A DNA stretch of 64,000 bases from assembly GCA_963775225.1 (NCBI GenBank), contig CAVZHW010000007.1, positions 67,756 to 131,755 on the forward strand, read 5' to 3'. Positions 1-64,000 of this stretch are shown piece after piece (position 1 is the stretch's first letter; each line of letters begins with the position of its first letter). The notes beneath the pieces are model-generated. The model did no database searches. It worked only from the letters and a program-made list of their open reading frames with translations, and was not told the DNA's origin. Source of the stretch: an uncultured Chloroflexia bacterium. Its GTDB lineage: Bacteria > Chloroflexota > Limnocylindria > Limnocylindrales > CSP1-4. The position numbers and the translations under genes were made by a program.

Positions 1-651
1 GCGCTGATCATGGTCCACGGCGATGACTCGGGCCTGGTGCTACCGCCGAACGTTTCGCCCGTCCAGCTGGCGATCGTGCCCATATTCCGGAATGAGGACG
101 AGCGCTCGGCGGTGGCCGAGGCTGTCGGCCGGGTCGAGCGCGCTCTGGCCGATGTCCTAACGGCATCGGGGCCGCTGCGCTCCAAGACCGACTGGCGAGA
201 GGAATCACCGGGCTTCAAGTTCAGCCATTGGGAGCTGCGTGGCGTGCCCTTCCGGCTGGAGATCGGCCCGCGTGACGTGGCTGCCGGCCAGGGCGTGTTG
301 GTGCGCCGGGTCGACCGGCAGAAGTCGACCATCGGATTGGAAGCCCTCGCGGTTGACCTGCCGGGGCGCTTGGCGGACTACCAGCAGCAGCTCTTCCAGC
401 GAGCGGCTGAGTTCAGGGCTGCCAATACGCACTCCGTCGACTCATACGACGACTTCAAGGCCGTCCTCGAGTCCCAGGGCGGCTACATATTGGCACCGTG
501 GTGCGGCGATGGCGATTGCGAGAACCAGATCAGCGCGGACACCGGAGCGACGATCCGGGTGATCCCGTTCGACTCCCCCGACGAGCCCGGCAAGTGCCTG
601 GTCTGCGGCAACGCCTCGCCGCGGCGCGTCCTGTTCGCGCGCGCCTACTGA
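1..651 (+). CDS. proS: prolyl-tRNA synthetase, C-terminal part (archaeal/eukaryotic-type, zinc-binding C-terminal domain ending in Tyr); 5' end lies outside the window
   Basis: Translation carries the class II aaRS anticodon-binding region, the ProRS C-terminal Cys cluster (PWCGDGDCENQ...CLVCGN) and a terminal Tyr. The reading frame is open back to base 1. Confidence 0.8.
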   Translation, partial: ALIMVHGDDSGLVLPPNVSPVQLAIVPIFRNEDERSAVAEAVGRVERALADVLTASGPLRSKTDWREESPGFKFSHWELRGVPFRLEIGPRDVAAGQGVLVRRVDRQKSTIGLEALAVDLPGRLADYQQQLFQRAAEFRAANTHSVDSYDDFKAVLESQGGYILAPWCGDGDCENQISADTGATIRVIPFDSPDEPGKCLVCGNASPRRVLFARAY

Positions 652-1382
652 GCGAGCGCCGCGCGCACGGCGTCGGCAAGCCAGGCGAAGATCGGCGCCA
701 GTAGCAGCGCGGGCAGGAAGTTGGCGACGCGCACCTGGCGAATGTCCAGCAGGCGCAGGCCCACGCCGAGCAGGATCAGCCCACCGGCGGCCGCGGTGAT
801 GTCGATCGCCTCCTGGCCGAGGCCGCTGCCGGCGACGACCGCCAGCGCGGCGATGCCGCCCTGTACGACCAGGACCGTGATCGCAGCCAGATAGACGCCG
901 GCCCCCAGCGCCGCCGCGAAGGCGATGCTGGCCACGCCGTCGAGCAGGCTCTTGACGGCGAGCAGCTGGATGTCGCCCGTCAGCCCGTTCTGGATCGAAC
1001 CCAGGATGGTCAAGGGCCCGACACAGAAGACCAGGCTGGCGGTCACGAAGGCCTCGCTGACGCGCGACGGACGCTCGCCGTGTGCCAGGCGCTGCTGGAA
1101 CCATGCGCCGAGGTGATCGAGCAGATCGGACAGCCGCAGGACTTCGCCGATCACCGCGCCGGCGAGCAGCGCGGCGAGGACGACCAGATCGCTGCCGGCC
1201 GGCTGGGTCTGATCGAGCAGCAGTCGCAGCGCGAGAGCGAAGCCGACGGCCAGCGTGAAGAGGCCGAGGCCGTCGGTTAGTGTCTGCTGCAGCCGTGCCG
1301 GGATTCGTGCGCCGAGCAGTAGCCCGATGGTCGTGCCGATGAGCACCGTCGCGACATTGAGCAGCGTGCCGCTCAGGAACAT
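645..1382 (-). CDS. DUF554 (YqgA-like) polytopic membrane protein
   Basis: 245 aa, very hydrophobic with multiple predicted TM helices and a Gly/Ala/Leu-rich composition typical of DUF554. The start abuts the upstream oxidoreductase stop, which suggests an operon. Confidence 0.55.
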   Translation of the reverse strand: MFLSGTLLNVATVLIGTTIGLLLGARIPARLQQTLTDGLGLFTLAVGFALALRLLLDQTQPAGSDLVVLAALLAGAVIGEVLRLSDLLDHLGAWFQQRLAHGERPSRVSEAFVTASLVFCVGPLTILGSIQNGLTGDIQLLAVKSLLDGVASIAFAAALGAGVYLAAITVLVVQGGIAALAVVAGSGLGQEAIDITAAAGGLILLGVGLRLLDIRQVRVANFLPALLLAPIFAWLADAVRAALAQ

Positions 1383-1385
1383 GGG

Positions 1386-2756
1386 CTAGGGCCCGGACGA
1401 ACGCAGATCGCGCAACGCCTCGGTAAACAGCGAACCCATCACCCGGGTCGTCGTCGGAAATGCGGTGATGGTGTCGGCCAGGACCTCGATCGGGGTGCGC
1501 GTCTTGACCGCCAGCACCGCGAGGTGAATCGCCTCGCCGGCTGCGGGGCCGGCGATGAAGGCGCCGAGCAGTTGGTGCGCGGCGCGGTCGACGACGATCG
1601 TGGCATGGCCGCTCGCCTCGACGACGTAGCCCTTCGCGCTTGTCCCGAGGTCGGCGTATTTCTCGAACGCGTCGAGGCCCTGCGCCAGTGCCTCGTCGAG
1701 CCGCAAGCCGACACCCGCGACCTCGGGATCGGTGTAGACCGCGCGCGGGATGGCGCGGTAGTCGGGCTGCACGTCGTCGCCCAGCGCAATGGCCACGACC
1801 ATCTCGCCCTGGTAATGGGCGAGGTGCGTGTGCATCTCGGGACCAGCCGGATCGCCAATAACGAAGGTTCGCTCGGCGATGCGTAGTTGCTCGTCAGGAT
1901 GGACGCGGCCATCGACCAGTCGCACGCCCACACTCTCCAGACCCAGCCCGCTGAGGGTTGCCGTGCGGCCGATGGCGAACAGGATCTCGTGCCCGTCCAC
2001 TGTCGCGCCGTTGTCGAGCTGGATCAGGTGCGCACCGTCCCGCCCGAGGCCGGCATCGATGCGCACTGCGCGCGTCCCGAGATGCAGTTCGACCCCGTCA
2101 CGCCGCAGGCCATCGGCGACCGCGTCACTGTTGCGCGGGTGGTCGCGGTGGTTGACGTGCGACTGCGGGTGGACGATGCGTACCGGTACGCCGTAGCGCG
2201 CCATGACCTGCGCCAGCTCGAGGCCGGTCGGGCCGCCGCCCAGGATGGCCAGGCTGCGCGGCAGCGTGCGCAGACTGGTTGCCTCGCGGTTGCTCCACGG
2301 CTCAATGTCGGCCAGTCCGGGCAAGTCGGGAATCGTCGCGTGCGAACCGACGGCGACGACCAGGTGCCGCGCGCCGACCTCGCGCCGGCCGCCATCGGCC
2401 AGCCCGACCGTCACGCGCCCCGGGCCGGTGACGTGCGCGTCGCCGCGGATCACCTCGGCGCCGGCCTCGGTCAGCCGGCGAACGTGGCCGGCATCATCGG
2501 GCCACGCAATTCCCTCGCGGTTGATGATGTAGTCGCGGAAGGCCGAGGCACGCGGCCACGGGTAATCGCCGCCGATGGCGTGGATGCCGGCAGCGTGCAG
2601 CAGCGCCTTCGAGGGCATGCATGCCCAGAACGGGCACGAGCCGCCGACCAGCTCACGCTCCACGATTGCCACGCTCGCGCCACGCCGCAGCGCCTCGTAT
2701 GCCGCCGCCTCGCCGGCCGCGCCGGCGCCGATGACCACGAAGTCGTATCCCTCCAT
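1386..2756 (-). CDS. class I pyridine nucleotide-disulfide oxidoreductase (dihydrolipoamide dehydrogenase / mercuric reductase-like flavoprotein)
   Basis: N-terminal FAD motif DFVVIGAGAAG, redox-active disulfide GGSCPFWACMPSK, a second NAD Rossmann GGGPTGLE, and a C-terminal dimerisation domain. The supplied ORF (1386..3389) runs 211 codons further upstream, antisense to nusA; I chose the Met at MEGYDFVV as the start. Confidence 0.75.
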   Translation of the reverse strand: MEGYDFVVIGAGAAGEAAAYEALRRGASVAIVERELVGGSCPFWACMPSKALLHAAGIHAIGGDYPWPRASAFRDYIINREGIAWPDDAGHVRRLTEAGAEVIRGDAHVTGPGRVTVGLADGGRREVGARHLVVAVGSHATIPDLPGLADIEPWSNREATSLRTLPRSLAILGGGPTGLELAQVMARYGVPVRIVHPQSHVNHRDHPRNSDAVADGLRRDGVELHLGTRAVRIDAGLGRDGAHLIQLDNGATVDGHEILFAIGRTATLSGLGLESVGVRLVDGRVHPDEQLRIAERTFVIGDPAGPEMHTHLAHYQGEMVVAIALGDDVQPDYRAIPRAVYTDPEVAGVGLRLDEALAQGLDAFEKYADLGTSAKGYVVEASGHATIVVDRAAHQLLGAFIAGPAAGEAIHLAVLAVKTRTPIEVLADTITAFPTTTRVMGSLFTEALRDLRSSGP

Positions 2757-2897
2757 TGGCAGCAACGGTACCCGGTCGCCGTGCGCTCGGCGCGGCGCCG
2801 TCGCGGGTGCTTGGTCAAGCGGGCTTCGCGGGAGCGCTCCGACGGGTCGGATCGATGCCTCGGTGTATACTTCGCCGCGCATATCTGGCCGCCTCGG

Positions 2898-2926
2898 AAC
2901 GTGGGTGACCCCCACGTTTCTTTGTG
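2898..2926 (+). terminator. intrinsic-terminator-like hairpin with U-tract in the nusA leader (possible attenuator)
   Basis: aacgtggg-tgac-cccacgtt is a perfect 8 bp stem followed by tctttgtga, about 70 bp upstream of the nusA start. No + strand gene lies upstream of it. Confidence 0.4.
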
Positions 2927-2987
2927 AGCAGAGGGAGAACCTGGCCGAGCGGGGGAAACGACTGGCAGAGCGAAAGGAGGGCGCAAC

Positions 2988-4481
2988 GTGAACCGCGATT
3001 TCATCGGCGCGCTCCTGCAGCTGAACGCCGAGAAGAACATCCCGCGCGAGCAGCTCGTGGCGACGCTGGCAGATGCCATCCAGTCGGCCTACCGGCGCGC
3101 GACGCCCGGCAACGAGAACGTCTTCGTCGACGTCGACCCCGACAGCGGTCGTTTCAGCGCCTACCGCGCGATGTACGTGGTTGACGAGGTCGAAGACCCG
3201 ACCATCGAGTTCACCCTCGACGACGCCAAGCAGCTCAAGGCCGACGCGAAGGTGGGCGACCTGGTCGAAGTCGGCAAGCTGGACAGCGCCAGTTTCGGCC
3301 GTATCCACGCGCAGCTGGCGACGCAGCTGGTCCGCCAGCGACTGCGTGAGGTCGAGCGCGAGCAGGTCTTCGGCCAGTACGCACAGCACGAGTCAGAGAT
3401 CATCACCGGCACGGTCAGCCGGGTCGAGCCGCGCGGCGTCATCCTCGACGTCGGTCGCGCCGAGGCCATCCTGCCCACGACGGACCAATCGGCGACGGAG
3501 CACTACCGCATCGGGCAGCACGTCAAGGCGTACGTGCTCGAGGTGCGCCGTACGACCAGGGGACCGTTGATCTACATCAGCCGGACGCACAAGAACTTCC
3601 TACGCCGGCTGTTCGAACTCGAGGTGCCCGAGATCCACGCGGGGACCGTCGAGATCAAGGCCATCGCGCGCGAAGCCGGCAGCCGTTCGAAGGTGGCCGT
3701 CGCCAGCCGCCAGGAGGGGCTTGACCCGGTCGGAGCGACCGTGGGCCAGCGCGGTGGTCGGGTCCAGGCCGTGGTCGCCGAGCTGGGCGGCGAGAAGATT
3801 GACATTATCCCCTGGAACGAGGACCCGGCAGTGTTCGTCGCCAACGCGCTCAGCCCGGCGACAGTGGTCAACGTCGCCATCGACACGGAGGCGCGCATCG
3901 CCAGCGTGACCGTGCCCGAGCGCATGCTCAGCCTGGCCATCGGCCGCGAGGGCCAGAATGCGCGGCTGGCGGCCAAGCTCACCGGCTGGCGCATCGACAT
4001 CCGCAGCGATCAGGCACCGCCGCGCCAGCCGACACCACGAGCAGACAGTCCGGCGCAGGCAGCCGAGCCGACACCGGCGCCTGCGGCTACCGCCGAGACA
4101 GTGGTTCCAGCCACCGAACCGGCAGGTGCCGTAGAAGCGGCCAAGGAAACACCCAGGAAGCGCGTCAGCCGTGCACGGCAGATCGAGGCGCAACCGGTTG
4201 AAAGCGAGGACAAGGCAGGCAAGCCGGCGGCGAAGGCGGCCAAACCGTCCGCGAAAGCGTCCAAGCCGTCCGCGAAGGCGGATAAGCCAGCCAAGGCGGT
4301 CGCCAAGCCCGCCGCGCCAGCGCTGAAGGCGGCCAAGCCGACCAAGACGGCTGCCAAGCCCGCCGCGCCGGTGCTGACGGCGGCCAAGCCGACCAAGACG
4401 GCTGCCAAGCCCGCCGCGAAGGCTGCCACGGCGGCACGCCGGACGCGTACGCCGGCGACCGTCGCCGCCAAGGACAAGTGA
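2988..4481 (+). CDS. nusA: transcription termination/antitermination factor NusA with a Lys/Ala/Pro-rich basic C-terminal tail
   Basis: NusA N-terminal domain, S1 and two KH domains (LAIGREGQNARLAAKLTGWRIDI). GTG start with an AAGGAGGG Shine-Dalgarno. The C-terminal roughly 150 aa are low-complexity AKP/AKPT repeats. Confidence 0.9.
   Translation: MNRDFIGALLQLNAEKNIPREQLVATLADAIQSAYRRATPGNENVFVDVDPDSGRFSAYRAMYVVDEVEDPTIEFTLDDAKQLKADAKVGDLVEVGKLDSASFGRIHAQLATQLVRQRLREVEREQVFGQYAQHESEIITGTVSRVEPRGVILDVGRAEAILPTTDQSATEHYRIGQHVKAYVLEVRRTTRGPLIYISRTHKNFLRRLFELEVPEIHAGTVEIKAIAREAGSRSKVAVASRQEGLDPVGATVGQRGGRVQAVVAELGGEKIDIIPWNEDPAVFVANALSPATVVNVAIDTEARIASVTVPERMLSLAIGREGQNARLAAKLTGWRIDIRSDQAPPRQPTPRADSPAQAAEPTPAPAATAETVVPATEPAGAVEAAKETPRKRVSRARQIEAQPVESEDKAGKPAAKAAKPSAKASKPSAKADKPAKAVAKPAAPALKAAKPTKTAAKPAAPVLTAAKPTKTAAKPAAKAATAARRTRTPATVAAKDK
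4203..4440 (+). repeat. imperfect in-frame tandem repeats encoding the (A/K/P/T)-rich NusA tail, including a 54 bp unit present twice
   Basis: gcggccaagccgaccaagacggctgccaagcccgccgcgcc occurs at about 4327 and again at about 4381. Earlier shorter repeats are aaagcgtccaagccgtccgcgaaggcg. Confidence 0.6.
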
Positions 4482-4807
4482 TGCTGCCGTCCGCCTCACG
4501 GCCCACGGTCCCCAAGGGTCAGCCACTCACGCCGCGGCGCTTCCCGCTGCGCACCTGCGTCGCGTGCCGCACCGAACGGCAGAAACGTGACCTGCTGCGC
4601 ATCGTGCGCGCGCCCGACGGCGTCGTCCGCTTCGACCCAGGCGGTCGAGCTGCCGGCCGTGGCGCCTATATCTGTGCCGATGGCGCGTGCTGGTCGGCCG
4701 CAATCAAACACAAGTCAATCGAACGGGCACTGTCGGCATCACTTCCGCTGGATCTACGCGGTCAGCTGGAGCGCGGTGAGCTCGTGGACACCCAGAGGGG
4801 GAGGTAG
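4478..4807 (+). CDS. ylxR: YlxR/DUF448 family protein (putative RNA-binding, nusA-infB operon)
   Basis: Conserved RTCVACR...GRGAY motif. Its position between nusA and infB is the canonical one. The true start may lie downstream of 4478. Confidence 0.7.
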   Translation: MMLPSASRPTVPKGQPLTPRRFPLRTCVACRTERQKRDLLRIVRAPDGVVRFDPGGRAAGRGAYICADGACWSAAIKHKSIERALSASLPLDLRGQLERGELVDTQRGR

Positions 4808-4810
4808 CTC

Positions 4811-6697
<1,887 letters not shown>

Positions 6698-6704
6698 TCC
6701 GCAA

Positions 6705-7112
6705 GTGAGCGAGCGCACGGCGCGGCTCGACGAGCTGCTGCGCGAGGAGATCAGCGAGGTGCTCCGGCGCGACGTCGACGACCCGCGCGTCGGCTTCGTG
6801 ACCGTCACCGACGTCGAAGTGGCACCCGACTTGCGCCACGCAAACGTGTGGGTGTCGGTCATCGGCACGCCGGCCGAGCGACGCCAGACGCTGCGCGCCC
6901 TGGCCCGCGCAATGCACTTCGTGCGCGGCCGCCTCGGCCATCTGCGGCTGAAGCGGATTCCCGAGTTGCACGTCCGGGAAGATCGGACGTCGGAGCGAGG
7001 CACCCGGGTGCTGCGCATCCTCGACGACCTGGAGCGCGGCGGCGCCGGAGACGTCGAGCCGTCGGAGAAGCTGCCCACGCCCGGGGTCGGCCAGGCCGGG
7101 GCAGACGAGTGA
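6705..7112 (+). CDS. rbfA: ribosome-binding factor A
   Basis: RbfA KH-like core (RVGFVTVTDVEVAPDLRHANVWVSV). GTG start 8 nt after the infB stop. Confidence 0.8.
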   Translation: MSERTARLDELLREEISEVLRRDVDDPRVGFVTVTDVEVAPDLRHANVWVSVIGTPAERRQTLRALARAMHFVRGRLGHLRLKRIPELHVREDRTSERGTRVLRILDDLERGGAGDVEPSEKLPTPGVGQAGADE

Positions 7113-8134
7113 AAATCGACTCCCTGACATCGGAGGACCTCGCCGCCGTGCCCGCGCAGGTCGTGGAGCTTATCCGTTCGGCGCACGACGTACTGACGGT
7201 GTGCCACGAGAACCCCGAGGCGGATGCCCTCGGCTCGGCGCTTGCCGTCGCCCTCGCGGTCGAGGAACTGGGCGGTCGCGCGACGTCGGTGTGCAGCGAC
7301 GAGGTGCCGCCGATGTACGACTTCATGCCGCGCATCGAACGCTTCCGGCAGGACCCCGACCCGGAGCGCGACTACGACCTGATCGTGGTCGGCGACTGCG
7401 GTGACCTGGCCCGCATCGGCTCAGTGCTCGCCCGGCATGGCGAACTTTTTGGCCGGGTACCCATCGCCAATATCGATCACCACGTCTCGAACACCGGCTT
7501 TGGCGCCGTCGACTGGGTCGATCCCGCGGCCGCGGCGACGTGCGAGATGGATACCCTGCTGATGCCTGCCCTTGGCGTCCCCCTGACGGCAGCCGGCGGC
7601 GCGATCGCGGCCGCCCTGATGGCCGGCCTGGTCATCGACACGGCCAACTTCCAGCACCCCAACACGACGCCACGCACGCTGCGTGTTGCCGCCGAGCTGG
7701 TCGCCGCCGGAGCGCCACTGGCCGAAACGGCACGGCTCATCTACCGCACCAAGCCGAATCGTCAGCTCAAGCTGTTCGGTCTCGTGCTCGGCCGCCTGGC
7801 GGAGGAGCTTGACGGCCGGTTGGTGTGGTCGGCACTGTATGAGTCGGACTATGCGCAGACGGGCGCGACGGTGGCCGACGCCGAGGGCCTGAGCGACCTG
7901 CTCAGCCAGTCGGCCAGCGCGGCGCTGATGATCCTCTTCCGGCAGAGCGGCGAGCGGACCAAGATCAGCGTGCGCACTCGGGAGGGCGGCGAGGACGCCA
8001 CCGTATTGACTGCCACCTTCGGCGGCGGCGGGCACGCGCGCGCTGCTGGGGCGACGGTCGACCTGCCCATCGACGACGCCGTCAAGGCGGTGCTCGACGC
8101 GGCCCGCCGGATGCTCGCCGCGAACGTTGGCTGA
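7109..8134 (+). CDS. nrnA: DHH/DHHA1 family bifunctional oligoribonuclease / pAp phosphatase NrnA
   Basis: DHH motif (IANIDHHVSN), a DHHA1 C-terminal domain (GGGGHARAAG). GTGA overlap with the rbfA stop. Its position after rbfA matches actinobacterial synteny. Confidence 0.75.
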   Translation: MKIDSLTSEDLAAVPAQVVELIRSAHDVLTVCHENPEADALGSALAVALAVEELGGRATSVCSDEVPPMYDFMPRIERFRQDPDPERDYDLIVVGDCGDLARIGSVLARHGELFGRVPIANIDHHVSNTGFGAVDWVDPAAAATCEMDTLLMPALGVPLTAAGGAIAAALMAGLVIDTANFQHPNTTPRTLRVAAELVAAGAPLAETARLIYRTKPNRQLKLFGLVLGRLAEELDGRLVWSALYESDYAQTGATVADAEGLSDLLSQSASAALMILFRQSGERTKISVRTREGGEDATVLTATFGGGGHARAAGATVDLPIDDAVKAVLDAARRMLAANVG

Positions 8135-9029
8135 GGCGGATACCCTCGACGGCGTGCTCGTCGTCGGCAAGGAGCCCGGGCCGACGTCGCACGATATCGT
8201 TGCCCTGGTCCGGCGCCTGACCGGCGTCCGTCGCGTGGGCCATGGTGGGACGCTCGACCCCTTTGCCGCCGGCGTGCTGCCGGTATTCCTGGGCCGCGCG
8301 ACGCGTCTCGTGGAGTACCACATGGGCGACGCCAAGGAATATCGGGCGGTGGTGTGCTTCGGCAGCAGATCAACGACCGACGACCTGGACGGCGAGCTGA
8401 CGCCGACCGGGAGCGCTCCCACGCGGGCACACGTGGAAGATGCACTCGACGGCTTTCGCGGGGAGATCGAGCAGGTGCCGCCCGACTACTCGGCCGTACG
8501 CATTGGCGGGCGCCGCGCGTACGAACTGGCGCGCGGCGGCGCCAAACCCGAGCTGCGGCCGCGCACGGTCACGATCCGCCGGCTGGCGCTGACTGCCTGG
8601 CAGGACGACGACCCGAGCCGGCCGGTGGCCACGCTCGAGGTCGAGTGCAGCGCCGGCACCTACATTCGGGCGCTCGCGCGGGACCTCGGTGAGAGCCTCG
8701 GAAGTGGTGCGTACCTGGCGGCACTGACACGTACTGCGAGCGGCGATTTCCGGCTGCCGGACGCTCATCCACTGGCCGAGGTGCGTGAGGACCTGAGTCA
8801 TGGGAACGTCGCGCACCTGCTGTTGCCCATGGACGTAGGCCTCGACCGCTATCCGCGCCTCGAGCTCGCCGATGCCGCGCTGCGCCACCTGTTGCGCGGC
8901 CAACAACTGCGGCGCGCGGCGGCGCCGGAAGAGGAGGGCCTCGTACGCGTGGTCGATACCGCCGGCCGACTTGTGGCGATGGCCCGCCAGACGGCCGGCT
9001 TCCTGCGGCCCGAGAAGGTGCTCGCCTAG
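8127..9029 (+). CDS. truB: tRNA pseudouridine(55) synthase TruB
   Basis: Catalytic motif GHGGTLDP and a PUA-like C-terminal region. Overlaps the nrnA stop. Confidence 0.88.
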   Translation: MAEADTLDGVLVVGKEPGPTSHDIVALVRRLTGVRRVGHGGTLDPFAAGVLPVFLGRATRLVEYHMGDAKEYRAVVCFGSRSTTDDLDGELTPTGSAPTRAHVEDALDGFRGEIEQVPPDYSAVRIGGRRAYELARGGAKPELRPRTVTIRRLALTAWQDDDPSRPVATLEVECSAGTYIRALARDLGESLGSGAYLAALTRTASGDFRLPDAHPLAEVREDLSHGNVAHLLLPMDVGLDRYPRLELADAALRHLLRGQQLRRAAAPEEEGLVRVVDTAGRLVAMARQTAGFLRPEKVLA

Positions 9030-10013
9030 ATGGAGATCATGGGCGGCGTCGACGAGCTGCCGCGCGGTCTGCGCTTCGTGCTCGGCATCGGCATGTTCGA
9101 TGGTATCCACCGCGGTCACCAGAAAGTACTGCGGGCGCTCGTCGATGCCGGGCGGCGGCGGAGCGCGAGGTCGGTCCTGCTCACGTTTGAGCCGCACCCG
9201 GCACAGGTGTTGCGCGGCCAGACGCCGGCCGTGCTGTGCAGTGAGAGCGAACGGCGTGCGCGCTTTGCCGCACTCGGCATCGATCTGCTAGTGGTACAGC
9301 GCTTCGACCGCGAGTTCGCCGACCAGCCGCCGGAGGAGTTCCTGCGCCGGGTGTCGGCCGGCCGCGACCTGGTGGCAGTGGTCATGACGCCCGAGTCGGC
9401 TTTTGGCCGTGACCGCGCCGGGGTGTTGCCGGCGGTGCGCGCGCTGGGCCGCGAACTCGACTTCGAAATCGCCGAGGTCCACTCGCTCGCCGGCGAGGGG
9501 GCGACGATCTCGAGCACGCGGCTGCGCGGCGTGGTTGCCGAGGGCCGGCTGGCCGAGGCGCGCCGCCTGCTCGGCCGGCACTACGCGGTGAGCGGCCGGG
9601 TGGTACCTGGCGACCGGCGCGGCCGCGAGCTGGGCTATCCCACCGCAAACCTCGAGCTCGACGAGCGGGTGACCCTGCCGCCCGATGGCATCTATGCCGT
9701 CCGCGCGTCGTGGGGTGGCCCAGATCCACTCCATCCGGCGCGCACCGCCGACGGCGTTGCGTCGCTCGGCGTGCGGCCAACGTTCGGCGGCGGTGAGCGG
9801 GTACTGGAGGCCCATCTGTTCGATATCGGCGAGGATCTCTACGGCCAGTGGCTGCGCGTGGAGTTCGTGCGCCGGTTGCGCGCGGAGAAGCGCTTTCCGT
9901 CGGCTGCGGCACTGGTCAGGCAGATGGACCGCGATGCAGCGCGGGCGCGATTCGTGCTCGGCACGGGGGACACAGCCGCATCGGGCGGAGCGGTCAAATC
10001 GAACGCCTGTTAG
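9030..10013 (+). CDS. ribF: bifunctional riboflavin kinase / FMN adenylyltransferase
   Basis: FAD synthetase N-terminal domain ([11 protein letters not shown]) and riboflavin kinase C-terminal domain (GYPTANL). Start directly abuts the truB stop. Confidence 0.88.
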
Positions 10014-10054
10014 ACTCCCGCCGAACGAAGAAAGAGGAAATACTGGAGGAACGG

Positions 10055-10324
10055 GTGCCCCTGGCGCGGGAAACCAAGGAAGGGATCGTGGCTGAGCACG
10101 CCCGATCGGAAGCAGATACCGGCTCGCCGGAAGTGCAGATTGCATTGCTGACAGAGCGAATCAAGGGCCTGACGGAGCATCTGCGCAACTTTCCCAAGGA
10201 CAATCACTCGCGTCGCGGCCTGCTCAAGCTCGTCGGCCAGCGTCGCCGGCTCCTTGCGTACCTGATGCGCAGGGACAACGCTCGTTACCGCGCCCTGATC
10301 GGCGCGCTCGGACTGCGGCGCTAG
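10055..10324 (+). CDS. rpsO: 30S ribosomal protein S15
   Basis: 89 aa with the S15 signature ([14 protein letters not shown]...[15 protein letters not shown]). GTG start with a GGAGGA Shine-Dalgarno 6 nt upstream. Confidence 0.88.
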
Positions 10325-10340
10325 CAAACTCCTGAGCCCC

Positions 10341-10360
10341 GTCCTCCACCAATGGAGGAC
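10341..10360 (+). promoter_or_regulatory. Shine-Dalgarno-sequestering hairpin immediately 5' of pnp (candidate RNase III / autoregulatory stem-loop; also acts as the rpsO 3' hairpin)
   Basis: gtcctcca-ccaa-tggaggac is a perfect 8 bp stem. The 3' arm contains the GGAGGA Shine-Dalgarno located 3-8 nt before the pnp ATG at 10363. Confidence 0.5.
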
Positions 10361-10362
10361 TG

Positions 10363-12957
10363 ATGCCAGTCACAACACTGTCGACCGAGATCGCCGGTCG
10401 TACCCTGATCATCGAGACCGGTAAGCTCGCGCTGCTAGCCGGTGGTTCCGTCACCGTCCGCTACGGCGACACCATGCTACTCGGCACTGCCAATCGCTCG
10501 GAGCCGCGGCCGGGGCTCGATTTCTTTCCGCTGACGGTCGATTTCGAGGAGCGCATGTACGCCGCGGGCAAGATCCCGGGCGGCTTCATCAAGCGTGAGT
10601 CGCGCCCGTCAGAGGCGGCGATCCTGGCCGCGCGCCTGACCGACCGGCCCATCCGGCCGCTGTTCCCGAGTGGCTACAAGGACGACGTGCAGGTCGTGCT
10701 GACCGTGCTCTCGACCGACCAGGAGAACGATCCGGACATCCTCGGCACCATCGCTGCGTCGGCCGCACTGACGATCAGTGAGATCCCGTTCCGAGGCCCC
10801 GTCGCCGCCGTACGCGTGGGGCGCATCGACGGCGAGCTGGTGCTCAACCCGACCGTCACCCAGCTCGAGAGCTCGGACATCGACCTGGTCGTGTCCGGGA
10901 CGCGTGACGCAATCATGATGGTCGAGGCGGGCGCCAAGATCGTGCCCGAATCGGTGATGGCCGAGGCGATCATGTTCGGCCACCGGTCGCTCGCGCCGAT
11001 CATCGACCTCCAGGACGAGTTGCGCGAGAAGGTCGGTAAGCCCAAGCGCGTGCCGTACATCGAGCCGGGCACCGATTCGGTGCTCGCCTTCATCGATGCG
11101 CTGCACGACGACAAGCCGTTCGTGGTCTTCGACGTGGAGACGACCAGCCGCGACGTAAAGCAGGGCGCCATCGTCGAGATCGGCGCGGTCAAGGTTGTCC
11201 ACGGCAAGATCGAGGACCGCTGGTCGACGCTGGTCAATCCGGGTGAGGCGATCGTCGGGCGCCAGCTGCATGGCATCACCGACAAGGACGTGAAGAACGC
11301 GCCGTCACCGGCTCAGGCAGCCGGGCAGTTCAGCGACTGGGCAGGCGACGCGCTGCTGGTGGGCCACAACGTCGGCTTCGACATCGGCTTCCTCGAGGCG
11401 GCACTGGGCGACGGCCGGCGGATCGAGCAGGGCCGCTACCTGGACACGCTCGTGCTGGCGCGTGAGGCGTATCCAGACTCTGACCTGAAGCTCGCCGACC
11501 TGGCCCGCTTCTTCGAACTCGAGACCGAACCGAACCACCGTGCCCTGCCCGATGCCGAGGCGACAGCTCAACTGCTGCTGCGCTGGGCCGGTGACCTGCC
11601 GGCGCGCATCGATTCGTTCAAGAAGGAGGTCGCCGACGCGATCCGTGGGCTGCGCAGCAACGGCGGCACGCTCGAGGACGAGACCAGCGCGGTCGAGGCG
11701 GCACGCCGCCACGCACGTTTCTCGAAGGGCCTGGGCGGCCTGCTGCACAAGAAGGCGGTGCGCGAGCTGGTGCTCAACGAGGGCATCCGCATGGACGGCC
11801 GTGATGCGGAAACGATCCGGCCCATCTCGGTCGAGGTCGGGTTGCTGCCGCGCACGCACGGCTCGGCGCTGTTCACGCGCGGCCAGACGCAGGCGCTGAC
11901 GGTTGCCACGCTCGGTTCGTCATCCGACGTCCAGCGCATCGACACCATCAGCCCCGAGGAGTCGAAGCGCTACCTGCACCACTACAACTTTCCGCCGTAC
12001 TCGACCGGCGAGAACAAGCCGATGCGCGGGCCGTCACGGCGCGACATCGGGCACGGCGCGCTGGCCGAGCGAGCGCTTGTGCCGGTCCTGCCGGCGCATG
12101 AGGACTTCCCGTATGTCATCAGGCTGGTGTCGGAGGTCGTCTCGTCGAACGGCTCCACATCGATGGCCTCGACGTGTGGGTCGACACTCGCGCTGATGGA
12201 CGCCGGCGTGCCCATTTCGGCGCCGGTCGCCGGCGCGGCGATGGGCCTGGTCACCGGCGCTGACGGCAAGTTCGTGGTGCTGACCGACATCCTCGGCAAG
12301 GAGGATGCCTTCGGCGACATGGACTTCAAGGTGACCGGTACGGCCGAAGGCGTCACCGCGCTGCAGATGGACATCAAGATCCAGGGCATCAACGAAGACA
12401 TCATCCGCAGCGGGCTGGAGAAGGCACGCGCGGCGCGGCTGTTCATCCTGGGCAAGATGCTCGAGGTGATGCCCGAGGCGCGCACCGAGATGAGCGACTT
12501 CGCGCCGCGCATCATCACCATCAAGATCAACCCCGAGAAGATCCGCGACATCATCGGCAAAGGCGGTGCCACTATCCGCAAGATCCAGGAGGACACCGGC
12601 ACCAACATCAACGTCGAGGACGACGGCACGGTCGAGATTGCGGCGGTCAACGCCGACAACTCGCGCGCGGCCATCCAGATGATCGAGGGCCTCACCCGCG
12701 AGGTTGAGGTGGGCAGCCTGTACCTGGGCCGCGTGACGCGAATCATGGGTTTCGGCGCGTTTGTTGAGATCCTGCCCGGCAAGGAGGGTCTGGTGCGCAT
12801 CGGCGAGCTGGCCGACTACCACGTCCCCACGGTCGAGGACGTCGTGTCGGTCGGCGACGAGATCATGGTCGTGGTTACGGAGATCGACCGCCAGGGGCGC
12901 GTCAACCTGTCGCGTAAGGCGGCGATGCAGCGTCACCTCGCCAAGTCGCCCGCGTAA
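10363..12957 (+). CDS. pnp: polynucleotide phosphorylase (PNPase) carrying an inserted DnaQ-like DEDDh 3'-5' exonuclease domain (864 aa)
   Basis: RNase PH domain 1, then alpha-helical domain, RNase PH domain 2 (LPRTHGSALFTRGQTQAL), KH (IGKGGATIRKIQE) and S1 (GRVTRIMGFGAFVEI) are all present. An in-frame 160 aa insert at aa 250-412 carries Exo I FDVETT, Exo II HNVGFDIGFL and Exo III HRALPDAEAT. Confidence 0.9.
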   Translation: MPVTTLSTEIAGRTLIIETGKLALLAGGSVTVRYGDTMLLGTANRSEPRPGLDFFPLTVDFEERMYAAGKIPGGFIKRESRPSEAAILAARLTDRPIRPLFPSGYKDDVQVVLTVLSTDQENDPDILGTIAASAALTISEIPFRGPVAAVRVGRIDGELVLNPTVTQLESSDIDLVVSGTRDAIMMVEAGAKIVPESVMAEAIMFGHRSLAPIIDLQDELREKVGKPKRVPYIEPGTDSVLAFIDALHDDKPFVVFDVETTSRDVKQGAIVEIGAVKVVHGKIEDRWSTLVNPGEAIVGRQLHGITDKDVKNAPSPAQAAGQFSDWAGDALLVGHNVGFDIGFLEAALGDGRRIEQGRYLDTLVLAREAYPDSDLKLADLARFFELETEPNHRALPDAEATAQLLLRWAGDLPARIDSFKKEVADAIRGLRSNGGTLEDETSAVEAARRHARFSKGLGGLLHKKAVRELVLNEGIRMDGRDAETIRPISVEVGLLPRTHGSALFTRGQTQALTVATLGSSSDVQRIDTISPEESKRYLHHYNFPPYSTGENKPMRGPSRRDIGHGALAERALVPVLPAHEDFPYVIRLVSEVVSSNGSTSMASTCGSTLALMDAGVPISAPVAGAAMGLVTGADGKFVVLTDILGKEDAFGDMDFKVTGTAEGVTALQMDIKIQGINEDIIRSGLEKARAARLFILGKMLEVMPEARTEMSDFAPRIITIKINPEKIRDIIGKGGATIRKIQEDTGTNINVEDDGTVEIAAVNADNSRAAIQMIEGLTREVEVGSLYLGRVTRIMGFGAFVEILPGKEGLVRIGELADYHVPTVEDVVSVGDEIMVVVTEIDRQGRVNLSRKAAMQRHLAKSPA

Positions 12958-12981
12958 GCGATTCTTCGTTGCGTCTGGTAC

Positions 12982-13005
12982 GGCCCGCCGGCTTACCGGC
13001 GGGCC
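12982..13005 (+). terminator. rho-independent-type terminator hairpin downstream of pnp (no U-tract)
   Basis: ggcccgccgg-ctta-ccggcgggcc is a perfect 10 bp GC stem, 25 nt after the pnp stop. Confidence 0.5.
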
Positions 13006-13100
13006 GTCGGCTCGTGAGCGGCGCTATCATCGAGGCGCGTGCCCAGACGAACACCTGCAACGAGTTTTGCCATGCGCAGTAACGGTCGAACCGGGCACAA

Positions 13101-13841
13101 GTGGAGCCGTCGATCAGCGTGACGCCGGATGAACGCCGGCGGGCGCTCGATGAGGTCGCCACCGAGGTCGCCGCGTGCACACGTTGCCCGCTGCACGCAG
13201 GGCGGACGCGGGCCGTGCCCGGGGAGGGCCATCCCGACACGGAGGTCGTCTTCGTCGGCGAGGGGCCGGGCTACAACGAGGATCAGCAGGGCCGGCCGTT
13301 CGTCGGGGCTGCCGGTGGTCTGCTGAACGAGTTGCTCACCGCCATCGGCTGGCGGCGTGAGGAGGTATTCATCACCAACGTCGTAAAGTGCCGACCGCCG
13401 GCCAATCGTGACCCGGAGCCGGCGGAGATCGCCGCCTGTGCGCCGTACCTCCACCGCCAGCTGGAGGTCCTCGACCCGGCGCTGGTGGTCACCCTCGGCC
13501 GGCATTCGCTGCAGACGTTCATGCCCGGGGCACGTATCGGCGGCGCGCACGGCACCGAGCGGCCGGTCGACCCACAGACGGGCGCGTCCGGTGCCACCGC
13601 GTACGCGCTGTACCACCCGGCCGCGGCGCTCCGCCAGGGCGCCTTGAAGGAGACCATGTACGAGGACATGGCCGGTCTGCCCGACGCGCTGATCCGAGCC
13701 CGGCTGCGACGAGCCAACGCGAGCGACGCGCCGCCGGCAGCTGAAGAACCGGGCGCCGCCGAGGACGAATCCGAGGTGCAGATCGAGGAGCTGGAAATGG
13801 TCACTGTGGGCGATCCCGAGCCGCAACTGGAGCTCTTCTAG
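13101..13841 (+). CDS. udg: family 4 uracil-DNA glycosylase (4Fe-4S type) with an acidic C-terminal tail
   Basis: Motifs CTRCPLH, GEGPGYNED, VVKCRPP and HPAAALRQ. The C-terminal 50 aa are Ala/Glu-rich. Confidence 0.8.
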   Translation: MEPSISVTPDERRRALDEVATEVAACTRCPLHAGRTRAVPGEGHPDTEVVFVGEGPGYNEDQQGRPFVGAAGGLLNELLTAIGWRREEVFITNVVKCRPPANRDPEPAEIAACAPYLHRQLEVLDPALVVTLGRHSLQTFMPGARIGGAHGTERPVDPQTGASGATAYALYHPAAALRQGALKETMYEDMAGLPDALIRARLRRANASDAPPAAEEPGAAEDESEVQIEELEMVTVGDPEPQLELF

Positions 13842-15503
13842 ATGAACGTGGATGCCGGCACGCTGCGCATCCTGCCGCTCGGTGGCGTGGGCGAGATCGG
13901 CAAGAACATGACCCTGTTCGAGTGGAACGATGAGATCGTGGTCATCGACTGCGGGCTGATGTTTCCCGAGGAGGAGATGTTCGGCATCGACTTCGTGGTG
14001 CCCGACGTCACGTACCTGCGCGAGCGTGCGCACATGCTCAAAGCGTTCCTGATCACGCATGCGCACGAGGACCACATCGGCGGCCTGCCGTACGTCTTGC
14101 CGTACTTCCCCGGCGTGCCGGTCTACGCGTCGACCCTGGCGCAGGGCCTGTTGGGCATCAAGCTCAAGGAGCACAAGCTCACCAACAATCCCATGCTGCC
14201 GTTCGAGCCGGGCACGACCGTCGAGCTGGGCGCCTTCAGCGCCACCCCGTTCCGCATCGGCCACTCGATTCCCGACGCCATGGGTATCGCCCTGCGCACG
14301 CCACTCGGCATGGTCATCCACACCGGCGACTTCAAGTTCGACTACACGCCGGTCGATGGCAAGATGCCCGACCTGCACGCGCTGGCCGACTGGGGCCAGC
14401 AGGGCGTCCTGTGCCTGATGTCCGACTCGACGCGAGCCGAGAACCCGGGCTACACGCCGTCCGAGCGCACGGTCGGAGCCGCCTTCCACAACATCATGGA
14501 GGGTGTTAGTGGGCGGGTGATCGTGGCCACCTTCGCCAGCAACATCGCGCGTATCCAGCAGGTCTTCGACTCCGCGCGCGAGTTCGGCCGGCGCGTGGCG
14601 GTCATCGGCCGCTCGATGGAGCAGAACGTACGCATCGCCACCGAGCTGGGCTACCTGCGCTACCCGCCGGAGCAGCTCGTGACCAAGGATCGGCTGAAGG
14701 ATCTGCCCGACAACGAGGTGGTCATCGCCACGACCGGAGCACAGGGTGAGCCGATGGCCGGGCTGGCGCGGATGGCCAATCGCGACCACCGCTGGGTCGA
14801 GATCAAGCCGGGCGATACCGTCATCGTCAGCGCGAGCCCCATTCCGGGCAACGAGGAAGTGGTCGGGCGCACGATCGACAACCTGTTCAAGGTCGGCGCC
14901 AACGTCTTCTACCACGACATCCGGCGCGCGCACGTGTCGGGCCATGCGAGCCAGGAAGAGCTCAAGCTGATGCTCAGCCTGACCCGGCCGCAGCACTTCA
15001 TTCCGATCCACGGCGAATTCCGGATGCTTGTCCAGCATGGCCGGGTGGCCCAGGAACTGGGCGTCGCGGCGGAGAATATCTACATCATCGAGAACGGCCA
15101 ACCGATCGACTTCACGCCGCAGGGCGCGCACCGCGCGGTGCCGGTCGAGGCCGGTTACGTGTATGTCGACGGGCTGTCGGTCGGCGCGGTCGGCGACGTG
15201 GTGCTGCGCGACCGGCGCGCGCTGGCCAATGACGGCATGTTCCTGGTGGTGGTGACGGTCGACAAGCAGAGTGGCGCGCTGGTGGGCGAGCCGGAGATCG
15301 TCACGCTTGGCTTCGTTACCGGCCCTGACGACCCGGTCATCGCCGCCGCAGCTCGCCAGGTGACCGAAGCGATCCGCAGCCGGGGCGAACACACCAGCGA
15401 GGTGGGTGTGCTCAAGGCGCAGATCAAGGACAGGCTCTCGCAGTACCTGTTCCAGCAGACCAAGCGGCGGCCGATGGTCTTTCCCGTCGTGGTCGAGGTC
15501 TAG
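13842..15503 (+). CDS. rnj: ribonuclease J (metallo-beta-lactamase / beta-CASP RNase)
   Basis: HAHEDHIGG metal-binding motif, beta-CASP and C-terminal domains. 553 aa. Confidence 0.88.
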   Translation: MNVDAGTLRILPLGGVGEIGKNMTLFEWNDEIVVIDCGLMFPEEEMFGIDFVVPDVTYLRERAHMLKAFLITHAHEDHIGGLPYVLPYFPGVPVYASTLAQGLLGIKLKEHKLTNNPMLPFEPGTTVELGAFSATPFRIGHSIPDAMGIALRTPLGMVIHTGDFKFDYTPVDGKMPDLHALADWGQQGVLCLMSDSTRAENPGYTPSERTVGAAFHNIMEGVSGRVIVATFASNIARIQQVFDSAREFGRRVAVIGRSMEQNVRIATELGYLRYPPEQLVTKDRLKDLPDNEVVIATTGAQGEPMAGLARMANRDHRWVEIKPGDTVIVSASPIPGNEEVVGRTIDNLFKVGANVFYHDIRRAHVSGHASQEELKLMLSLTRPQHFIPIHGEFRMLVQHGRVAQELGVAAENIYIIENGQPIDFTPQGAHRAVPVEAGYVYVDGLSVGAVGDVVLRDRRALANDGMFLVVVTVDKQSGALVGEPEIVTLGFVTGPDDPVIAAAARQVTEAIRSRGEHTSEVGVLKAQIKDRLSQYLFQQTKRRPMVFPVVVEV

Positions 15504-15505
15504 CG

Positions 15506-17821
15506 TTGGCCCGCGCACGACGGGCGGGCGGGCCCGGCCGCTCACGCTCGCGCCAGGCACGCGCGACGACCCCGGCGCGACACTGGTTGGCCGCCTTCCA
15601 GGTGCCGCCGCACGTCGCCCGCTCGCTCACCGGCCTGGCACTCATCGTGGTCGGCGTCATCACGTTCATCGCGCTGCTCATCCCCCAGGCGGGGCTGCTC
15701 AACCGCTATCTCGATGACATCCTCCGGCCCGCGGTCGGACAGGGTGCCTGGCTGCTGGCGCTGCTGCTGGTCGTCGGTGGTGTGCTGGTCGAGCGTCCGT
15801 CGCCGCTGGCCAACGGCTCGCTGCTGGCGATCGTCGGCGGTGTGCTGATGTTCTTGGCCGGGCTCGGCCTGATCCATCTCGTCTGGGGCACCGGGGACGG
15901 CGCGCGCGCATTGAGTGCCGGGGGCGGGGCGCTCGGCGACGGGCTGTCGGCGACCTTCACCAGCCTGTTGTCGGCGCCGGGCGCATTCGTCCTGCTGGTC
16001 GGCCTCGTGCTCGCCGGGATGATCCTGTTCTTCAACGTCAGCCTGCGTACGCTGCTGGCGCCGGTGGGTGCCGGTGGCCGGGTGGTTGCCGGCGCCATGG
16101 CGCGGCCGGTTCGGCAGATAGCCGACGAGGCGGCTCGCCGGCAGGCCGCCACAGTCGCCGGGCCGCCCCGTCGCCAGGCACGCCGGGGGGCGCAGCCCGA
16201 GCCGGTCGACGCTCCGCTCGTGCAGCAGCGAACGACGATTCCGACGCCCGAGCAGACCGTCCTGCCGCTCAGCCAGACGATCTGGACTGCGCCGGTCGGC
16301 GCGACGCCACGTGTCCCGGTACAAGCGGAAGCCGCGGAATCGGAGTCCCGTCCGGCGCGTGTTTGGCAGCTGCCCGGCTATGACCTGCTCGACAAGGGTG
16401 AATCGGGCGCCCCCGGACAGCATCTCGACCACGCGCGCAACATCCGCATCATCGAGGAGAAGCTGTCGAGCTTCCAGATCCCGGCCGAGGTCATCGCCAC
16501 CAACACCGGGCCGGTCGTGACGCAATATGAGGTGCGCCCGGACGCACACATCAAGCTGTCGCGCATCGAGGCTCTGGCCGACGACCTGGCCATGGCGCTT
16601 GCGGCACGCTCGATTCGCATCGAAGCGCCGATTCCCGGGCGCGACGTTGTCGGCATCGAGATTCCCAATCACAGCAGCGAGATCGTCGGCTTCCGCCGAC
16701 TGCTCGAGGACTCGGCCATGGCCGACGCACAGAGCCGGCTGACCTTCGCCCTCGGCCGCGACGTGTCGGGTAAGGCATACGCCGTCGATCTCGCGCGCAT
16801 GCCCCATCTGCTCGTCGCCGGCGCCACCGGGTCGGGCAAGAGCGTGTGCGTCAATGCGCTGATCACAAGCCTCTTGATGCGTGCCAACCCCGACGAGCTG
16901 CGCCTCATCCTGATCGACCTCAAACGCGTCGAGCTCGCCGCCTACAAGGACCTGCCTCAGCTCGAGGTGCCGGTCATCGTCGAGGCGCACGAGGCCCGGG
17001 CGGTGTTGACCAATCTCGTTCACGTGATGGAGGAGCGCTATGAGCTCCTCGCGGCGGCAATGGAGCGCAACATTGCCGCCTACAACGTCAGCCCACGCCG
17101 TGGCGAGGCGCCGCCGATGCCGTACATCGTGGTCGTCATCGACGAGCTGGCCGACCTGATGCTGCGCGAAGGGCGCAAAGTCGAAGACCCGGTCGTCAAG
17201 CTGGCCCAGAAGGCACGTGCCGTCGGCATCCATCTGGTGCTCGCCACGCAGCGGCCGAGCGTCAACGTGGTCACCGGCCTGATCAAGGCCAATGTCCCAT
17301 CGCGCATCGCCTTCGCCATGGCGTCCAACGTCGACTCACGCACCGTCCTCGACGCGAACGGCGCAGAGGATCTCATCGGCCGTGGCGACATGCTCTACCA
17401 GCCGGCCGACCTGCCGCGGCCCGTGCGCCTGCAGGGCGTGTTCGTAAGCGACAACGAGGTTCACGGGGTCACCAAGTCATGGCGCGCTCAGGACGAGCCG
17501 CACTACAACCGCGACCTGATCAAGGGCGCCGAGTCGGACGATGGCCCAGACGGTGGCCAATACGCCTGGCTGGCCCAGGCGGCCGACGATGAACTGGCAC
17601 CGCGTGCGGCGGAGATCGTCCAGCAGACCGGCCGGGCGAGTACGTCGATGATGCAGACGAAGCTGAAGGTCGGCTTCAATCGCGCCACGCGGCTGATGGA
17701 TACGCTCGAACGGCATGGCATCATCGGTCCACTCGATCCGCGTAATCCGGGCGCGCCGCGGCAGGTCTACGGCCCGGAGAACTGGATCCGCGGCCCGTCG
17801 GAGGCGGACGCGCTCGACTGA
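15506..17821 (+). CDS. ftsK: DNA translocase FtsK/SpoIIIE
   Basis: N-terminal TM helices, a Pro/Ala-rich linker, a motor domain with Walker A (GATGSGKS) and Walker B, and a C-terminal gamma winged-helix. The start codon is uncertain. Confidence 0.85.
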   Translation: MARARRAGGPGRSRSRQARATTPARHWLAAFQVPPHVARSLTGLALIVVGVITFIALLIPQAGLLNRYLDDILRPAVGQGAWLLALLLVVGGVLVERPSPLANGSLLAIVGGVLMFLAGLGLIHLVWGTGDGARALSAGGGALGDGLSATFTSLLSAPGAFVLLVGLVLAGMILFFNVSLRTLLAPVGAGGRVVAGAMARPVRQIADEAARRQAATVAGPPRRQARRGAQPEPVDAPLVQQRTTIPTPEQTVLPLSQTIWTAPVGATPRVPVQAEAAESESRPARVWQLPGYDLLDKGESGAPGQHLDHARNIRIIEEKLSSFQIPAEVIATNTGPVVTQYEVRPDAHIKLSRIEALADDLAMALAARSIRIEAPIPGRDVVGIEIPNHSSEIVGFRRLLEDSAMADAQSRLTFALGRDVSGKAYAVDLARMPHLLVAGATGSGKSVCVNALITSLLMRANPDELRLILIDLKRVELAAYKDLPQLEVPVIVEAHEARAVLTNLVHVMEERYELLAAAMERNIAAYNVSPRRGEAPPMPYIVVVIDELADLMLREGRKVEDPVVKLAQKARAVGIHLVLATQRPSVNVVTGLIKANVPSRIAFAMASNVDSRTVLDANGAEDLIGRGDMLYQPADLPRPVRLQGVFVSDNEVHGVTKSWRAQDEPHYNRDLIKGAESDDGPDGGQYAWLAQAADDELAPRAAEIVQQTGRASTSMMQTKLKVGFNRATRLMDTLERHGIIGPLDPRNPGAPRQVYGPENWIRGPSEADALD

Positions 17822-17925
17822 CGCGGCGACCCCGGCGCCGATACGGCCGGCCGGGTATAGCGCGTAGACTGGCCGCTCATCCAGTTGAACTTCGTCTCAT
17901 TCGACAGAGGTAAGCGCGCTCAGAG

Positions 17926-19378
17926 ATGACTGCCCGGCACCAGATTCTGCGTCGGCAACCGCCGCGTCGGCCGGGACCGGGCGGCAATCGACGCGACCCC
18001 GGCGCCACGCGTCGGCGAGACGCTACTGCTGGCGCGCGAGCGCAAGGGCGTTGACCTGTACCGCGCCGAGCGGGACACGAAGATCCGGCTGCGCTACCTT
18101 TCGGCACTCGAGGACAGCGACTACGACGAGCTGCCGGCAGCGGTCTACACCAAGGGCTTCCTGCGCAACTACGCGATTTACCTTGGTCTCGACCCCGACG
18201 AGCTGCTCGAGCGCTGGCGCGAGGAGATGGATGCGCTGCGCGCCGCCGAACACGTCGCCGTGGCGCCGCCGCCGCGGCCACTGATCGAGCCGGGCGGCCG
18301 CCGGCTGACGCTGACGCCGGCCATGCTGGTGGCCGGCCTGGTGGTGCTCGTCATCGTCGCTTTCGTCGGCTACATCGGTTTCCAGCTGCTGCGCTACGCG
18401 GCGACGACGCCGATCACGCTGACGAACCCAACGAACGTGGTCAGCGAGGTGGACTCGCAATCGATCGTGCTCTCCGGCACGTCAGCTTCGGGCGCTGCGA
18501 TCGTCATCACCGGGCCGGGCGGCAAGGGCTACAACACCACCGCCGACGAGCACGGCGCGTGGTCGCGCGAGGTCGACCTGGGTCTCGGGCGCAACGACTT
18601 CAGTATCGTCTCCATCGACCCCGTGACACAGCGCCGTTCCGACCCGCCCCTGGCACTGACGATCAACGTGCCACTGCCGCAGTCATCGTCCTCGTCGGGC
18701 GCGTCGGCGACTCCTCCACCGCCGGCGGTGCTCACCCTGGATTTGGTGGGGCCGACCGATGGCGAGGCGAGTACGGACGGCCAGATCGTCGTGCGCGGCA
18801 CGACGACCGCCGAACGGCTGACCATCACCAGTGCCTACCTGGGCGCTTACAACTCGACCCCCGCGCCCAGCGGCGAGCCGAGCGCCAGTCCGGGAGCCAG
18901 CAGCACACCATCGGCGAGCGGCTCGCCGGCGCCCATCGGCCCGGCCCGCGAGGTAATCGTCTCGTCGGACGGCAATTTCGCAGAGGGGCTCAACTTCCCG
19001 CTTGGGCGCTGGCGCCTGACCATCACTGCCTACCGCAGCGGGTTGGACCCGGTCATCCAGATACGCGACGTGGTCGTCACGCCCGCGCTCGCCTCAGCGC
19101 TCAACGTGATGCTGCAAGTCGAGGTGCACAAGGCGTGGGTGCGCATCGTCGCCGACGGGTCCACGGTGGCGGGCTACGGTGGCAAGACCCTTCATCCGGG
19201 CGACACGGTCAACGTCACCGCGAGTGACCAGGTCTGCATCCGCAGCGGCAACGCCGGCGCAGTGCACGTCTTCGTCAACGACATGGATCTGGGCTCGCTG
19301 GGCAGCAACGGCCAGGTGGGCAACTGGCTGATCACCCGCGAGCAGCCGCAACCGGAGCCCATCGACAGGGCCTGTTGA
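17926..19378 (+). CDS. RodZ-like protein: XRE HTH + TM + Ser/Pro-rich Big-like region + DUF4115 C-terminal domain; start/frame problem at the 5' end
   Basis: HTH (ETLLLARERKGVDLYRAERDTKIRLRYLSALEDSDYDELP...GFLRNYAIYLGLD), a TM helix and a DUF4115-like C-terminus (WVRIVADGSTVAGYGGKTLHPGDTVNV). The HTH frame has no ATG, GTG or TTG start between the upstream stop (17927) and the domain. An ATG at 17926 lies in the +1 frame. Confidence 0.6.
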
Positions 19379-19878
19379 ACGCGCAGAAGGAGCTGGTCGA
19401 CATCGGCGCCCGGCTCCGCGCACCGTTCATCGAACGCGGCCTGACGCTGGCGACCGCGGAGTCGTGCACCGGGGGCTTGATCGGCCACCTGCTGACGGAG
19501 GTGCCCGGCTCGAGCGACTACTACGTGGGCGGGGTCATCAGCTACAGCGACGTGGTCAAGGAGCAGCAGTTGGGTGTCGACCCGAGCACCCTGGCCAGGC
19601 ACGGTGCGGTGTCTGCGCAGACGGCGGTGGCGATGGCCGAAGGCGTGCGTGCGCGCTTCGGTGCCGCGGTCGGTCTGTCCGTGACCGGTATCGCCGGTCC
19701 GAGCGGGGGGTCGGCCGCCAAACCGGTCGGGCTGACGTACGTCTGCGTCGCCGATGACCAGGGCCACGACGTGCGCCGGCATGTCTGGCCAGCCGACCGC
19801 AGCGCCAACAAGCTGCTCAGTGCACGGGCAGCGCTCGACCTGCTGCTCGAGCGCCTGGGCGGCTCGTCGCAACCCTAG
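19375..19878 (+). CDS. CinA C-terminal domain protein / nicotinamide-nucleotide amidohydrolase (PncC-like)
   Basis: LATAESCTGGLIGHLLTEVPGSSDYYVGGVISYS and GLSVTGIAGPSGG match the CinA_C signature. 167 aa. Confidence 0.8.
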   Translation: MNAQKELVDIGARLRAPFIERGLTLATAESCTGGLIGHLLTEVPGSSDYYVGGVISYSDVVKEQQLGVDPSTLARHGAVSAQTAVAMAEGVRARFGAAVGLSVTGIAGPSGGSAAKPVGLTYVCVADDQGHDVRRHVWPADRSANKLLSARAALDLLLERLGGSSQP

Positions 19879-19887
19879 GCTGGGCCG

Positions 19888-21297
19888 ATGCGCAGCGCTG
19901 CCGACATCGGGCGCGGTCTCGCGCCCGCGCGTCCGGCACGAGCAATCCCGAGCGGGCAGCGGATCCACGTGATCGGCGCCGCGGGCGCCGGCGCCTCGGC
20001 CGCCGCACTGCTGGCACAGCGCGCCGGCGCGCTGGTCAGCGGCTGCGACGGGGGCGGGCCCTCGCCGTATTCGGCCGCGCTCGAGGCGGCCGGCATCGAG
20101 CTCGCCTGGCAGCATTCCCCCGCGCACGTCGAGCGCGACGCCGCCACCCGACCCGCGCGCCTGGCGGTCAGCAAGGCTCTCACCGCGGTCGCGCCCGACC
20201 ATCCCGAGCTGGCCGCCGCGCGTGCGCTGCACATCCCCGCTGAGTCCTGGCAGCAGACCGTCGCCGACGCCGCCGCGACCAGCGGCCAGGCGCTCGTGGC
20301 GGTGGCCGGCACGCATGGCAAGTCGACCACCAGCGGCTGGCTCGTCGATCTGCTGGTGCGCGCCGGGCGCGACCCATCGGCGTTCGTCGGCGCCCTGCTA
20401 CCGGACCGCCTGACCGGCGACATGCCGAGCACGGCGCGCTGGGGTAAGGGCGACTCGTTCGTGGTCGAGGCCGACGAATACGCCGGCAACTTCGACCCGT
20501 ACGTGCCGGCTGTCGCGGTCCTGCTCAACGCGGAATGGGATCATCCGGACGTGTTCGCTGACGAGCGCGCCGTGCTGGACGCCTTCGCGGCGTGGGTCGA
20601 TCGCGCGCCGGGAGCGACGGTGGTCGCCAATCTCGCGGATCCGGGCGTGACGCGTGTGGTCGAGCGGCTCGCAGAACGGGCGGGGCGGATCGTTGCCGCA
20701 CCCACGAGCCTGCCGGCCGGCTATGCGCTCGGCCTGCCCGGCCCCGCCAACGCCGACAATGCGCGAGCGGTCGTCGGCGTGGGACGGTTACTGGGCGTGG
20801 CCGAGGACACGATCCGCGAGAGCCTCGCCGGCTACGCGGGGGTCGGTCGCCGGCTCGAGGTCAAAGGTGAGACCGCGGGCGTGACGGTGCTCGACGACTA
20901 TGCCCACCATCCAACGGCGATCGCGCGCACGCTCGAGGCAGTGCGCGGGCGCTACGCCGGGCGGCGCGTGTGGGCGGTGTACGAGCCGCTCACGTTCCAT
21001 CGCACCGCACTCATGTTCGATCGTTTCGCCGACGTGCTCGCGACAGCCGATGAGGTCGCCATCGCCGACATCTGGGCCGGCCGCGATCCCGACACGACGA
21101 TCACCAGCGCGACCGCATTGGCCGACGCCGTGTCCCGGCGCGGCGGCCCGCACGCCACGGCACCCGGCAGCGTCGAGGAAACGGCCGACTATCTTGCCCG
21201 CCGCGTCCGGCCGGGCGATGTCGTGCTGGTCATGGGCGGCGGTCGCTCGTACGTCATCGCCGAGCGGCTGGCCGGCCTGCTGGCCGGGGGGCCGTAG
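19888..21297 (+). CDS. murC: Mur ligase family protein (UDP-N-acetylmuramate--L-alanine ligase MurC or Mpl-like)
   Basis: N-terminal Rossmann IHVIGAAGAGAS, a P-loop AVAGTHGKSTTS, and a Mur ligase C-terminal domain. Confidence 0.7.
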   Translation: MRSAADIGRGLAPARPARAIPSGQRIHVIGAAGAGASAAALLAQRAGALVSGCDGGGPSPYSAALEAAGIELAWQHSPAHVERDAATRPARLAVSKALTAVAPDHPELAAARALHIPAESWQQTVADAAATSGQALVAVAGTHGKSTTSGWLVDLLVRAGRDPSAFVGALLPDRLTGDMPSTARWGKGDSFVVEADEYAGNFDPYVPAVAVLLNAEWDHPDVFADERAVLDAFAAWVDRAPGATVVANLADPGVTRVVERLAERAGRIVAAPTSLPAGYALGLPGPANADNARAVVGVGRLLGVAEDTIRESLAGYAGVGRRLEVKGETAGVTVLDDYAHHPTAIARTLEAVRGRYAGRRVWAVYEPLTFHRTALMFDRFADVLATADEVAIADIWAGRDPDTTITSATALADAVSRRGGPHATAPGSVEETADYLARRVRPGDVVLVMGGGRSYVIAERLAGLLAGGP

Positions 21298-21299
21298 AC

Positions 21300-21734
21300 T
21301 TGATGGCCATGAACCTCACTCCCGGCGACGGGCAGGACCTGCTCGCCGCGTTCAAGAAAGGCTGGGAGCAGCGCAAGCCGGACCTGATCCTCGAGCTGTT
21401 CGCCGAGGACGCCGGCTACCGCGCGGACCCGTTCACCGAACCGCTGTCAGGTGCCAACGCGATCCGCGCGCTGTGGAACCAGGTCGCGACGGAGCAGGCG
21501 AACGTCGAGTTCGACGCCGAACGCATCTGGGTCAGCGGCCCGGCGGTGCTGGTCAGCTTCCACGCCGCGTACACGCGGCGCGTCGACGCGGCGCGCATCC
21601 GCGTTCGCGGCTTCATGACCTTCGAGCTCGGCGCGCCGCGGCAGGACGGGAAGAGGCCGCTCGTCGAGCGCTTTCGTGCGTGGCCGATCGAGCGCGAGGT
21701 GGGCCGCGACGCGACGTTCACTCCGGAGAGCTGA
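21300..21734 (+). CDS. SnoaL-like / NTF2-like fold protein
   Basis: 144 aa with an alpha+beta cone-fold pattern and similarity to SnoaL-like cyclase or limonene epoxide hydrolase folds. Confidence 0.5.
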   Translation: MMAMNLTPGDGQDLLAAFKKGWEQRKPDLILELFAEDAGYRADPFTEPLSGANAIRALWNQVATEQANVEFDAERIWVSGPAVLVSFHAAYTRRVDAARIRVRGFMTFELGAPRQDGKRPLVERFRAWPIEREVGRDATFTPES

Positions 21735-21737
21735 CAG

Positions 21738-22235
21738 ATGGCCGGTGACGTTTCATTCGACGTGGTCAGCGAGTTCGATCGGCAGGAGCTGATCAATGCG
21801 CTCGATCAAGCGCGCCGGGAGATCGCCACGCGCTACGACTTCAAGGGCTCGCGGGCGGAGATCGAGCTGGGCAAGGAGGAGCTCGCCCTGCGCGCGGACA
21901 GCGAGTCACGGGCGCGGGCAATGCGCGACCTGATCGAGTCGAAAGCGATCCGGCGCGGGCTGTCGCTCAAGATCTTCGACTGGGGCCCGATCGAGGAGGC
22001 CGGCGGCAACACTGTACGTGAGCACGTTGCCCTGCGCCACGGTCTGTCCGATGAGCTGGCGCGCAAGATCACGCGGCTGATTCGCGACGATTTCCCCAAG
22101 GTCAAGTCACAGATCCAGGGCGACGCGGTGCGTGTGAGCAGCAAGAGCAGGGACGAGCTGCAGCGGGTTATCAGCCGTCTGCGCCAGGAGTCTGAGGCCT
22201 ACCCCGTGCCACTCCAGTTCACGAACTACCGCTGA
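21738..22235 (+). CDS. yajQ: YajQ family (UPF0234) nucleotide / cyclic-di-GMP-binding protein
   Basis: SFDVVSEFDRQEL...YDFKGS...IQGDAVRVSSKSRDELQ is the full YajQ signature. 165 aa. Confidence 0.85.
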   Translation: MAGDVSFDVVSEFDRQELINALDQARREIATRYDFKGSRAEIELGKEELALRADSESRARAMRDLIESKAIRRGLSLKIFDWGPIEEAGGNTVREHVALRHGLSDELARKITRLIRDDFPKVKSQIQGDAVRVSSKSRDELQRVISRLRQESEAYPVPLQFTNYR

Positions 22236-22258
22236 GCGCCAATCCCCGGCGGCGCCCC

Positions 22259-23905
22259 GTGGCGACCGTCGCCGACCTGCTTGCCCGCGCGCTTGCCGAC
22301 AGTGGCGTCGAATGGGCTTTCACCGTGCCCGGCGAGAGCTTCCTCGGCCTGCTCGATGCGCTGCCGCGTGCGGGCATCACCGTCGTCGCGACGCGCCACG
22401 AAGGCGGCGCGGCCTTCATGGCCGAAGCAATCGGGCAACTGACCGGGAGGCCGGCGGCCTGCCTCGGTACGCGTGCCGTGGGAGCCGCCAACCTGGCCAT
22501 CGGCATCCACACCGCACGGGCGGACTCGACGCCGATGGTCGCCGTGCTCGGCCAGGTGCAGCGCGCGATCAGCGGACGCGAGGCGCTCCAGGAGGCCGAT
22601 CTCGTGGCGACCATCGGCGGACTGGCCAAGTGGGCGGCCGAGATCGATGACCCCGCGTACGCGGCACCGATCGTTGGCGAAGGCCTGAGTGCGATGCTGG
22701 CCGGCCGGCCCGGACCGGTGCTCTTCTCGGTGCCGGTCGACGTCTTTGCCGAACGAGCCGGCGTACAGCGGGCCGAGATCGCGCCGGTCGCTCCCGCGCC
22801 GCCGCCACGCGACACGGTCGAGCGCATCGTGACCCTGCTGGCCAGCGCCGCGCGGCCGGCCATCATCGCCGGGGGAGGGGTTATCCGCGCCGGAGCGGTG
22901 GACGTTCTGCAGCGATTCAGCGAAGCGTTGGAGCTACCCGTCTTTGCCGCGTGGCGCCGGCCGACTGTCTTTCCCAACGATGATCCGCGCTACCTGGGCA
23001 TGACCGGCTACGGCGCGGCTCCGACCGTCCTGCCGCGGCTCAAGTCGGCCGACGCGCTGCTGGTCATCGGCTGCCGGCTCAACGAACCAGCCTCGTTCGG
23101 TTACCAGGTGCCCGGGCGCGGCACGCGCTGGGCTCACGTTGATCTCGCTCCGCGCCAGCCGGGCCATCGGCTGCGCCGGCCGGACATAGCGCTTGGCGCC
23201 GATGCGAACGCCTTCCTGAGTGCTGCGCTTGAGGTGCCCGTGCGTGGCGACCGGGCCGCGCAGAAGGCGCGCGCAGCCGAGATTGCTGCCGAACGAGAGG
23301 CGTACCTGGCGGCCAGCGCGCGAGTGGCGCAGGTCCCCGAGGGCTCGCGCAGTTCCGGAGTCAACCCGGGCGTCGTTGTCGCCACGCTGCAACGTGTCTT
23401 GGCGGACGACGCGATCATTACCAGCGACGCGGGTAACTTTGGGCTGTGGCTGGCGCGCGGCTTCCGCTTCGGCCGCCAGAACGCCTTCCTCGCGCCGACG
23501 TCGGGAGCCATGGGCTACGGGCTGCCCGCCGCCATCGCCGCGTGCCTGGCGGCGCCGCAACGACAGGTCGTTGCGCTGTGCGGCGACGGCGGCTTCGCGA
23601 TGACGATGAACGAGCTCGAAACAGCGGTGCGCGCCGGCACCCGGCCGGTCGTGCTCGTGTTCGACAACCGACGTTTCGGCACCATCGCCATGCACCAGCA
23701 GAGCGAGGGTCGTGAGGCCGTCGCGACGACCCTCGGGCCCTTCGATTTCGCTGCGGTCGCGCGGGCCGCTGGCGCGCAGGGCGGCCGCGTCGCGCGTGAC
23801 GTCGAGTTCGAGCCTGCGTTGCGCGACGCCCTGGCCGCCGACCGGCCCGCGATCCTCCATCTCGAAGTCGATCCGCGCTGGGTGTCGCCCGATCGCTTCG
23901 GCTGA
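22259..23905 (+). CDS. thiamine-pyrophosphate-dependent enzyme (acetolactate synthase large-subunit-like)
   Basis: TPP N-terminal pyrimidine-binding domain, a central domain and a C-terminal TPP-binding motif (GDGGFAMTMNELETA). Confidence 0.75.
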   Translation: MATVADLLARALADSGVEWAFTVPGESFLGLLDALPRAGITVVATRHEGGAAFMAEAIGQLTGRPAACLGTRAVGAANLAIGIHTARADSTPMVAVLGQVQRAISGREALQEADLVATIGGLAKWAAEIDDPAYAAPIVGEGLSAMLAGRPGPVLFSVPVDVFAERAGVQRAEIAPVAPAPPPRDTVERIVTLLASAARPAIIAGGGVIRAGAVDVLQRFSEALELPVFAAWRRPTVFPNDDPRYLGMTGYGAAPTVLPRLKSADALLVIGCRLNEPASFGYQVPGRGTRWAHVDLAPRQPGHRLRRPDIALGADANAFLSAALEVPVRGDRAAQKARAAEIAAEREAYLAASARVAQVPEGSRSSGVNPGVVVATLQRVLADDAIITSDAGNFGLWLARGFRFGRQNAFLAPTSGAMGYGLPAAIAACLAAPQRQVVALCGDGGFAMTMNELETAVRAGTRPVVLVFDNRRFGTIAMHQQSEGREAVATTLGPFDFAAVARAAGAQGGRVARDVEFEPALRDALAADRPAILHLEVDPRWVSPDRFG

Positions 23906-23963
23906 AGGGTCCCCAGGTGCGGGCGCTTGACAAGCTCTTTGTGATGCCTAGACTTCTAGCGGC

Positions 23964-24470
23964 ATGGAGAACATCAATGACACGCTAAACACCACGCGAA
24001 TGGACCGCGAGGCGCTCGTCACCGACGTGCTCGACGAGTTCAACCAGATCAGCTTTCGCGACTTCCAGGGTGCTCTCAAGCGCTGGCATGAGGGGTCGCT
24101 CAGCGTCGTGCACCTGAACGTGCTCATGGCGCTTCGGTCGAGTACGCCGATGACGATGTCGCACCTGGCCGAGTTGCTCGACGTCTCTGTCGCGAGCACG
24201 ACCGGCATCGTCGACCGGATGGAGAAGAAGGGTGTCGTGGAGCGTCGCCACAGCAAGACCGACCGGCGCGTCGTCGAGGTGCACCTGACCAGCCGTGGCG
24301 GTGCCGTCTTCGAGGCGATGCGCGCCGAGCGGCAGCTGCGCCTCAGCACCCTGCTCGCCGAGCTCGGTGACGACGACCTGGCAGCCCTGCTCAGAGGCCT
24401 GCGCGCCTTCCGCGCCGCGCGGCAGCGCATCGTGGGCAATCTTCCCGCCGCGGCCACGGGCAGGCCATGA
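23964..24470 (+). CDS. MarR family transcriptional regulator
   Basis: Winged-helix core (LNVLMALRSSTPMTMSHLAELLDVSVASTTGIVDRMEKKGVVERRHSKTDRRVV). Confidence 0.85.
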   Translation: MENINDTLNTTRMDREALVTDVLDEFNQISFRDFQGALKRWHEGSLSVVHLNVLMALRSSTPMTMSHLAELLDVSVASTTGIVDRMEKKGVVERRHSKTDRRVVEVHLTSRGGAVFEAMRAERQLRLSTLLAELGDDDLAALLRGLRAFRAARQRIVGNLPAAATGRP

Positions 24471-26206
24471 CCCGTCTGCTGCGGACTTACCTGCGCCCGT
24501 ATTGGCGCCAAATCCTGGTTGTGCTCAGCCTGCTGCTCATCCAGGCCCTGACCAACCTGTACCTGCCCGACCTGAACGCCGAAATCATCAATAACGGCGT
24601 GTCGACCGGCGACACCAACTACATCGTCAATACCGGCGCACTGATGCTCGGCGTGACCTTCGTGCTCGGCATCACCTCGGTCGTGGCCGTTTTCCTCGCC
24701 GCGCGCGTGGCGATGGGCTTTGGGCGCGACGTGCGCGGAGAGGTATTCCGCAAGGTAGGGTCGTTCTCTCAGGTCGAGATGAACCGCTTCGGCACCGCGT
24801 CGTTGATCACGCGTAACACCAACGACGTGCAGCAGGTGCAGATGGTCGTGTTCATGGGCCTGACCGTCATCCTGCTGGCGCCGATCATGGGCATCGGCGG
24901 CATCATCATGGCCGTTCGCCAGGACGTGCCCCTGTCGAGCCTGCTGGTCGTGATCCTGCCGATCATGTTCGTGTTCATCGGCCTCGTGATGCGCCAGGCG
25001 ATCCCGCTGTTCCGGGCCATGCAGGTCAAGATCGACCGCATCAACCAGGTCATGCGCGAGGCGCTCGCCGGCGTGCGCGTCATCCGTGCCTTCGTGCGTG
25101 TCGATCACGAGGAGAAGCGCTTCGACGTCGCCAACCAGGACCTGTTCGAGACCGCGCTGCGTGTCAACCGCCTGTTCGCGGTAACCATCCCGACGATGAT
25201 GATCATCCTGAACCTGTCGCAGGTGGCGGTGATGTGGTTCGGCGCCGAACGCATCTCAGCCGGCGGCATGCCCATCGGCAACCTGACCGCCTTCCTGACC
25301 TACCTGATGCAGATCCTCTTCTCGGTGCTGATGGCGGTGCTGATGTTCATCTTCGTGCCGCGCGCGGCGGTCTCGGCCGACCGCATTCGCGAGGTGCTCG
25401 ACACCCAGCCGATGATCAGCGACCCAGTCGAGCCGGTCTCGATCGTACCCGCGCGCGGCGCCCGGATCGAGTTCCGTAACGTCCAGTTCGGCTACCCGGG
25501 CGCCGAACAGCCGGTACTCCACGACATCTCTTTCGTGGCTGAGCCGGGCCAGACGACGGCCGTTGTGGGCAGCACCGGCAGTGGCAAATCGACGCTCATC
25601 AACCTGATCCCGCGCTTCTACGACGTGACCGGCGGCGCAGTGCTGATCGACGGCACCGACGTGCGCCAACTGCGCCGCGAGGACCTGTGGCGGATGATCG
25701 GCGTCGTGCCGCAGAACGCCTTCCTGTTTAGCGGCACAGTGGCCTCCAACCTGCGCTACGGCGATGAACAGGCGACCGACGACGACCTGCAGCACGCGCT
25801 CGAGATTGCCCAGGGCAATGAATTCGTGGCCGAGATGGACGGCGGGCTGGAGGCTGAGATCGACCAGGGCGGCAGCAACGTCTCCGGCGGCCAGCGTCAG
25901 CGGCTGGCCATCGCCCGGGCGCTGGTCAAGCGCGCGCCGCTGTACGTTTTCGACGACAGTTTCTCGGCACTCGATTTCCGCACCGACGCGCGCCTGCGCG
26001 CGGCCCTGCGCCGCGAGCTGGCCGGCGCGACGGCGATCATCGTCGCCCAGCGTGTAGGCACCATCCTCAACGCCGAGCGCATCGTGGTCATGGACGAGGG
26101 TCGCGTCGTGGGCGTGGGCACGCACAGCGAATTGATGACGAGCTGCGAGACCTATCGCGAAATCGTCTACTCGCAGCTCACCCCGGCCGAGGCACAGGCC
26201 GCATGA
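24467..26206 (+). CDS. ABC transporter permease/ATPase (type I exporter half-transporter, subunit 1)
   Basis: Six-TM domain followed by an NBD with Walker A GSTGSGKST, signature VSGGQRQR and Walker B. Overlaps the marR stop. Confidence 0.85.
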   Translation: MTRLLRTYLRPYWRQILVVLSLLLIQALTNLYLPDLNAEIINNGVSTGDTNYIVNTGALMLGVTFVLGITSVVAVFLAARVAMGFGRDVRGEVFRKVGSFSQVEMNRFGTASLITRNTNDVQQVQMVVFMGLTVILLAPIMGIGGIIMAVRQDVPLSSLLVVILPIMFVFIGLVMRQAIPLFRAMQVKIDRINQVMREALAGVRVIRAFVRVDHEEKRFDVANQDLFETALRVNRLFAVTIPTMMIILNLSQVAVMWFGAERISAGGMPIGNLTAFLTYLMQILFSVLMAVLMFIFVPRAAVSADRIREVLDTQPMISDPVEPVSIVPARGARIEFRNVQFGYPGAEQPVLHDISFVAEPGQTTAVVGSTGSGKSTLINLIPRFYDVTGGAVLIDGTDVRQLRREDLWRMIGVVPQNAFLFSGTVASNLRYGDEQATDDDLQHALEIAQGNEFVAEMDGGLEAEIDQGGSNVSGGQRQRLAIARALVKRAPLYVFDDSFSALDFRTDARLRAALRRELAGATAIIVAQRVGTILNAERIVVMDEGRVVGVGTHSELMTSCETYREIVYSQLTPAEAQAA

Positions 26207-28230
26207 GCGGGCAGCTCGCCGGCGGTCGGCCCACGGGCGGCGGTAGGCCCACGGGCGGCGGCCGCTCGCCGATGGGCGGCGGGCACGGGGGCCCGGCGCG
26301 CCGCGGCGGCTTCGGACCGGGCCACATGATGATGGGCGGCATGCCGCCGGAGAAGCCGAAGGACTTCGGCAGTTCCTTCCGGCGGCTGATCGGCCGACTC
26401 CGTCCGGAGCGCAGTCGGTTGCTGCTGGTCATCGTGCTCGCCGTCGTCAGCGTGATCTTTGCCGTGCTCGGGCCGAAGATCCTGGGCGACGCCACGAACA
26501 TCATCTTCTCGGGCGTCATCAGCCAGAACCTGCCCGCCGGCGTCAGCCAGGCGCAGGTGGAAGCCGGCCTGCGCGCCAACGGCCAGGGCCAGCTCGCGGA
26601 CATGCTCAGCGGCATGACCCTGACCCCTGGGGTGGGCATCGATTTCGGGGGCCTGGCCAGCATCCTCGTCGTGCTGATAGGCATCTTCGTCGTCAGCGCA
26701 CTGTTCGCCTGGGCGCAGGCCTACATCATGGCCGGCGTCACTCAGCGCACCGTCTATCGACTACGCCAGGACATCGACCTCAAGCTCGGCAAGCTGCCCC
26801 TCCGGTACTTCGACGACCACTCCCGCGGCGACCTGCTCAGCCGCGTGACGAACGACATCGACAACATCGGCCAGACGCTGCAGCAGAGCCTGACCCAGCT
26901 CATCACCTCGATCCTGACAGTGATCGGCGTGCTGGTGATGATGCTCACCATCAGCTGGGAGTTGGCGCTCATTTCGGTCCTCGCGGTGCCCGCCGCGCTG
27001 GTCGTGACCCTGTTCATCATCCGCCGCTCACAGCGCCAGTTCGTCGCCCAGTGGGCCTCGACCGGCGCGCTCAACGGACAGGTCGAGGAGATGCACACCG
27101 GCCACAACATCGTGACCGTCTTCGGCCGCCACAGGGAGGCGATGGCACGCTTCACGGAGGAGAACGAGCGCCTCTATGACGCCAGCTACAGGGCGCAGTT
27201 CATCTCCGGGATCATCCAGCCGGCGATGAACCTGATCAGCAACTTCAACTACGTTGCCATCGCCGTCATCGGCGGCGTGCGCGTGGCCACCGGCCAGATG
27301 TCGCTGGGCGACGTGGTCGCCTTCATCCAGTACTCGCGCCAGTTCACGCAGCCCATCGTGCAGGCAGCCAGCATCGCCAACGTACTGCAGTCGGCGGTTG
27401 CGTCGGCCGAGCGCGTCTTCGAGTTGCTCGACGAGGGTGAGCTGACCCAGCAGGCGGAACAACCGCGGCAGCTCGGCGAGATTGTCGGACGGGTCGGCTT
27501 CGACGACGTGTCGTTCCGCTACCGGCCCGAGGCGCCGCTCATCGAACATCTCAGCCTCGTCGCCGAGCCCGGCGCGACCGTGGCCATCGTCGGTCCCACC
27601 GGTGCCGGCAAGACGACGCTGGTCAACCTGCTCATGCGCTTCTACGAGATCGACGGCGGGAGCATCACCGTCGACGGCATCGATACGCGCGACGTGACGC
27701 GCGAGGATCTGCGGCGCGAGTTTGGCATGGTCCTCCAGGACACGTGGCTGTTCCACGGCACGATCCGCGAGAACATCGCTTACGGCCGCGAGGATGCGAC
27801 CGAGGAGCAGATCGTCGCCGCCGCCGAGGAGGCGCACGTCGACCACTTCGTGCGCACCCTGCCGGCCGGCTACGAGACGGTCGTCGACGACGATGCGACC
27901 AACCTGTCCCAGGGCGAGAAGCAGCTGATGACCATTGCACGGGCCTTCCTCGCGGACCCGCGCATCCTCATCCTGGACGAGGCCACGAGCTCCGTCGACA
28001 CGCGGACGGAAGTGCTTATCCAGAAGGCCATGTCGAAGCTGATGGCCGGCCGCACCACTTTCGTCATCGCGCACCGCCTGTCGACCATTCGCGACGCCGA
28101 CCTGATCGTGGTCATGGACCACGGCAAGATCGTCGAGACAGGCACGCACACCGAGCTGCTCGATCGGCGCGGCTTCTATTACGAGCTCTACCAGAGCCAG
28201 TTCGTCGAGGCGCTGGCCGAAGCGGCCTGA
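26203..28230 (+). CDS. ABC transporter permease/ATPase (subunit 2) with a Gly-rich repetitive N-terminal extension
   Basis: N-terminal GGRPTGGGRPTGGGRSPMGGGHGG repeats, then TMD and NBD (GPTGAGKTT, LSQGEKQL). 4 bp overlap with subunit 1, so probably a heterodimeric exporter. Confidence 0.85.
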   Translation: MSGQLAGGRPTGGGRPTGGGRSPMGGGHGGPARRGGFGPGHMMMGGMPPEKPKDFGSSFRRLIGRLRPERSRLLLVIVLAVVSVIFAVLGPKILGDATNIIFSGVISQNLPAGVSQAQVEAGLRANGQGQLADMLSGMTLTPGVGIDFGGLASILVVLIGIFVVSALFAWAQAYIMAGVTQRTVYRLRQDIDLKLGKLPLRYFDDHSRGDLLSRVTNDIDNIGQTLQQSLTQLITSILTVIGVLVMMLTISWELALISVLAVPAALVVTLFIIRRSQRQFVAQWASTGALNGQVEEMHTGHNIVTVFGRHREAMARFTEENERLYDASYRAQFISGIIQPAMNLISNFNYVAIAVIGGVRVATGQMSLGDVVAFIQYSRQFTQPIVQAASIANVLQSAVASAERVFELLDEGELTQQAEQPRQLGEIVGRVGFDDVSFRYRPEAPLIEHLSLVAEPGATVAIVGPTGAGKTTLVNLLMRFYEIDGGSITVDGIDTRDVTREDLRREFGMVLQDTWLFHGTIRENIAYGREDATEEQIVAAAEEAHVDHFVRTLPAGYETVVDDDATNLSQGEKQLMTIARAFLADPRILILDEATSSVDTRTEVLIQKAMSKLMAGRTTFVIAHRLSTIRDADLIVVMDHGKIVETGTHTELLDRRGFYYELYQSQFVEALAEAA

Positions 28231-28406
28231 TCGATCGGGCGTTGCCAGCGAGCAACGGCTGCAATGTTCACTCGCGGTGGTTGGGTGTAGTTTAGTGGCG
28301 GAGCGCTTGTGGCTCCCGACAACACAAACTGCACCAGATGCGACTCCGCCCGACCCCAGCCGTGTCAGGGCGCTGGCGCACTGTGTGTCCAAGTCGGAGG
28401 TACCGG

Positions 28407-29615
28407 ATGACAACTCGTTTAAGGTCGACCCTCGTGCGCGGCGTGGTCGCGTGCTCGGTGGCGCTGCTTGGTACGCTCGCATTGAGCGCGCCGGTGGCAG
28501 CCGCCGGTCACCACAGGGTGTACGTGTCACCCAACGGCTCGTCGGGTAACTCGGGCGTCTCGTGCCAGCACGCAAAGTACTCATTGATCAACGACGGCAT
28601 CGCCGCGGCGCCGAATCACGGCGTGGTTGTCGTCTGCCGCGGCGTGTACACCGAGACGGCCAATATCGACAAGCCGGTCACGCTCGAAGGCCAACACGCC
28701 GTCATCGACGCCACGGGTCTCCCCAACGGCGTTCTCATCACCAGCTCGTGGGCCACGGTCGAGCGCTTGACTGTCAAGAATGCTACCGGCGAAGGCATCC
28801 TCGCCATGGGCGATCCCGGGACGAGCACGCCGATCGACCACGTGACCATCAAATACAACGTGGTGCGTAACAACGACCAGGGTGGCCCCGACTCCGCTTA
28901 CCCCGAATGCCAGCCACAGGGTCAGGTGCCCGGTGACTGCGGCGAGGGTATCCACCTCATGAGCGTGGACAACTCGACGGTCCGGCAAAACCTGGTGGCG
29001 GGCAACTCGGGCGGCATCCTGCTGACCGACGAGTTCGGTCCCACGCACGGCAATCGAATCGTGCTCAACCTGGTCCAGGACAACCCATACGACTGCGGTA
29101 TCACGCTCGCGTCGCATAACGCTGGTTGGGACCCGGGCAGCCAGTCGACGCTGCCCAATCAGGCAGGCGTCTACGACAACCTGGTCCGCGGCAACGTCAT
29201 ACGCCGAAACGGGCTACAGGGTGAAGGGGCCGGGGTGCTGATGGCCGCTGCTTTCCCGCTGGCGGCGTCCTATGACAACCACGTCGACCACAACTTCATC
29301 ATCGGCAACGAGCTCGCCGGGGTAACCATCCACTCGCACCAGGGTGGCGGCTACGTCAGCGGCAACGTCGTCACCCACAACCGCATCGGCCCGAACAACA
29401 AGGGCAGCGCCGCCGTCGCGGGCGATCCGGACGCCGGCGTGTCACAGACGACGGGCATTCTCGTCTACTCGGCGGGCGAGCCCACCACGGTAACCATCAA
29501 CCACAACATCATCTGGAACGACCACTTCGGCATCTGGCTGAGCTCGTCGACCGTCACGGCCACGATGCACCACAACGTGTTTCTCCACGTCGCGGTGAAG
29601 GTCGAGAACGCCTGA
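28407..29615 (+). CDS. secreted right-handed parallel beta-helix repeat protein (pectin-lyase-fold / NosD-like)
   Basis: Signal peptide (VACSVALLGTLALSAPVAAAG) and repeated beta-helix rungs (NNIIWNDHFGIWLSS, NLVRGNVIRRNG). GGAGG Shine-Dalgarno before the ATG at 28407. The ORF track starts earlier, at 28338. Confidence 0.65.
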   Translation: MTTRLRSTLVRGVVACSVALLGTLALSAPVAAAGHHRVYVSPNGSSGNSGVSCQHAKYSLINDGIAAAPNHGVVVVCRGVYTETANIDKPVTLEGQHAVIDATGLPNGVLITSSWATVERLTVKNATGEGILAMGDPGTSTPIDHVTIKYNVVRNNDQGGPDSAYPECQPQGQVPGDCGEGIHLMSVDNSTVRQNLVAGNSGGILLTDEFGPTHGNRIVLNLVQDNPYDCGITLASHNAGWDPGSQSTLPNQAGVYDNLVRGNVIRRNGLQGEGAGVLMAAAFPLAASYDNHVDHNFIIGNELAGVTIHSHQGGGYVSGNVVTHNRIGPNNKGSAAVAGDPDAGVSQTTGILVYSAGEPTTVTINHNIIWNDHFGIWLSSSTVTATMHHNVFLHVAVKVENA

Positions 29616-29642
29616 GCACTACCTCCGCACGCGCGTCAGACA

Positions 29643-29676
29643 AAGGCCGGCCCCGGGCCAACCCGGGGCCGGCCTT
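29643..29676. terminator. bidirectional terminator hairpin between convergent genes
   Basis: aaggccggccccggg-ccaa-cccggggccggcctt is a perfect 15 bp stem, followed by cctattc. Confidence 0.6.
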
Positions 29677-29677
29677 C

Positions 29678-30247
29678 CTATTCGTGGCCGGCGCGCGTGG
29701 GCGTGATGACTCGTTCCATGGCGAGTGCGTCATATGAGCGGCCGGACTCCGCCTCCGGTCCGTCGCTGAGCACCCGGAACCCGATGCGCTCGTAGAAGCG
29801 TTGCGCACCTTCGTTGACCGTCGTCACCCAGAGCACGACGCGCTGCGCACCCCAGCCGCTGCCCCAGTCGGCGACCGCCTGGACGAGTTCACGGCCGACG
29901 CCTAGCCGGCGCACTTCCGGCGCGACCCACATCGAGAACAGCAGGCAATCTGTTGGCGGCCGGCGCCGGGCCTGGACCATGCCCACGGCAGTCAGTGCGC
30001 CGTTCATCCGCACGCCGCGGTTGGCCGACCCGTCGCCGCTCGTGCCCTGGTCGAGCGCTAGGAAATAGGCACGCGAGTTGCCGCGCGCCGACGCGCGCGC
30101 GGTGGCCGTCCAGTCGTCGGGCGGTTCGTTGAGTGCGTCCTCGTAGCGTGTGCCGAAGGCGTACGGCGCCTCGCGCAGCGCGCGCAGGCGCACGTCGCGC
30201 AGCAGTCCCGCCTGGTCGGGGCGGATCCGTTCAAGCGAAATCGCCAC
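29678..30247 (-). CDS. GNAT family N-acetyltransferase
   Basis: Acetyl-CoA binding motif (RRLGVGRELVQAV). 189 aa. Confidence 0.75.
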   Translation of the reverse strand: MAISLERIRPDQAGLLRDVRLRALREAPYAFGTRYEDALNEPPDDWTATARASARGNSRAYFLALDQGTSGDGSANRGVRMNGALTAVGMVQARRRPPTDCLLFSMWVAPEVRRLGVGRELVQAVADWGSGWGAQRVVLWVTTVNEGAQRFYERIGFRVLSDGPEAESGRSYDALAMERVITPTRAGHE

Positions 30248-30308
30248 GGCGCCTCACTGGGGCAGCGTAATGGGCGGTCGTCAATGCCGCGTTGGACAAT
30301 GACGGTAG

Positions 30309-31784
30309 GTGGCAAGCAACTTTGTCCACGGCCTGCTCTTCGGCGGCGACTACGACGTCGCGCGCTTCCTGATCGAGCGCGGGCTGGGGGTGCTCTATCT
30401 CATCGCCTTCGTCGTGGCGCTGCGCCAGTTTCCGGCTCTCGCCGGCGAGCGCGGGCTCGACCCGGCGCCGGACTTCCTGGCCCTTGTCGGCTTCCGTCAG
30501 GCGCCGAGCATCTTCCACTGGCGCTACTCGGACGATCTGCTGCGGCTGGTCGCCTGGCTGGGCATCGCCCTGGCCCTCCTCGTCAGCCTGGGCATGGCCG
30601 CGGCGCTGCCGCTGCCGCTGACCATGCTCGTGTGGTTTGCGCTGTGGGCGCTCTACCTGTCGATCGTCAACGTCGGCGGCACCTTCTACGGTTTTGGCTG
30701 GGAGTCCCAGCTGGTCGAAACCGGCTTCGTGGCGATTTTTCTGGGCAACAGCGCCTACGCGCCGCCCTTCGTGGTGCTGCTGCTGCTGCGCTGGATCGCC
30801 TTTCGCGTCGAGTTCGGCGCGGGCTTGATCAAGTTGCGTGGCGACCCGTGCTGGCGCAACCTGACGTGCCTCGACTACCACCACGAGACCCAGCCGCTGC
30901 CCAACCCGCTGAGCTGGTTCGCGCATCACGCGCCGCGCGTCTTCCATCGCCTCGAGGGCGCGGGCAACTTCTTCGCCCAGCTGGTGCTGCCGCTCGGGCT
31001 GTTCCTGCCCCAGCCGCTGGCGTCACTCGCGGCCGTGCTGATGATCGGTACGCAGCTGTACCTCGTCCTTACCGGCAACTACGCCTGGCTCAACTGGATC
31101 ACGATCCTGGCCCTCGTTGCCGGGATATCCGATTCGTCGATCGAGCTGCTGCTGCCGGGCGTCGCGCCAGCAGGCATTGGCGTTGCCGGCGCACCGTCGT
31201 GGTTCGTCGCCGCCGCAGCGGCGTTGACGCTGCTCGTAGTTGGCCTCAGCTACTGGCCGGTACGCAACCTGCTCAGCTCGCACCAGGCCATGAATCGTTC
31301 GTTCAACGCCTGGCATCTGGTCAACACCTACGGCGCTTTCGGCAGCGTCACCCGGACGCGCTACGAGGTGATCGTCGAGGGCACGACCGCCGAGCAGCCG
31401 TCGTCCGCCGAGGACTGGCAGGAGTACGGCTTCAAGGCCAAGCCCGGCGACCCGCGCCGCATGTCGCCGCAGATTGCCCCGTACCACCTGCGCCTCGACT
31501 GGCTGATGTGGTTCATCCCCATCTCGCCGGCGTACGCTGGTGATTGGTTCTTCCGCTTCCTCGTGCGCTTGCTGGAGGCCGACCGTCCGACGCTCCGCCT
31601 GCTCCGCCTCGATCCCTTCGCCGGCGCGCGCCCGACCTTCGTGCGCGCCCGCCTGTTCCGCTACCGCTTCTCGACTCCGCGCATCCTGCGCGAGACGGGC
31701 GCCTGGTGGGTCCGCGAGCCGGTGAGCGAGCTGGTGCCGCCGATGCGCCTGCGGAGCGAAGCGGCAATCGGAGCGATTGCATGA
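30309..31784 (+). CDS. lipase maturation factor (LMF1/DUF1222)-like polytopic membrane protein
   Basis: Multi-TM N-terminal region plus a conserved C-terminal region (WESQLVETGF, LRGDPCWRNLTCLDYHHETQPLPNP) resembling LMF family proteins. Confidence 0.55.
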   Translation: MASNFVHGLLFGGDYDVARFLIERGLGVLYLIAFVVALRQFPALAGERGLDPAPDFLALVGFRQAPSIFHWRYSDDLLRLVAWLGIALALLVSLGMAAALPLPLTMLVWFALWALYLSIVNVGGTFYGFGWESQLVETGFVAIFLGNSAYAPPFVVLLLLRWIAFRVEFGAGLIKLRGDPCWRNLTCLDYHHETQPLPNPLSWFAHHAPRVFHRLEGAGNFFAQLVLPLGLFLPQPLASLAAVLMIGTQLYLVLTGNYAWLNWITILALVAGISDSSIELLLPGVAPAGIGVAGAPSWFVAAAAALTLLVVGLSYWPVRNLLSSHQAMNRSFNAWHLVNTYGAFGSVTRTRYEVIVEGTTAEQPSSAEDWQEYGFKAKPGDPRRMSPQIAPYHLRLDWLMWFIPISPAYAGDWFFRFLVRLLEADRPTLRLLRLDPFAGARPTFVRARLFRYRFSTPRILRETGAWWVREPVSELVPPMRLRSEAAIGAIA

Positions 31785-33208
31785 GCGGGGCGCGTGCAGT
31801 GGTTGTCGGCAGCGGCCCGAACGGGCTGGCGGCGGCCATCGTGCTCGCCGAGGCGGGCCTGTCGGTGACGGTACTCGAAGCCGCGCCACAGATCGGTGGC
31901 GGCGTGCGCTCGGCGGAGCTCACCCGGCCCGGCTATGTGCATGACGTCTGCAGTGCGATCTACCCGTTCGGCCGCAGCTCGCCTTTCTTCGCGCCGCGCC
32001 AGCACGCGCTCGAGGGGCATGGGCTGCACTGGGCGGAGCCGCGTTACGCGATCGGCCACCCGCTCGATGACGAGCCGGCGGTCCTCGTCGAGCGCGACGT
32101 CGCCGCGACTGCCGCGCGGCTGGGCAGCGATGCGCGCACGTACCAGTCGCTGATCGGGCCGCTGGTCGAGCACTGGCCGTCGCTGATGCCCGATGTGCTC
32201 GCCCCGTTCCATGTGCCGCTGTGGCCGCCCGACACGCTGCGGCTGGCACGCTTCGGGCTGACCGCGGTCCAGTCGGCGCGCTTCGTGGCGCGGCGCTTCG
32301 CGACGAAGCGCGCACGGGCGCTGTGGGCCGGCGCCGCGGCGCATTCGATCCTGCCGCTCGGACGCTCCATCAGCGCCGCGGCGGGATTGCTGATGCTTGC
32401 CAGTGCCCATGCCGACGGCTGGCCGCTGCCGGTCGGCGGCGCGGGCGTCATCCCGGAGGCCATGGGCGCCCGCTTGCTGGCCCTGGGCGGGCGCATCGAC
32501 ACCGACCTGAAAGTGACGGCATATGAGGAGATGCCCGAACACGACCTGGCGCTCTTGGACGTGATGCCCGGCGCCCTGGCGCGCATCTGCCGCGAGCAGT
32601 TGCCGGGCGGTTACCGGCACAAGCTCGAGACCTATCGCCATGGCCCGGGGGTGTTCAAGCTCGACCTGGCCATCGAGGGGCACATTCCCTGGCGCGATGA
32701 GTCCCTGCTCGATGCCGGCACGGTGCACCTGGGCGGGACGCTCGAAGAGATAGCCCTGTCCGAGGCAACGATCTCCGGCGGCCGCATTCCCGAACGACCA
32801 TTCGTGCTCCTCGCGCAGCAGAGCCTCTTCGATCGTTCGCGGGCACCGGCCGGCCACAACACGGTGTGGGCCTACTGCCACGTGCCCAACGGCTCGGCAG
32901 TCGACATGAGTGAGGCGATCATCGACCAGATCGACCGCTTCGCGCCCGGCTTTCGCGGCCACATCCTGGCCGCCGCCGCCGCCGGCCCGGCCGAGATCGA
33001 GAGCTACAACGCGAATTACGTGGGCGGCGACATCGGCGGCGGCATCCTCGAGCTCGGCCAGCTCTTCGATCGCCCGGCACGGCCGTGGAACCCGTACTCG
33101 ACGCCCAACCGGGCGATCTACCTCTGCTCGAGCGCGACCCCGCCCGGTGCCGGCGTCCACGGTATGTGCGGGCTCCACGCCGCACAGTCGGCGCTGCGTC
33201 GTTTGTGA
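31781..33208 (+). CDS. FAD-dependent oxidoreductase of the phytoene desaturase (CrtI/amine oxidase) family
   Basis: N-terminal dinucleotide-binding motif VVVGSGPNGLAAAIVLAEAGLSVTVLEA. ATGA overlap with the preceding gene. The supplied ORF (31544..33208) starts upstream, inside the LMF-like gene. Confidence 0.7.
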   Translation: MSGARAVVVGSGPNGLAAAIVLAEAGLSVTVLEAAPQIGGGVRSAELTRPGYVHDVCSAIYPFGRSSPFFAPRQHALEGHGLHWAEPRYAIGHPLDDEPAVLVERDVAATAARLGSDARTYQSLIGPLVEHWPSLMPDVLAPFHVPLWPPDTLRLARFGLTAVQSARFVARRFATKRARALWAGAAAHSILPLGRSISAAAGLLMLASAHADGWPLPVGGAGVIPEAMGARLLALGGRIDTDLKVTAYEEMPEHDLALLDVMPGALARICREQLPGGYRHKLETYRHGPGVFKLDLAIEGHIPWRDESLLDAGTVHLGGTLEEIALSEATISGGRIPERPFVLLAQQSLFDRSRAPAGHNTVWAYCHVPNGSAVDMSEAIIDQIDRFAPGFRGHILAAAAAGPAEIESYNANYVGGDIGGGILELGQLFDRPARPWNPYSTPNRAIYLCSSATPPGAGVHGMCGLHAAQSALRRL

Positions 33209-33264
33209 CCTTGGACTCTCACCGCCAATGCGCGGCGGGCGGCAGACTACGCAACGTGAGTCGA

Positions 33265-35379
33265 ATGCCCCTCAGTTGCGCGTGGCGCCAGGCGCTGGCG
33301 GCGGTGCTCGTGGGCCTGGTGCTCGTGTGGTCGGGGGCTGCCGCAACCCGCGCCGCAGATATTCCCAGCCTGCAGAGCGCCGTAACCGACCAGACGGGTG
33401 TGCTGGCCGGACGCGAGGCGGCCATACAGGACGCCCTGCAACAGCTCTTCGAGAGCAGCGGCATCCAGCTCTACGTGCTCTTCGTGCCGACCACCGGCGA
33501 CATGAGCATCGGCGACTATGCCGCGGCGGTGGGCGATCAGGACCTGGGTTCCCGGGATGCCCTGCTGGTCGTGGCACTGCAGGATCACACCGACAACGTG
33601 AGCGTTGGCTCGGGTCTCAGCGACCGGGTCTCGCAGACGAGCCTCGACCGCCTCCGCACGAGCGTCCTCGAGCCGGGACTTGCCTCAGGCGACTACGCCG
33701 GCGCGGTGCTAAGCACAGTCAAATCACTACAGGACGTCTTCGGCGCGCCCGAGCCAGCGGTAACGCCACCACCCAGCCAGCCGGCCCAGCCGGCGCAGAG
33801 CTCCGGCGACGCGCTGATCTTCCTGGTGATCCTGGTCGCCTTGATCGCCGTCGTGGTTGGAGCGGCGTGGCTGGTCGGACGTATCCGTGCCCTGCGCGCC
33901 GAGCGCCAGGCGGCGTTCGAGGAGGCCAAGACCCAGGAGCAGCTCGGTCGACAGGCCAACAAGCTGCTCATCAAGACCGACGACGACCTGCGTGACGCCG
34001 AGCAGGAACTGGGCTTCGCGGAGGCGGAGTTCGGCAGCGACCAGGCCAAGCCGTTGCACTTGGCGCTCGACGGTGCGCACGAGGAGCTCAAGGCGGCGTT
34101 CGCGATCGGCCAGAAGCTCGACGATTCCGAGCCAGAGACACCCGAACAGCGGCGCGCGATGATCCAGGAGATTATCGACCACTGCACCAAGGCCGAGCAG
34201 GTGGTTGCCCAGCAATCGGCCGAGCTGGCGCATCTGCGCGACCTGGAGCGCAATGCCGGCGACGTGCTCGGGCGGCTCGACGGTGACCTCGCCACGGCGC
34301 AGGCTCAGCTGGGCGACACGACCGCGGCACAGGTCCGGCTGGCGCACTTTGCCGACGCGAGCACGGCGTCGGTGGCGGGCAACGTGGACAAGGCGCGCGA
34401 CAAGATCGCGCTCGCGCAGGAACGCCTGGCAGGCGGCCACAAGGCGTTGGCTGACGGCCAGAAGTCGGCTGCGGCACTGGCGGCGAACGAGGCTCAGACC
34501 GCCTTGGCCGATGCCACCACGCTGCTGACGGCGGTAGGCAACATGGCCGATTCGCTGGAGCAGACGGCGACCAAGCTGGACACCGAGCTGAAGGAAGCGG
34601 CGAGCGATGTCGAGGCTGCCCAGGCGGCGGTCAAACCAGGCGGACAGCCGACCCCGCCGCAGGCGCTTGCCGACGCCCAGTCGGCACTCAGCGACGCGCA
34701 GGCCAAGGCAGCCGGCGACCGACCCGACGTGCTGGCGGCGTTCCAGAGCGCGACGCAGGCGCATACGCTCGCCGACAAGATCCTGGCCGACGTACGCGAG
34801 GAGGCGGCGAAGCGGCAGCGTGCCTACCAGGGAGCGCAGGCGGCCATCGCCGCGGCCGACACCGGCGTGAGCCGGGTGCGCGATTACATCTCCGGCAATC
34901 GCCGCTCGCAGGACATCGGCCGTGCGGCGCGCAATCGGCTCGCGGAGGCGGAGCGGCACCTGGCACAGGCCAAGGCGGTGCTCGAACAGGACAGCGCGAA
35001 TGCCCTGTCCGAGGCGAATACGGCTGGGCAGCTCGCCAACGAGGCGTACGCGCTGGCTCAGCAGACGCCGCCCAGCTACGATCCCATCGATCCCAACCGC
35101 TATCGACCCGACACCGGCTTCGGCTCACTTTTGGCGGGTGCCATCCTGGGCTCGATCCTGACCGGTGGCGGACGACGCGGCGGGTGGGGTGGTGGGTACC
35201 GCGGCGGCCGGGGCGCGCCGACCAGGGGTCCGTCGGGCTGGGGCGGGCCAAGTGGTGGTTTCGGTGGCGGCCGCGCCAGCAGCGGTGGCTTCGGTGGTGG
35301 TTTCGGATCGGGTGGCTTCGGTGGAGGCCACGGTGGTGGTGGTTTCGGCGGCGGCCGCTCGAGCGGCGGTCACTGGTAG
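33265..35379 (+). CDS. TPM-domain membrane protein with a roughly 430 aa coiled-coil region and a Gly-rich C-terminal tail (YgcG-like topology)
   Basis: Signal peptide, then a TPM/TLP18.3 phosphatase-like domain (LFESSGIQLYVLFVPTTGD). Then a TM helix (LIFLVILVALIAVVVGAAWLV), a long Ala/Gln/Glu/Leu heptad-rich segment, a second hydrophobic segment (FGSLLAGAILGSIL), and a GGFGGG-repeat tail. Confidence 0.7.
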   Translation: MPLSCAWRQALAAVLVGLVLVWSGAAATRAADIPSLQSAVTDQTGVLAGREAAIQDALQQLFESSGIQLYVLFVPTTGDMSIGDYAAAVGDQDLGSRDALLVVALQDHTDNVSVGSGLSDRVSQTSLDRLRTSVLEPGLASGDYAGAVLSTVKSLQDVFGAPEPAVTPPPSQPAQPAQSSGDALIFLVILVALIAVVVGAAWLVGRIRALRAERQAAFEEAKTQEQLGRQANKLLIKTDDDLRDAEQELGFAEAEFGSDQAKPLHLALDGAHEELKAAFAIGQKLDDSEPETPEQRRAMIQEIIDHCTKAEQVVAQQSAELAHLRDLERNAGDVLGRLDGDLATAQAQLGDTTAAQVRLAHFADASTASVAGNVDKARDKIALAQERLAGGHKALADGQKSAAALAANEAQTALADATTLLTAVGNMADSLEQTATKLDTELKEAASDVEAAQAAVKPGGQPTPPQALADAQSALSDAQAKAAGDRPDVLAAFQSATQAHTLADKILADVREEAAKRQRAYQGAQAAIAAADTGVSRVRDYISGNRRSQDIGRAARNRLAEAERHLAQAKAVLEQDSANALSEANTAGQLANEAYALAQQTPPSYDPIDPNRYRPDTGFGSLLAGAILGSILTGGGRRGGWGGGYRGGRGAPTRGPSGWGGPSGGFGGGRASSGGFGGGFGSGGFGGGHGGGGFGGGRSSGGHW

Positions 35380-35394
35380 CGGAAGGAGAAGGAA

Positions 35395-36105
35395 ATGGCG
35401 CAGTCGATCCTGGGGCGCATCGGGCAGCTGGTGCGCGCCAACGTGAACGCGATGCTCGATTCGGCCGAGGACCCGGAGAAGATGCTCGACCAGCTGGTGC
35501 GCGACTTCACCGACAACATCGCCGAGGCGGAGCAGGCCGTCGCCCAGACGGTCGGCAACCTGCGCCTGCTCGAGGACGACGAGAAGGAGGCCGAGAAGGC
35601 GCACGAGGATTGGGGCAACAAGGCCGCCGCTGCGTCGCGCAAGGCCGACGAGCTGCGCGGCCAGGGCAACGCCGCCGAGGCGAACCAGTTCGACGAGCTG
35701 GCCAAGGTCGCGCTGCGCCGGCAACTCAGCTTCGAGAGCCAGATCGCGACCTTCAAGCAGCAGATCGAGCAGCAGACGGGGCTGACCGACCAGCTCAAGG
35801 ACGGCCTGAACAAGCTGCGCACCAAGCGCGAGGAACTGGTCCAGAAGCGCGACGAGCTCATTGCGCGGGCCAAGATGGCGCAGGCTCAGATGCAGGTCCA
35901 GGCGGCCGTCAAGAGCGTCTCAGTGATGGACCCCACGAGCGACCTCAACCGCTTCGAGGAGCGCATCCGGCGGCAGGAGGCAATGGCCCGCGGCATGGCC
36001 GAGGTTTCGGCCTCGTCGATCGACCAGCAGTTCTCCGACCTGGCTGACGCCGGTCAGGAACTGGAGGTTGATTCGCGCCTCGCGGCGCTCAAGGACAAGA
36101 GCTAA
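35395..36105 (+). CDS. pspA: PspA/IM30 (phage shock protein A / Vipp1) family protein
   Basis: N-terminal amphipathic helix MAQSILGRIGQLVRANVNAMLD and a coiled-coil ESCRT-III-like body. 16 bp downstream of the TPM gene. Confidence 0.85.
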   Translation: MAQSILGRIGQLVRANVNAMLDSAEDPEKMLDQLVRDFTDNIAEAEQAVAQTVGNLRLLEDDEKEAEKAHEDWGNKAAAASRKADELRGQGNAAEANQFDELAKVALRRQLSFESQIATFKQQIEQQTGLTDQLKDGLNKLRTKREELVQKRDELIARAKMAQAQMQVQAAVKSVSVMDPTSDLNRFEERIRRQEAMARGMAEVSASSIDQQFSDLADAGQELEVDSRLAALKDKS

Positions 36106-36175
36106 CCGGGCGACGCTGGCCGGTCAGGAGCGTCACACGCCCAGCCGCTGGGCGGTTCCGGAGACCAGCGTGCGT

Positions 36176-36204
36176 GGGTTATGCCGACGACATCGGCATA
36201 ACCC
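36176..36204. terminator. terminator hairpin between convergent pspA and sppA
   Basis: gggttatgccga-cgaca-tcggcataaccc is a perfect 12 bp stem, 70 nt after the pspA stop. Confidence 0.5.
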
Positions 36205-36421
36205 GGTCTGCGAAGGCACAAGCGCCGATGCGGCAGACGGCCGTGAGCGTCCGGCCGGGGTATGCCTGAGCGAGGGCCGCCTTCTGTAGGACGGATGACG
36301 GGCTGTCGGCGCGGAACCGCGCGCTTGAGGCGGGTCTTGGGTCCACCATGCCAGCGTAATTGGCATGGCTGTGGCCAAGCGATCGTGAGCGTGCCGCGCG
36401 CCGCTGGGCTCTCCGCCGGCG

Positions 36422-37237
36422 CTACAGGCGCAGGTGGTCATTCAGTCGCGCGTCGATCTCGTCGGATAGTGCGCCTGCCACGCGCGTCGCGAAACGATCG
36501 GTGAGGCGCGCGAAGAATGGCCGTGGCAGACGGGCGACGGCCGCCTTGGCCGGAATGCCGGCCATGCCCGCGGCAATCTCGGTCGCATGCTCCAGATCGC
36601 CGATCTCGTCGACCAGGCCCAGATCGACGGCCTGGCGGCCCAGCCATACTTCGCCGGTCGCCAGCGCCCGTGCCTTCTCGGCAGAGAGGTGTCGCGCACT
36701 CGCGACGCGCTCGACGAACGCGTCGTACACGTGCTCGACGAGCTGCTGCTCCTTCGCCGCTTCCGCCTCCAATTCGCTGCGCCACGGTGCGCCCATGCCC
36801 TTCAAGCCGCCGGCCGTATGCTCGCTGACGTTGACACCCAGCCGCTCGAGCAGTGCCGGCACACGTGGCGCGACGTTGATCACGCCGACCGAGCCCACCA
36901 CCGAGGTCGGCGCGGCGACGATGCGCCGAGCGGCAATGGCCGCGAGATAGGCGCCCGAGGCGCCGGTGCCGGTGATAGCGGCAACGAGCGGCTTGGCCGC
37001 GGCCAGGCGTTCGAGCGCCATGAACAGGTTGTCCGATGCCGCCGCCGAGCCCCCCGGCGAGTCGATGTCGACGACCACCGCCGGCACCTTCCTGTTCTCA
37101 CGCAAGCGACGCACGAGCTCGAGCCACTCGGCGTTGCGCACGCCGCCGCCGATCGTCCCGTACAGGCGCACCACCGCGACGCGCCCGGGGCGGAAGCGGC
37201 GGCGCAGGCCGAGCAGCCGCATCAGCGAGAGTCCCAT
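36422..37237 (-). CDS. sppA: signal peptide peptidase SppA (S49 family, short form)
   Basis: S49 core (GSVGVINVAPRVPA, AASGAYLAAIAA). Confidence 0.8.
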   Translation of the reverse strand: MGLSLMRLLGLRRRFRPGRVAVVRLYGTIGGGVRNAEWLELVRRLRENRKVPAVVVDIDSPGGSAAASDNLFMALERLAAAKPLVAAITGTGASGAYLAAIAARRIVAAPTSVVGSVGVINVAPRVPALLERLGVNVSEHTAGGLKGMGAPWRSELEAEAAKEQQLVEHVYDAFVERVASARHLSAEKARALATGEVWLGRQAVDLGLVDEIGDLEHATEIAAGMAGIPAKAAVARLPRPFFARLTDRFATRVAGALSDEIDARLNDHLRL

Positions 37238-37258
37238 TTCGCGCCTCCAGTCAGATCG

Positions 37259-38158
37259 TCAGCGCCGCGTACGCGCGGCGATACGTTTGAGTGCCTCTTC
37301 CCAGCCCGCGTCGAGCGGCGTGCCGGGCTCGTCGAGGTCGATCAGCAGCGGCGCATGGTCGGACGGCACCGGCTGGCCCTTGCGCGCCTCGCGATCGATC
37401 TCGGCCCAGATGACACGCTCGGCCACCGGGCGCGTGACCAGCAGGTGGTCGATGCGCATGCCCAGGTTCTTGTGGAAGTTCCCGGCGCGATAGTCCCACC
37501 AGCTGAAGCGTTGCGGCTCGGGCCGCTGCGCCCGGTAGGCATCGACGAGCCCCCAGCCGAGCAGGGCCGCGAAGGCTGCGCGTTCGCGCGCCGAAACGTG
37601 CGTGCCACCATGCGCTTGCGCCTCGTTCCAGACGTCGATCGGCTCGGGCGCCACGTTCATGTCGCCGCCCAGCACGAGTGGCGCGTCCGGCGCGGCCGCT
37701 TCTGCCAGCCACTTGCGCAGCCGCTCGTACCAGGCCAGCTTGCCGGTGTAGAAAGGCGAGTCAACGACCCGGCCATTGGGTGCGTACAGGCACACGAAAC
37801 GGATGCCGCCGACAGTTGCGCTGAGCATGCGCGCCTCGTCGAAGGGGTTGAAGTCCTCTTCGGCGAAGTTGGTATCGGCGCCGGCGGCGCTGTTGCGCAC
37901 GGGACCGTCACCGAAGTTGGTCACGATGCTCGAGGCCGCGATCGGCAGGCGGCTGGCAATGGCCACGCCATTCCAGCGTCCCTCGCCATGGTGCACGAGC
38001 TCATAGCCGCGCATCTGGAAGGGCAGCAGCGGGGCGTCATCGTCGGCCAGCTTGGTCTCCTGCATCAGCAGCACATCCGGCTGGCCGCGCTCGAGCCACT
38101 CGAGCACACGGTCCATGCGTGCCTTCAGCGAGTTGACGTTCCAGGTGGCGATGCGCAC
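37259..38158 (-). CDS. xth: exodeoxyribonuclease III (AP endonuclease, Xth family)
   Basis: MRIATWNVNSLKARMDRVLEWL...LLMQETK N-terminal signature with EEP-fold catalytic residues. Confidence 0.88.
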   Translation of the reverse strand: MRIATWNVNSLKARMDRVLEWLERGQPDVLLMQETKLADDDAPLLPFQMRGYELVHHGEGRWNGVAIASRLPIAASSIVTNFGDGPVRNSAAGADTNFAEEDFNPFDEARMLSATVGGIRFVCLYAPNGRVVDSPFYTGKLAWYERLRKWLAEAAAPDAPLVLGGDMNVAPEPIDVWNEAQAHGGTHVSARERAAFAALLGWGLVDAYRAQRPEPQRFSWWDYRAGNFHKNLGMRIDHLLVTRPVAERVIWAEIDREARKGQPVPSDHAPLLIDLDEPGTPLDAGWEEALKRIAARTRR

Positions 38159-38331
38159 CGCCCGATTATCGGTCGCCGGAGCGATCCGGGACGCCGGGCG
38201 GCGTGTCGTCGATTCGCGGGCGTCTACCTGAAGCAGTCGAGGCGATCGCCGGGGAGCGCGTCTGGCTGCAGCAATCCATTGAGCGCGAGCTGGCCGACTA
38301 ATACTCGGCGCAATCTCGCTATCGTTCGCGC

Positions 38332-39561
38332 ATGACTGCCACCTACCACTTCCCCGGCGCTATTACTACTGAGCGCGAGCACACCGTTCCGCTCGACCAC
38401 CAGAGCCCCACCGGTCCGACCATCAGCGTGTTCACGCGCGAGGTCGCGGCGCCTGGCGGCGAGGACAAGCCGTACCTGGTCTTCCTCCAGGGCGGGCCGG
38501 GCATGGAGGCGACGCGGCCGACCAGCCCACCGTCGGGCTGGATCAAGCGCGCCCTCGAGGAGTACCGGGTGCTGCTGCTCGACCAGCGCGGCACCGGACG
38601 GTCGACACCGGTTGGCGCACAGATCCCGGGGGCCGATCCGCAGGCCCAGGCGGACTACCTGAAGCACTTCCGCGCCGACTCGATCGTGCGCGACGCCGAG
38701 CTGATCCGCCAGGAGCTGGGCGTAGAGCGCTGGAGCATCCTGGGCCAGAGCTTCGGTGGCTTCACCTCGATCGCCTACCTGTCGATCGCGCCGGGTGGCC
38801 TGCGCGAGGCGCTCCTCACCGGTGGGCTCACGCCGGTCGGTCGGCCGGCCGACGACATCTACAGCGCGACCTGGCAGCGCGCCATCCAGAAGAACCGCGA
38901 GTACTTCGCGCGTTATCCGGAGGATCGTGAGCGTGCGCACCAGATCTTCGACCGCCTCGACGCCAACGATGTGCGTCTGCCCAACGGTGATCAACTGACC
39001 TCGCGGCGCTTTCGGCAGCTGGGCATGTGGCTGGGTATGAGTGATGGCTTCGAGAAGCTGCACCAGGTGCTGGAGCTGCCGTTCGGGTCGAATGCCTTCC
39101 TGTACGACGCGCAGGCCGGCGCCTCGGGCTGGGAGCGCAACCCGATGTACGCGACGCTGCACGAGTCGTCGTATGCCGATGGGGTGGCAACACGCTGGGC
39201 GGCGGCGCGCACCATGCCGGCCGAGGTCCAAGAGCAGCGCTACTTCACCGCCGAGCACGTCTTTCCGTGGATGTGGGAGGACTACGCCGGGCTGCGTCCG
39301 CAGCGCGAAGCGGCGGAGATCCTGGCGCAGTTCGAGTGGCCGCGTCTGTATGACGCGGAGGTACTGAGCCACAACGAGGTGCCCGTCGCCGCGACGATCT
39401 ACGCCTACGACCTGTATATCGAGCGCGAGTTCGCCGAGGAGACGGCGGCGCAGGTGCGCGGCCTGCGACCGTGGCTGACCAATGAGTACGAGCACAACGG
39501 CCTGCGCTTCGGCGACCAGGTGCTCGGCCGGCTGATCGACATGGTCAAGGGCCGCGCCTAG
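38332..39561 (+). CDS. alpha/beta hydrolase, S33 proline iminopeptidase-like
   Basis: Nucleophile elbow GQSFGG in an alpha/beta hydrolase fold. 409 aa. Confidence 0.7.
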   Translation: MTATYHFPGAITTEREHTVPLDHQSPTGPTISVFTREVAAPGGEDKPYLVFLQGGPGMEATRPTSPPSGWIKRALEEYRVLLLDQRGTGRSTPVGAQIPGADPQAQADYLKHFRADSIVRDAELIRQELGVERWSILGQSFGGFTSIAYLSIAPGGLREALLTGGLTPVGRPADDIYSATWQRAIQKNREYFARYPEDRERAHQIFDRLDANDVRLPNGDQLTSRRFRQLGMWLGMSDGFEKLHQVLELPFGSNAFLYDAQAGASGWERNPMYATLHESSYADGVATRWAAARTMPAEVQEQRYFTAEHVFPWMWEDYAGLRPQREAAEILAQFEWPRLYDAEVLSHNEVPVAATIYAYDLYIEREFAEETAAQVRGLRPWLTNEYEHNGLRFGDQVLGRLIDMVKGRA

Positions 39562-40181
39562 TCATCAACCCGAGAACCTGCCGTTGGGCAACGGGCGGCA
39601 GGACCATGATCACTTCTCGTACGGCGCTGGGCACGCCACAGACGGTCGCTTGGCCGGCGTCTGGATATCAGAGTCGGGCGCCTCGCGTTCGACGTGTCGG
39701 TCGCCGCACTGATCACGGCCGTCCTCTTCGCCGTCAGCCAGGGTGCCTTCCACAGCACGAGCTTCTGCCTGCCCTCCACGTTCCTGCCGTCGCGCTGACG
39801 AGCTGATGCGCGCAGAGGATCGGAAGTGGGCGATTCCCTGAACAGTTGTGGTCAGAATCGGGCGATTCGCGGGAGTATCCCTGCATGAATCGCTCCTGAG
39901 CGATGCGGCACACGCATCGGCGTTGGACGCGGGCCTGCGTGACCCCGCCGGGGACGCGCCGCCGGCGCGACCCCGGCGGGGATGGTCCTGTAACCTGTTG
40001 CGCGCCATGACTGTTCCTCTCGGCGGGCGTGCCCGGCACGCCTGGCTGGCCACCGCCACCCGCCAGAACGGCTGATCCGCCCCTTCCACAACAGCGTCGG
40101 AGGAAGGGGCGAGAAACGACGCAGGCTGCCAGCGTGCCGGTCGGGCGCGCGCAGCGCGTCGTCTCGCAGTAGCGCGAGGAG

Positions 40182-41120
40182 TTGGTCATGCCGATGCCGC
40201 ACAGAACCTTCGCCCAGGTGGCGAAGCGCCGGCTGACGGGCAAGGAGGGCAAGGAGAGGATCCGGGTGGTGCGCGAGCTGATCGCGGAGCTGCCCGATTA
40301 CCGAAACGGGCCGTACGCGGACCTGCGCAAGTGGCTCGTGTCGGAGATCGAGGACACGCGCGTGCGCGCGCGAGCGGTCCATCGTGACTCGATCGCGGTC
40401 CGCCGTGAGGGAGCGGCCCAGATTGCGCTGGTGGGACCGCCCAACGTGGGCAAGTCGTCGCTGCTGCAGGCGCTGTCCGAGATCCAGATCAAGACCGGGG
40501 ACTACCCGTTCACGACGCTGCGGCCGGTGCCGGCACTGACGCGGATCGGCGGCGTGCTCGTGCAATTGGTCGAGATCCCGGGGTTGATCGAGGGCGCTGG
40601 CGACGACCGAGGTGGCGGCCGGGCGCTGCTCGGCGTGCTGCGCTCAGCCGACGCGATCGTCTACTGCCTCCGGGCGTCGGGTGACCCGGCAGAGCTCCAG
40701 GCGGTGCTGGCAGAGATCGAGCTGGCGGGCATCGAGCTGCCGGCCTTCCTCGCGGCGACCCGCGCCGACGAAGCGACCGACGACGACTTCGACCGCCTGC
40801 GACACGCCTTCCCTGAGCTCGACGTGCTGCCAGTTTCGGTCCTCGACGATGCATCGCTTGATGCGCTGCGGGCACACGTCTGGCGGCTGACGGGTCTGAT
40901 CCGTGTCTACCTGCACAACAACGGCGTGGTCGAGGAGACACCCCTGGCGCTCACCCCGCCGGCGACCGTGGCGGATGTGGCCGACGCCGTCCACCACGAG
41001 CTGGCCGAGACATTTGTCGGAGCCCGGTTGTGGGGCCCGTCGGCGCGCTTCGACGGCCAGCGTGTCGGCCGTACTCAGTCTGTCCAGGATGGTGACATGG
41101 TCGAGATACTGAAGGCATGA
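40182..41120 (+). CDS. Obg/DRG-like GTPase with a C-terminal TGS domain
   Basis: G1 GPPNVGKSS, G2 FTT and G3 EIPGLIEGA. The G4 position reads TRAD instead of NKxD. The C-terminal beta-grasp TGS-like domain ends DGDMVEI. An N-terminal coiled region is present. Confidence 0.65.
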   Translation: MVMPMPHRTFAQVAKRRLTGKEGKERIRVVRELIAELPDYRNGPYADLRKWLVSEIEDTRVRARAVHRDSIAVRREGAAQIALVGPPNVGKSSLLQALSEIQIKTGDYPFTTLRPVPALTRIGGVLVQLVEIPGLIEGAGDDRGGGRALLGVLRSADAIVYCLRASGDPAELQAVLAEIELAGIELPAFLAATRADEATDDDFDRLRHAFPELDVLPVSVLDDASLDALRAHVWRLTGLIRVYLHNNGVVEETPLALTPPATVADVADAVHHELAETFVGARLWGPSARFDGQRVGRTQSVQDGDMVEILKA

Positions 41121-41752
41121 CAGTTGCCGAGAACAAGGAGCTCATTCGCCGTTTCGTGAAAAAGGTCTTCGAGGAACGGCGACCCGATGCGGTCGACGAA
41201 CTGGTCGCCGCCGACTTCGTTTCCCACACCTGGCCGGCCGCCGACGGCGACAGCCGCGCCTACTTGCGCCAGGCGGCCGAGCGCATGAGCAAGATGCCCG
41301 GCGAGGTGTCCTTCACAGTCGCGGACCTGATCGCTGAGGGCAATCAGGTGGCGGCCCGCGTGCACGTCAAGGCAACCGTGGGTGGGCAGGGCTACGAGAT
41401 CGGTGAGATCCACATATTCCGGGTGCGCGACGGGCTGATCGTCGAGCACTGGCACCAGTACGACGCGCTGGGCATGCAGCGCCAGCTCAATGGCGCCTTG
41501 TCGGTCGAGCTCGGCGCGGCCTGGCAGGCAGCCGAGAACGCGCTGCCGGCCGATCGGGCGCGCTACACCATCGGCACCGGCTCGATCTCGGCGAGGCGAT
41601 ATTTCGCTGCCGCGCACGACAAGTCCACCGGTGAGCACATCAACGTCGAAGCGCAGTCACCGCTCGATGCGCTGCGCGACCTGACCAAACGACTCAAGCA
41701 GCCCGACCCGTTCGCCAAGAGTGCCCGTGGCGATGCCGGAGGCTCGCCGTAG
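41117..41752 (+). CDS. SnoaL-like ester cyclase family protein
   Basis: ENKELIRRFVKKVFEE...DFVSH...GEIHIFRVRDGLIVEHW matches the ester cyclase or polyketide cyclase SnoaL-like fold. ATGA overlap with the GTPase gene. Confidence 0.65.
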   Translation: MTVAENKELIRRFVKKVFEERRPDAVDELVAADFVSHTWPAADGDSRAYLRQAAERMSKMPGEVSFTVADLIAEGNQVAARVHVKATVGGQGYEIGEIHIFRVRDGLIVEHWHQYDALGMQRQLNGALSVELGAAWQAAENALPADRARYTIGTGSISARRYFAAAHDKSTGEHINVEAQSPLDALRDLTKRLKQPDPFAKSARGDAGGSP

Positions 41753-41755
41753 GCG

Positions 41756-42316
41756 CTACCAGGAGTCGCCCGGGCGCCACTCGCAGCTGATCGGCGCGTC
41801 GAGGTCGAGGGCAGGCGACGAGGGCGTGGCGAGGACCATGATGTAGCTGTCCTCTGCGGCTGAGCGCTCGAGACCGTGCTCGGTGCGCACGAAGGTCGGG
41901 CCGCGCCACGTGCGCCAGCCCAACCGCTCGTAGAACCCGTGACTGCTTGTGCCGAGCGCCCCGAGCTCGAAACCCGCGGCGATGTGCGCGTTCGCCGCGC
42001 GCATCACGGCCGTCCCATAGCCGCGCCGCTCGTGGCCGGGCAGGGTGGCCACCGCTTCCACGTAGCCGGTCCGCAGCGGATGGCCGGCGAGGTGGAGCTC
42101 GCGCTCCACGACAGAGGCGTGGCTGACGATCGCGCCACCGACCGCGAGCAGGAAGTGACGGCCGCCAAGCGCATGCTGCCAGTCGTCGTCCCTGAAACCG
42201 CCGTGCTCATCGGGTGCGAAAGCGGCGGCCAACAGGGCGCGAAGTTCGCCGACTTGAGCGGGCGTCAGCTGCCCAGTCGGAAGCTCGAGAACTGGCATCA
42301 CGCGCAAGTCTGCCAT
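41756..42316 (-). CDS. aminoglycoside 2'-N-acetyltransferase AAC(2')-like GNAT protein
   Basis: The conserved residue pattern DWQHALGG..H...HASVV.R.L....L..GYVEAVA......G.G....A.....GALG.S..FYERLGW..W.GPT and C-terminal CEWRPGDSW match chromosomal AAC(2')-I enzymes. The ORF track extends it to 42472; I chose the MADLRV start. Confidence 0.65.
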   Translation of the reverse strand: MADLRVMPVLELPTGQLTPAQVGELRALLAAAFAPDEHGGFRDDDWQHALGGRHFLLAVGGAIVSHASVVERELHLAGHPLRTGYVEAVATLPGHERRGYGTAVMRAANAHIAAGFELGALGTSSHGFYERLGWRTWRGPTFVRTEHGLERSAAEDSYIMVLATPSSPALDLDAPISCEWRPGDSW

Positions 42317-42338
42317 GCGCCGGGCGGATACTGGGGGC

Positions 42339-43442
42339 GTGGCGCGGCTGTTGGTGATCATCGGCTCGGGGGAGATGGCGCCCGGCATGCGCCGCGTGTA
42401 TCGCGACGTGCTCACCCGCGTGGCTGGTGCGGACCGCGACCCTAGCGCCGTTCGCGGCGCGACCATCGACACGCCCTATGGCTTCCAGCCCAACGCCGAC
42501 ACGCTCACTGCCCAGACACTCGACTACTTCGCGCGGTTGGGTCTCGACATGTCCGTCGCGTCCTTCCGCCGTGCCGACGCCAACCCGCTCGTGCGCGAAG
42601 CGGCCCTGGCCCACATCAGGGCCGCCGACTTCGTTTTCAGCGGGCCGGGCAGTCCCACCTACGCGCTGCGGCAATGGCGTGGCACGCCGATTCCGGACCT
42701 GCTCGCGGCCAAGCTGACCGGCGGCGGCGCGCTGGTGGTCGCCAGCGCCGCTGCGCTGACCCTCGGCCGCGTGACGGTGCCCGTGTACGAGATCTACAAG
42801 ACCGGCGCCGACCCGTACTGGGCCGCCGGGCTGGACATCCTGGCACACGTCGGTCTGGACGTGGCCGTCATCCCGCACTGGGACAATCGCGAGGGCGGTG
42901 ACCACGACACGCGCTACTGCTTCCTGGGCGCGGAACGCCTCGCTCTCCTGGAGCGCGGCCTGCCACCGAACACGTTCATTCTCGGTGTCGACGAGCACAC
43001 CGCACTGGTCGTCGATCTCGAGGCGGGCCGGGCACAGGTCCGCGGCCGAAATGCCGTCACGATCCGCCGCGCAGGGCACGAAACGGCCTTCCGCACGGGC
43101 GAGGAGTTCACGCTCGAAGAGATGAGGACAGCGGCGGGCGTCGGTGCCGCCGACCCGGCGAGCGTGGTGGCCGTCCCGACCATCCAGATGTCGCCCGTGC
43201 CCGACGACGATAGCCACGCGCTCGCCCGGCGGGTGCTGCAGCTCGAGGCGGAGATCAGCCGGCTCGGCGCGCAGGCGCACATGGTCGAGCCGCTGGTCGG
43301 CGCGCTGCTCGAACTGCGGGCCCTGGCTCGCGAGAAGGGCGACTGGACGCTGGCCGACCAGATCCGCGATCGGCTGCTGTCGCTCGGGGTCGAGCTGTCC
43401 GATGCCGCCGACGGGACGACGGCATACCGGCTACGAGCCTGA
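42339..43442 (+). CDS. hypothetical protein with an N-terminal type-1 glutamine-amidotransferase / peptidase S51-like fold and a C-terminal helical region
   Basis: LLVIIGSGE...FSGPGSPTY...GGGALVVASAAA resembles cyanophycinase or peptidase E-like folds. The C-terminus is a predicted coiled coil. The start is uncertain (42315, 42339 or 42375). Confidence 0.4.
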   Translation: MARLLVIIGSGEMAPGMRRVYRDVLTRVAGADRDPSAVRGATIDTPYGFQPNADTLTAQTLDYFARLGLDMSVASFRRADANPLVREAALAHIRAADFVFSGPGSPTYALRQWRGTPIPDLLAAKLTGGGALVVASAAALTLGRVTVPVYEIYKTGADPYWAAGLDILAHVGLDVAVIPHWDNREGGDHDTRYCFLGAERLALLERGLPPNTFILGVDEHTALVVDLEAGRAQVRGRNAVTIRRAGHETAFRTGEEFTLEEMRTAAGVGAADPASVVAVPTIQMSPVPDDDSHALARRVLQLEAEISRLGAQAHMVEPLVGALLELRALAREKGDWTLADQIRDRLLSLGVELSDAADGTTAYRLRA

Positions 43443-43458
43443 CGCGGACACCGGCGCT

Positions 43459-43824
43459 TCAGGGCCCCGACAGTTCCTCGAGGCGAAGCTGGACGATGCG
43501 CGTTACCAGCTCGTCGGGGAGCGGCCGCAGTGCCGTGAAGCGCAGCGTGGCGCGGCCGCTCAGGAAGGGCGCCAGCTGGTCGTGCAGGCTGTCGATCACA
43601 GCGTAGCTCGCCGGAAAGAGGCTGAAGTGCTCACGGAAGGCCGCGTAGTAGACGAGCCGGCGGCCACGGTAGCGGAAGGCCGGCATGCGGTAGCTGATGG
43701 CCTCGGTCGCCTGCGGCGCGGCGGCGTGGATGACCGAGCGCAGGTGGTCGAGCACCACGCGTTGGTCGGCCGCCAGCTGGGCCAGGTAAGCCGCCACCGC
43801 CGAGTCCGTCACCAGCCGATCCAC
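43459..43824 (-). CDS. DUF1801 (YdhG-like) domain protein
   Basis: 121 aa with the typical DUF1801 motifs (AISYRMPAFRYRGRRLVYYAAFREH). Confidence 0.6.
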   Translation of the reverse strand: MDRLVTDSAVAAYLAQLAADQRVVLDHLRSVIHAAAPQATEAISYRMPAFRYRGRRLVYYAAFREHFSLFPASYAVIDSLHDQLAPFLSGRATLRFTALRPLPDELVTRIVQLRLEELSGP

Positions 43825-43825
43825 G

Positions 43826-44776
43826 TCAGCCGCCGATCAAACGGAGCGTCTCGCCGATAGCCCGGATCGAGTCGGGTGTGCGGTAGGTGGTGTTGCTGAA
43901 CGTGAAACCGATGAAACCTGCATCGAGGTAGGGCTGCAGTTCGTGGGCGCACTGCTCGGGCGTGCCGACGAACAGGTTCCTGCGCCGCTCGGGTGGCAGG
44001 CGCTCGACATACGCGCGCACCCCGGCAACGTCGTCGGTGCCGGCATCGACGATCACCGGTGCGTTGACGGCGCGCTCGATGCTCGCCGGGTCGCGCCCGA
44101 TCTCGGCGCAATAGCCGAAGAGGACGTCGGTCTTGTGCTTGAGTATCTCGACCCCGATTGCGAACCAGTGAGTGATGTCGGCGTACCGCGCGGCGATGCG
44201 CAGCGTGCGTTTCTCGCCGCCGCCACCGACCATGATCGGCGGCCCGCCGGGCTGGATCGGCCGCGGATAGTTCAGCGCCTCACTGGCGCGGTAATAGTGG
44301 CCGGCGAAGTCCGTCTGCTCCTGCGTGAACATCCCCTTGATGATCGCGAGCGCCTCCTCCAGCCGATCCATGCGCTCGCGCACCGACGGAAAGTCGTAGC
44401 CGTAGCCGACGTGCTCCTGCTCGTTCCACGCGGCGCCGATACCCAGCATCGCGCGTCCGGCGGAGATGACGTCGAGCGTCGTTGCCAGCTTGGCGAGCAG
44501 CGCTGGGTTGCGGTACGTCACACCGGTCACTTGAGTGCCAAGCCGCACGCGCGACGTCTCGCGCGCCAGGGCGTCGAGCACCGACCAGCCCTCGAGCATC
44601 GGCTCGGCCACCCCGCCCACGCCGGGAATCTGGTACAGGTGATCCATCACCGTGACCTGCCGGAAGCCGGCCTCTTCCGCTGTCTTGACCTGCTCGACGA
44701 CGCGATCGAAGAGCTGTGCCGGAGGAGTGTCGGGGAACGAGTAGTTGGGTAGGTGGAATCCGAACCATGGCTTCAT
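43826..44776 (-). CDS. LLM-class (luciferase-like) F420-dependent oxidoreductase
   Basis: TIM-barrel LLM motifs (FRQVTVMDHL, LGIGAAWNEQEH, IMVGGGGEKRTL). Confidence 0.8.
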   Translation of the reverse strand: MKPWFGFHLPNYSFPDTPPAQLFDRVVEQVKTAEEAGFRQVTVMDHLYQIPGVGGVAEPMLEGWSVLDALARETSRVRLGTQVTGVTYRNPALLAKLATTLDVISAGRAMLGIGAAWNEQEHVGYGYDFPSVRERMDRLEEALAIIKGMFTQEQTDFAGHYYRASEALNYPRPIQPGGPPIMVGGGGEKRTLRIAARYADITHWFAIGVEILKHKTDVLFGYCAEIGRDPASIERAVNAPVIVDAGTDDVAGVRAYVERLPPERRRNLFVGTPEQCAHELQPYLDAGFIGFTFSNTTYRTPDSIRAIGETLRLIGG

Positions 44777-44839
44777 GCGCCGATGCTATTCGACGCACGG
44801 AAATTGGCACTATGTTTTGTGCCGGCCACGAGCCGGCGG

Positions 44840-45853
44840 CTACGCGTAAGTGTCGGCGGGTGTCACCTTGCCCAGGATGCGGCGATACACGAACACGGTG
44901 TAGAGCAGCACGATGGGCACGCCGATCAGGGCCACGATCAGCATCACCGACAGGCTCAGGTCGGACGACGAGGCGTTGCTGACCGTCAGGTCGGCCGAGG
45001 CGACGCGGTCGGGTACCAGCGCCGGGTAGAGCGCCTGGCCCAGGATCGCGATGAGTGCCGCGATCGACAGTGACGAGCCCAGGATCGGCAGCCGGTCGGA
45101 ACGGCCCCACAACCCCCAGCCGGTGAGCGCCAGCGCCGCCACGAAGACAAGCGGCGCGATCCATGCCAGCGGCTGACCGTAGTTGGTCCACAGGTCGGGT
45201 GCGTCGATCGTCGACCACAGTGTGATCGCGAGCCAGAACAGTGCAAAGGCCGCGAACGCGCCGCGACCCGCCAGCCGGGCACGCCGCTGGAGCTCACCCT
45301 CCGTGCGCAGGATCAGCCACGCGGCGCCCTGCAGCAGGAACATCGCCAGGCCGGTCAGGCCCACTGCCAGGCTGAAGGGATTGAGCAGCCCGAGCAGGCC
45401 GTCGTGGTACTCGCCGTCGACCAGGGGCAGCCCACGGGCAACGTTGCCGAGCGCCACCCCGAGCAGCAGCGTGGGCAGCAGCGAACCCAGAAAGAAGACA
45501 CCGTCCCACACGCGCAGCCAGCGCGGATCATCGATCTGGTGGCGGAACTCCATCGCCACAGCGCGCAGGATGAGCCCCAGCAGGAGCAGCATCAGTGCCA
45601 GGTAGAAGCCGGAGAAGACGGTCGCATAGACCAACGGGAATGCAGCGAACAGCGCCCCACCCAGGGTCAGCAGCCAGACCTCGTTGCCGTCCCACACCGG
45701 ACCGACGGCTTGCATCAGGGCGCCTCGCTCAGTCGACGAACGGCCGATGAACGGGCTGAGCACACCGACACCCAGGTCGAAGCCGTCGAGCACGGCGTAG
45801 CCCACCAGGAGCACGCCGATGAGCACGAACCAGATCGTCGCGAGGTCGATCAC
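44840..45853 (-). CDS. cydB: cytochrome bd ubiquinol oxidase subunit II
   Basis: MIDLATIWFVLIGVLLVGYAVLDGFDLGVG is the canonical CydB N-terminus. Polytopic, 337 aa. Confidence 0.88.
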   Translation of the reverse strand: MIDLATIWFVLIGVLLVGYAVLDGFDLGVGVLSPFIGRSSTERGALMQAVGPVWDGNEVWLLTLGGALFAAFPLVYATVFSGFYLALMLLLLGLILRAVAMEFRHQIDDPRWLRVWDGVFFLGSLLPTLLLGVALGNVARGLPLVDGEYHDGLLGLLNPFSLAVGLTGLAMFLLQGAAWLILRTEGELQRRARLAGRGAFAAFALFWLAITLWSTIDAPDLWTNYGQPLAWIAPLVFVAALALTGWGLWGRSDRLPILGSSLSIAALIAILGQALYPALVPDRVASADLTVSNASSSDLSLSVMLIVALIGVPIVLLYTVFVYRRILGKVTPADTYA

Positions 45854-45898
45854 GAGAGCACCTCCGCAGGCTTGGGCTGGGGTCGTTCGGCCGGCTGT

Positions 45899-47245
45899 TC
45901 AGGTGGCGACTCGGCGGGCATGCCGGCGGGCGCCCGCAGCAGGCCCGGCCATCAGCACGCGCCGAACAAGGAAGACCCACAGGGCGAAGAGCGCGATGTA
46001 CACGCCAACGAAACCGAGCAGCGAAACGAGCACTTCAGGCGTGGTCACCAGCGGTGACACGCCATCGGCGGTCTTCATCAGGCCGTACACGATCCACGGC
46101 TGGCGGCCGATCTCGGCAGTCGCCCAGCCGAGCTCGACCGCGATCAGCGGCGCGGGCGTGACGATGACCGCGATCCACAGCCAGATCGCCAGGTCACGAG
46201 CCGTCCGCGCGATCCAGGCAAGCGCGCCGAGCAGCATCGCCAGCAGCATCAGCGTGCCCAGCCCGACCATCAGGTGATAGGTCGAGAAGACGGCGCCCAC
46301 CGGCGGCCACTGGTCGTGCGGGTAGTCCTCGAGACCCTCGATGGTCGCGTTGGAATCGAAACGGGTGAGCAGGCTGAGGAGGTCGGGAATGGCCAGGCTG
46401 GGCAGGTCGGAAGCCCCTTCCTGGCTAGGCGGGAAGGCGAAGATGATCATCGGCACCCCGCTCGACGTCTCGAACAGCCCATTCATGGCGGCGAACTTGA
46501 CGGGCTGGGTGTTCGCCACTTGGCGTGCGTGCGAATCGCCGGTCAGGAACATGCCGACCGAGGCGATGATCGCGACGACCAGCCCAAGGCGGATGCTGCG
46601 TCGGGCGATGTCATAGTGACGGTGCTTGAGCAGGTACCAGGCTCCGACGCCGACCATGATGAAGGCCGCCACGGCCCAGGCGGAAATGATCGGTGTGCGA
46701 AGAAGCGCGGTGAGGGTCGACGGGTTGAAGACGGCTGCCAGAAGTCGGTCAGGACCGCTTGTCGCCCTGGATCTCGTAGCCGGCTGGCGTCTGCATCCAC
46801 GAGTTGGCGACGATGATCCAGAAGCCGGACAGGATGGCACCGAGCGACACCAGCACGGCGCTGAAACCATGCGCAGGCCCGATCCGACGCGGTTGCGGCC
46901 CCACAGCAGGAGGCCCAGGAAGGTCGACTCGAGGAAGAAGGCAAAGACCGCCTCGGCGGCCAGCGGCGAGCCGAAGATGTCGCCGACGAAGGTCGAGTAG
47001 TGCGACCAGTTCGTGCCGAACTGGAACTCCATGACGATGCCGGTGGCCACGCCCACGGCAAAGGTCAGCGCGAAGACCTTCGTCCAGAAGCGCGCCAGGC
47101 GATCCCATATCTCCGACTTCGTGCGCCAGCGGACGATCTCGGCGATGGCGACCAGCAGGCCCAGGCCAATCGACACCGCCGGGAAGATGAAGTGAAAAGC
47201 GGCGGTGAACGCGAACTGGATCCGCGCCAGGTCGACTGCGTCCAT
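45899..47245 (-). CDS. cydA: cytochrome bd ubiquinol oxidase subunit I, with an internal compensated double frameshift
   Basis: N-terminal (MDAVDLARIQFAFTAAFHFIFPAVSIGLG) and C-terminal regions match CydA. Codons about 118-158 (about 46768-46885) are in the wrong frame. The overlapping -1 frame encodes the conserved AHGFSAVLVSLGAILSGFWIIVANSWMQTPAGYEIQGDK helix. Confidence 0.8.
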   Translation of the reverse strand: MDAVDLARIQFAFTAAFHFIFPAVSIGLGLLVAIAEIVRWRTKSEIWDRLARFWTKVFALTFAVGVATGIVMEFQFGTNWSHYSTFVGDIFGSPLAAEAVFAFFLESTFLGLLLWGRNRVGSGLRMVSAPCWCRSVPSCPASGSSSPTRGCRRQPATRSRATSGPDRLLAAVFNPSTLTALLRTPIISAWAVAAFIMVGVGAWYLLKHRHYDIARRSIRLGLVVAIIASVGMFLTGDSHARQVANTQPVKFAAMNGLFETSSGVPMIIFAFPPSQEGASDLPSLAIPDLLSLLTRFDSNATIEGLEDYPHDQWPPVGAVFSTYHLMVGLGTLMLLAMLLGALAWIARTARDLAIWLWIAVIVTPAPLIAVELGWATAEIGRQPWIVYGLMKTADGVSPLVTTPEVLVSLLGFVGVYIALFALWVFLVRRVLMAGPAAGARRHARRVAT

Positions 47246-47365
47246 TGACTACCTCCGGCTCCAACTGCCCCGTGACGTACGCTACGAAGCGGGGCATGCG
47301 CGCGGACGTGCCGTGAGTCACCTGGCGACCATGACCAGCGTCACCAGCGTCACCAGGCTCGGGAT

Positions 47366-48439
47366 ATGAGCGGTGGTCGGGTGTTACAGCGGGTCTTGCC
47401 GCCCGCCAACTCGGGCCAAACGGCACCGGCGGCGCGCGCGTTGGGCGATGATGCTCTGGTCATGATCCGCGCGACTCGCTCCGCGCCTGAGCGTGAAGGT
47501 CTGGTTGTCGGTGGCCTGTGGCTCATCGCCATCGGCTCTGTCTTCGTCGTCCAGCAGCTCACCGCCTGGCCGTGGAGCGAGGCCTGGCCGTTGTTCCTGA
47601 TCATGGCCGGGATTGCCACCGCTCTGACCGCGGTTGTCACCCGCGACTACCACCCCATGGGCCTGTGGCGCGCCTGGTGGCCGCTCGCCTTCACGGTCAT
47701 CGGCGTCGTCCTGCTGCTCAGCACCACCGGCTCGATCGACATCACGCCGGCCCAACTCCTCGTCTGGTGGCCGGTGGCGGTCATCGCGCTGGGGCTCTGG
47801 TTCCTGCTCGGCGCCGTCTTCGCCGGCAGCGCCGGCAGCAGCCCGCAACAGCTCGCGCTGCCGCTCGGCGGCTTGGCCGCGGCCGAGGTCCGGCTGCGCT
47901 TCGCTGGCGGCGAGCTGCGCATCGGCGAAGCGTCGCCGGGCATGCTCGTTTCGGGTACCTTCACTGGCGGCGTCCGCGTCCGGGATCGCTCCCGCCGGGG
48001 CAGGGTCGAACTGCGGCCCTACGCCGAGAGCATGCCCTTCTGGGGTGGCGCGCCGCTGCACTGGGACGTCGGCATCAGTTCACAGATCCCGGTCGATCTC
48101 CGCCTGGAGGCCGGCGCCAGCCGCTCCGACATCGATCTCAGCGCACTGCACGTGCGCCAGCTCGAGCTGCACACGGGCGCCAGTGAGACAACCGTCCGGC
48201 TGCCCACGTCGGGATCGACGTCGTTCCGCGCCGAGGCCGGCGTCGCGTCGCTGACCATCGCGGTCCCCCCGGGCGTGGCCGCCCGCATCCACTCGCGCAT
48301 GACGATCGGCTCGACCAACGTCGATGAGTCGCGCTTCCCGCGCGCCCTCGATGGCTGGCAGTCGGCCGACTACGAGACGGCGGCCAACCGCGTCGACATT
48401 GACCTGCACGGCGGTCTGGGTTCCATCCGGGTGAACTAG
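47366..48439 (+). CDS. LiaF-like membrane protein with a C-terminal toastrack (DUF2154/DUF4097-like) domain
   Basis: N-terminal four-TM region (LVVGGLWLIAIGSVFVV...) and a C-terminal repetitive beta-rich domain (LRLEAGASRSDIDLS...VDIDLHGGLGSIRV). The start may instead be the ATG at about 47464. Confidence 0.6.
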   Translation: MSGGRVLQRVLPPANSGQTAPAARALGDDALVMIRATRSAPEREGLVVGGLWLIAIGSVFVVQQLTAWPWSEAWPLFLIMAGIATALTAVVTRDYHPMGLWRAWWPLAFTVIGVVLLLSTTGSIDITPAQLLVWWPVAVIALGLWFLLGAVFAGSAGSSPQQLALPLGGLAAAEVRLRFAGGELRIGEASPGMLVSGTFTGGVRVRDRSRRGRVELRPYAESMPFWGGAPLHWDVGISSQIPVDLRLEAGASRSDIDLSALHVRQLELHTGASETTVRLPTSGSTSFRAEAGVASLTIAVPPGVAARIHSRMTIGSTNVDESRFPRALDGWQSADYETAANRVDIDLHGGLGSIRVN

Positions 48440-50433
48440 GGCCAGATCAGGAAGGCGTCCAGATCGACGCGGTTCCCGGTGGCACTCGGATCGTGCGTGC
48501 CGGTCGAGCGCAGCTGGATGGTGTGCCTGCCCAGGGAGAGCGCCGCGTCGGTCACCCAGACGACGGCGCGCGTGGTCAGGGCCGGCGCGTAGAGATCGAC
48601 GCTGGCGACGTGCGTGCCGTCAAGCCAGATGTCGACGATGCCGCGATTGGGACCAAGCGTGCTGACGAGGGCGCCGGAGCTCCCGCTAAAGGTCAGCGAT
48701 GCCGTTCGGGCTGCGGCCCCGGCCGAGCGCACGTAGCCGCCCGACGCACCGCTGACTGCGTGGCGCTTCCACCTGCCGTGGTAGGCGATCGCGGCGGCCT
48801 TCTCCTGCCTCAGGCGCAGGGTCGCCGAACCGGTCACCGTCCAGGCACCGACGTTGCTGGCGCCGTCGGTCGCGCGCAACCGGAAACGGTAGCTCGCGCC
48901 GGGCTTGAGGGCCGTGTCGACAGTCGTGTCGGTTGGCGAACCGAGCACCACGGCTGCCCACGCGACGCTGCCCTTCTTGAGCTGCAGCTCGTAGGCGGCG
49001 ATACCTGAAGCGTCGGTCGCATCCGGCCAGGTGACGTGGACCTGGGCGGTCGCACCCAGGGTCCGCGGAGCGGCGATGGTGACGGTCGGCAGGCCGACCG
49101 CCGGTGCCGTGGTATCGGGGACCTGGTCGCTCGGCGTGACCGGTGCTGAGGGGTCAGAGGCCGGCCCGGTGCCAACGTCGTTGGTCGCGGTGACGGTGAA
49201 GGTATACGTGGTGTCGTTGGCCAGGCCGTTCACGGTGCAGGCCGTCGCGCCGCTCGTCGCGCAGGTCCGGGAGTCGGGGTCGGACGTGACGGTGTAGCCG
49301 GTGATCGCGCTGCCGCCATCAGATGCGGGAGCGTCCCAGGCGACGTCGGCAGCACCGTTGCCGGCCGTGGCCGTGGCATTCTGTGGCGCGCCGGGTTCGG
49401 TCGGCGGCGGCAAGGCGTCGGCTGTCGTCCAGCCGATGTCGCGGAACACGGCCAGCATCAGCGGACCGGGGTCGTGGTGCACTTCACCGCCGGAGAGTGC
49501 CGGAGTCATCAGTGCGTTCACGTCATCGCTCGGGTAGGCGCTCTCGTCGAGGTGCGAGTTGCTCGAGCCGGATTGCCACTGGTTCGGCGCGAACAGCTTG
49601 GCGCGGTGTCCCAGCACGTCCTCGACGTTCGCGCCGTCGAAATAGACCGAGCCGTCGGTCAGCTGGTCGGCGAGCGCCGTCGAGGGATTGGCAAAGCTGG
49701 TCATCTTCGAGCCACCGCTGGCGGCGCTCCATTCGTGGGCGTCAAACTGGGTTGGGTAGATGTGGCCACCTGAGCTCCAGCCCCAGTTGCCCGTCGAGGA
49801 ATTCACCGCGAAAGTGCTCAGGAAGCCAAGGCCGTGCCCCAACTCGTGCAGGACGACCGTCTCGAAGTCGTACTTGTTCGAAGGCGCAGCGCCGTCCGAG
49901 CCCAGATACCACGAACCGAAATCGCTGTTGAACGCAGCGCTTATCTCGCGCTTGGAGCCGTTGAGCTCGCAGGAACACTTGGCCTCGGCCAGGGCGACGG
50001 GATACCAGCGGTTATCGGAGAGCAGATAGAAGTTCGACGGACCAGCCTGCCCCAGGAGGCCGCTCGTTGCGCCCATCGGGGTCCACGCGGCATCGACGTG
50101 GATCACCTGGGTGGACACGAGCATCGTCTGCCACTCGTCCACCGCCGCCTGGAACGCGGCCTTGGCGTTCGCCGGGAAGTCGGTATAGGTGACCTGGATG
50201 GTGGCCGTCGCCACAGAGGCCGCGCTGACCGACTCGGTGTCGCCCCGTGCGGAGTGCGGCGCAGGGACCAGGTACGGCCCGCTGCTGGTCGGTCCGGCCA
50301 TGAGCGGAACCTCGAGCCCGGGCCGCGAGTCGAGGGCGGCGATGTGGGTGGCGCCGTGGGCCTGGACGGCGGACGACGCGGCAAGCAGCGCCGCAAAGAC
50401 GAACATCGTGACGACGGCAGGCTTGCGAAACAC
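48436..50433 (-). CDS. secreted zinc metallopeptidase (HExxH) with C-terminal fibronectin type III-like domains
   Basis: Signal peptide, VVLHELGHGLGF zinc-binding motif, and at least two Fn3-like modules (PGAPQNATATAGNGAADVAWDAP...YTFTVTATN). Confidence 0.7.
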   Translation of the reverse strand: MFRKPAVVTMFVFAALLAASSAVQAHGATHIAALDSRPGLEVPLMAGPTSSGPYLVPAPHSARGDTESVSAASVATATIQVTYTDFPANAKAAFQAAVDEWQTMLVSTQVIHVDAAWTPMGATSGLLGQAGPSNFYLLSDNRWYPVALAEAKCSCELNGSKREISAAFNSDFGSWYLGSDGAAPSNKYDFETVVLHELGHGLGFLSTFAVNSSTGNWGWSSGGHIYPTQFDAHEWSAASGGSKMTSFANPSTALADQLTDGSVYFDGANVEDVLGHRAKLFAPNQWQSGSSNSHLDESAYPSDDVNALMTPALSGGEVHHDPGPLMLAVFRDIGWTTADALPPPTEPGAPQNATATAGNGAADVAWDAPASDGGSAITGYTVTSDPDSRTCATSGATACTVNGLANDTTYTFTVTATNDVGTGPASDPSAPVTPSDQVPDTTAPAVGLPTVTIAAPRTLGATAQVHVTWPDATDASGIAAYELQLKKGSVAWAAVVLGSPTDTTVDTALKPGASYRFRLRATDGASNVGAWTVTGSATLRLRQEKAAAIAYHGRWKRHAVSGASGGYVRSAGAAARTASLTFSGSSGALVSTLGPNRGIVDIWLDGTHVASVDLYAPALTTRAVVWVTDAALSLGRHTIQLRSTGTHDPSATGNRVDLDAFLIWP

Positions 50434-50589
50434 GGCTTCCCCTCTGCGACGTGTGGGCTGGGGCGATCATCGCCAACGCCGCGGGCCACGGCTAGCCGTA
50501 CTCATGGCTGCCCCCGGTTGCCACCGATGCCGATGTCCGCGCGGTTGCCGCCGCCGTAAACCAGACAAACGGCACAAGCCAAGCACCGC

Positions 50590-51924
50590 GTGCTCGCTTC
50601 CCGACCGATAACCGCGTCGACGGCGAGATCCGCGGCGGTCTGGGCAGCGTCGCCGTCGTATAGCCAGGCGGTAACCTTCGCGATCGTGCGCAATCCTGTG
50701 ACGTCGCTCGTCGAGGCGGTCGCGCCCGCTCGGCTGGGCCACGGTTTTCGCTGGCTGCTGGCCGCGACCGTAGTGAACAACGCTGGCGACGGTGTGGTCG
50801 TCGCCGCCGGTCCGCTGCTCGTCGCCTCGCAGACGCGCGACCCGTTCGTGGTCTCCCTGGCGCTGACGTTCGACTACCTGCCGTCACTCCTGTTCGGCGT
50901 CATCGGCGGCGTGGTCGCCGACCGGTTCGAGCGCCGCTACACGGTGATCGTTGCCAACGTGGCCCGCGCCCTCGTGCTGGCGGTCCTGGTGGCCACGATC
51001 GTCAGCGGCACGGTCAACATCGCCCTGGTACTGGCCACGGTCTTCGTGCTCGGCACGGCGGAGGTCTTTGCCGACACCTCGAGCAACACGCTGCTGCCGA
51101 GCATGGTTCGGCGCGAGGACCTGGGCATTGGCAACTCTCGCCTGCAGGGAGCGTTCCTCCTCCTAAACCAACTCGTGGCGCCGCCGATCGGAGCATTCCT
51201 GTTCGCGGTGGGCATGGCACTGCCCTTTACGGCCAACGCCGCGGCCTTCGGCCTGGGCGCGCTACTGATCTCGCGCATCGGCTCGGACGTCGCCGCGATC
51301 CGCCGCGAACCGGGGCAGCAGAACTCGTGGTGGCGCGACCTCACTGAGGGCATCCGTTGGCTGGCCGGACACGCTGCGATGCGCACGCTGGCTCTGACCA
51401 TTTTCGCCTTCAACGTCACCTATGGCGCCGCCTGGGGCGTGCTCGTCCTGTATGCCAACGAGCGGTTGGGCTTGGGCGCGGTCGGTTTCGGTTTGCTGAG
51501 CACCGCCATCGCCGTGGGTGGCGTGATCGGTATCGGGTCATATGGCGCGCTCGCGCGCCGCTTCAGCCTGGGCAACATCATGCGCGTCGGACTGCTGATC
51601 GAAACCGTCACCCACCTGACCCTCGCACTGACCACATCGCCCGAGGTGGCGCTGGCGATCATGGTCGTGTTCGGCGCACATGCGTTCGTGTGGGGCACCA
51701 CCGCTACGGTCGTGCGCCAGCGCGCGGTGCCCAACCAGCTGCTGGGACGGGTCGGCGGTGTCTACCGCGTGGCGCTCGTCGGCGGGCTGGTCATCGGCAC
51801 CCCGTTTGGTGGCCTGCTGGCGGGTGCCTTCGGCATCACCGCACCCTTCTGGTTCGGTTTCGCCGGCTCGGCCGTGCTGGTCGCGCTTCTCTGGCGCCAG
51901 TTCCCCAACATCGCCCGCCCGTAG
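50590..51924 (+). CDS. MFS transporter
   Basis: 12 predicted TM helices with a typical MFS loop motif. The start is uncertain. Confidence 0.7.
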   Translation: MLASRPITASTARSAAVWAASPSYSQAVTFAIVRNPVTSLVEAVAPARLGHGFRWLLAATVVNNAGDGVVVAAGPLLVASQTRDPFVVSLALTFDYLPSLLFGVIGGVVADRFERRYTVIVANVARALVLAVLVATIVSGTVNIALVLATVFVLGTAEVFADTSSNTLLPSMVRREDLGIGNSRLQGAFLLLNQLVAPPIGAFLFAVGMALPFTANAAAFGLGALLISRIGSDVAAIRREPGQQNSWWRDLTEGIRWLAGHAAMRTLALTIFAFNVTYGAAWGVLVLYANERLGLGAVGFGLLSTAIAVGGVIGIGSYGALARRFSLGNIMRVGLLIETVTHLTLALTTSPEVALAIMVVFGAHAFVWGTTATVVRQRAVPNQLLGRVGGVYRVALVGGLVIGTPFGGLLAGAFGITAPFWFGFAGSAVLVALLWRQFPNIARP

Positions 51925-51949
51925 GCGCAGTCACTACGATGCCCACAGC

Positions 51950-53671
51950 ATGGCCATCACCACACGTGCGGATGAGCTGCTCGAGCTCATTCGGACCTCG
52001 GTCATCGGTGACGACGAGGCGGTCGTGGGACCGTTCGGGCTGCGCCGTGTTACGTATGCCGACTACACCGCGTCCGGGCGCAGCCTGACCTTCATCGAGG
52101 ACTACCTGCGCGCTGCGGTCATGCCGCTGTACGCCAACACGCACACCGAATCGAGCGGCACTGGACTGCAGACCACGCGCTTCCGCGAGGAAGCGCGGAA
52201 CATTGTGCGCGAGGCGCTGGGCGGCAACGAGGAGGAGCACGCGCTGATCTTCTGCGGTTCTGGCTCGACCGGCGCCGTGGACAAGCTCGTGGCCATCCTC
52301 AACCTGCGCCTGCCGGCCGACCTCGCCGAGCGCTACGACCTGCTGGACGCGATCCCGGCCGATGAGCGGCCGGTCGTGTTCATCGGCCCCTTCGAGCACC
52401 ATTCCAACGAGCTGCCCTGGCGCGAGTCGATCGCCGACGTGGTGACCATCCACGAGGACGCCGACGGTCACGTCGACCTGGCCGAGCTGGAACGCAGCCT
52501 CCAGCACTACGCCGGCCGTCCGCTGAAGATCGGCAGCTTCTCCGCCGCCAGCAACGTCACCGGCATCATCTCCGACACGCGCGCGATCTCGGTCCTACTG
52601 CACCGCCACGGCGCCTTGTCCTTGTGGGACTTTGCCGCGGCCGCGCCGTACGTGGACGTGCACATGAGCCCGCACCGCGGCGACGATGAGCCCGCGCTCG
52701 ACTACAAGGACGCCATCTTCGTATCGCCGCACAAGCTGATCGGCGGCCCGGGCACGCCGGGCGTCCTGCTTGTCCGCCGGGAGCTGCTGCACAACCGCGT
52801 GCCGGCGGTCGTCGGCGGCGGCACCGTCGCCTACGTCAACCCCGACGAGCATGTCTATCTGATCGACCCCGAGCATCGCGAGGAGGGCGGCACGCCGGCG
52901 ATCCTGGAATCGATCCGCGCCGGGCTGGTCTTCCAGCTCAAGGAGCAGGTTGGCGTGCCGGCCATCCGCGAGCGGGAGGAATCGTTCATTCGGCGCGCGA
53001 TCGAGCGCTGGGAGCGTCACCCGAACATCGAGATCCTGGGCAACCGGCGGGCCGAGCGACTGTCGATCGTTTCCTTCGTGGTCCGCTTCGGCCCCCGCTA
53101 CCTGCACCACAACTTCGTCGTCGCGGTGCTCAACGACCTGTTCGGCATCCAGTCACGCGGCGGCTGTTCATGTGCCGGGCCGTACGGCCACCGGCTGCTG
53201 GGCATCGATATCGAAACGTCGCACGAGTTCGAGCGCGCGATCGGCCGTGGCTGCGAGGGCATCAAGCCGGGCTGGGTGCGGGTGAACTTCAACTACTTCA
53301 TCGGCGAGGAGGTCTTCGACTTCATCCTGGAGGCCGTCGAGATCGTCGCCGCTGATGGTTGGAAACTGCTGCCACAGTACCGCTTCAACGACAAGACCGG
53401 GCTGTGGCGGCATGCCGCGGGCCTGGCCGAGCCGCCACTGAGCCTGGGCGACATCCGCTACGACACGGGGGAGATGACCTACACCGCCCACCGCCACCGC
53501 GCGCCGCCCGCCCGCCTGGCCGACTATCTGCTCGAGGCGCGCCAGATGCTTTCGGAAGCGCCCTCGACGGCTTGGCCGGCGGTCGATCCTGAGCTCGACG
53601 CAGACTTCGACGCGCTGCGCTGGTTCCCGCTCCCCAGCGAGGTTCTCGCCGACGGCGGCGTTGGCCGATAA
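51950..53671 (+). CDS. aminotransferase class V-fold PLP-dependent enzyme (cysteine desulfurase-like), long form
   Basis: PLP fold with SxHK region (FVSPHKLIGGPGTPGVLLV) and a C-terminal extension. The supplied ORF (51680..53671) begins inside the MFS gene; I chose the ATG at 51950. Confidence 0.7.
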   Translation: MAITTRADELLELIRTSVIGDDEAVVGPFGLRRVTYADYTASGRSLTFIEDYLRAAVMPLYANTHTESSGTGLQTTRFREEARNIVREALGGNEEEHALIFCGSGSTGAVDKLVAILNLRLPADLAERYDLLDAIPADERPVVFIGPFEHHSNELPWRESIADVVTIHEDADGHVDLAELERSLQHYAGRPLKIGSFSAASNVTGIISDTRAISVLLHRHGALSLWDFAAAAPYVDVHMSPHRGDDEPALDYKDAIFVSPHKLIGGPGTPGVLLVRRELLHNRVPAVVGGGTVAYVNPDEHVYLIDPEHREEGGTPAILESIRAGLVFQLKEQVGVPAIREREESFIRRAIERWERHPNIEILGNRRAERLSIVSFVVRFGPRYLHHNFVVAVLNDLFGIQSRGGCSCAGPYGHRLLGIDIETSHEFERAIGRGCEGIKPGWVRVNFNYFIGEEVFDFILEAVEIVAADGWKLLPQYRFNDKTGLWRHAAGLAEPPLSLGDIRYDTGEMTYTAHRHRAPPARLADYLLEARQMLSEAPSTAWPAVDPELDADFDALRWFPLPSEVLADGGVGR

Positions 53672-54047
53672 TCGGCCCAGCCACATGCGCTCACCGCAAG
53701 ACCTTGCCGACGCCTTCGACCCGGATGTGCCGCCCAGCGGCCCGGGCTGCGTGGAATGCCTGGCGACCGACGACGGCTGGTGGTTCCACCTGCGCCGCTG
53801 TGCCAGGTGTGGCCACGTGGGCTGCTGCGATTCGTCCCCGTCGCAGCACGCTGGTCGACATGCGCGAGTGACGGGCCATCCCATCGCCCAGAGCTATGAG
53901 CCGGGCGAGGAGTGGTTCTGGGATTACGAAACCGACGATTTCGTCGATGGGCCGCCGCTCACGCCGCCACTACACCATCCGTTGACCCAGCCGGCGCCCG
54001 GACCGGCGGGGCGCGTTCCACCCGACTGGACCAGTCGGCTGCACTGA
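53661..54047 (+). CDS. UBP-type zinc-finger domain protein
   Basis: CVEC...H...CARCGHVGCCDSSPSQH...H fits the zf-UBP Cys/His ligand pattern. Overlaps the aminotransferase 3' end by 11 bp. Confidence 0.6.
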   Translation: MADNRPSHMRSPQDLADAFDPDVPPSGPGCVECLATDDGWWFHLRRCARCGHVGCCDSSPSQHAGRHARVTGHPIAQSYEPGEEWFWDYETDDFVDGPPLTPPLHHPLTQPAPGPAGRVPPDWTSRLH

Positions 54048-54064
54048 ACGCAGCCGGGGGTCGC

Positions 54065-57000
54065 TCAGTGGGCCGCGCGGACCCCGCTACTGGCCCCTGG
54101 ACGCTGCGCCGGTTCAGGCGTCGCAGGCAATGCGCGCATGGCCTCCTCCAACCTCTCGAGGAAAGCGACCGCACCGAGCCGCTCGAAGAGAGCGCCGGCC
54201 CAGGCGGCTTCCTCGCGGACGGCGTCGGTGGTGGGACCGAGGAGGATGACCTGGTCGAGCGCCATCCAGGCGGCCATGAAGTCCACTCCAAGCTCACGCC
54301 GGCCGGCAATCGCCTGGCGGTAGCCGGCGAGCGCCTCGTCCGTCCGGCCGTCCAGAGCAGCCAATGCAGCGTGGAACTCAAGCAGGTCGTCGCGCCGCAT
54401 GGTCGACCGCTCCGGGTCCTCTTGGACCGCCGCGGTCATTCTGCCCAATCGCCCAACGTCACCCGTCCAAATGGCCGCGCGGCAGGCCCAGGAGCGGTAC
54501 ATGTACGCGACGATCTCCATCCCCTGCGCCACCTCGAAGACCCGGTCGGCAGCCCTCTCGGGATGGCCCCCGAAGAGGTCGTCGTGCGCCCCCATCCATA
54601 TCAGCTCGCGATGCACGTGCGGATCTGGCAGCTGTTGGGTCAGGTCGCTGAGGCGAGCCAGCAGCTCGCGGAACCCAGACTGGCGTGCAGCGCGGATCTG
54701 CGCCGAGTAGGCGAGCAGATGCTGCTCCGTCGCAGGTTCGACCCCCGACTGGAGCGTGTCGTCGATGTCGGCCAGGACGGCGTCCCAATCGCGGCCCAGC
54801 AGATAGGCCGCGGCGGCCTGTGACGCGACGATCCAGTTCGTCATTAGGTGGTTGCCCAGCCGACGCGTAAGCTCCAAGTTGGCCTCGCTCAGCTGGTAAG
54901 CACGGCTCAGGTCGTCGTTCCAGATGATCGACGTCAGGTTGCTGCGCGCACGCATCTCGGCGTCCACGAAACCACTGTCGGCGGCGACGCGGGCGGCCCC
55001 TTCCATCAGGGCAATCGCCTCCTTGTGCCGCCCGATATACGACAGGCCGGCCGACTTGTTCGCCATCAGGTTGGCGATGTGGTGGTTGAGCTCGTGGGCC
55101 TCTGCCAGCGGCAGCCCCTGGTCGGCAATCTCGACCGCCTTCGCCGGTGAGTTGTTGCGGTAGTGTGCGCGTGAGAGGTTGGTGAGCACCGGCACGCGGT
55201 CGGCTTCGTCGGCGGCCGGCAGTTCTCGCAGGGCCGCTTCGAGTCGGCTGACGGCCTGACCGGGGTCGCCGATGTCGATCAGCGCATCACCAAGCACGGC
55301 AGCCGCGCGAGCAAGTCCGGCAAAGTCCGCCGACTCGCGATATGCCGCCATGGACTCCTCGGCCATGGCCACCGCATCTTCGTTCTGCTGCGCCAGGTTG
55401 GCGACGAAGGCACCGCGCTCGAGCAGCGGCGCACGATCAGTCGGCTTGTCGGCAACATGCAGCGCCTGACGGAAGTAGGTGACCGCCTGGTCGTTGGCGC
55501 CCAGCTGGGCGGCACGCTCGGCCGCGGCACGAAGGGCGACACGGGCCTGCGCCGCCACAGCATCACGTTCCGGGCCCTCCGCCGAGGCTTCGTGGGCGGC
55601 GAGATAGTGGCTCGCCAGAGCGCCCGCCAGCTCCTCGTCGCCCATCGCCTCGAACCGCCGCGCGGCAGCGAGGTGCTTTTCCCGCCGCTGTCGCTTCGCC
55701 AGCGTGCCGTAGGCGACTTCGCGGATCAACTCCTGCACGAAGCGGTACTGGCCGCGCTCCGGCGAACGTGGATCGGCCTCGAACTCGAGCAACTGCCGCC
55801 GAACGAGCCCACGCAATCGCTCGTCCAGGTCCTGCTGCTCCCCCTCCAGCGCCGCAAGGCCGACCGGCGTGAACGTCTGGCCGAGAACGGAGGCGTCCTG
55901 CAGCAGCGCCCGGTCGGCCGCATCCAGCCCATCGAGTCGCGAGGCAATCAGAGAGCGCAGCGTGTCGGGAATGGCCAGCTCGCCCAGCTCGCCAACCGGG
56001 CGGTAACCGTTCTCGGTCCGCTCCAGGCGCCCCTCGGCGAGCAGCGCACGGACAGTTTCGACCGCGTACAAGGGCACGCCGTCGGCGCGCGCCACGATGG
56101 CGTCGCCCGCCGCGTCGGGCAGGCCGGGCACAAAGCCGGCGAGCAGGGCGTGCATGTCGGAGTCGGAAAGGGGCTCCAGGTCGACCGCGCTGAAGTTGCG
56201 CCGGCCGGCGCCCCAGGTTGGCCGGCGATCGAACAGCTCCGGCCGAGCCAGCGTGATGATCAGGATCGGCAGTCCCTTGGACCACTCGAGCATGTGATCG
56301 ATGAAGTCGAGCAGGCCGGTGTCAGCCCACTGCAGGTCTTCGAAGAGCAGCACGGTCGTGCCCCGCGCAGCGATGCGCTCGAAGAGGATCCGCCACGCGG
56401 CAAAGAGGGCGTCGCGGCCGCCGGCCGGCGCCTCCTCGATGCCGAGCAACGTAAGCAGGGCCGGCTCGACCCAGCGCCGATCCTCGGGCTCGGGCACCCA
56501 CTCGGTGACACCTGCGCGCACGCGCTCACGAGTGGTCTGCTCGTCATCGGATTCGGCCAGGCCGAGGCGGCGGCGAACGATCTCGCCCAGCGCCCAGAAG
56601 GTCACGCCCTCGCCATACGAGGGCGATCGGCCGCGATGCCAGTAGACCGTTTCGACCAGGCCGTCGATGTACTTCTCGAGCTCCCATGCAAGCCGGCTCT
56701 TGCCTATACCGCCCGGCCCGGTGATCGAGGCGAGCCTCGCCTTGGGTTCGCGGCCGGACAGAGCGATCAGATCCTTGAGTAGGCGCACTTCCTCGTCGCG
56801 GCCCACGAACGGCGGTTCGGGCAGCTCCGAGCGGCCCTGGCCGCCACGTTGCGAGACGACACGCATCGCGCGAAAGGCCGGCACCGGCGCCGACTTGCCC
56901 TTGAGCAACTGCACACCGGCCGGCTCGTACTCGATCGAGGCGCTCGCTGCGTGGCGCGTCGCCTCGCCGACGAGCACGGTGCCTGGTGGAGCAATCGACT

Positions 57001-57589
57001 GGAGTCGGGCGGCGGTATTGACCATGTCCCCGGCGACCATGCCCTGGTCCGTGGCGCCCAGGGTGACCGCCGCCTCGCCGGTCAGCACGCCGACACGGGC
57101 GTTTATGTTGGGGCCAAGGGTGCGCACCACGTCGACCAGGTCGAGTCCGGCGCGAACGGCACGTTCGGCGTCGTCCTCCTGTGCGACTGGTGCGCCCCAG
57201 ACCGCCATGACCGCGTCGCCAATGAATTTCTCGACCGTGCCGCCGTAGCGCTCGATGACGGTGCGCGCCTCGGCGAAGTAGCGCGTGAGGATCTCGCGCA
57301 CCTCTTCGGCGTCGCGATCCTCGGCGAAGGACGTGAAGCCGACCAGGTCGGCGAACAGGACACTGACCAGCCGACGCTCGGCGACTGGTGCGGGCGATGC
57401 GCCCGTAGCGCGAGCGGGCGCAGCGCGGGTCGCCCCGGCCGCGAGTTGTGTCCCGCACTCGCCGCAGAACTTCAGGCCCGGCGTGTTGGCATTGCCGCAG
57501 TTCGGGCATGCCTGTGCCAGCGACGCCCCGCACTCGCCGCAGAACTTGCGGCCGGGCTCGTTCTCCGTCCCGCAGGTAGGGCAGTTCAC
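54065..57589 (-). CDS. multidomain signalling protein: N-terminal double zinc ribbon, class III adenylate/guanylate cyclase domain, AAA/STAND-type ATPase, TPR repeats (1174 aa)
   Basis: CPTCG...CGECG and CPNCG...CGECG zinc ribbons. Cyclase motifs LFADLVGFT and GDAVMAVWGAP. P-loop GPGGIGKSRLAWE. C-terminal TPR-like helical repeats. No LuxR HTH at the C-terminus. Confidence 0.8.
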   Translation of the reverse strand: MNCPTCGTENEPGRKFCGECGASLAQACPNCGNANTPGLKFCGECGTQLAAGATRAAPARATGASPAPVAERRLVSVLFADLVGFTSFAEDRDAEEVREILTRYFAEARTVIERYGGTVEKFIGDAVMAVWGAPVAQEDDAERAVRAGLDLVDVVRTLGPNINARVGVLTGEAAVTLGATDQGMVAGDMVNTAARLQSIAPPGTVLVGEATRHAASASIEYEPAGVQLLKGKSAPVPAFRAMRVVSQRGGQGRSELPEPPFVGRDEEVRLLKDLIALSGREPKARLASITGPGGIGKSRLAWELEKYIDGLVETVYWHRGRSPSYGEGVTFWALGEIVRRRLGLAESDDEQTTRERVRAGVTEWVPEPEDRRWVEPALLTLLGIEEAPAGGRDALFAAWRILFERIAARGTTVLLFEDLQWADTGLLDFIDHMLEWSKGLPILIITLARPELFDRRPTWGAGRRNFSAVDLEPLSDSDMHALLAGFVPGLPDAAGDAIVARADGVPLYAVETVRALLAEGRLERTENGYRPVGELGELAIPDTLRSLIASRLDGLDAADRALLQDASVLGQTFTPVGLAALEGEQQDLDERLRGLVRRQLLEFEADPRSPERGQYRFVQELIREVAYGTLAKRQRREKHLAAARRFEAMGDEELAGALASHYLAAHEASAEGPERDAVAAQARVALRAAAERAAQLGANDQAVTYFRQALHVADKPTDRAPLLERGAFVANLAQQNEDAVAMAEESMAAYRESADFAGLARAAAVLGDALIDIGDPGQAVSRLEAALRELPAADEADRVPVLTNLSRAHYRNNSPAKAVEIADQGLPLAEAHELNHHIANLMANKSAGLSYIGRHKEAIALMEGAARVAADSGFVDAEMRARSNLTSIIWNDDLSRAYQLSEANLELTRRLGNHLMTNWIVASQAAAAYLLGRDWDAVLADIDDTLQSGVEPATEQHLLAYSAQIRAARQSGFRELLARLSDLTQQLPDPHVHRELIWMGAHDDLFGGHPERAADRVFEVAQGMEIVAYMYRSWACRAAIWTGDVGRLGRMTAAVQEDPERSTMRRDDLLEFHAALAALDGRTDEALAGYRQAIAGRRELGVDFMAAWMALDQVILLGPTTDAVREEAAWAGALFERLGAVAFLERLEEAMRALPATPEPAQRPGASSGVRAAH

Positions 57590-57881
57590 AGAGTCATCAC
57601 CCTCTCACCAGCCAAAAGCCTAACCGACACGACGCGCATGCCCCGATCGACCGGGCGGCTGGCGTCGGTCAGGACAGTCACGCCGCGCACCTACTCGGCC
57701 ATGCGATCAAGATTCGTCCAGGGGTCGAACAGGATTTCGCGGGCCGCGTTGGCGTAGGCCCGAATGCGGCGGATGGACACCGGCCAAGAGTAGACGCGTA
57801 AGGGGGAGCTTTGGCCCTTCCAGAAGCAGGCGATACGCACGACGATGAGCGCGAACACTCACCGCCTCTTGGGAGAGAGCC

Positions 57882-58382
57882 ATGCGACCAGTCGCCGAGG
57901 TAGCCGACGAGTTCCTGTCCCACAAGCGCATTGCAGTAACCGGTGTTTCGCGGACGCCGGCTGCGCACGGCGGCAACGTCGTCTATAAGCGGCTGCGGGA
58001 TCGAGGCTACGAGGTCTTCGCGGTCAACCCCAATGCCGAGCAGGTCGAGGGCGACACGTGCTACGGCGATCTGAAGTCCATTCCCGGGGGAGTGGACCTG
58101 GTCATCGTGGCTACTCGCCCAGAGCACGCCGAGAGCACGATCCGCGAGGCCGCCGAGCTTGGCATCACGCGTGTGTGGATGCACCGCCTGTTCGGAGAGG
58201 GGTCGTGCTCGCCCGACGCGGCGAAAGTCGGCCGGGAGAATGGCATCACGGTGATCGAGGGTGGCTGTCCGCTGATGTTCGGGTCCACCTCGGACGGTGG
58301 CCACAAGATGCTCAGGATGTTCGGTACCTGGATGGGCAAAGTGCCGCGCAAGGTCCAGGAGCCGACGACCGCAAAGGATTGA
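57882..58382 (+). CDS. CoA-binding domain protein
   Basis: KRIAVTGVSRTP...GYEVFAVNPN...VDLVIVATRPEHA matches the CoA_binding_2 Rossmann-like signature. Confidence 0.7.
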   Translation: MRPVAEVADEFLSHKRIAVTGVSRTPAAHGGNVVYKRLRDRGYEVFAVNPNAEQVEGDTCYGDLKSIPGGVDLVIVATRPEHAESTIREAAELGITRVWMHRLFGEGSCSPDAAKVGRENGITVIEGGCPLMFGSTSDGGHKMLRMFGTWMGKVPRKVQEPTTAKD

Positions 58383-58452
58383 CGGCCAGCCTAACTCTGG
58401 GCCGCGGCGCTTCAGTCCGCCGTACGCTATACCCCGCGGCGATACTGGCCGG

Positions 58453-59037
58453 GTGAGCAAGGGGCGGCTCGAGGCGTTCAGCGATGGCGTGCTGGCCATC
58501 GTCATCACCATCATGGTGCTCGAGCTCACGCCGCCGGCGGGCGCGTCACTCGACGACCTGTTCGCACTGTGGCCCAAGCTTCTCTCCTACGCGCTGAGCT
58601 TCGCCTACCTGGCGATCTACTGGAACAATCACCACCACCTGTTCCAGGCGTCGCGCACCGTGAGTGGCCTCGTGCTGTGGTCGAACATGCTTCTCCTCTT
58701 CACGCTTTCGCTGGTGCCTTTCGCCACGGCCTGGATGGGCGAGCACTCGTTCGCCGGCACACCGGTCCTCGTCTACAACGTGGTCCTCATCCTGCCCGCG
58801 ATCGCCTACTACCTCCTCGTCCGAGCGCTGATTGCGGCGCCCGGCCAGTCGGCAACTCTCGCATCGGCGATCGGCAGCGACTTCAAGGGCAAGATCTCGA
58901 TCGTTATCTACCTTGTCGCCCTGCCGTTTTCGCTGTACCTGCCGGCCGTCGCCATCGTGCTCTTCGCCGCAGTCGCTGCGATCTGGATAGTTCCCGACCG
59001 ACGCATCACCCGCGTTCTGGATCCCAGCGGACCGTGA
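58453..59037 (+). CDS. TMEM175/DUF1211 family potassium channel-like membrane protein
   Basis: RLEAFSDGVLAIVITIMVLEL is the hallmark TM1 motif. Six TM helices, GTG start. The ORF track starts at 58297. Confidence 0.7.
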   Translation: MSKGRLEAFSDGVLAIVITIMVLELTPPAGASLDDLFALWPKLLSYALSFAYLAIYWNNHHHLFQASRTVSGLVLWSNMLLLFTLSLVPFATAWMGEHSFAGTPVLVYNVVLILPAIAYYLLVRALIAAPGQSATLASAIGSDFKGKISIVIYLVALPFSLYLPAVAIVLFAAVAAIWIVPDRRITRVLDPSGP

Positions 59038-60097
59038 TCGAGCGGTCGAGGCCGGGCAAGGGCAGGGCGGCTGCCTCTTCCTCGACGGCGAGCCGCTCTG
59101 CCGCTGAGAGGCGGCGCCACGGCTCGACGCTCATATCGGAATGGGCACGGCGCCACGTGCCGACGATTTCGCCGCCGACCAGCAGCGCACCGGGCCACAC
59201 CCGCGGCGTCCAGAGCAGGTCGCGCTTGCTCGCGTCTGGCACCAGGAGGTCGCGGTCGGCGCCGTGCAGCAGCCAGTAGGCGTCTCCGCTGGGGAGCAGC
59301 CGAACGGCGTCGGTGGCGGAGGAGCTCGCTCGGAAGGAGGGCTCGTCGGCGATCAGGATCCAGCCCTCATTCACCGGTGAGCGCGCCGCAATGAGCTCGC
59401 CCGCCAGGGCGCCGAACGCACGCTCGGCCTCACCACGACCGATGCCGGCCCACTTGGCGAACGCAGGCGCCGTGGTCGGCCCGAACACATGCAGGTACCT
59501 GCGCGCCAGCCCGAGGCGAGCGTCGAAAGGCTCGAGCAACGGCACCGGGACGGTCCAGATCATCGGCCGCCGGGCGCCCTCCCAGCGCAGCAGCAGCGTG
59601 CCGGTCGGCGCGACGTAGCGCAGCGCGTTCGGGTTAACTCCCAGTGCCGCGCCGGCATCGTCGTAGGGCATGCGCTGCCCGTCGAGGTGCGCGTGCAGCC
59701 GCGCCGCCAGATCCAACGCGAACTGCCGCTCCTTGGCACTGTCCGGCAGCCGGCCGAGAGAGAACAGCGCACGATCCCGCTCCGCGACCACGTACGTGCT
59801 GAAGCGCGGTCCCCATAGCTGGATGTAGACAGGATGCTCCCATGTCTGTGGCTCGGTTCCGGCGACGCGCGCATGGATCGAGAGCAGCGCGGCCCGCGGC
59901 ATGCTGTCCTGCAGGCCGGCCAGCGCCGCCTGCTCGAGCGACCCGCGACCGATCGGCAATCGCTCGTCGAGCAGGTTGACCCGTCGGCGGTGGCCGAGGA
60001 TCTGCTCCCGGCCAAGCCGCAGCTGGGAAATGGTCACGCCCGGAAGATAGCGGGCCCGCGCCGGTGGTAGTTTGCCGCCGTGTACCAGCCCGCCCAC
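59006..60097 (-). CDS. winged-helix DNA-binding domain protein of the AlkZ/YcaQ-like (DUF1006) DNA glycosylase family
   Basis: Length and motifs (LLPSGDAYWLL, RYLHVFGPTT) resemble AlkZ/YcaQ. The start is uncertain. The 3' end overlaps the 3' end of the channel gene by 32 bp. Confidence 0.5.
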   Translation of the reverse strand: MGGLVHGGKLPPARARYLPGVTISQLRLGREQILGHRRRVNLLDERLPIGRGSLEQAALAGLQDSMPRAALLSIHARVAGTEPQTWEHPVYIQLWGPRFSTYVVAERDRALFSLGRLPDSAKERQFALDLAARLHAHLDGQRMPYDDAGAALGVNPNALRYVAPTGTLLLRWEGARRPMIWTVPVPLLEPFDARLGLARRYLHVFGPTTAPAFAKWAGIGRGEAERAFGALAGELIAARSPVNEGWILIADEPSFRASSSATDAVRLLPSGDAYWLLHGADRDLLVPDASKRDLLWTPRVWPGALLVGGEIVGTWRRAHSDMSVEPWRRLSAAERLAVEEEAAALPLPGLDRSITVRWDPERG

Positions 60098-60712
60098 GGC
60101 CGGTTCCAGGTCTCCGACTCCGTCGGTCTGCTAACGCGACTGGCGGCCGAGTTTCCGGCGACGCTCGTCTCGCTCGGGCCCGGTGGCCTTCGGGCATCGA
60201 TCCTGCCCATGCTCTTCTATCCCGACCAGGGGGCGGCCGGACGGCTGCGCGGGCACCTCGCCCGCGGCAATCCGCATTGGCGCGAGCTCGAGGCTGACGG
60301 CCGCGCGATCGCCATCTTCAACGGTCCCGAGGCATACGTCACGCCGTCGTGGTACGAGGAGAAGCGGCGCACCGGCAAGGTCGTGCCAACGTGGAACTAC
60401 ACCCAGGTCGTGGTTCATGGATCGATCGGCGTGCAGCATGAGTCGGAGTGGCTGGTCGCCCACGTTCGCCGGCTGGTTGAGCGCCATGAGGCCGGCCGCG
60501 CGGAGCCGTGGTCGGTCGACGATGCGCCGGAGCAGTACATCGCGGCGCAGGCGCGGGCGATCGTGGGCCTCGAACTGCACATCGAGCGCATCGATGCCAA
60601 GCGCAAGCTCAACCAGAACCGCTCGGCCAAGGACATCGCGGGCGTCATCGATGGCCTGGCGGCGGGGTCAGCGCTGGAACGATTGGCGTCGGTCGAAATG
60701 GAGGAGGAGTGA
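60080..60712 (+). CDS. paiB: FMN-binding negative transcriptional regulator PaiB family protein
   Basis: ILPMLFY...GHLARGNPHW...AYVTPSWYEEK...VPTWNY match the PaiB family signatures. Confidence 0.75.
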   Translation: MYQPAHGRFQVSDSVGLLTRLAAEFPATLVSLGPGGLRASILPMLFYPDQGAAGRLRGHLARGNPHWRELEADGRAIAIFNGPEAYVTPSWYEEKRRTGKVVPTWNYTQVVVHGSIGVQHESEWLVAHVRRLVERHEAGRAEPWSVDDAPEQYIAAQARAIVGLELHIERIDAKRKLNQNRSAKDIAGVIDGLAAGSALERLASVEMEEE

Positions 60713-60714
60713 GG

Positions 60715-61662
60715 GTGGCCGCGAACTCGTATCTCGACTACTCGGGGCGTTCCGATCGCCTTAGCGGTGGCGCGCGCATGATCCCCATCACCACGCCCAA
60801 GGGCCAATTCAAGGTGTGGATCAAGCGCGTCGGCAACAACCCCGATTTGAAGGTGCTGCTGCTCCACGGTGGACCGGGCTCCACGCACGAGCTGTGGGAG
60901 GCATGCGACAGCTACCTGCCGGCGGCCGGGGTCGAGTACTACTACTACGACCAGCTCGGCTCGCTGCGCAGCGACCAGCCCGCCGACGCGTCGCTGTGGG
61001 AGCTCGATCGGTTCGTGGACGAGGTCGAACAGGTGCGTACCGCGCTCGGTCTCGACGCCTCGAACTTCGTCCTGTGCGGTCAATCGTGGGGCGGCATCCT
61101 GGCCATGGAATATGCGCTTCACCACCAGCAGCAGCTCAAGGGCCTCGTGATTTCGAACATGATGTCGAGCTGCCCTTCGTACAACGCCTATGCGCACGAT
61201 GTCCTGATGCCGCAGATGGACCAGGCGGCGCTGAGCGAGATCAAGGATCTTGAGGCGCTCGGCGACATCGAGAACCCGCGCTACATGGACCTTCTCATGG
61301 AGCACCACTACATCCACCACGTGCTGCGCATGCCGCTTTCTGAATGGCCCGATCCCGTCAACCGCGGCCTCATGCACATCAACCAGCAGGTCTACTTCAA
61401 GATGCAGGGCCCGAGCGAGCTGGGCATGAGCGGCACGCTTGAGAATTGGGACCGGACAGAAGACCTGGCGCAGATCACGGTGCCGACGCTGGTGATCGGT
61501 GCGCGGTACGACACCATGGACCCGGCGTTCATGGAGATGATGGCCGGCCGGCTGCCGAATGGCCGCTTCCTCTACTGCGCCAACGGCAGCCATCTGGCGA
61601 TGTACGACGACCAGGAGACCTATTTCCACGGCTTGATCAGCTTCCTGGACGGCGAAACCTGA
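60715..61662 (+). CDS. proline iminopeptidase-family alpha/beta hydrolase (S33)
   Basis: HGGPGS and GQSWGG nucleophile elbow. GTG start preceded by a GGAGGAGG Shine-Dalgarno, immediately after the paiB stop. Confidence 0.75.
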   Translation: MAANSYLDYSGRSDRLSGGARMIPITTPKGQFKVWIKRVGNNPDLKVLLLHGGPGSTHELWEACDSYLPAAGVEYYYYDQLGSLRSDQPADASLWELDRFVDEVEQVRTALGLDASNFVLCGQSWGGILAMEYALHHQQQLKGLVISNMMSSCPSYNAYAHDVLMPQMDQAALSEIKDLEALGDIENPRYMDLLMEHHYIHHVLRMPLSEWPDPVNRGLMHINQQVYFKMQGPSELGMSGTLENWDRTEDLAQITVPTLVIGARYDTMDPAFMEMMAGRLPNGRFLYCANGSHLAMYDDQETYFHGLISFLDGET

Positions 61663-61687
61663 GCACGGACGGCAATACCTGGACGCG

Positions 61688-64000
61688 ATGATCGAGCAGC
61701 GCAAGACCGTCAGCATCGTCTTCGCCGACCTGGTGGAGTCAACGGCGCTTGCCGAGTCGGTCGACGTTGAACGGCTCGCGGATATCCTCGGCCGCTACTT
61801 CGAGACACTCCGCGCAGCCATCGAAAGCCACGGCGGGACCGTCGAGAAGTTCATCGGTGATGCGGTCGTTGGCGTCTTCGGCGTACCGCAACTACACGAG
61901 GACGACGCGCTGCGCGCCGTCCGCGCCGGCGTGGCGATGTTGGCCGCGATCGAGGATCTCAATACGCAACTGGAAGGCACGTTCGGCATTCGCCTGGCGG
62001 TGCGTGTCGGCGTCAATACCGGCGAGGTGGCCGTTTCCGCGGGCGGCGCGCTGGGCCATGCGATCAGCATGGCCGCGCGGCTGGAGCAAGCCGCTCAACC
62101 TGGCCAGCTGCTGGTTGGCAGTGACACCTATGCCCTCGCGGGACCATTTCTCGAGGCTCAGCCGATCGGCCCGTTGACGGTCAAGGGTTCGAGCCTGCCG
62201 GTCAGTGCCTGGGGCGTCACCGGCGTGCTCGAGAGCCCGGCGCGCAAGCCCGGACCGCGGAGTCGTTTCGTCGGCCGAGGGCCCGAGCTGGAGGCGATCC
62301 AGTCGGCGTTCGAGTCGGCCGTTCGCCAAAGCGCCTGCGTACTGGTGACGGTCATCGCGCCACCGGGTATGGGCAAGTCACGCCTGATTGCGGAGGCCGC
62401 GGCCCGGGCCGGGCCGGGCGTTCGCGTGGTCAGTGGACGGTGCCTCCCTTACGGCGAGGGCATCACCTACGCGCCGCTGGTCGAGATCGTACGTGAGTTG
62501 GAGCGGGCGGAGGCAATCCCCGCGGAACTTCGGGCGGTAGTCGGTGGAACCGCACCGGTGTCGCCGGAAGAAACCGCCTGGGCCTTTCGAAGGCTGTTCG
62601 AGACCGTCGCGCATGAGCAGCCGCTCGTGGTCATCCTGGACGACCTGCATTGGGCCGACCCACTGTTGCTCGACCTGATCAAATACGTCGCCGCGTCTTC
62701 CGCGAAGGCCCCGATCACCTTGCTGTGCGGCGCGCGACCGGACCTCTTCGACCTCCGCTCCGATTGGTCGACCGCGCGGCCGGCGTCGGTCCTGGTGCAC
62801 CTCGACCCGCTCAGCAGCGCGGAGATGAAGGTTCTGCTGGGCGACCTGGGCACGGGCAGGCTGGACGAGGAGTTTCGCCGGCGGATCGTCGAGACGGCCG
62901 CCGGCGTGCCGCTTTTCGTCGAACAGATGGCGGCGTTTGAGAGCGAGCATGGCGAGCCGGCAGGCATACCACCGACCATCCGCGCTCTGCTCGCGGCCCG
63001 CGTCGATCGCCTCACGCCGGCCGAGCGAACCGTGCTCGAGCGGGCCGCCATCGAAGGCCAGACATTCCGGCGCGAGACGCTGGTTCAGCTGATGCCCGAA
63101 GAGGCGCGTGGACGCGTCGGCTCGTCACTCGCCGGGTTGCTGCAGCGTGAGCTAATCAGCGACAAAGGCGGCTCCGAGACGAGCGGCGCTTTCGCGTTCA
63201 GCCACGCGCTGGTTCGCGATGCGGTCTACGAATCGATGCCGCGCCGCCTACGGGCCGAGCTACACCAGCGCTACGGAGACATCCTCGAGGCGTCGGCAGC
63301 CCCGCCGGAAGTGGTCGGCCACCATCTTGCGGCGGCCCACGGCGAACGCAACCAGCTGGGCGAACAGTCGGCGGACATACAGATGCTGGCCGTCAGAGCC
63401 GGCCGCGCCCTGCACTCGGCCGGCCAGCAGGCACTCGCGCGCCGCGAATCGCGGCGTTCGATCGAGCTGCTGCGACGCGCCGAGGAGCTGCTGCGCGGGG
63501 ACACCGGGGAGTGGCTCGCGGCCGTCCCAACGCTCATCTCGGCACTGGTCGCTATGCCCGATAGCGAGGCCGCTGACAGGCTGCGCGACGAGGCCGTGGC
63601 TGCGGCCAGGGAGCACGGTGACGAGACCGCGGAACTTCGCGCGGAGATCGCGTGGGCACTGAGTGGCTATGCCATGGATGTCCCCGGTTGGCAAGAGACG
63701 GCGACCGCACTCGCCAATCGCGCGTTAAGACATTTCGAGAAACTCGGCGCCGACTCGGACATCGTTGATGCGCTGATCGTCAGGGCATACGCGGAGACGA
63801 TCACCAGCGCGTCGGCCGCCATCGAGACGCTCAAGGAGGCGCGCGGGCATGCCGAGCGCATCAACGACGATGCGGCACAGATCATTATCTGGGACGAACT
63901 TGGCGGCACCATGCTGCTGGGCGACACGCCGTACTCGGAGGCGGCCGATTTCGTGGCGGAGGAAATGCACTGGGCCCGGGAACGTGGCTTCCCCTTCAGC
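61688..64000 (+). CDS. adenylate/guanylate cyclase domain + AAA/STAND ATPase + TPR-like repeat protein (second copy; 3' end outside the window)
   Basis: Cyclase motifs VSIVFADLVEST and GDAVVGVFGVPQ, and P-loop APPGMGKSRLIAE. The ORF is open to the end of the window and is not in the supplied track because it has no stop codon. Confidence 0.8.
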   Translation, partial: MIEQRKTVSIVFADLVESTALAESVDVERLADILGRYFETLRAAIESHGGTVEKFIGDAVVGVFGVPQLHEDDALRAVRAGVAMLAAIEDLNTQLEGTFGIRLAVRVGVNTGEVAVSAGGALGHAISMAARLEQAAQPGQLLVGSDTYALAGPFLEAQPIGPLTVKGSSLPVSAWGVTGVLESPARKPGPRSRFVGRGPELEAIQSAFESAVRQSACVLVTVIAPPGMGKSRLIAEAAARAGPGVRVVSGRCLPYGEGITYAPLVEIVRELERAEAIPAELRAVVGGTAPVSPEETAWAFRRLFETVAHEQPLVVILDDLHWADPLLLDLIKYVAASSAKAPITLLCGARPDLFDLRSDWSTARPASVLVHLDPLSSAEMKVLLGDLGTGRLDEEFRRRIVETAAGVPLFVEQMAAFESEHGEPAGIPPTIRALLAARVDRLTPAERTVLERAAIEGQTFRRETLVQLMPEEARGRVGSSLAGLLQRELISDKGGSETSGAFAFSHALVRDAVYESMPRRLRAELHQRYGDILEASAAPPEVVGHHLAAAHGERNQLGEQSADIQMLAVRAGRALHSAGQQALARRESRRSIELLRRAEELLRGDTGEWLAAVPTLISALVAMPDSEAADRLRDEAVAAAREHGDETAELRAEIAWALSGYAMDVPGWQETATALANRALRHFEKLGADSDIVDALIVRAYAETITSASAAIETLKEARGHAERINDDAAQIIIWDELGGTMLLGDTPYSEAADFVAEEMHWARERGFPFS

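Follow-up and report, generated by a model that had tools for sequence, protein, structure and literature searches.

The locus described here raises the question of whether a bacterial polynucleotide phosphorylase (PNPase) can harbor a complete second nuclease within its own helical domain, and what such a nuclease would do there. In the window (the whole 64-kb stretch of Limnocylindria DNA that was analysed), pnp occupies positions 10363..12957 of the + strand, stop codon included, and encodes a PNPase-DEDDh fusion of 864 aa which is identical to protein P0001 in the NCBI and ENA records. The product scores 951.1 bits with the NCBIfam PNPase equivalog model TIGR03591 (cut-off 525), the match falling into two stretches that flank an insert, and 945 with NF008805 (cut-off 471). 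Pfam finds RNase_PH twice, RNase_PH_C, KH_1 and S1, plus RNase_T (PF00929), and the order along the protein is two RNase PH-like cores with a helical domain between them, then KH and S1. The original prediction of a collinear canonical PNPase with all of its modules is thus confirmed by Pfam, TIGR03591 and alignment to solved PNPases.

The first RNase PH-like core, PH1 (aa 1-235; 10363..11067, + strand, as are all features below; PF01138 and PF03725), is alignable with residues 20-267 of 5yjj_A (phmmer against the PDB, query residues 6-253). It is followed by the first helix of the helical domain (aa 238-248; 11074..11106), which can be aligned to 5yjj_A through residue 267 and ends four residues upstream of the insert, AlphaFold giving a helix at 238-248 and then a strand at 253-260. 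The inserted DEDDh 3'-5' exonuclease domain of the epsilon/PolC/DinG type (aa 253-405; 11119..11577; PF00929 and TIGR00573) precedes the rest of the helical domain (aa 406-473; 11578..11781), where AlphaFold predicts three helices (394-432, 437-451 and 455-473; pLDDT 80-92). Apart from the interruption by the insert, the helical domain between the cores (helices 238-248 and 406-473) is complete. The second core, PH2, with the phosphorolytic active site (aa 474-705; 11782..12477; PF01138 at 485-617), the KH domain (aa 718-775; 12514..12687; PF00013, E=1.4e-12) and the S1 domain (aa 781-852; 12703..12918; PF00575, E=1.7e-16) complete the protein, query residues 461-855 aligning with residues 316-709 of 5yjj_A. 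As the fusion has 207 residues where 5yjj_A has 48, about 159 aa are extra; an additional in-frame segment had been proposed correctly, with a slightly larger size of about 163 aa and with boundaries (11107..11600, aa 249-413) that lie outside those of the Pfam-defined domain. Its placement between the first helix and the remainder of the helical domain is borne out by both the AlphaFold models and the 5yjj_A alignment.

The phosphorolytic active site of the host enzyme is intact in sequence. Residues R559/R560/H564, S595-S600 and D648/D652/D654/K656 of PH2 are invariant in a 70-sequence alignment covering both subgroups of the fusion, and we take them to be the equivalents of R398/R399/H403, S437-439 and D486/D492/K494 of the E. 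coli enzyme. The PNPase active-site motifs are likewise invariant in the 120 close homologues and in 24 of the 25 related loci. As a PNPase, the fusion would be expected to form a homotrimeric ring with a central channel and to have phosphorolytic activity.

The insert matches PF00929 at aa 254-405 over the entire profile (1-164 of 164; E=1.1e-28; 101-102 bits against a cut-off of 24), so the proposal of a complete DEDDh domain holds. It contains the conserved motifs Exo I (FVVFDVETT, aa 253-261; 11119..11145), with D257 and E259 forming D-x-E, Exo II (LLVGHNVGFDIGFL, aa 331-344; 11353..11394), with D340, and Exo III (NHRALPDAEATAQLL, aa 391-405; 11533..11577), where H392-x4-D397 is the DEDDh signature, with H and not Y. 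D257 and E259, which had been numbered D256 and E258 and were thus off by one, are invariant in 120/120 close homologues and in 26/26 sequences when the window is aligned with the 25 GTDB loci (the locus alignment). D340 and H335 are unchanged in 120/120 homologues and in every member of the locus alignment but one (25/26), L020, where the frame is broken. H392 and D397 are invariant in both the homologue and the locus alignments. The pentad D257/E259/D340/H392/D397 is intact in 24/25 GTDB species loci and throughout the 70-sequence alignment of the two subgroups; the earlier statement that the three motifs and their catalytic residues are intact is accordingly extended to all intact homologues examined. 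On these grounds the insert is predicted to be a metal-dependent hydrolytic 3'-5' exonuclease.

The domain had been called DnaQ/RNase T-like, of which the first half stands, whereas the RNase T label is misleading, as the insert belongs to the epsilon/PolC/DinG branch of DEDDh enzymes and lies well apart from RNase T and Orn. The 'dnaq' domain model TIGR00573 gives 87.0 bits for the whole protein and 91.4 bits for the insert alone (cut-off 71.5). The best 25 of the 29 NCBIfam matches to the insert are all of DEDD-exonuclease, PolC, DinG, epsilon or ExoX type, and these 25 include no model for RNase T or Orn, the remaining 4 being weaker than E=7e-11. NF005906 (PRK07883 group) is the top family (E=6.5e-45), other matches being NF001688 (PolC; E=1e-34) and NF005981 (DinG; E=8.5e-34), and one of the best PDB sequence matches is the PolC exonuclease domain 2p1j of T. 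maritima (E=1.9e-20). The AlphaFold sub-model of the domain (pLDDT 89.8, pTM 0.86) adopts the DnaQ/RNase H-like fold, and Foldseek retrieves DinG, PolC and epsilon with rmsd of 2.2-2.6 A: DinG of S. aureus (9ii8/8zef) at the top, PolC 9qrn/9qpc at 2.2 A, and E. coli epsilon at 2.3-2.6 A with target-normalised TM of 0.78-0.81. Structures of RNase T, Orn and REXO2 rank beneath these (E about 1e-6, 16-25% identity). Characterised members of the epsilon/PolC/DinG/DEDD-GIY-YIG group act mainly on DNA.

The full-length monomer model has only moderate confidence (pLDDT 69) and superposes on PNPase cores with a target-normalised TM of up to 0.84. In both this model and the sub-model the Exo III helix of the insert runs unbroken into the helical domain (predicted helix 394-432), and the C-terminal junction is free of indels in the locus alignment. 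With a 4-residue linker at one end and a continuous helix at the other, the DEDDh domain is predicted to be rigidly mounted, not tethered. The helical domain of PNPase lies on the ring face opposite S1/KH, where it helps to form a pore through which the active site can be reached (PMC2723993). By analogy, a trimer of the fusion would bear three DEDDh domains on the face opposite the S1/KH entry, beside the side pore.

Homologues of the fusion are numerous. The survey of the insert among homologues that had been suggested finds the PNPase-DEDDh architecture in more than 240 protein clusters at 90% identity (NCBI, JGI, ENA and Logan) and in 25 GTDB species genomes, some on contigs of 2.2-2.7 Mb; the best 120 matches listed in each homologue search are all fusions, and the 25 GTDB loci were located with patterns inside the insert, by which insert-free pnp genes could not appear. 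The sequences form two subgroups with an identical insertion site and inserts 45-51% identical to each other, and this common site despite such divergence points to one ancient event. The insert is under purifying selection and evolves as slowly as the PH cores: median dN/dS over 13 pairs is 0.17 for the insert, 0.14 for PH1, 0.135 for PH2 and 0.37-0.45 for the helical linkers, and amino-acid conservation is 0.81 for the insert against 0.87 for the PH cores and 0.46-0.49 for the linkers, the helical remainder (aa 406-473) being weakly conserved (0.49 identity, dN/dS 0.37). Many of the sequences for Limnocylindria, an uncultured class of soil and freshwater, come from soil metagenomes and MAGs, so the fusion would serve a widespread group as its main 3' exonuclease and is not the curiosity of one genome.

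Several other proteins were considered and rejected. P0141, P0152, P0133 and P0126 had appeared to be divergent fusions (45% identity), and on inspection contain garbled, frameshifted sequence, hence are not truly divergent. P0199, P0245, P0249, P0215, P0240, P0231, P0189, P0266, P0205, P0184 and P0135, chosen as possible further fusions because their DEDDh domain lies near residues 220-410 or their match extends into the post-insert helices, are not PNPases; these representatives are RecJ, PolC, DinG, BRCT, GIY-YIG or unknown fusions.

The gene directly upstream of pnp is rpsO, encoding ribosomal protein S15 (10055..10324; PF00312, E=1.2e-34), which starts with GTG preceded by GGAGG and lies upstream of the fused pnp in 25/25 related loci. 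Both belong to the block proS..nusA-infB-rbfA-nrnA-truB-ribF-rpsO-pnp, a gene order that is common among bacteria. The proximity of nrnA, a DHH/DHHA1 NrnA-like gene to which the original prediction had drawn attention, is real, and as part of an ordinary conserved block it carries no particular information on the insert. A tblastn search of the 64-kb window found neither another pnp nor another DEDDh gene, and the fused pnp is best explained as a single-copy-looking housekeeping gene of a Limnocylindria (Chloroflexota) bacterium.

Judging from the sequences, it is very probable that the fusion is genuine and conserved and that its DEDDh domain is catalytically active. In the explanation that we favor, a domain of the epsilon/PolC/DinG type would have entered the loop that connects helices one and two of the PNPase helical domain a single time, in an ancestor common to the lineages sampled. 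Phosphorolysis would take place in the ring interior, and a second 3'-5' exonuclease site outside it, dependent on metal but not on phosphate, would act by hydrolysis, trimming single-stranded 3' ends or finishing the short oligonucleotides left by PNPase. The fusion would then be an in-cis form of the pairing of PNPase with a DEDDh scavenger (Orn or REXO2) that is known in trans. Tetranucleotides are the shortest products of SUV3-PNPase and are degraded by REXO2, and an excess of nanoRNA impairs the degradosome (PMC7261184). Taken whole, from insertion to oligonucleotide trimming, this explanation has about an even chance of being right; its functional part, the finishing of RNA or oligonucleotides by the DEDDh site, is put forward tentatively, with the balance tilting somewhat against it. 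The roles first suggested for the fusion, in clearing structured 3' ends or in degrading nanoRNA, are likewise tentative. The insert is not of Orn/RNase T type, and its nearest relatives are DNA-directed both by sequence (PRK07883 DEDD exonuclease, PolC and DinG) and by structure (S. aureus DinG with ssDNA, PolC and epsilon). Linear ssRNA is cleaved by B. subtilis DinG with Mn2+ only (PMC12525004), and, with an NrnA-like gene already nearby, a nanoRNase may not be missing.

That kinship leads to a different reading, in which the DEDDh domain acts on DNA or RNA-DNA hybrids and not on free RNA, in 3'-end processing during DNA repair or in R-loop removal, and which would extend the known moonlighting of PNPase on ssDNA ends. 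The nearest relatives of the insert (DinG, PolC proofreading, Pol III epsilon and the actinobacterial DEDD-GIY-YIG-UVR proteins) point this way, as do the preference of B. subtilis DinG for ssDNA and for the RNA strand of hybrids (PMC12525004) and the repair role of B. subtilis PNPase as an ssDNA 3' exonuclease (PMC2709576). However, S1, KH and the phosphorolytic RNA site are all preserved in the host protein, whose gene follows rpsO among genes for translation and RNA processing. Many DEDDh domains are not strict about the sugar, so the substrate cannot be read from ancestry. A gene of the UDG family lies downstream of pnp in both subgroups, which is weak evidence because other genes intervene in several loci. 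We regard this reading as unlikely, with perhaps one chance in four.

Coupling of the two sites in the manner of the exosome is improbable. In the eukaryotic exosome a PH ring works with hydrolytic nucleases (Rrp44 and the DEDD-family Rrp6). In the fusion a 3' end might travel through the S1/KH pore and channel, or by way of the helical-domain pore, and so reach the DEDDh site on the other side of the ring, or the DEDDh site might edit tails made by PNPase. The choice among phosphorolysis, synthesis and hydrolysis would then be made on one bound substrate, and the fusion would be a bacterial analogue, in one polypeptide, of the exosome's pairing of PH ring and hydrolytic nuclease. The predicted rigid, indel-free mounting on the helical domain is consistent with such a hand-off, as is a second way into the active site, a pore that the helical domain borders on the side of the ring away from S1/KH, but this pore was deemed an improbable RNA conduit by the authors who described it (PMC2723993). 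Moreover, covalent linkage by itself would raise local concentration, with no need for a hand-off.

A catalytically silent insert, serving as a structural, regulatory or protein/nucleic-acid docking module that gates, for example, the NDP/phosphate pore, is very improbable. Inactive DEDD-fold domains do occur in other proteins, and the helical domain is dynamic and influences PNPase activity (PMC2723993); however, none of the five catalytic residues varies between the two subgroups, in spite of the divergence of their inserts noted above, and a silent module would not need them.

The reading frame is unbroken through the insert and contains no Ns. GC3 is 0.86 in the insert and 0.88-0.91 elsewhere in the gene, the codon-usage cosine between insert and host gene is 0.91, and neither these measures nor the composition profile reveals a compositional break across the fused pnp. 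No repeats were found flanking the junctions, and no intein/splicing, homing-endonuclease or transposase domain was found in the insert, for which Pfam gives RNase_T-type families only. A chimeric assembly join, an intein or a recent mobile sequence can practically be dismissed, as had been foreseen: the sole hint of it is the frameshifts in P0126, P0133, P0141, P0152 and locus L020, whereas the same architecture recurs throughout the clusters and species genomes surveyed, and systematic mis-joins are implausible given independent assemblers and sequencing technologies.

The architecture seems new to the literature as far as found, its sequences already standing in public databases under automatic names. 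No paper describing it turned up, in keeping with the original prediction, in a search where subscription journals were thinly covered and absence is not proof, and a UniProt-wide survey of S1 domains (full text) describes no PNPase-DEDDh fusion. Many fusions are automatically named 'DNA polymerase III epsilon subunit family exonuclease', which masks pnp in those genomes. To our knowledge, few RNA-decay enzymes keep so constant an architecture as PNPase does, in bacteria and organelles alike. What its helical domain and side pore do is poorly understood, and the fusion, with a second intact nuclease center retained there over a long span of evolution, provides a natural experiment on that face of the ring; it also allows the coupling of phosphorolytic and hydrolytic 3' decay in one particle to be tested, as in the exosome, and bears on whether the DNA-end functions of PNPase were reinforced in some lineages.

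The fusion resembles canonical PNPases (E. coli, C. crescentus, S. antibioticus GPSI and Staphylococcus; 3gcm, 4am3, 1e3h and 5yjj) in domain order, active-site motifs and rpsO neighbor, but no solved PNPase has the DEDDh domain of about 159 extra residues inside the helical domain. The PolC proofreading domain (T. maritima 2p1j and Firmicutes PolC) ranks with the best matches to the insert in both sequence and structure and is likewise spliced inside another catalytic domain, the PHP domain of L026 being split around DEDDh; its host, however, is a templated DNA polymerase that proofreads DNA 3' ends, whereas the host here is a template-independent RNA phosphorylase. DinG (S. aureus 9ii8/8zef and B. 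subtilis) also fuses a DEDDh module to a nucleic-acid motor or enzyme, with the DEDD at the N terminus, not inserted, and a helicase as partner. The actinobacterial DEDD-GIY-YIG-UVR proteins (PRK07883 group; Gaiellales, Rubrobacter and Mycobacterium loci) share 43-47% domain identity, but have an N-terminal DEDD followed by a UvrC-like nuclease and no PNPase context; we know of no characterised function for them. RecJ with an inserted DEDDh (P0207/P0391 and P0199, from Elusimicrobia MAGs), recovered among the matches to the insert, has a full PF00929 domain between DHH and DHHA1, in a host that is a 5'-3' ssDNA exonuclease from another phylum and with 38-44% identity to the PNPase insert, and shows that the DEDDh module was inserted into nucleases more than once.

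A parallel in function is PNPase with a separate Orn (bacteria) or REXO2 (mitochondria), where members of the two enzyme superfamilies joined in the fusion serve a single pathway and phosphorolytic 3' decay is followed by hydrolytic removal of short products (PMC7261184). These are separate proteins from another DEDDh branch (17-24% identity to the insert, Foldseek E about 1e-6). Both Orn and REXO2 act as homodimers. The eukaryotic RNA exosome resembles the fusion, as a resemblance only, in its PH ring, S1/KH cap and hydrolytic 3' exonucleases, one of the DEDD superfamily. In the exosome, however, the ring has lost catalysis, hydrolysis is left to nucleases that are subunits of their own, and Rrp6 is a DEDDy enzyme on the cap side, whereas the ring of the fusion retains its phosphorolytic residues and its nuclease is covalently inserted, probably on the opposite face.

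The pnp ORF (10363..12957, + strand) encodes a product of 864 aa, in which Pfam identifies both RNase PH cores, RNase_PH_C, KH and S1. Between the PH cores, at residues 254–405, PF00929 (RNase_T, the family of the DEDDh exonucleases) is matched over its whole length (E=1.1e-28; 101 bits, gathering score 24). TIGR03591, the equivalog model for PNPase, scores 951 bits (cut-off 525), its match being split into two stretches on either side of the insert. Among solved structures, residues 20–267 of 5yjj_A match residues 6–253 and residues 316–709 match residues 461–855, leaving 207 residues where 5yjj_A has 48 (approximately 159 extra). The three exonuclease motifs are located at residues 253–261, 331–344 and 391–405, with D257, E259, D340, H392 and D397 as the catalytic residues of the DEDDh domain. 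The original prediction of a DEDDh domain carrying all three motifs inside an 864 aa PNPase with every module present is thus borne out by both the HMM search and the alignment to solved PNPases, while its numbering of the first two acidic residues (D256 and E258) was one too low. Every sequence and fold test run places the protein in the PNPase family and the insert in the DEDDh superfamily.

In NCBIfam, the insert is matched best by the PRK07883 'DEDD exonuclease domain-containing protein' group (E=6.5e-45), PolC (1e-34), DinG (8.5e-34) and the epsilon family, and the insert exceeds the cut-off of the 'dnaq' domain model TIGR00573 (91 against 71.5 bits). In genomes, two groups of non-PNPase proteins come nearest to it (40–47% identity), namely actinobacterial DEDD-GIY-YIG-UVR proteins and Firmicutes PolC, the latter in its proofreading domain. 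A confident AlphaFold sub-model covering residues 232–478 (pLDDT 89.8, pTM 0.86) is closest to the solved structures of Staphylococcus aureus DinG with ssDNA, PolC, the PolC exonuclease of Thermotoga maritima and Escherichia coli epsilon (rmsd 2.2–2.6 Å over about 169 columns), with RNase T, Orn and REXO2 lower in the ranking (E of about 1e-6, 16–25% identity). Membership of the Orn or RNase T families is therefore rejected. The insert belongs to the epsilon/PolC/DinG branch, so that of the proposed 'DnaQ/RNase T-like' assignment the DnaQ/epsilon part holds, while 'RNase T-like' is true at the superfamily level only.

An assembly join or other artefact is ruled out, in agreement with the original reading. 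GC content and codon usage (cosine 0.91) are continuous over both insert junctions, GC3 is 0.86 in the insert against 0.88–0.91 elsewhere, and the window sequence contains neither Ns nor repeats at either junction. NCBI and ENA records contain the same 864 aa protein, encoded on a contig of 202 kb, and PF00929 occurs together with the PNPase domains in all of the 120 best homologues (80–100% identity, 854–872 aa), whose named sources are Candidatus Limnocylindria, Limnocylindrales or Chloroflexi soil metagenome bins.

Both AlphaFold models place the first DEDDh strand (residues 253–260) four residues after the helical domain's first helix (238–248). The Exo III helix bearing H392 and D397 continues unbroken as helix 394–432 into the helical domain, succeeded by helices 437–451 and 455–473, in line with the original placement of the insert between the first helix and its continuation. 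Across all subgroups, the C-terminal junction has no indels and the N-terminal junction at most one residue. Owing to this continuous helix, the four-residue linker and the nearly indel-free junctions, the DEDDh domain is predicted to be rigidly mounted on the helical domain. The full-length model is of moderate quality (pLDDT 69), with parts of PH2 and S1 poorly modelled because the alignment is shallow; PNPase cores superpose on it with a target-normalised TM of up to 0.84. In PNPase, the helical domain and S1/KH occupy opposite faces of the torus, and the pore of the helical domain has been argued to be used more likely by NDP and phosphate than by RNA (Nurmohamed et al., PMC2723993). By analogy, a trimer of the fusion protein would display three DEDDh domains on the face opposite S1/KH, beside the pores.

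An exhaustive search of 1.84 billion cluster representatives, with the insert and both junctions as the query, returned about 40 representatives below 1e-30, essentially all fragments or members of this PNPase–DEDDh family, and generic DEDDh proteins thereafter. Other proteins whose DEDDh domain is similarly placed are RecJ, PolC, DinG, BRCT or GIY-YIG fusions, and none is a PNPase. Four cluster representatives of the fusion family (P0126, P0133, P0141 and P0152) show long stretches rich in R, P and G, as frameshifted gene calls typically do, and their low identity to the window (45–52%) thus overstates the divergence of the family. A genome scan with patterns inside the insert, which reaches insert-bearing pnp only, found 25 GTDB species-representative loci matching over both junctions, and their informative taxon names are Chloroflexota or Limnocylindria. 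Three loci are filed elsewhere, namely L009 (DATLVO010000031.1, 2.2 kb; 'Verrucomicrobiia'), L017 (DASRJS010000073.1, 16 kb; 'Polarisedimenticolia') and L004 ('Anaerolineaceae'). Their fusions are of a kind typical of Limnocylindria and 57–59% identical to the window across the insert region. Mis-binning or mislabelling of these contigs is more probable than an occurrence of the architecture in other phyla. The deepest subgroup (L018, L019 and L021–L025; at least 120 further clusters, all with the same Pfam architecture) shares 45–51% identity with the window in the insert and 67–69% in PH1. Since the insertion site is exactly the same in subgroups with such divergent inserts, one ancient insertion event is the simplest reading. 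The fusion is real, ancient and, as far as sampled, class-wide.

The DEDDh pentad is invariant in 120 of 120 close homologues, in a 70-sequence alignment of both subgroups and in 24 of the 25 GTDB loci. The sole exception, L020 (CAVZTA010000016.1, locus about 6250–6410), has a frame break inside the insert and an ORF stopping at 364 aa, with PH1, the remaining insert and PH2 still matched by tblastn, and is either a pseudogene or an assembly indel. Equally invariant in the 120 homologues and the 70-sequence alignment are R559/R560/H564, S595–S600 and D648/D652/D654/K656, which we take to be the counterparts of the RNA-, phosphate- and metal-binding residues of the E. coli enzyme. Median pairwise dN/dS (13 pairs) is 0.17 in the insert, 0.14 in PH1, 0.135 in PH2 and 0.12 in KH-S1, against 0.37–0.45 in the helical segments flanking the insert. 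Constraint on the insert is thus as strong as on the catalytic cores and speaks for a functional active site. At position 336 in the Exo II motif (nt 11368–11370), directly behind the conserved H335, the window, 119 of 120 close homologues and subgroup B have N. Of the 26 sequences in the locus alignment, 12 have S (H-S-V-G-F-D; all within L002–L017), and the homologue P0082 has T. The substitution is lineage-specific and lies close to the catalytic D340.

The fused pnp looks like an ordinary housekeeping pnp in its usual operon. It is preceded by rpsO (S15) in the window and in all 25 loci, and nrnA (DHH/DHHA1), truB and ribF lie upstream. In both subgroups, the downstream side has a UDG-family gene, RNase J and ftsK, with intervening genes at some loci. 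In the window, the UDG-superfamily (uracil-DNA glycosylase-like) gene (13101–13841, +) lies some 140 nt beyond pnp and directly adjoins RNase J (13842–15503, +), which is followed by ftsK (15506–17821, +). The nrnA gene is present in the cluster as noted originally, yet it is part of a widespread synteny block and thus gives no specific evidence on the insert. No second pnp or DEDDh gene was found by tblastn within the 64-kb window. The rpsO–pnp spacer (10325–10362) contains the inverted repeat GTCCTCC-ACCAAT-GGAGGAC (10341–10360), forming a hairpin of -14.4 kcal/mol (44 nt folded) whose 3' arm is the Shine-Dalgarno sequence of pnp. The comparison covered subgroup A, the start codons of subgroup B being uncertain, and the sequestering CCTCC...GGAGG pairing recurs 5' of pnp at many subgroup-A loci (clearest in L001, L003, L004, L007–L010, L012, L014, L016 and L017). 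The hairpin may exert translational control of pnp.

The protein is shown to be a conserved, selected fusion of two intact catalytic centres. It would add a metal-dependent, hydrolytic, phosphate-independent 3'-5' exonuclease activity to phosphorolysis, and the DEDDh site is most readily pictured as trimming single-stranded 3' ends or finishing short oligonucleotides left by PNPase. Cooperation of this kind is known in trans, as tetranucleotides are the shortest products of SUV3-PNPase and are degraded by REXO2, and surplus nanoRNA hampers PNPase-dependent decay (PMC7261184). In the main competing reading, the DEDDh domain would be directed at DNA or hybrids, as the characterised relatives of the insert act on DNA 3' ends; the DinG of Bacillus subtilis attacks ssDNA and, in hybrids, the RNA strand, and free ssRNA only with Mn2+ (PMC12525004), and B. 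subtilis PNPase has a documented role at ssDNA ends in repair (PMC2709576). Direct coupling of the two sites, by an exosome-like hand-off or by editing of PNPase-made tails, is a possibility compatible with the predicted rigid mounting and otherwise unsupported. A silent structural role is unlikely, because the pentad is invariant.

As originally supposed, the architecture is apparently undescribed: PDB sequence and fold searches found no solved PNPase with a DEDDh domain inside the helical domain, and no description was found in the searchable literature, whose coverage is incomplete. In public databases the sequences appear with automatically assigned names, 'polyribonucleotide nucleotidyltransferase' in NCBI. 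In JGI, most of the listed full-length fused PNPases bear the label 'DNA polymerase III epsilon subunit family exonuclease', a name evidently drawn from nothing but the insert. By this error pnp would seem missing and dnaQ duplicated in these genomes. The graft merits attention as PNPase architecture is, to our knowledge, otherwise so constant, and as the face of the enzyme that bears the graft is the one least understood.

Both component families are well known, and nuclease–nuclease fusions are not rare. The exonuclease of PolC is likewise spliced into another domain, with the PHP domain of the comparison locus L026 split around it. The insert search also matched RecJ proteins with a complete PF00929 between DHH and DHHA1, at residues 217–370 in P0207/P0391 (737 aa; Elusimicrobia MAGs, e.g. 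OGS33164.1) and 221–373 in P0199 (765 aa). These two DEDDh-bearing RecJ proteins fall into separate 50%-identity clusters and represent a second, independent case of the module spliced inside another nuclease. The DEDDh module tolerates insertion and has repeatedly been inserted into nucleic-acid enzymes. Further unusual tandem architectures, made from the same epsilon-like module, are P0135 (1045 aa; three RNase_T domains, GIY-YIG and UVR), P0149 (618 aa; two DEDDh (RNase_T) domains and BRCT) and P0167 (1164 aa; two DEDDh (RNase_T) domains and a DinG-type helicase). PNPase with a separate REXO2 brings together the same two superfamilies acting in trans, whereas the protein of the window holds both in one polypeptide.

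Follow-up and report, generated by a model that had tools for sequence, protein, structure and literature searches.

The window, the whole 64,000-nucleotide stretch of DNA that was analysed, carries two adjacent genes on the + strand. The first (33265-35379) is an open reading frame for a 704-residue product, termed here the TPM-rod protein, which has an identical counterpart in the public protein collection (P0001). The second, pspA (35395..36105), encodes a 236-residue protein of the PspA/IM30 family. A 15-nt spacer (35380..35394, +), reading TAG-CGGAAGGAGAAGGAA-ATG and containing the Shine-Dalgarno site GGAAGGAGAAGG, separates the two genes, and the pair is flanked by genes for a FAD oxidoreductase on one side and an S49 peptidase on the other. 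The coordinates, the overall architecture of the larger protein and the position of pspA close downstream on the same strand are as an initial annotation of the locus had described them, and its assignment of a TPM and a PspA domain was confirmed by Pfam (PF04536, E 3.8e-18; PF04012, E 1e-39).

The TPM-rod protein starts with a signal peptide (residues 1-30; 33265..33354, +), in which, judged from the Kyte-Doolittle (KD) hydrophobicity profile and the sequence, an AxA-type cleavage motif comes after a hydrophobic core. Alignment of homologues revealed that this motif is kept directly before the TPM domain, which is predicted to lie outside the cytoplasm. The domain comprises residues 40-157 (33382..33735, +) and matches model positions 1-124 of the 125 of Pfam TPM_phosphatase (66.1 bits against a curated cutoff of 22.1). 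In the AF2 model it is built with pLDDT >90 as an alpha-beta-alpha sandwich with a four-stranded sheet, the characteristic TPM fold, and Foldseek matched it to TLP18.3, BA41, Psb32 and cg2496, with the PDB entries 3pvh, 5anp, 8c7i, 7tbr and 2kpt at a probability of 1.00 and TMt of 0.69-0.84. The top match in a profile search of the PDB was cg2496 (2kpt; E 2.8e-16), the closest solved relative. Phosphatase, nucleotidase or metal-binding activity has been reported for some TPM members only, and the ligand residues vary even between solved members (PMC13456599). The domain also displays 35% identity to E. coli YgcG (E 3e-14), a COG1512 protein that likewise has a signal peptide, one or more membrane segments and a tail rich in Gly, of which the last residues follow the pattern G-R/H-W (..SGRW in YgcG). 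In contrast, YgcG comprises 290 residues, lacks a helical rod and is not encoded beside pspA. The gene upstream of E. coli ygcG is yqcG, a small gene annotated "cell envelope stress response protein". Members of the TPM-rod family carry the JGI label "uncharacterized membrane protein YgcG".

A Pro/Gln-rich disordered linker (residues 158-183; 33736..33813, +), with pLDDT <50 at residues 163-184, connects the TPM domain to a transmembrane helix (residues 184-204; 33814..33876, +) that reaches KD values of up to 3.2 and is followed by the Arg-rich flank GRIRALRAERQ. In the AF2 model the transmembrane helix is the start of one unbroken helix extending from residue 184 to residue 256. Because the signal peptide carries a conserved AxA motif, the Pro-rich linker before the membrane is free of positive charges and the Arg-rich flank follows it, the predicted topology places the remainder of the helical region in the cytoplasm, on the same side as PspA.

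This helical region, the rod, extends from residue 205 to residue 599 (33877..35061, +), comprises about 395 residues and belongs to no described family. It is rich in Ala (23%), Leu (10%), Gln (8.5%), Asp (8%) and Glu (7%), and had been described initially as a giant heptad coiled coil of about 430 residues, a description that did not hold. AF2 builds 10-11 helices of 7-73 residues each, with turns between them, arranged in antiparallel bundles (pLDDT 95.1, pTM 0.75), rather than the uninterrupted heptad helix of hundreds of residues that defines a canonical long coiled coil, and periodicity at 3.5 residues is weak. A 100-residue piece of the rod matches a designed three-helix bundle (Foldseek, TMt 0.81), and a rod built of three-helix bundles is the more fitting description of the region. 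Searches for relatives returned noise only from Pfam at E<=10 (T3SS needle, YwqH-like) and from a profile search of the PDB (tropomyosin-type proteins and designed bundles), zero matches from NCBIfam, and no Foldseek match in the PDB at E<=0.001; EzrA had the highest global TM-score, 0.37. A reading of the rod as a diverged PspA/ESCRT-III domain was rejected, as profile-profile comparison with a 74-sequence PspA alignment gave a probability <1%; a comparison of its N- and C-terminal halves gave an unconvincing signal of internal repeats (probability 9%, E 0.004). The rod matches 923 representative clusters at E<=1e-10. Its most conserved stretch is the membrane-proximal segment of residues 227-291 (33943..34137, +; LIxTDDALRxAEQELGFAEAQFG ... 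AFxIxQxLDDxxPETPEQ), which contains invariant or near-invariant columns in three alignments and per-block conservation of 71-79%, and which is a candidate partner-binding surface. The rod represents an unannotated cytoplasmic domain of ~400 residues, modelled with high confidence, for which a new family entry could be created.

Beyond the rod, residues 618-634 (GFGSLLAGAILGSILTG; 35116..35166, +) form a weakly hydrophobic, Gly-zipper-like segment with KD values of 1.83 over 15 and 1.34 over 19 residues. The second hydrophobic segment of the initial annotation is therefore real but weak; it is conserved across the TPM-rod family, is modelled by AF2 with low confidence, and may provide a second membrane contact. 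The remaining Gly/Arg/Phe-rich low-complexity tail (35167..35379, +, stop codon included) ends in GGHW, against a family consensus of ..GGGRSSGGRW, and its residues 640-704 are 55% Gly. The last five residues are modelled by AF2 as a confident beta strand, and the sole sheet of the model belongs to the exported TPM domain. If this C-terminal strand is real, the tail would be extracellular and the topology described above would have to be revised in part.

PspA/IM30 proteins are ESCRT-III-like membrane-remodelling effectors. The PspA of the window matches PF04012 over residues 4-234 with 136.9 bits (cutoff 33.9) and displays 77-93% identity to its 120 best cluster representatives. Its scores fall below the NCBIfam equivalog cutoffs both for proteobacterial PspA (TIGR02977; 80.7 vs 242.95 bits) and for LiaH (NF045984; 64.6 vs 380 bits), and it is thus a PspA-family protein that is the equivalog of neither model protein. 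A perfect 12-bp GC-rich hairpin (36176-36204), identified by repeat search between the convergent pspA and sppA genes, starts 70 nt past the pspA stop codon, and folding of region 36103-36260 gave z = -3.7. The hairpin that had been proposed as a terminator is thus present, but its terminator function did not find support: it lacks a T tract, and a consensus scan of 32900-36500 detected no canonical promoter or intrinsic terminator, including upstream of the TPM-rod gene. It may act as a factor-independent terminator that lacks the U tract. No Rfam element was found around the gene pair. The 15-nt spacer is too short to leave room for a promoter, and this spacing suggests that the two genes are co-transcribed. 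Some Chloroflexota relatives, with longer spacers, contain there a -10-like motif, GTA[CG]GATG, which is absent from the window; there, pspA seems to be served by a promoter of its own, and the two genes could be transcribed separately.

In Proteobacteria PspB and PspC, and in Bacillus LiaI, are membrane proteins that are encoded beside the PspA homologue and recruit it to the membrane. The TPM-rod protein resembles them in its proposed role and displays no sequence or domain relationship to any of them. Among the annotated genes between 13 and 50 kb of the window no PspB, PspC or PspF was identified, and the locus is thus not a classical PspF-PspABC system. The earlier statement that no PspB, PspC or Lia partner accompanies the pair stands for the immediate neighbours but needs correcting, as regards Lia genes, for the window, in which a LiaF-like gene (LiaI-LiaF-TM/Toastrack-like) was found at 47366-48439, 11 kb from the pair and between cydA and the gene of an fn3 protein. 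This is the sole Lia-type gene of the window, and the arrangement of a PspA homologue adjoining LiaI, LiaF and LiaRS that characterises the LiaIH-GFSR system was not observed. Likewise, no Band-7/SPFH protein (YdjI-like) is encoded by the 30 annotated genes between 13 and 50 kb, and no sigma factor was found among the annotated neighbours in the window. PADLOC revealed no defence-system link, returning nothing for the TPM-rod protein and coiled-coil noise only for PspA.

The adjacency of the two genes is conserved far beyond this genome. A genome scan detected relatives of the TPM-rod protein at no fewer than 449 loci, of which the best 80 were examined and 74 had DNA downstream and could be evaluated. 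These 74 are species-level loci of Chloroflexota and Actinomycetota, and in every one of them the next gene downstream on the same strand is pspA, with a spacer of 14-177 nt (14-23 nt in the nearest relatives); the same order was observed in the independent contigs L082-L086. The nearest relatives are Limnocylindria-type Chloroflexota MAGs. The adjacency in related genomes that the initial annotation had proposed as a check was thus found in two phyla. A comparison of neighbours between Chloroflexota and Actinomycetota identified no third gene common to the dyads of both; arginase-family, DUF418 and ECF-sigma genes are restricted to some Actinomycetota. Since no other neighbour is kept across both phyla, the pairing does not reflect mere inherited gene order. 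The coupling is not universal: in P0113, a remote member of the family with 28% identity, a carbonic anhydrase gene takes the downstream place of pspA. In one locus (L051) a single open reading frame spans both genes; it was rejected as a natural TPM-rod-PspA fusion, since a rare TTA codon occupies the expected stop position, most likely because of an error in sequencing or a point mutation of recent date. In seven Actinomycetota loci, of Microbacteriaceae-like type, the positions directly upstream on the same strand are taken by an ECF sigma gene and a putative anti-sigma gene, an arrangement that parallels the sigma-W control of pspA-ydjGHI in B. subtilis (PMC8581546) and, by this analogy, may link the dyad to envelope stress, as may the yqcG gene upstream of E. 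coli ygcG.

The B. subtilis operon is the closest functional precedent. Two-hybrid assays showed that YdjH, a TPM membrane protein encoded in pspA-ydjGHI, binds both YdjI and PspA, and PspA membrane foci are lost when ydjH is deleted (PMC8581546). TPM is also named as a PspA partner by Ravi et al. (2024), whose tables, as far as they were searched, contain a Firmicutes example only, in the context PspA->ZnR+TM->SIG+TPM+TM->Band-7+ZnR. The module is therefore not wholly uncharacterised, contrary to the initial annotation, as a link between TPM proteins and PspA is already in print (PMC11237479; PMC8581546). In both the B. subtilis and the present locus a PspA/IM30 gene is clustered with the gene of a protein containing a signal peptide, a TPM domain, a transmembrane helix and a Gly-rich C-terminal end. 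The two systems differ in gene order, pspA being first in B. subtilis and second here, and in lineage, the YdjGHI system being of Firmicutes and the dyad of Chloroflexota and Actinomycetota. In contrast with B. subtilis, no counterpart of YdjI or of the zinc-ribbon membrane protein YdjG was identified among the annotated neighbours in the window or as a conserved third gene in relatives. Furthermore, YdjH is much smaller and lacks the additional ~400-residue cytoplasmic rod.

These observations suggest that the TPM-rod protein is probably the membrane anchor of PspA, in a larger, two-gene version of the B. subtilis partnership. An anchor or scaffold for PspA is its most likely role and that of a sensor a possible one; the scaffold or sensor function put forward initially is thus compatible with the YdjH precedent (PMC8581546). 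We consider it reasonably likely that the two genes form a conserved PspA system in which PspA is brought to the membrane by the rod and polymerises there under its guidance. In this mechanism the exported TPM domain is followed by a single transmembrane helix that anchors the protein, and the rigid helix-bundle rod of ~400 residues projects into the cytoplasm, ending in the Gly-zipper segment and the Gly/Arg-rich tail. The domain architecture, the strictly kept gene order and the 15-nt spacing are shown by the analysis, while PspA binding, co-transcription and sensing are putative. We infer that the rod would bind PspA physically and promote its assembly at the membrane, the membrane-proximal residues 227-291 being the likeliest contact. 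The TPM domain may in addition report on the condition of the wall or of the outer face of the membrane, in which case the protein would be a sensor as well as an anchor. Docking of PspA is the role shown for YdjH, although in B. subtilis YdjG and the SPFH protein YdjI are also needed.

A more elaborate version of the anchor proposal, which as a whole we regard as doubtful, would cast the TPM-rod protein as a transmembrane receptor dedicated to a PSP system of just two genes, a minimal form passed down through much of Chloroflexota and Actinomycetota. The exported TPM domain would sense the condition of the outer membrane face or the wall, and the transmembrane helix and the Gly-zipper, one at each end, would hold the rod as an EzrA-like arch that nucleates PspA polymers or determines how large they grow. 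MIT domains bind ESCRT-III tails, and the bundles of the rod would bind PspA helices in a similar, MIT-like manner.

Alternatively, the TPM-rod protein could regulate PspA, keeping it at the membrane in an inactive or unpolymerised form and releasing it once the TPM domain senses damage. The conserved dyad is equally compatible with such a regulator and with an anchor, the exported TPM domain supplies an input module, and the TPM-rod protein retains ~50-57% identity in lineages where PspA keeps 77-93%, a difference that would be expected of a partner evolving with the signals of each lineage. However, YdjH, the one studied case, is required for PspA recruitment and is not inhibitory (PMC8581546), and the sequence gives nothing to tell negative from positive control; a regulator of this kind is unlikely. 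In a further alternative the protein would work mainly at the outer face of the membrane, as an enzyme or in a chaperone-like way; its TPM domain would serve as a phosphatase, a nucleotidase or an assembly factor, and PspA would be co-expressed only for membrane protection, without direct contact. This would agree with the canonical TPM domain observed here and with the phosphatase/ATPase activities or membrane-complex assembly roles reported for TLP18.3, BA41, Psb32 and Rv2345 (cited in PMC13456599; PMC11237479). We give this explanation little credence, since it accounts neither for the conserved 400-residue rod, which places the most conserved part of the protein inside the cell, nor for pspA as the sole conserved neighbour.

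EzrA combines a rod of spectrin-like repeats with the absence of an exported domain and works with FtsZ. The TPM-rod protein is like EzrA in architecture only, a transmembrane anchor that leads into an extended rod made up of antiparallel helix bundles, and differs from it in its exported TPM domain and in having PspA, not FtsZ, as its putative partner. This likeness raises the alternative of an EzrA/ZipA-like division or cytoskeleton scaffold, in which the PspA homologue would be a cytoskeletal partner and not a stress-repair protein. EzrA gave the best global TM-score to the rod, and the closest solved relative of the TPM domain is from cg2496 of C. glutamicum, which together with Rv2345 of M. 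tuberculosis has been described as an acid phosphatase and putative ZipA-like protein, the latter proposal being based on transcription data (PMC3989709; PMC13456599). Nevertheless, the known likeness to Rv2345 and cg2496 concerns the TPM domain, the ZipA proposal was never validated, the EzrA match to the rod is not significant (Foldseek E 1.8, TMq 0.37) and is accompanied by no Pfam EzrA match at E<=10, and no division genes are conserved beside the dyad, making a division scaffold distinctly improbable. Finally, an adjacency inherited as gene order without functional meaning, with which the distant member lacking a downstream pspA would agree, is very unlikely, as orientation is constant at all 74 loci in two phyla while all other neighbours change, and the same family pairing arises independently in Firmicutes, with proven interaction (PMC8581546).

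The value of the finding is incremental insofar as a TPM membrane protein has already been published as a PspA partner; new here are the minimal dyad, which lacks YdjG and YdjI, and the large new rod domain. To our knowledge, the recruitment of PspA/IM30/ESCRT-III-like proteins to damaged membranes is poorly understood outside Proteobacteria and Bacillus, and we know of no PspA partner in most Actinomycetota or in any Chloroflexota. For these organisms the dyad provides a single candidate partner, strictly linked to pspA in two phyla and without SPFH or zinc-ribbon helpers. Strains of Arthrobacter, Paenarthrobacter and Microbacterium that can be cultivated carry the dyad, which makes the anchor/sensor hypothesis directly testable. 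If the receptor reading is true, the TPM-rod protein would represent a new class of ESCRT-III/PspA adaptor and would provide the first function for a domain found in >900 representative clusters.

The TPM-rod gene (33265-35379, + strand) and pspA (35395-36105) form a real dyad, whose coupling is strongly conserved. When one genome per species was scanned, relatives turned up at no fewer than 449 loci; the best 80 were retained and belong to Chloroflexota (Limnocylindria-type and Anaerolineae MAGs) and Actinomycetota (Microbacteriaceae, Micrococcaceae, Glycomyces, Jiangellaceae, Sanguibacter and others). A PspA gene (phmmer E 1e-62 to 1e-116) lies directly 3' on the same strand, after spacers of 14-177 nt, in 74 of the 74 retained loci that extend past the gene; the remaining 6 of the 80 stop at the TPM gene and so hold no downstream DNA. 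The adjacency proposed in the initial annotation, with its conservation as the main check, is thus clearly upheld across two phyla. Further contigs concur, three reached by protein look-ups (L082-L084) and two starting from PspA (L085 and L086). All-against-all clustering of the neighbouring ORFs revealed no other gene common to both phyla. The coupling is not universal and is absent in at least one branch, since P0113 (719 aa, 28% identity; contig L081, 6001-9082) has a carbonic anhydrase gene downstream in place of pspA, and two helicase genes upstream. A single 956-aa TPM-rod and pspA ORF in a Sporichthyaceae MAG (L051, 141-3011) carries a rare TTA at the stop position, and the read-through probably reflects a recent point mutation or an error rather than a true fusion. 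In L086, the contig that resembles the window most closely, gene order is the same and PspA is 93% identical; a frameshift near 7586 splits its TPM-rod gene (5852-7739), which is thus either a pseudogene or the product of a long-read assembly error.

The window has a G+C content of 65-72%, and the TPM-rod ORF encodes 704 residues identical to the public protein P0001. A longer version starting at a GTG (33085) would run into the FAD-oxidoreductase gene, which ends at 33208, and the start position of the 704-aa protein is the same among homologues. Following a signal-like N-terminal segment, the protein comprises a TPM domain (residues 40-157; Pfam PF04536, E 3.8e-18), a Pro/Gln-rich linker (158-183), a single strong TM helix (184-204; Kyte-Doolittle 3.2) succeeded by GRIRALRAERQ, a long Ala/Leu/Gln/Asp/Glu-rich region, a weak hydrophobic segment (618-634; Kyte-Doolittle 1.34 over 19 residues and 1.83 over 15) and a tail that is 55% glycine and closes with GGHW. 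The Pfam and hydropathy results therefore agree with the architecture initially described, namely TPM domain, TM helix, second hydrophobic segment and Gly-rich tail, while no NCBIfam model matched the protein. The TPM domain is canonical, with TLP18.3, BA41, Psb32 and cg2496 as Foldseek matches and cg2496 of Corynebacterium glutamicum (PDB code 2kpt, E 2.8e-16) as the top sequence-profile match.

The TPM domain is predicted to lie outside the cell and the helical region inside, on the same side as PspA, because an AxA-type signal-peptidase motif directly N-terminal of the TPM domain is kept among homologues, and the TM helix has a linker free of positive charge on its N-terminal side and an Arg-rich flank on the other. 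Segment 618-634 is conserved and glycine-zipper-like, yet short and weakly hydrophobic, and the Arg-rich composition of the tail that follows argues that this tail is cytoplasmic. The charged loops of Escherichia coli YgcG, whose TPM domain is 35% identical and whose end is similarly Gly-rich (..SGRW), likewise suggest a cytoplasmic tail. In the AlphaFold2 model, residues 699-703 form a β-strand (pLDDT ~95) after 80 disordered residues (residues 699-704 correspond to 35359-35376), and the model has no sheet other than that of the exported TPM domain. A genuine strand here would require the Gly-rich tail to be extracellular, at odds with its Arg-rich composition.

The AlphaFold2 model of the whole protein, computed from a 98-sequence alignment, has a mean pLDDT of 85.5, exceeding 90 in the TPM domain and residues 184-599, while the linker and residues 613-692 are disordered. 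The helical region modelled alone (pLDDT 95.1, pTM 0.75) displays 11 helices separated by short turns. The TM helix continues unbroken to residue 256, followed by alternating shorter and longer helices at 258-286, 293-329, 331-359, 364-396, 400-455, 465-483, 489-544, 553-572 and 577-599. Foldseek revealed no significant match in the PDB: the best global overlap was the spectrin-like rod of EzrA (TMq 0.37, E 1.8), followed by the talin, alpha-actinin and vinculin rods, and a 100-residue piece fits a designed antiparallel three-helix bundle (TMt 0.81). Given these results, the modelled helices and a weak heptad periodicity, the region is best described as a predicted rod of helix bundles and not as the long heptad coiled coil originally proposed. 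The rod belongs to no Pfam family, sequence-profile searches retrieved no solved homologue, and profile comparison with PspA, considered as a possible relative, showed no similarity.

A full-length query retrieved 115 homologues of 600-750 aa, all containing PF04536. The rod alone matched 923 representative clusters at E<=1e-10, of which 236 remain at E<=1e-30, and a rod profile retrieved at least 1169 clusters. The rod nearly always occupies residues 200-600 of a 650-730-aa protein, and many profile matches, in Arthrobacter, Paenarthrobacter and Pseudarthrobacter, are named just "TPM domain-containing protein". Six representatives (P0380, P0411, P0412, P0421, P0438 and P0471; 430-520 aa) lack the TPM domain, their rod beginning near residue 30, and may be truncated gene calls or genuine variants.

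The 236-aa pspA product (PF04012, E 1e-39) starts 15 nt after the TAG stop of the TPM-rod gene, preceded by GGAAGGAGAAGG, so PspA is indeed encoded close downstream on the same strand. In the window and its closest relatives the spacers measure 14-23 nt and contain the Shine-Dalgarno site, leaving no room for an intergenic promoter, which suggests that the two genes are co-transcribed. In ten other Chloroflexota (L014, L020-L022, L025, L033, L063, L064, L070 and L077; spacer alignment A4) the spacers span 100-177 nt, with an invariant GTA[CG]GATG (-10-like, TAnnnT) directly behind the TPM stop and, ~15 nt before the Shine-Dalgarno site, a conserved GC hairpin that displays compensatory changes; from these elements, pspA may have its own promoter and leader there. 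The GTA[CG]GATG motif is absent from the window. Of the hairpin terminator initially assigned after pspA, a perfect 12-bp hairpin stands (36176-36204, 70 nt past the stop); because it lacks a T tract, a consensus scan around the dyad called no canonical terminator, nor did it call a sigma-70-type promoter. An Rfam search of the region gave no matches.

Seven Microbacteriaceae-like Actinomycetota loci (L030, L044, L055, L068, L074, L082 at 1200-2445 and L084 at 3575-4887) encode an ECF sigma factor and a 243-261-aa protein directly 5' of the dyad on the same strand; the latter has no Pfam match and may be an anti-sigma factor. The pspA-ydjGHI operon of Bacillus subtilis has a sigma-W promoter (PMC8581546), and by analogy the ECF sigma context supports a putative envelope-stress role. 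In E. coli K-12, ygcG begins 13 nt after yqcG (L087, 5558-6584; 2905557-2906583), annotated as "cell envelope stress response protein", which is another link of YgcG-type TPM proteins to envelope stress. About 22 Actinomycetota loci carry an Arginase-family (ureohydrolase) gene 3' of pspA in the same orientation (for example L054, 10343-11725; L082, 5451-7306; L083, 3624-4400), in some cases beyond a DUF418 membrane protein gene, and then an enoyl-CoA hydratase gene. Ravi et al. (PMC11237479) repeatedly tie PspA operons to polyamine metabolism.

The neighbours of the dyad in the window are unrelated. On the 5' side are two ABC exporters, a NosD-like beta-helix protein, a GNAT acetyltransferase, an LMF1-like protein and the FAD oxidoreductase, and on the 3' side an S49 peptidase (convergent with pspA), exonuclease III and an S33 hydrolase. 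The second of the tandem ABC exporter genes opens with a Gly/Pro/Arg-rich repeat (GGRPTGGGRPTGGGRSPMGGGHGGP; 26203-26340, +) before its membrane domain. The LMF1-like gene (30309-31784, +) encodes a bacterial homologue (LMF1 E 3e-58, LMF1_C E 2e-44) of the lipase maturation factors, a family better known from eukaryotic ER membranes. The gene at 47366-48439 (+), which lies 11 kb from pspA, encodes 357 residues that include TM regions of the LiaI-LiaF-like kind (E 7e-12 and 5e-9) and match Toastrack_N and LiaF_C weakly; by these domains the product is a PSP-associated protein of the LiaF/Toastrack type. On its two sides are cydAB and the gene of an fn3 protein, and no two-component system was seen adjoining it. 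The initial statement that no PspB/PspC or LiaIFSR partner is present holds for the immediate neighbours of the dyad, and this LiaF-like gene qualifies it for the window as a whole.

In B. subtilis, deletion of ydjG or ydjH abolishes the membrane foci of PspA and YdjI, YdjH interacts with both, and Scholz et al. 2021 (PMC8581546) concluded that YdjH is the membrane anchor. In the searchable tables of Ravi et al. (PMC11237479) the sole TPM context is the Firmicutes one, and its Actinobacteria and Chloroflexi sections leave a TPM dyad unmentioned. Popp et al. 2022 (PMC9239133) does not mention TPM, and full-text searches for TPM with PspA returned the Ravi paper alone. From Scholz et al. and Ravi et al., the general TPM-PspA link is therefore already known, and the module first termed uncharacterised is so in one respect: its lineage-wide two-gene form with a large rod is not described in the searchable literature.

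We lean towards the TPM-rod protein being an anchor or scaffold for PspA, in which the rod and tail would dock PspA beneath the membrane and organise its assembly, while the exported TPM domain may contribute sensing. Because conservation peaks there, residues 227-291 (TDDALRxAEQELGFAEAQFG ... LDDxxPETPEQ) and the GRxARxRLAEAER helix (553-572) are candidate PspA contact surfaces. PspA identity is 77-93% among the 120 best clusters versus ~50-57% for the TPM-rod partner in the same lineages, which is in keeping with a conserved effector whose adaptor evolves faster. Four rival readings are much less likely. An inhibitory regulator of PspA would share the conserved adjacency, the YdjH precedent being that of an anchor. 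An outward-facing enzyme or chaperone, coupled to PspA merely indirectly, would suit the predicted external TPM domain, but leaves the conserved rod predicted on the PspA side unexplained. A division scaffold similar to EzrA or ZipA would draw on the EzrA overlap, which is not significant. That the synteny is meaningless is countered by its conservation in 74 of 74 loci. As an anchor or scaffold, the protein has precedent in the TPM-PspA partnership itself; the rod is an unannotated domain defined here, and the TPM-rod protein provides two large phyla with a clean candidate for the PspA partner they have lacked, one that can be tested.
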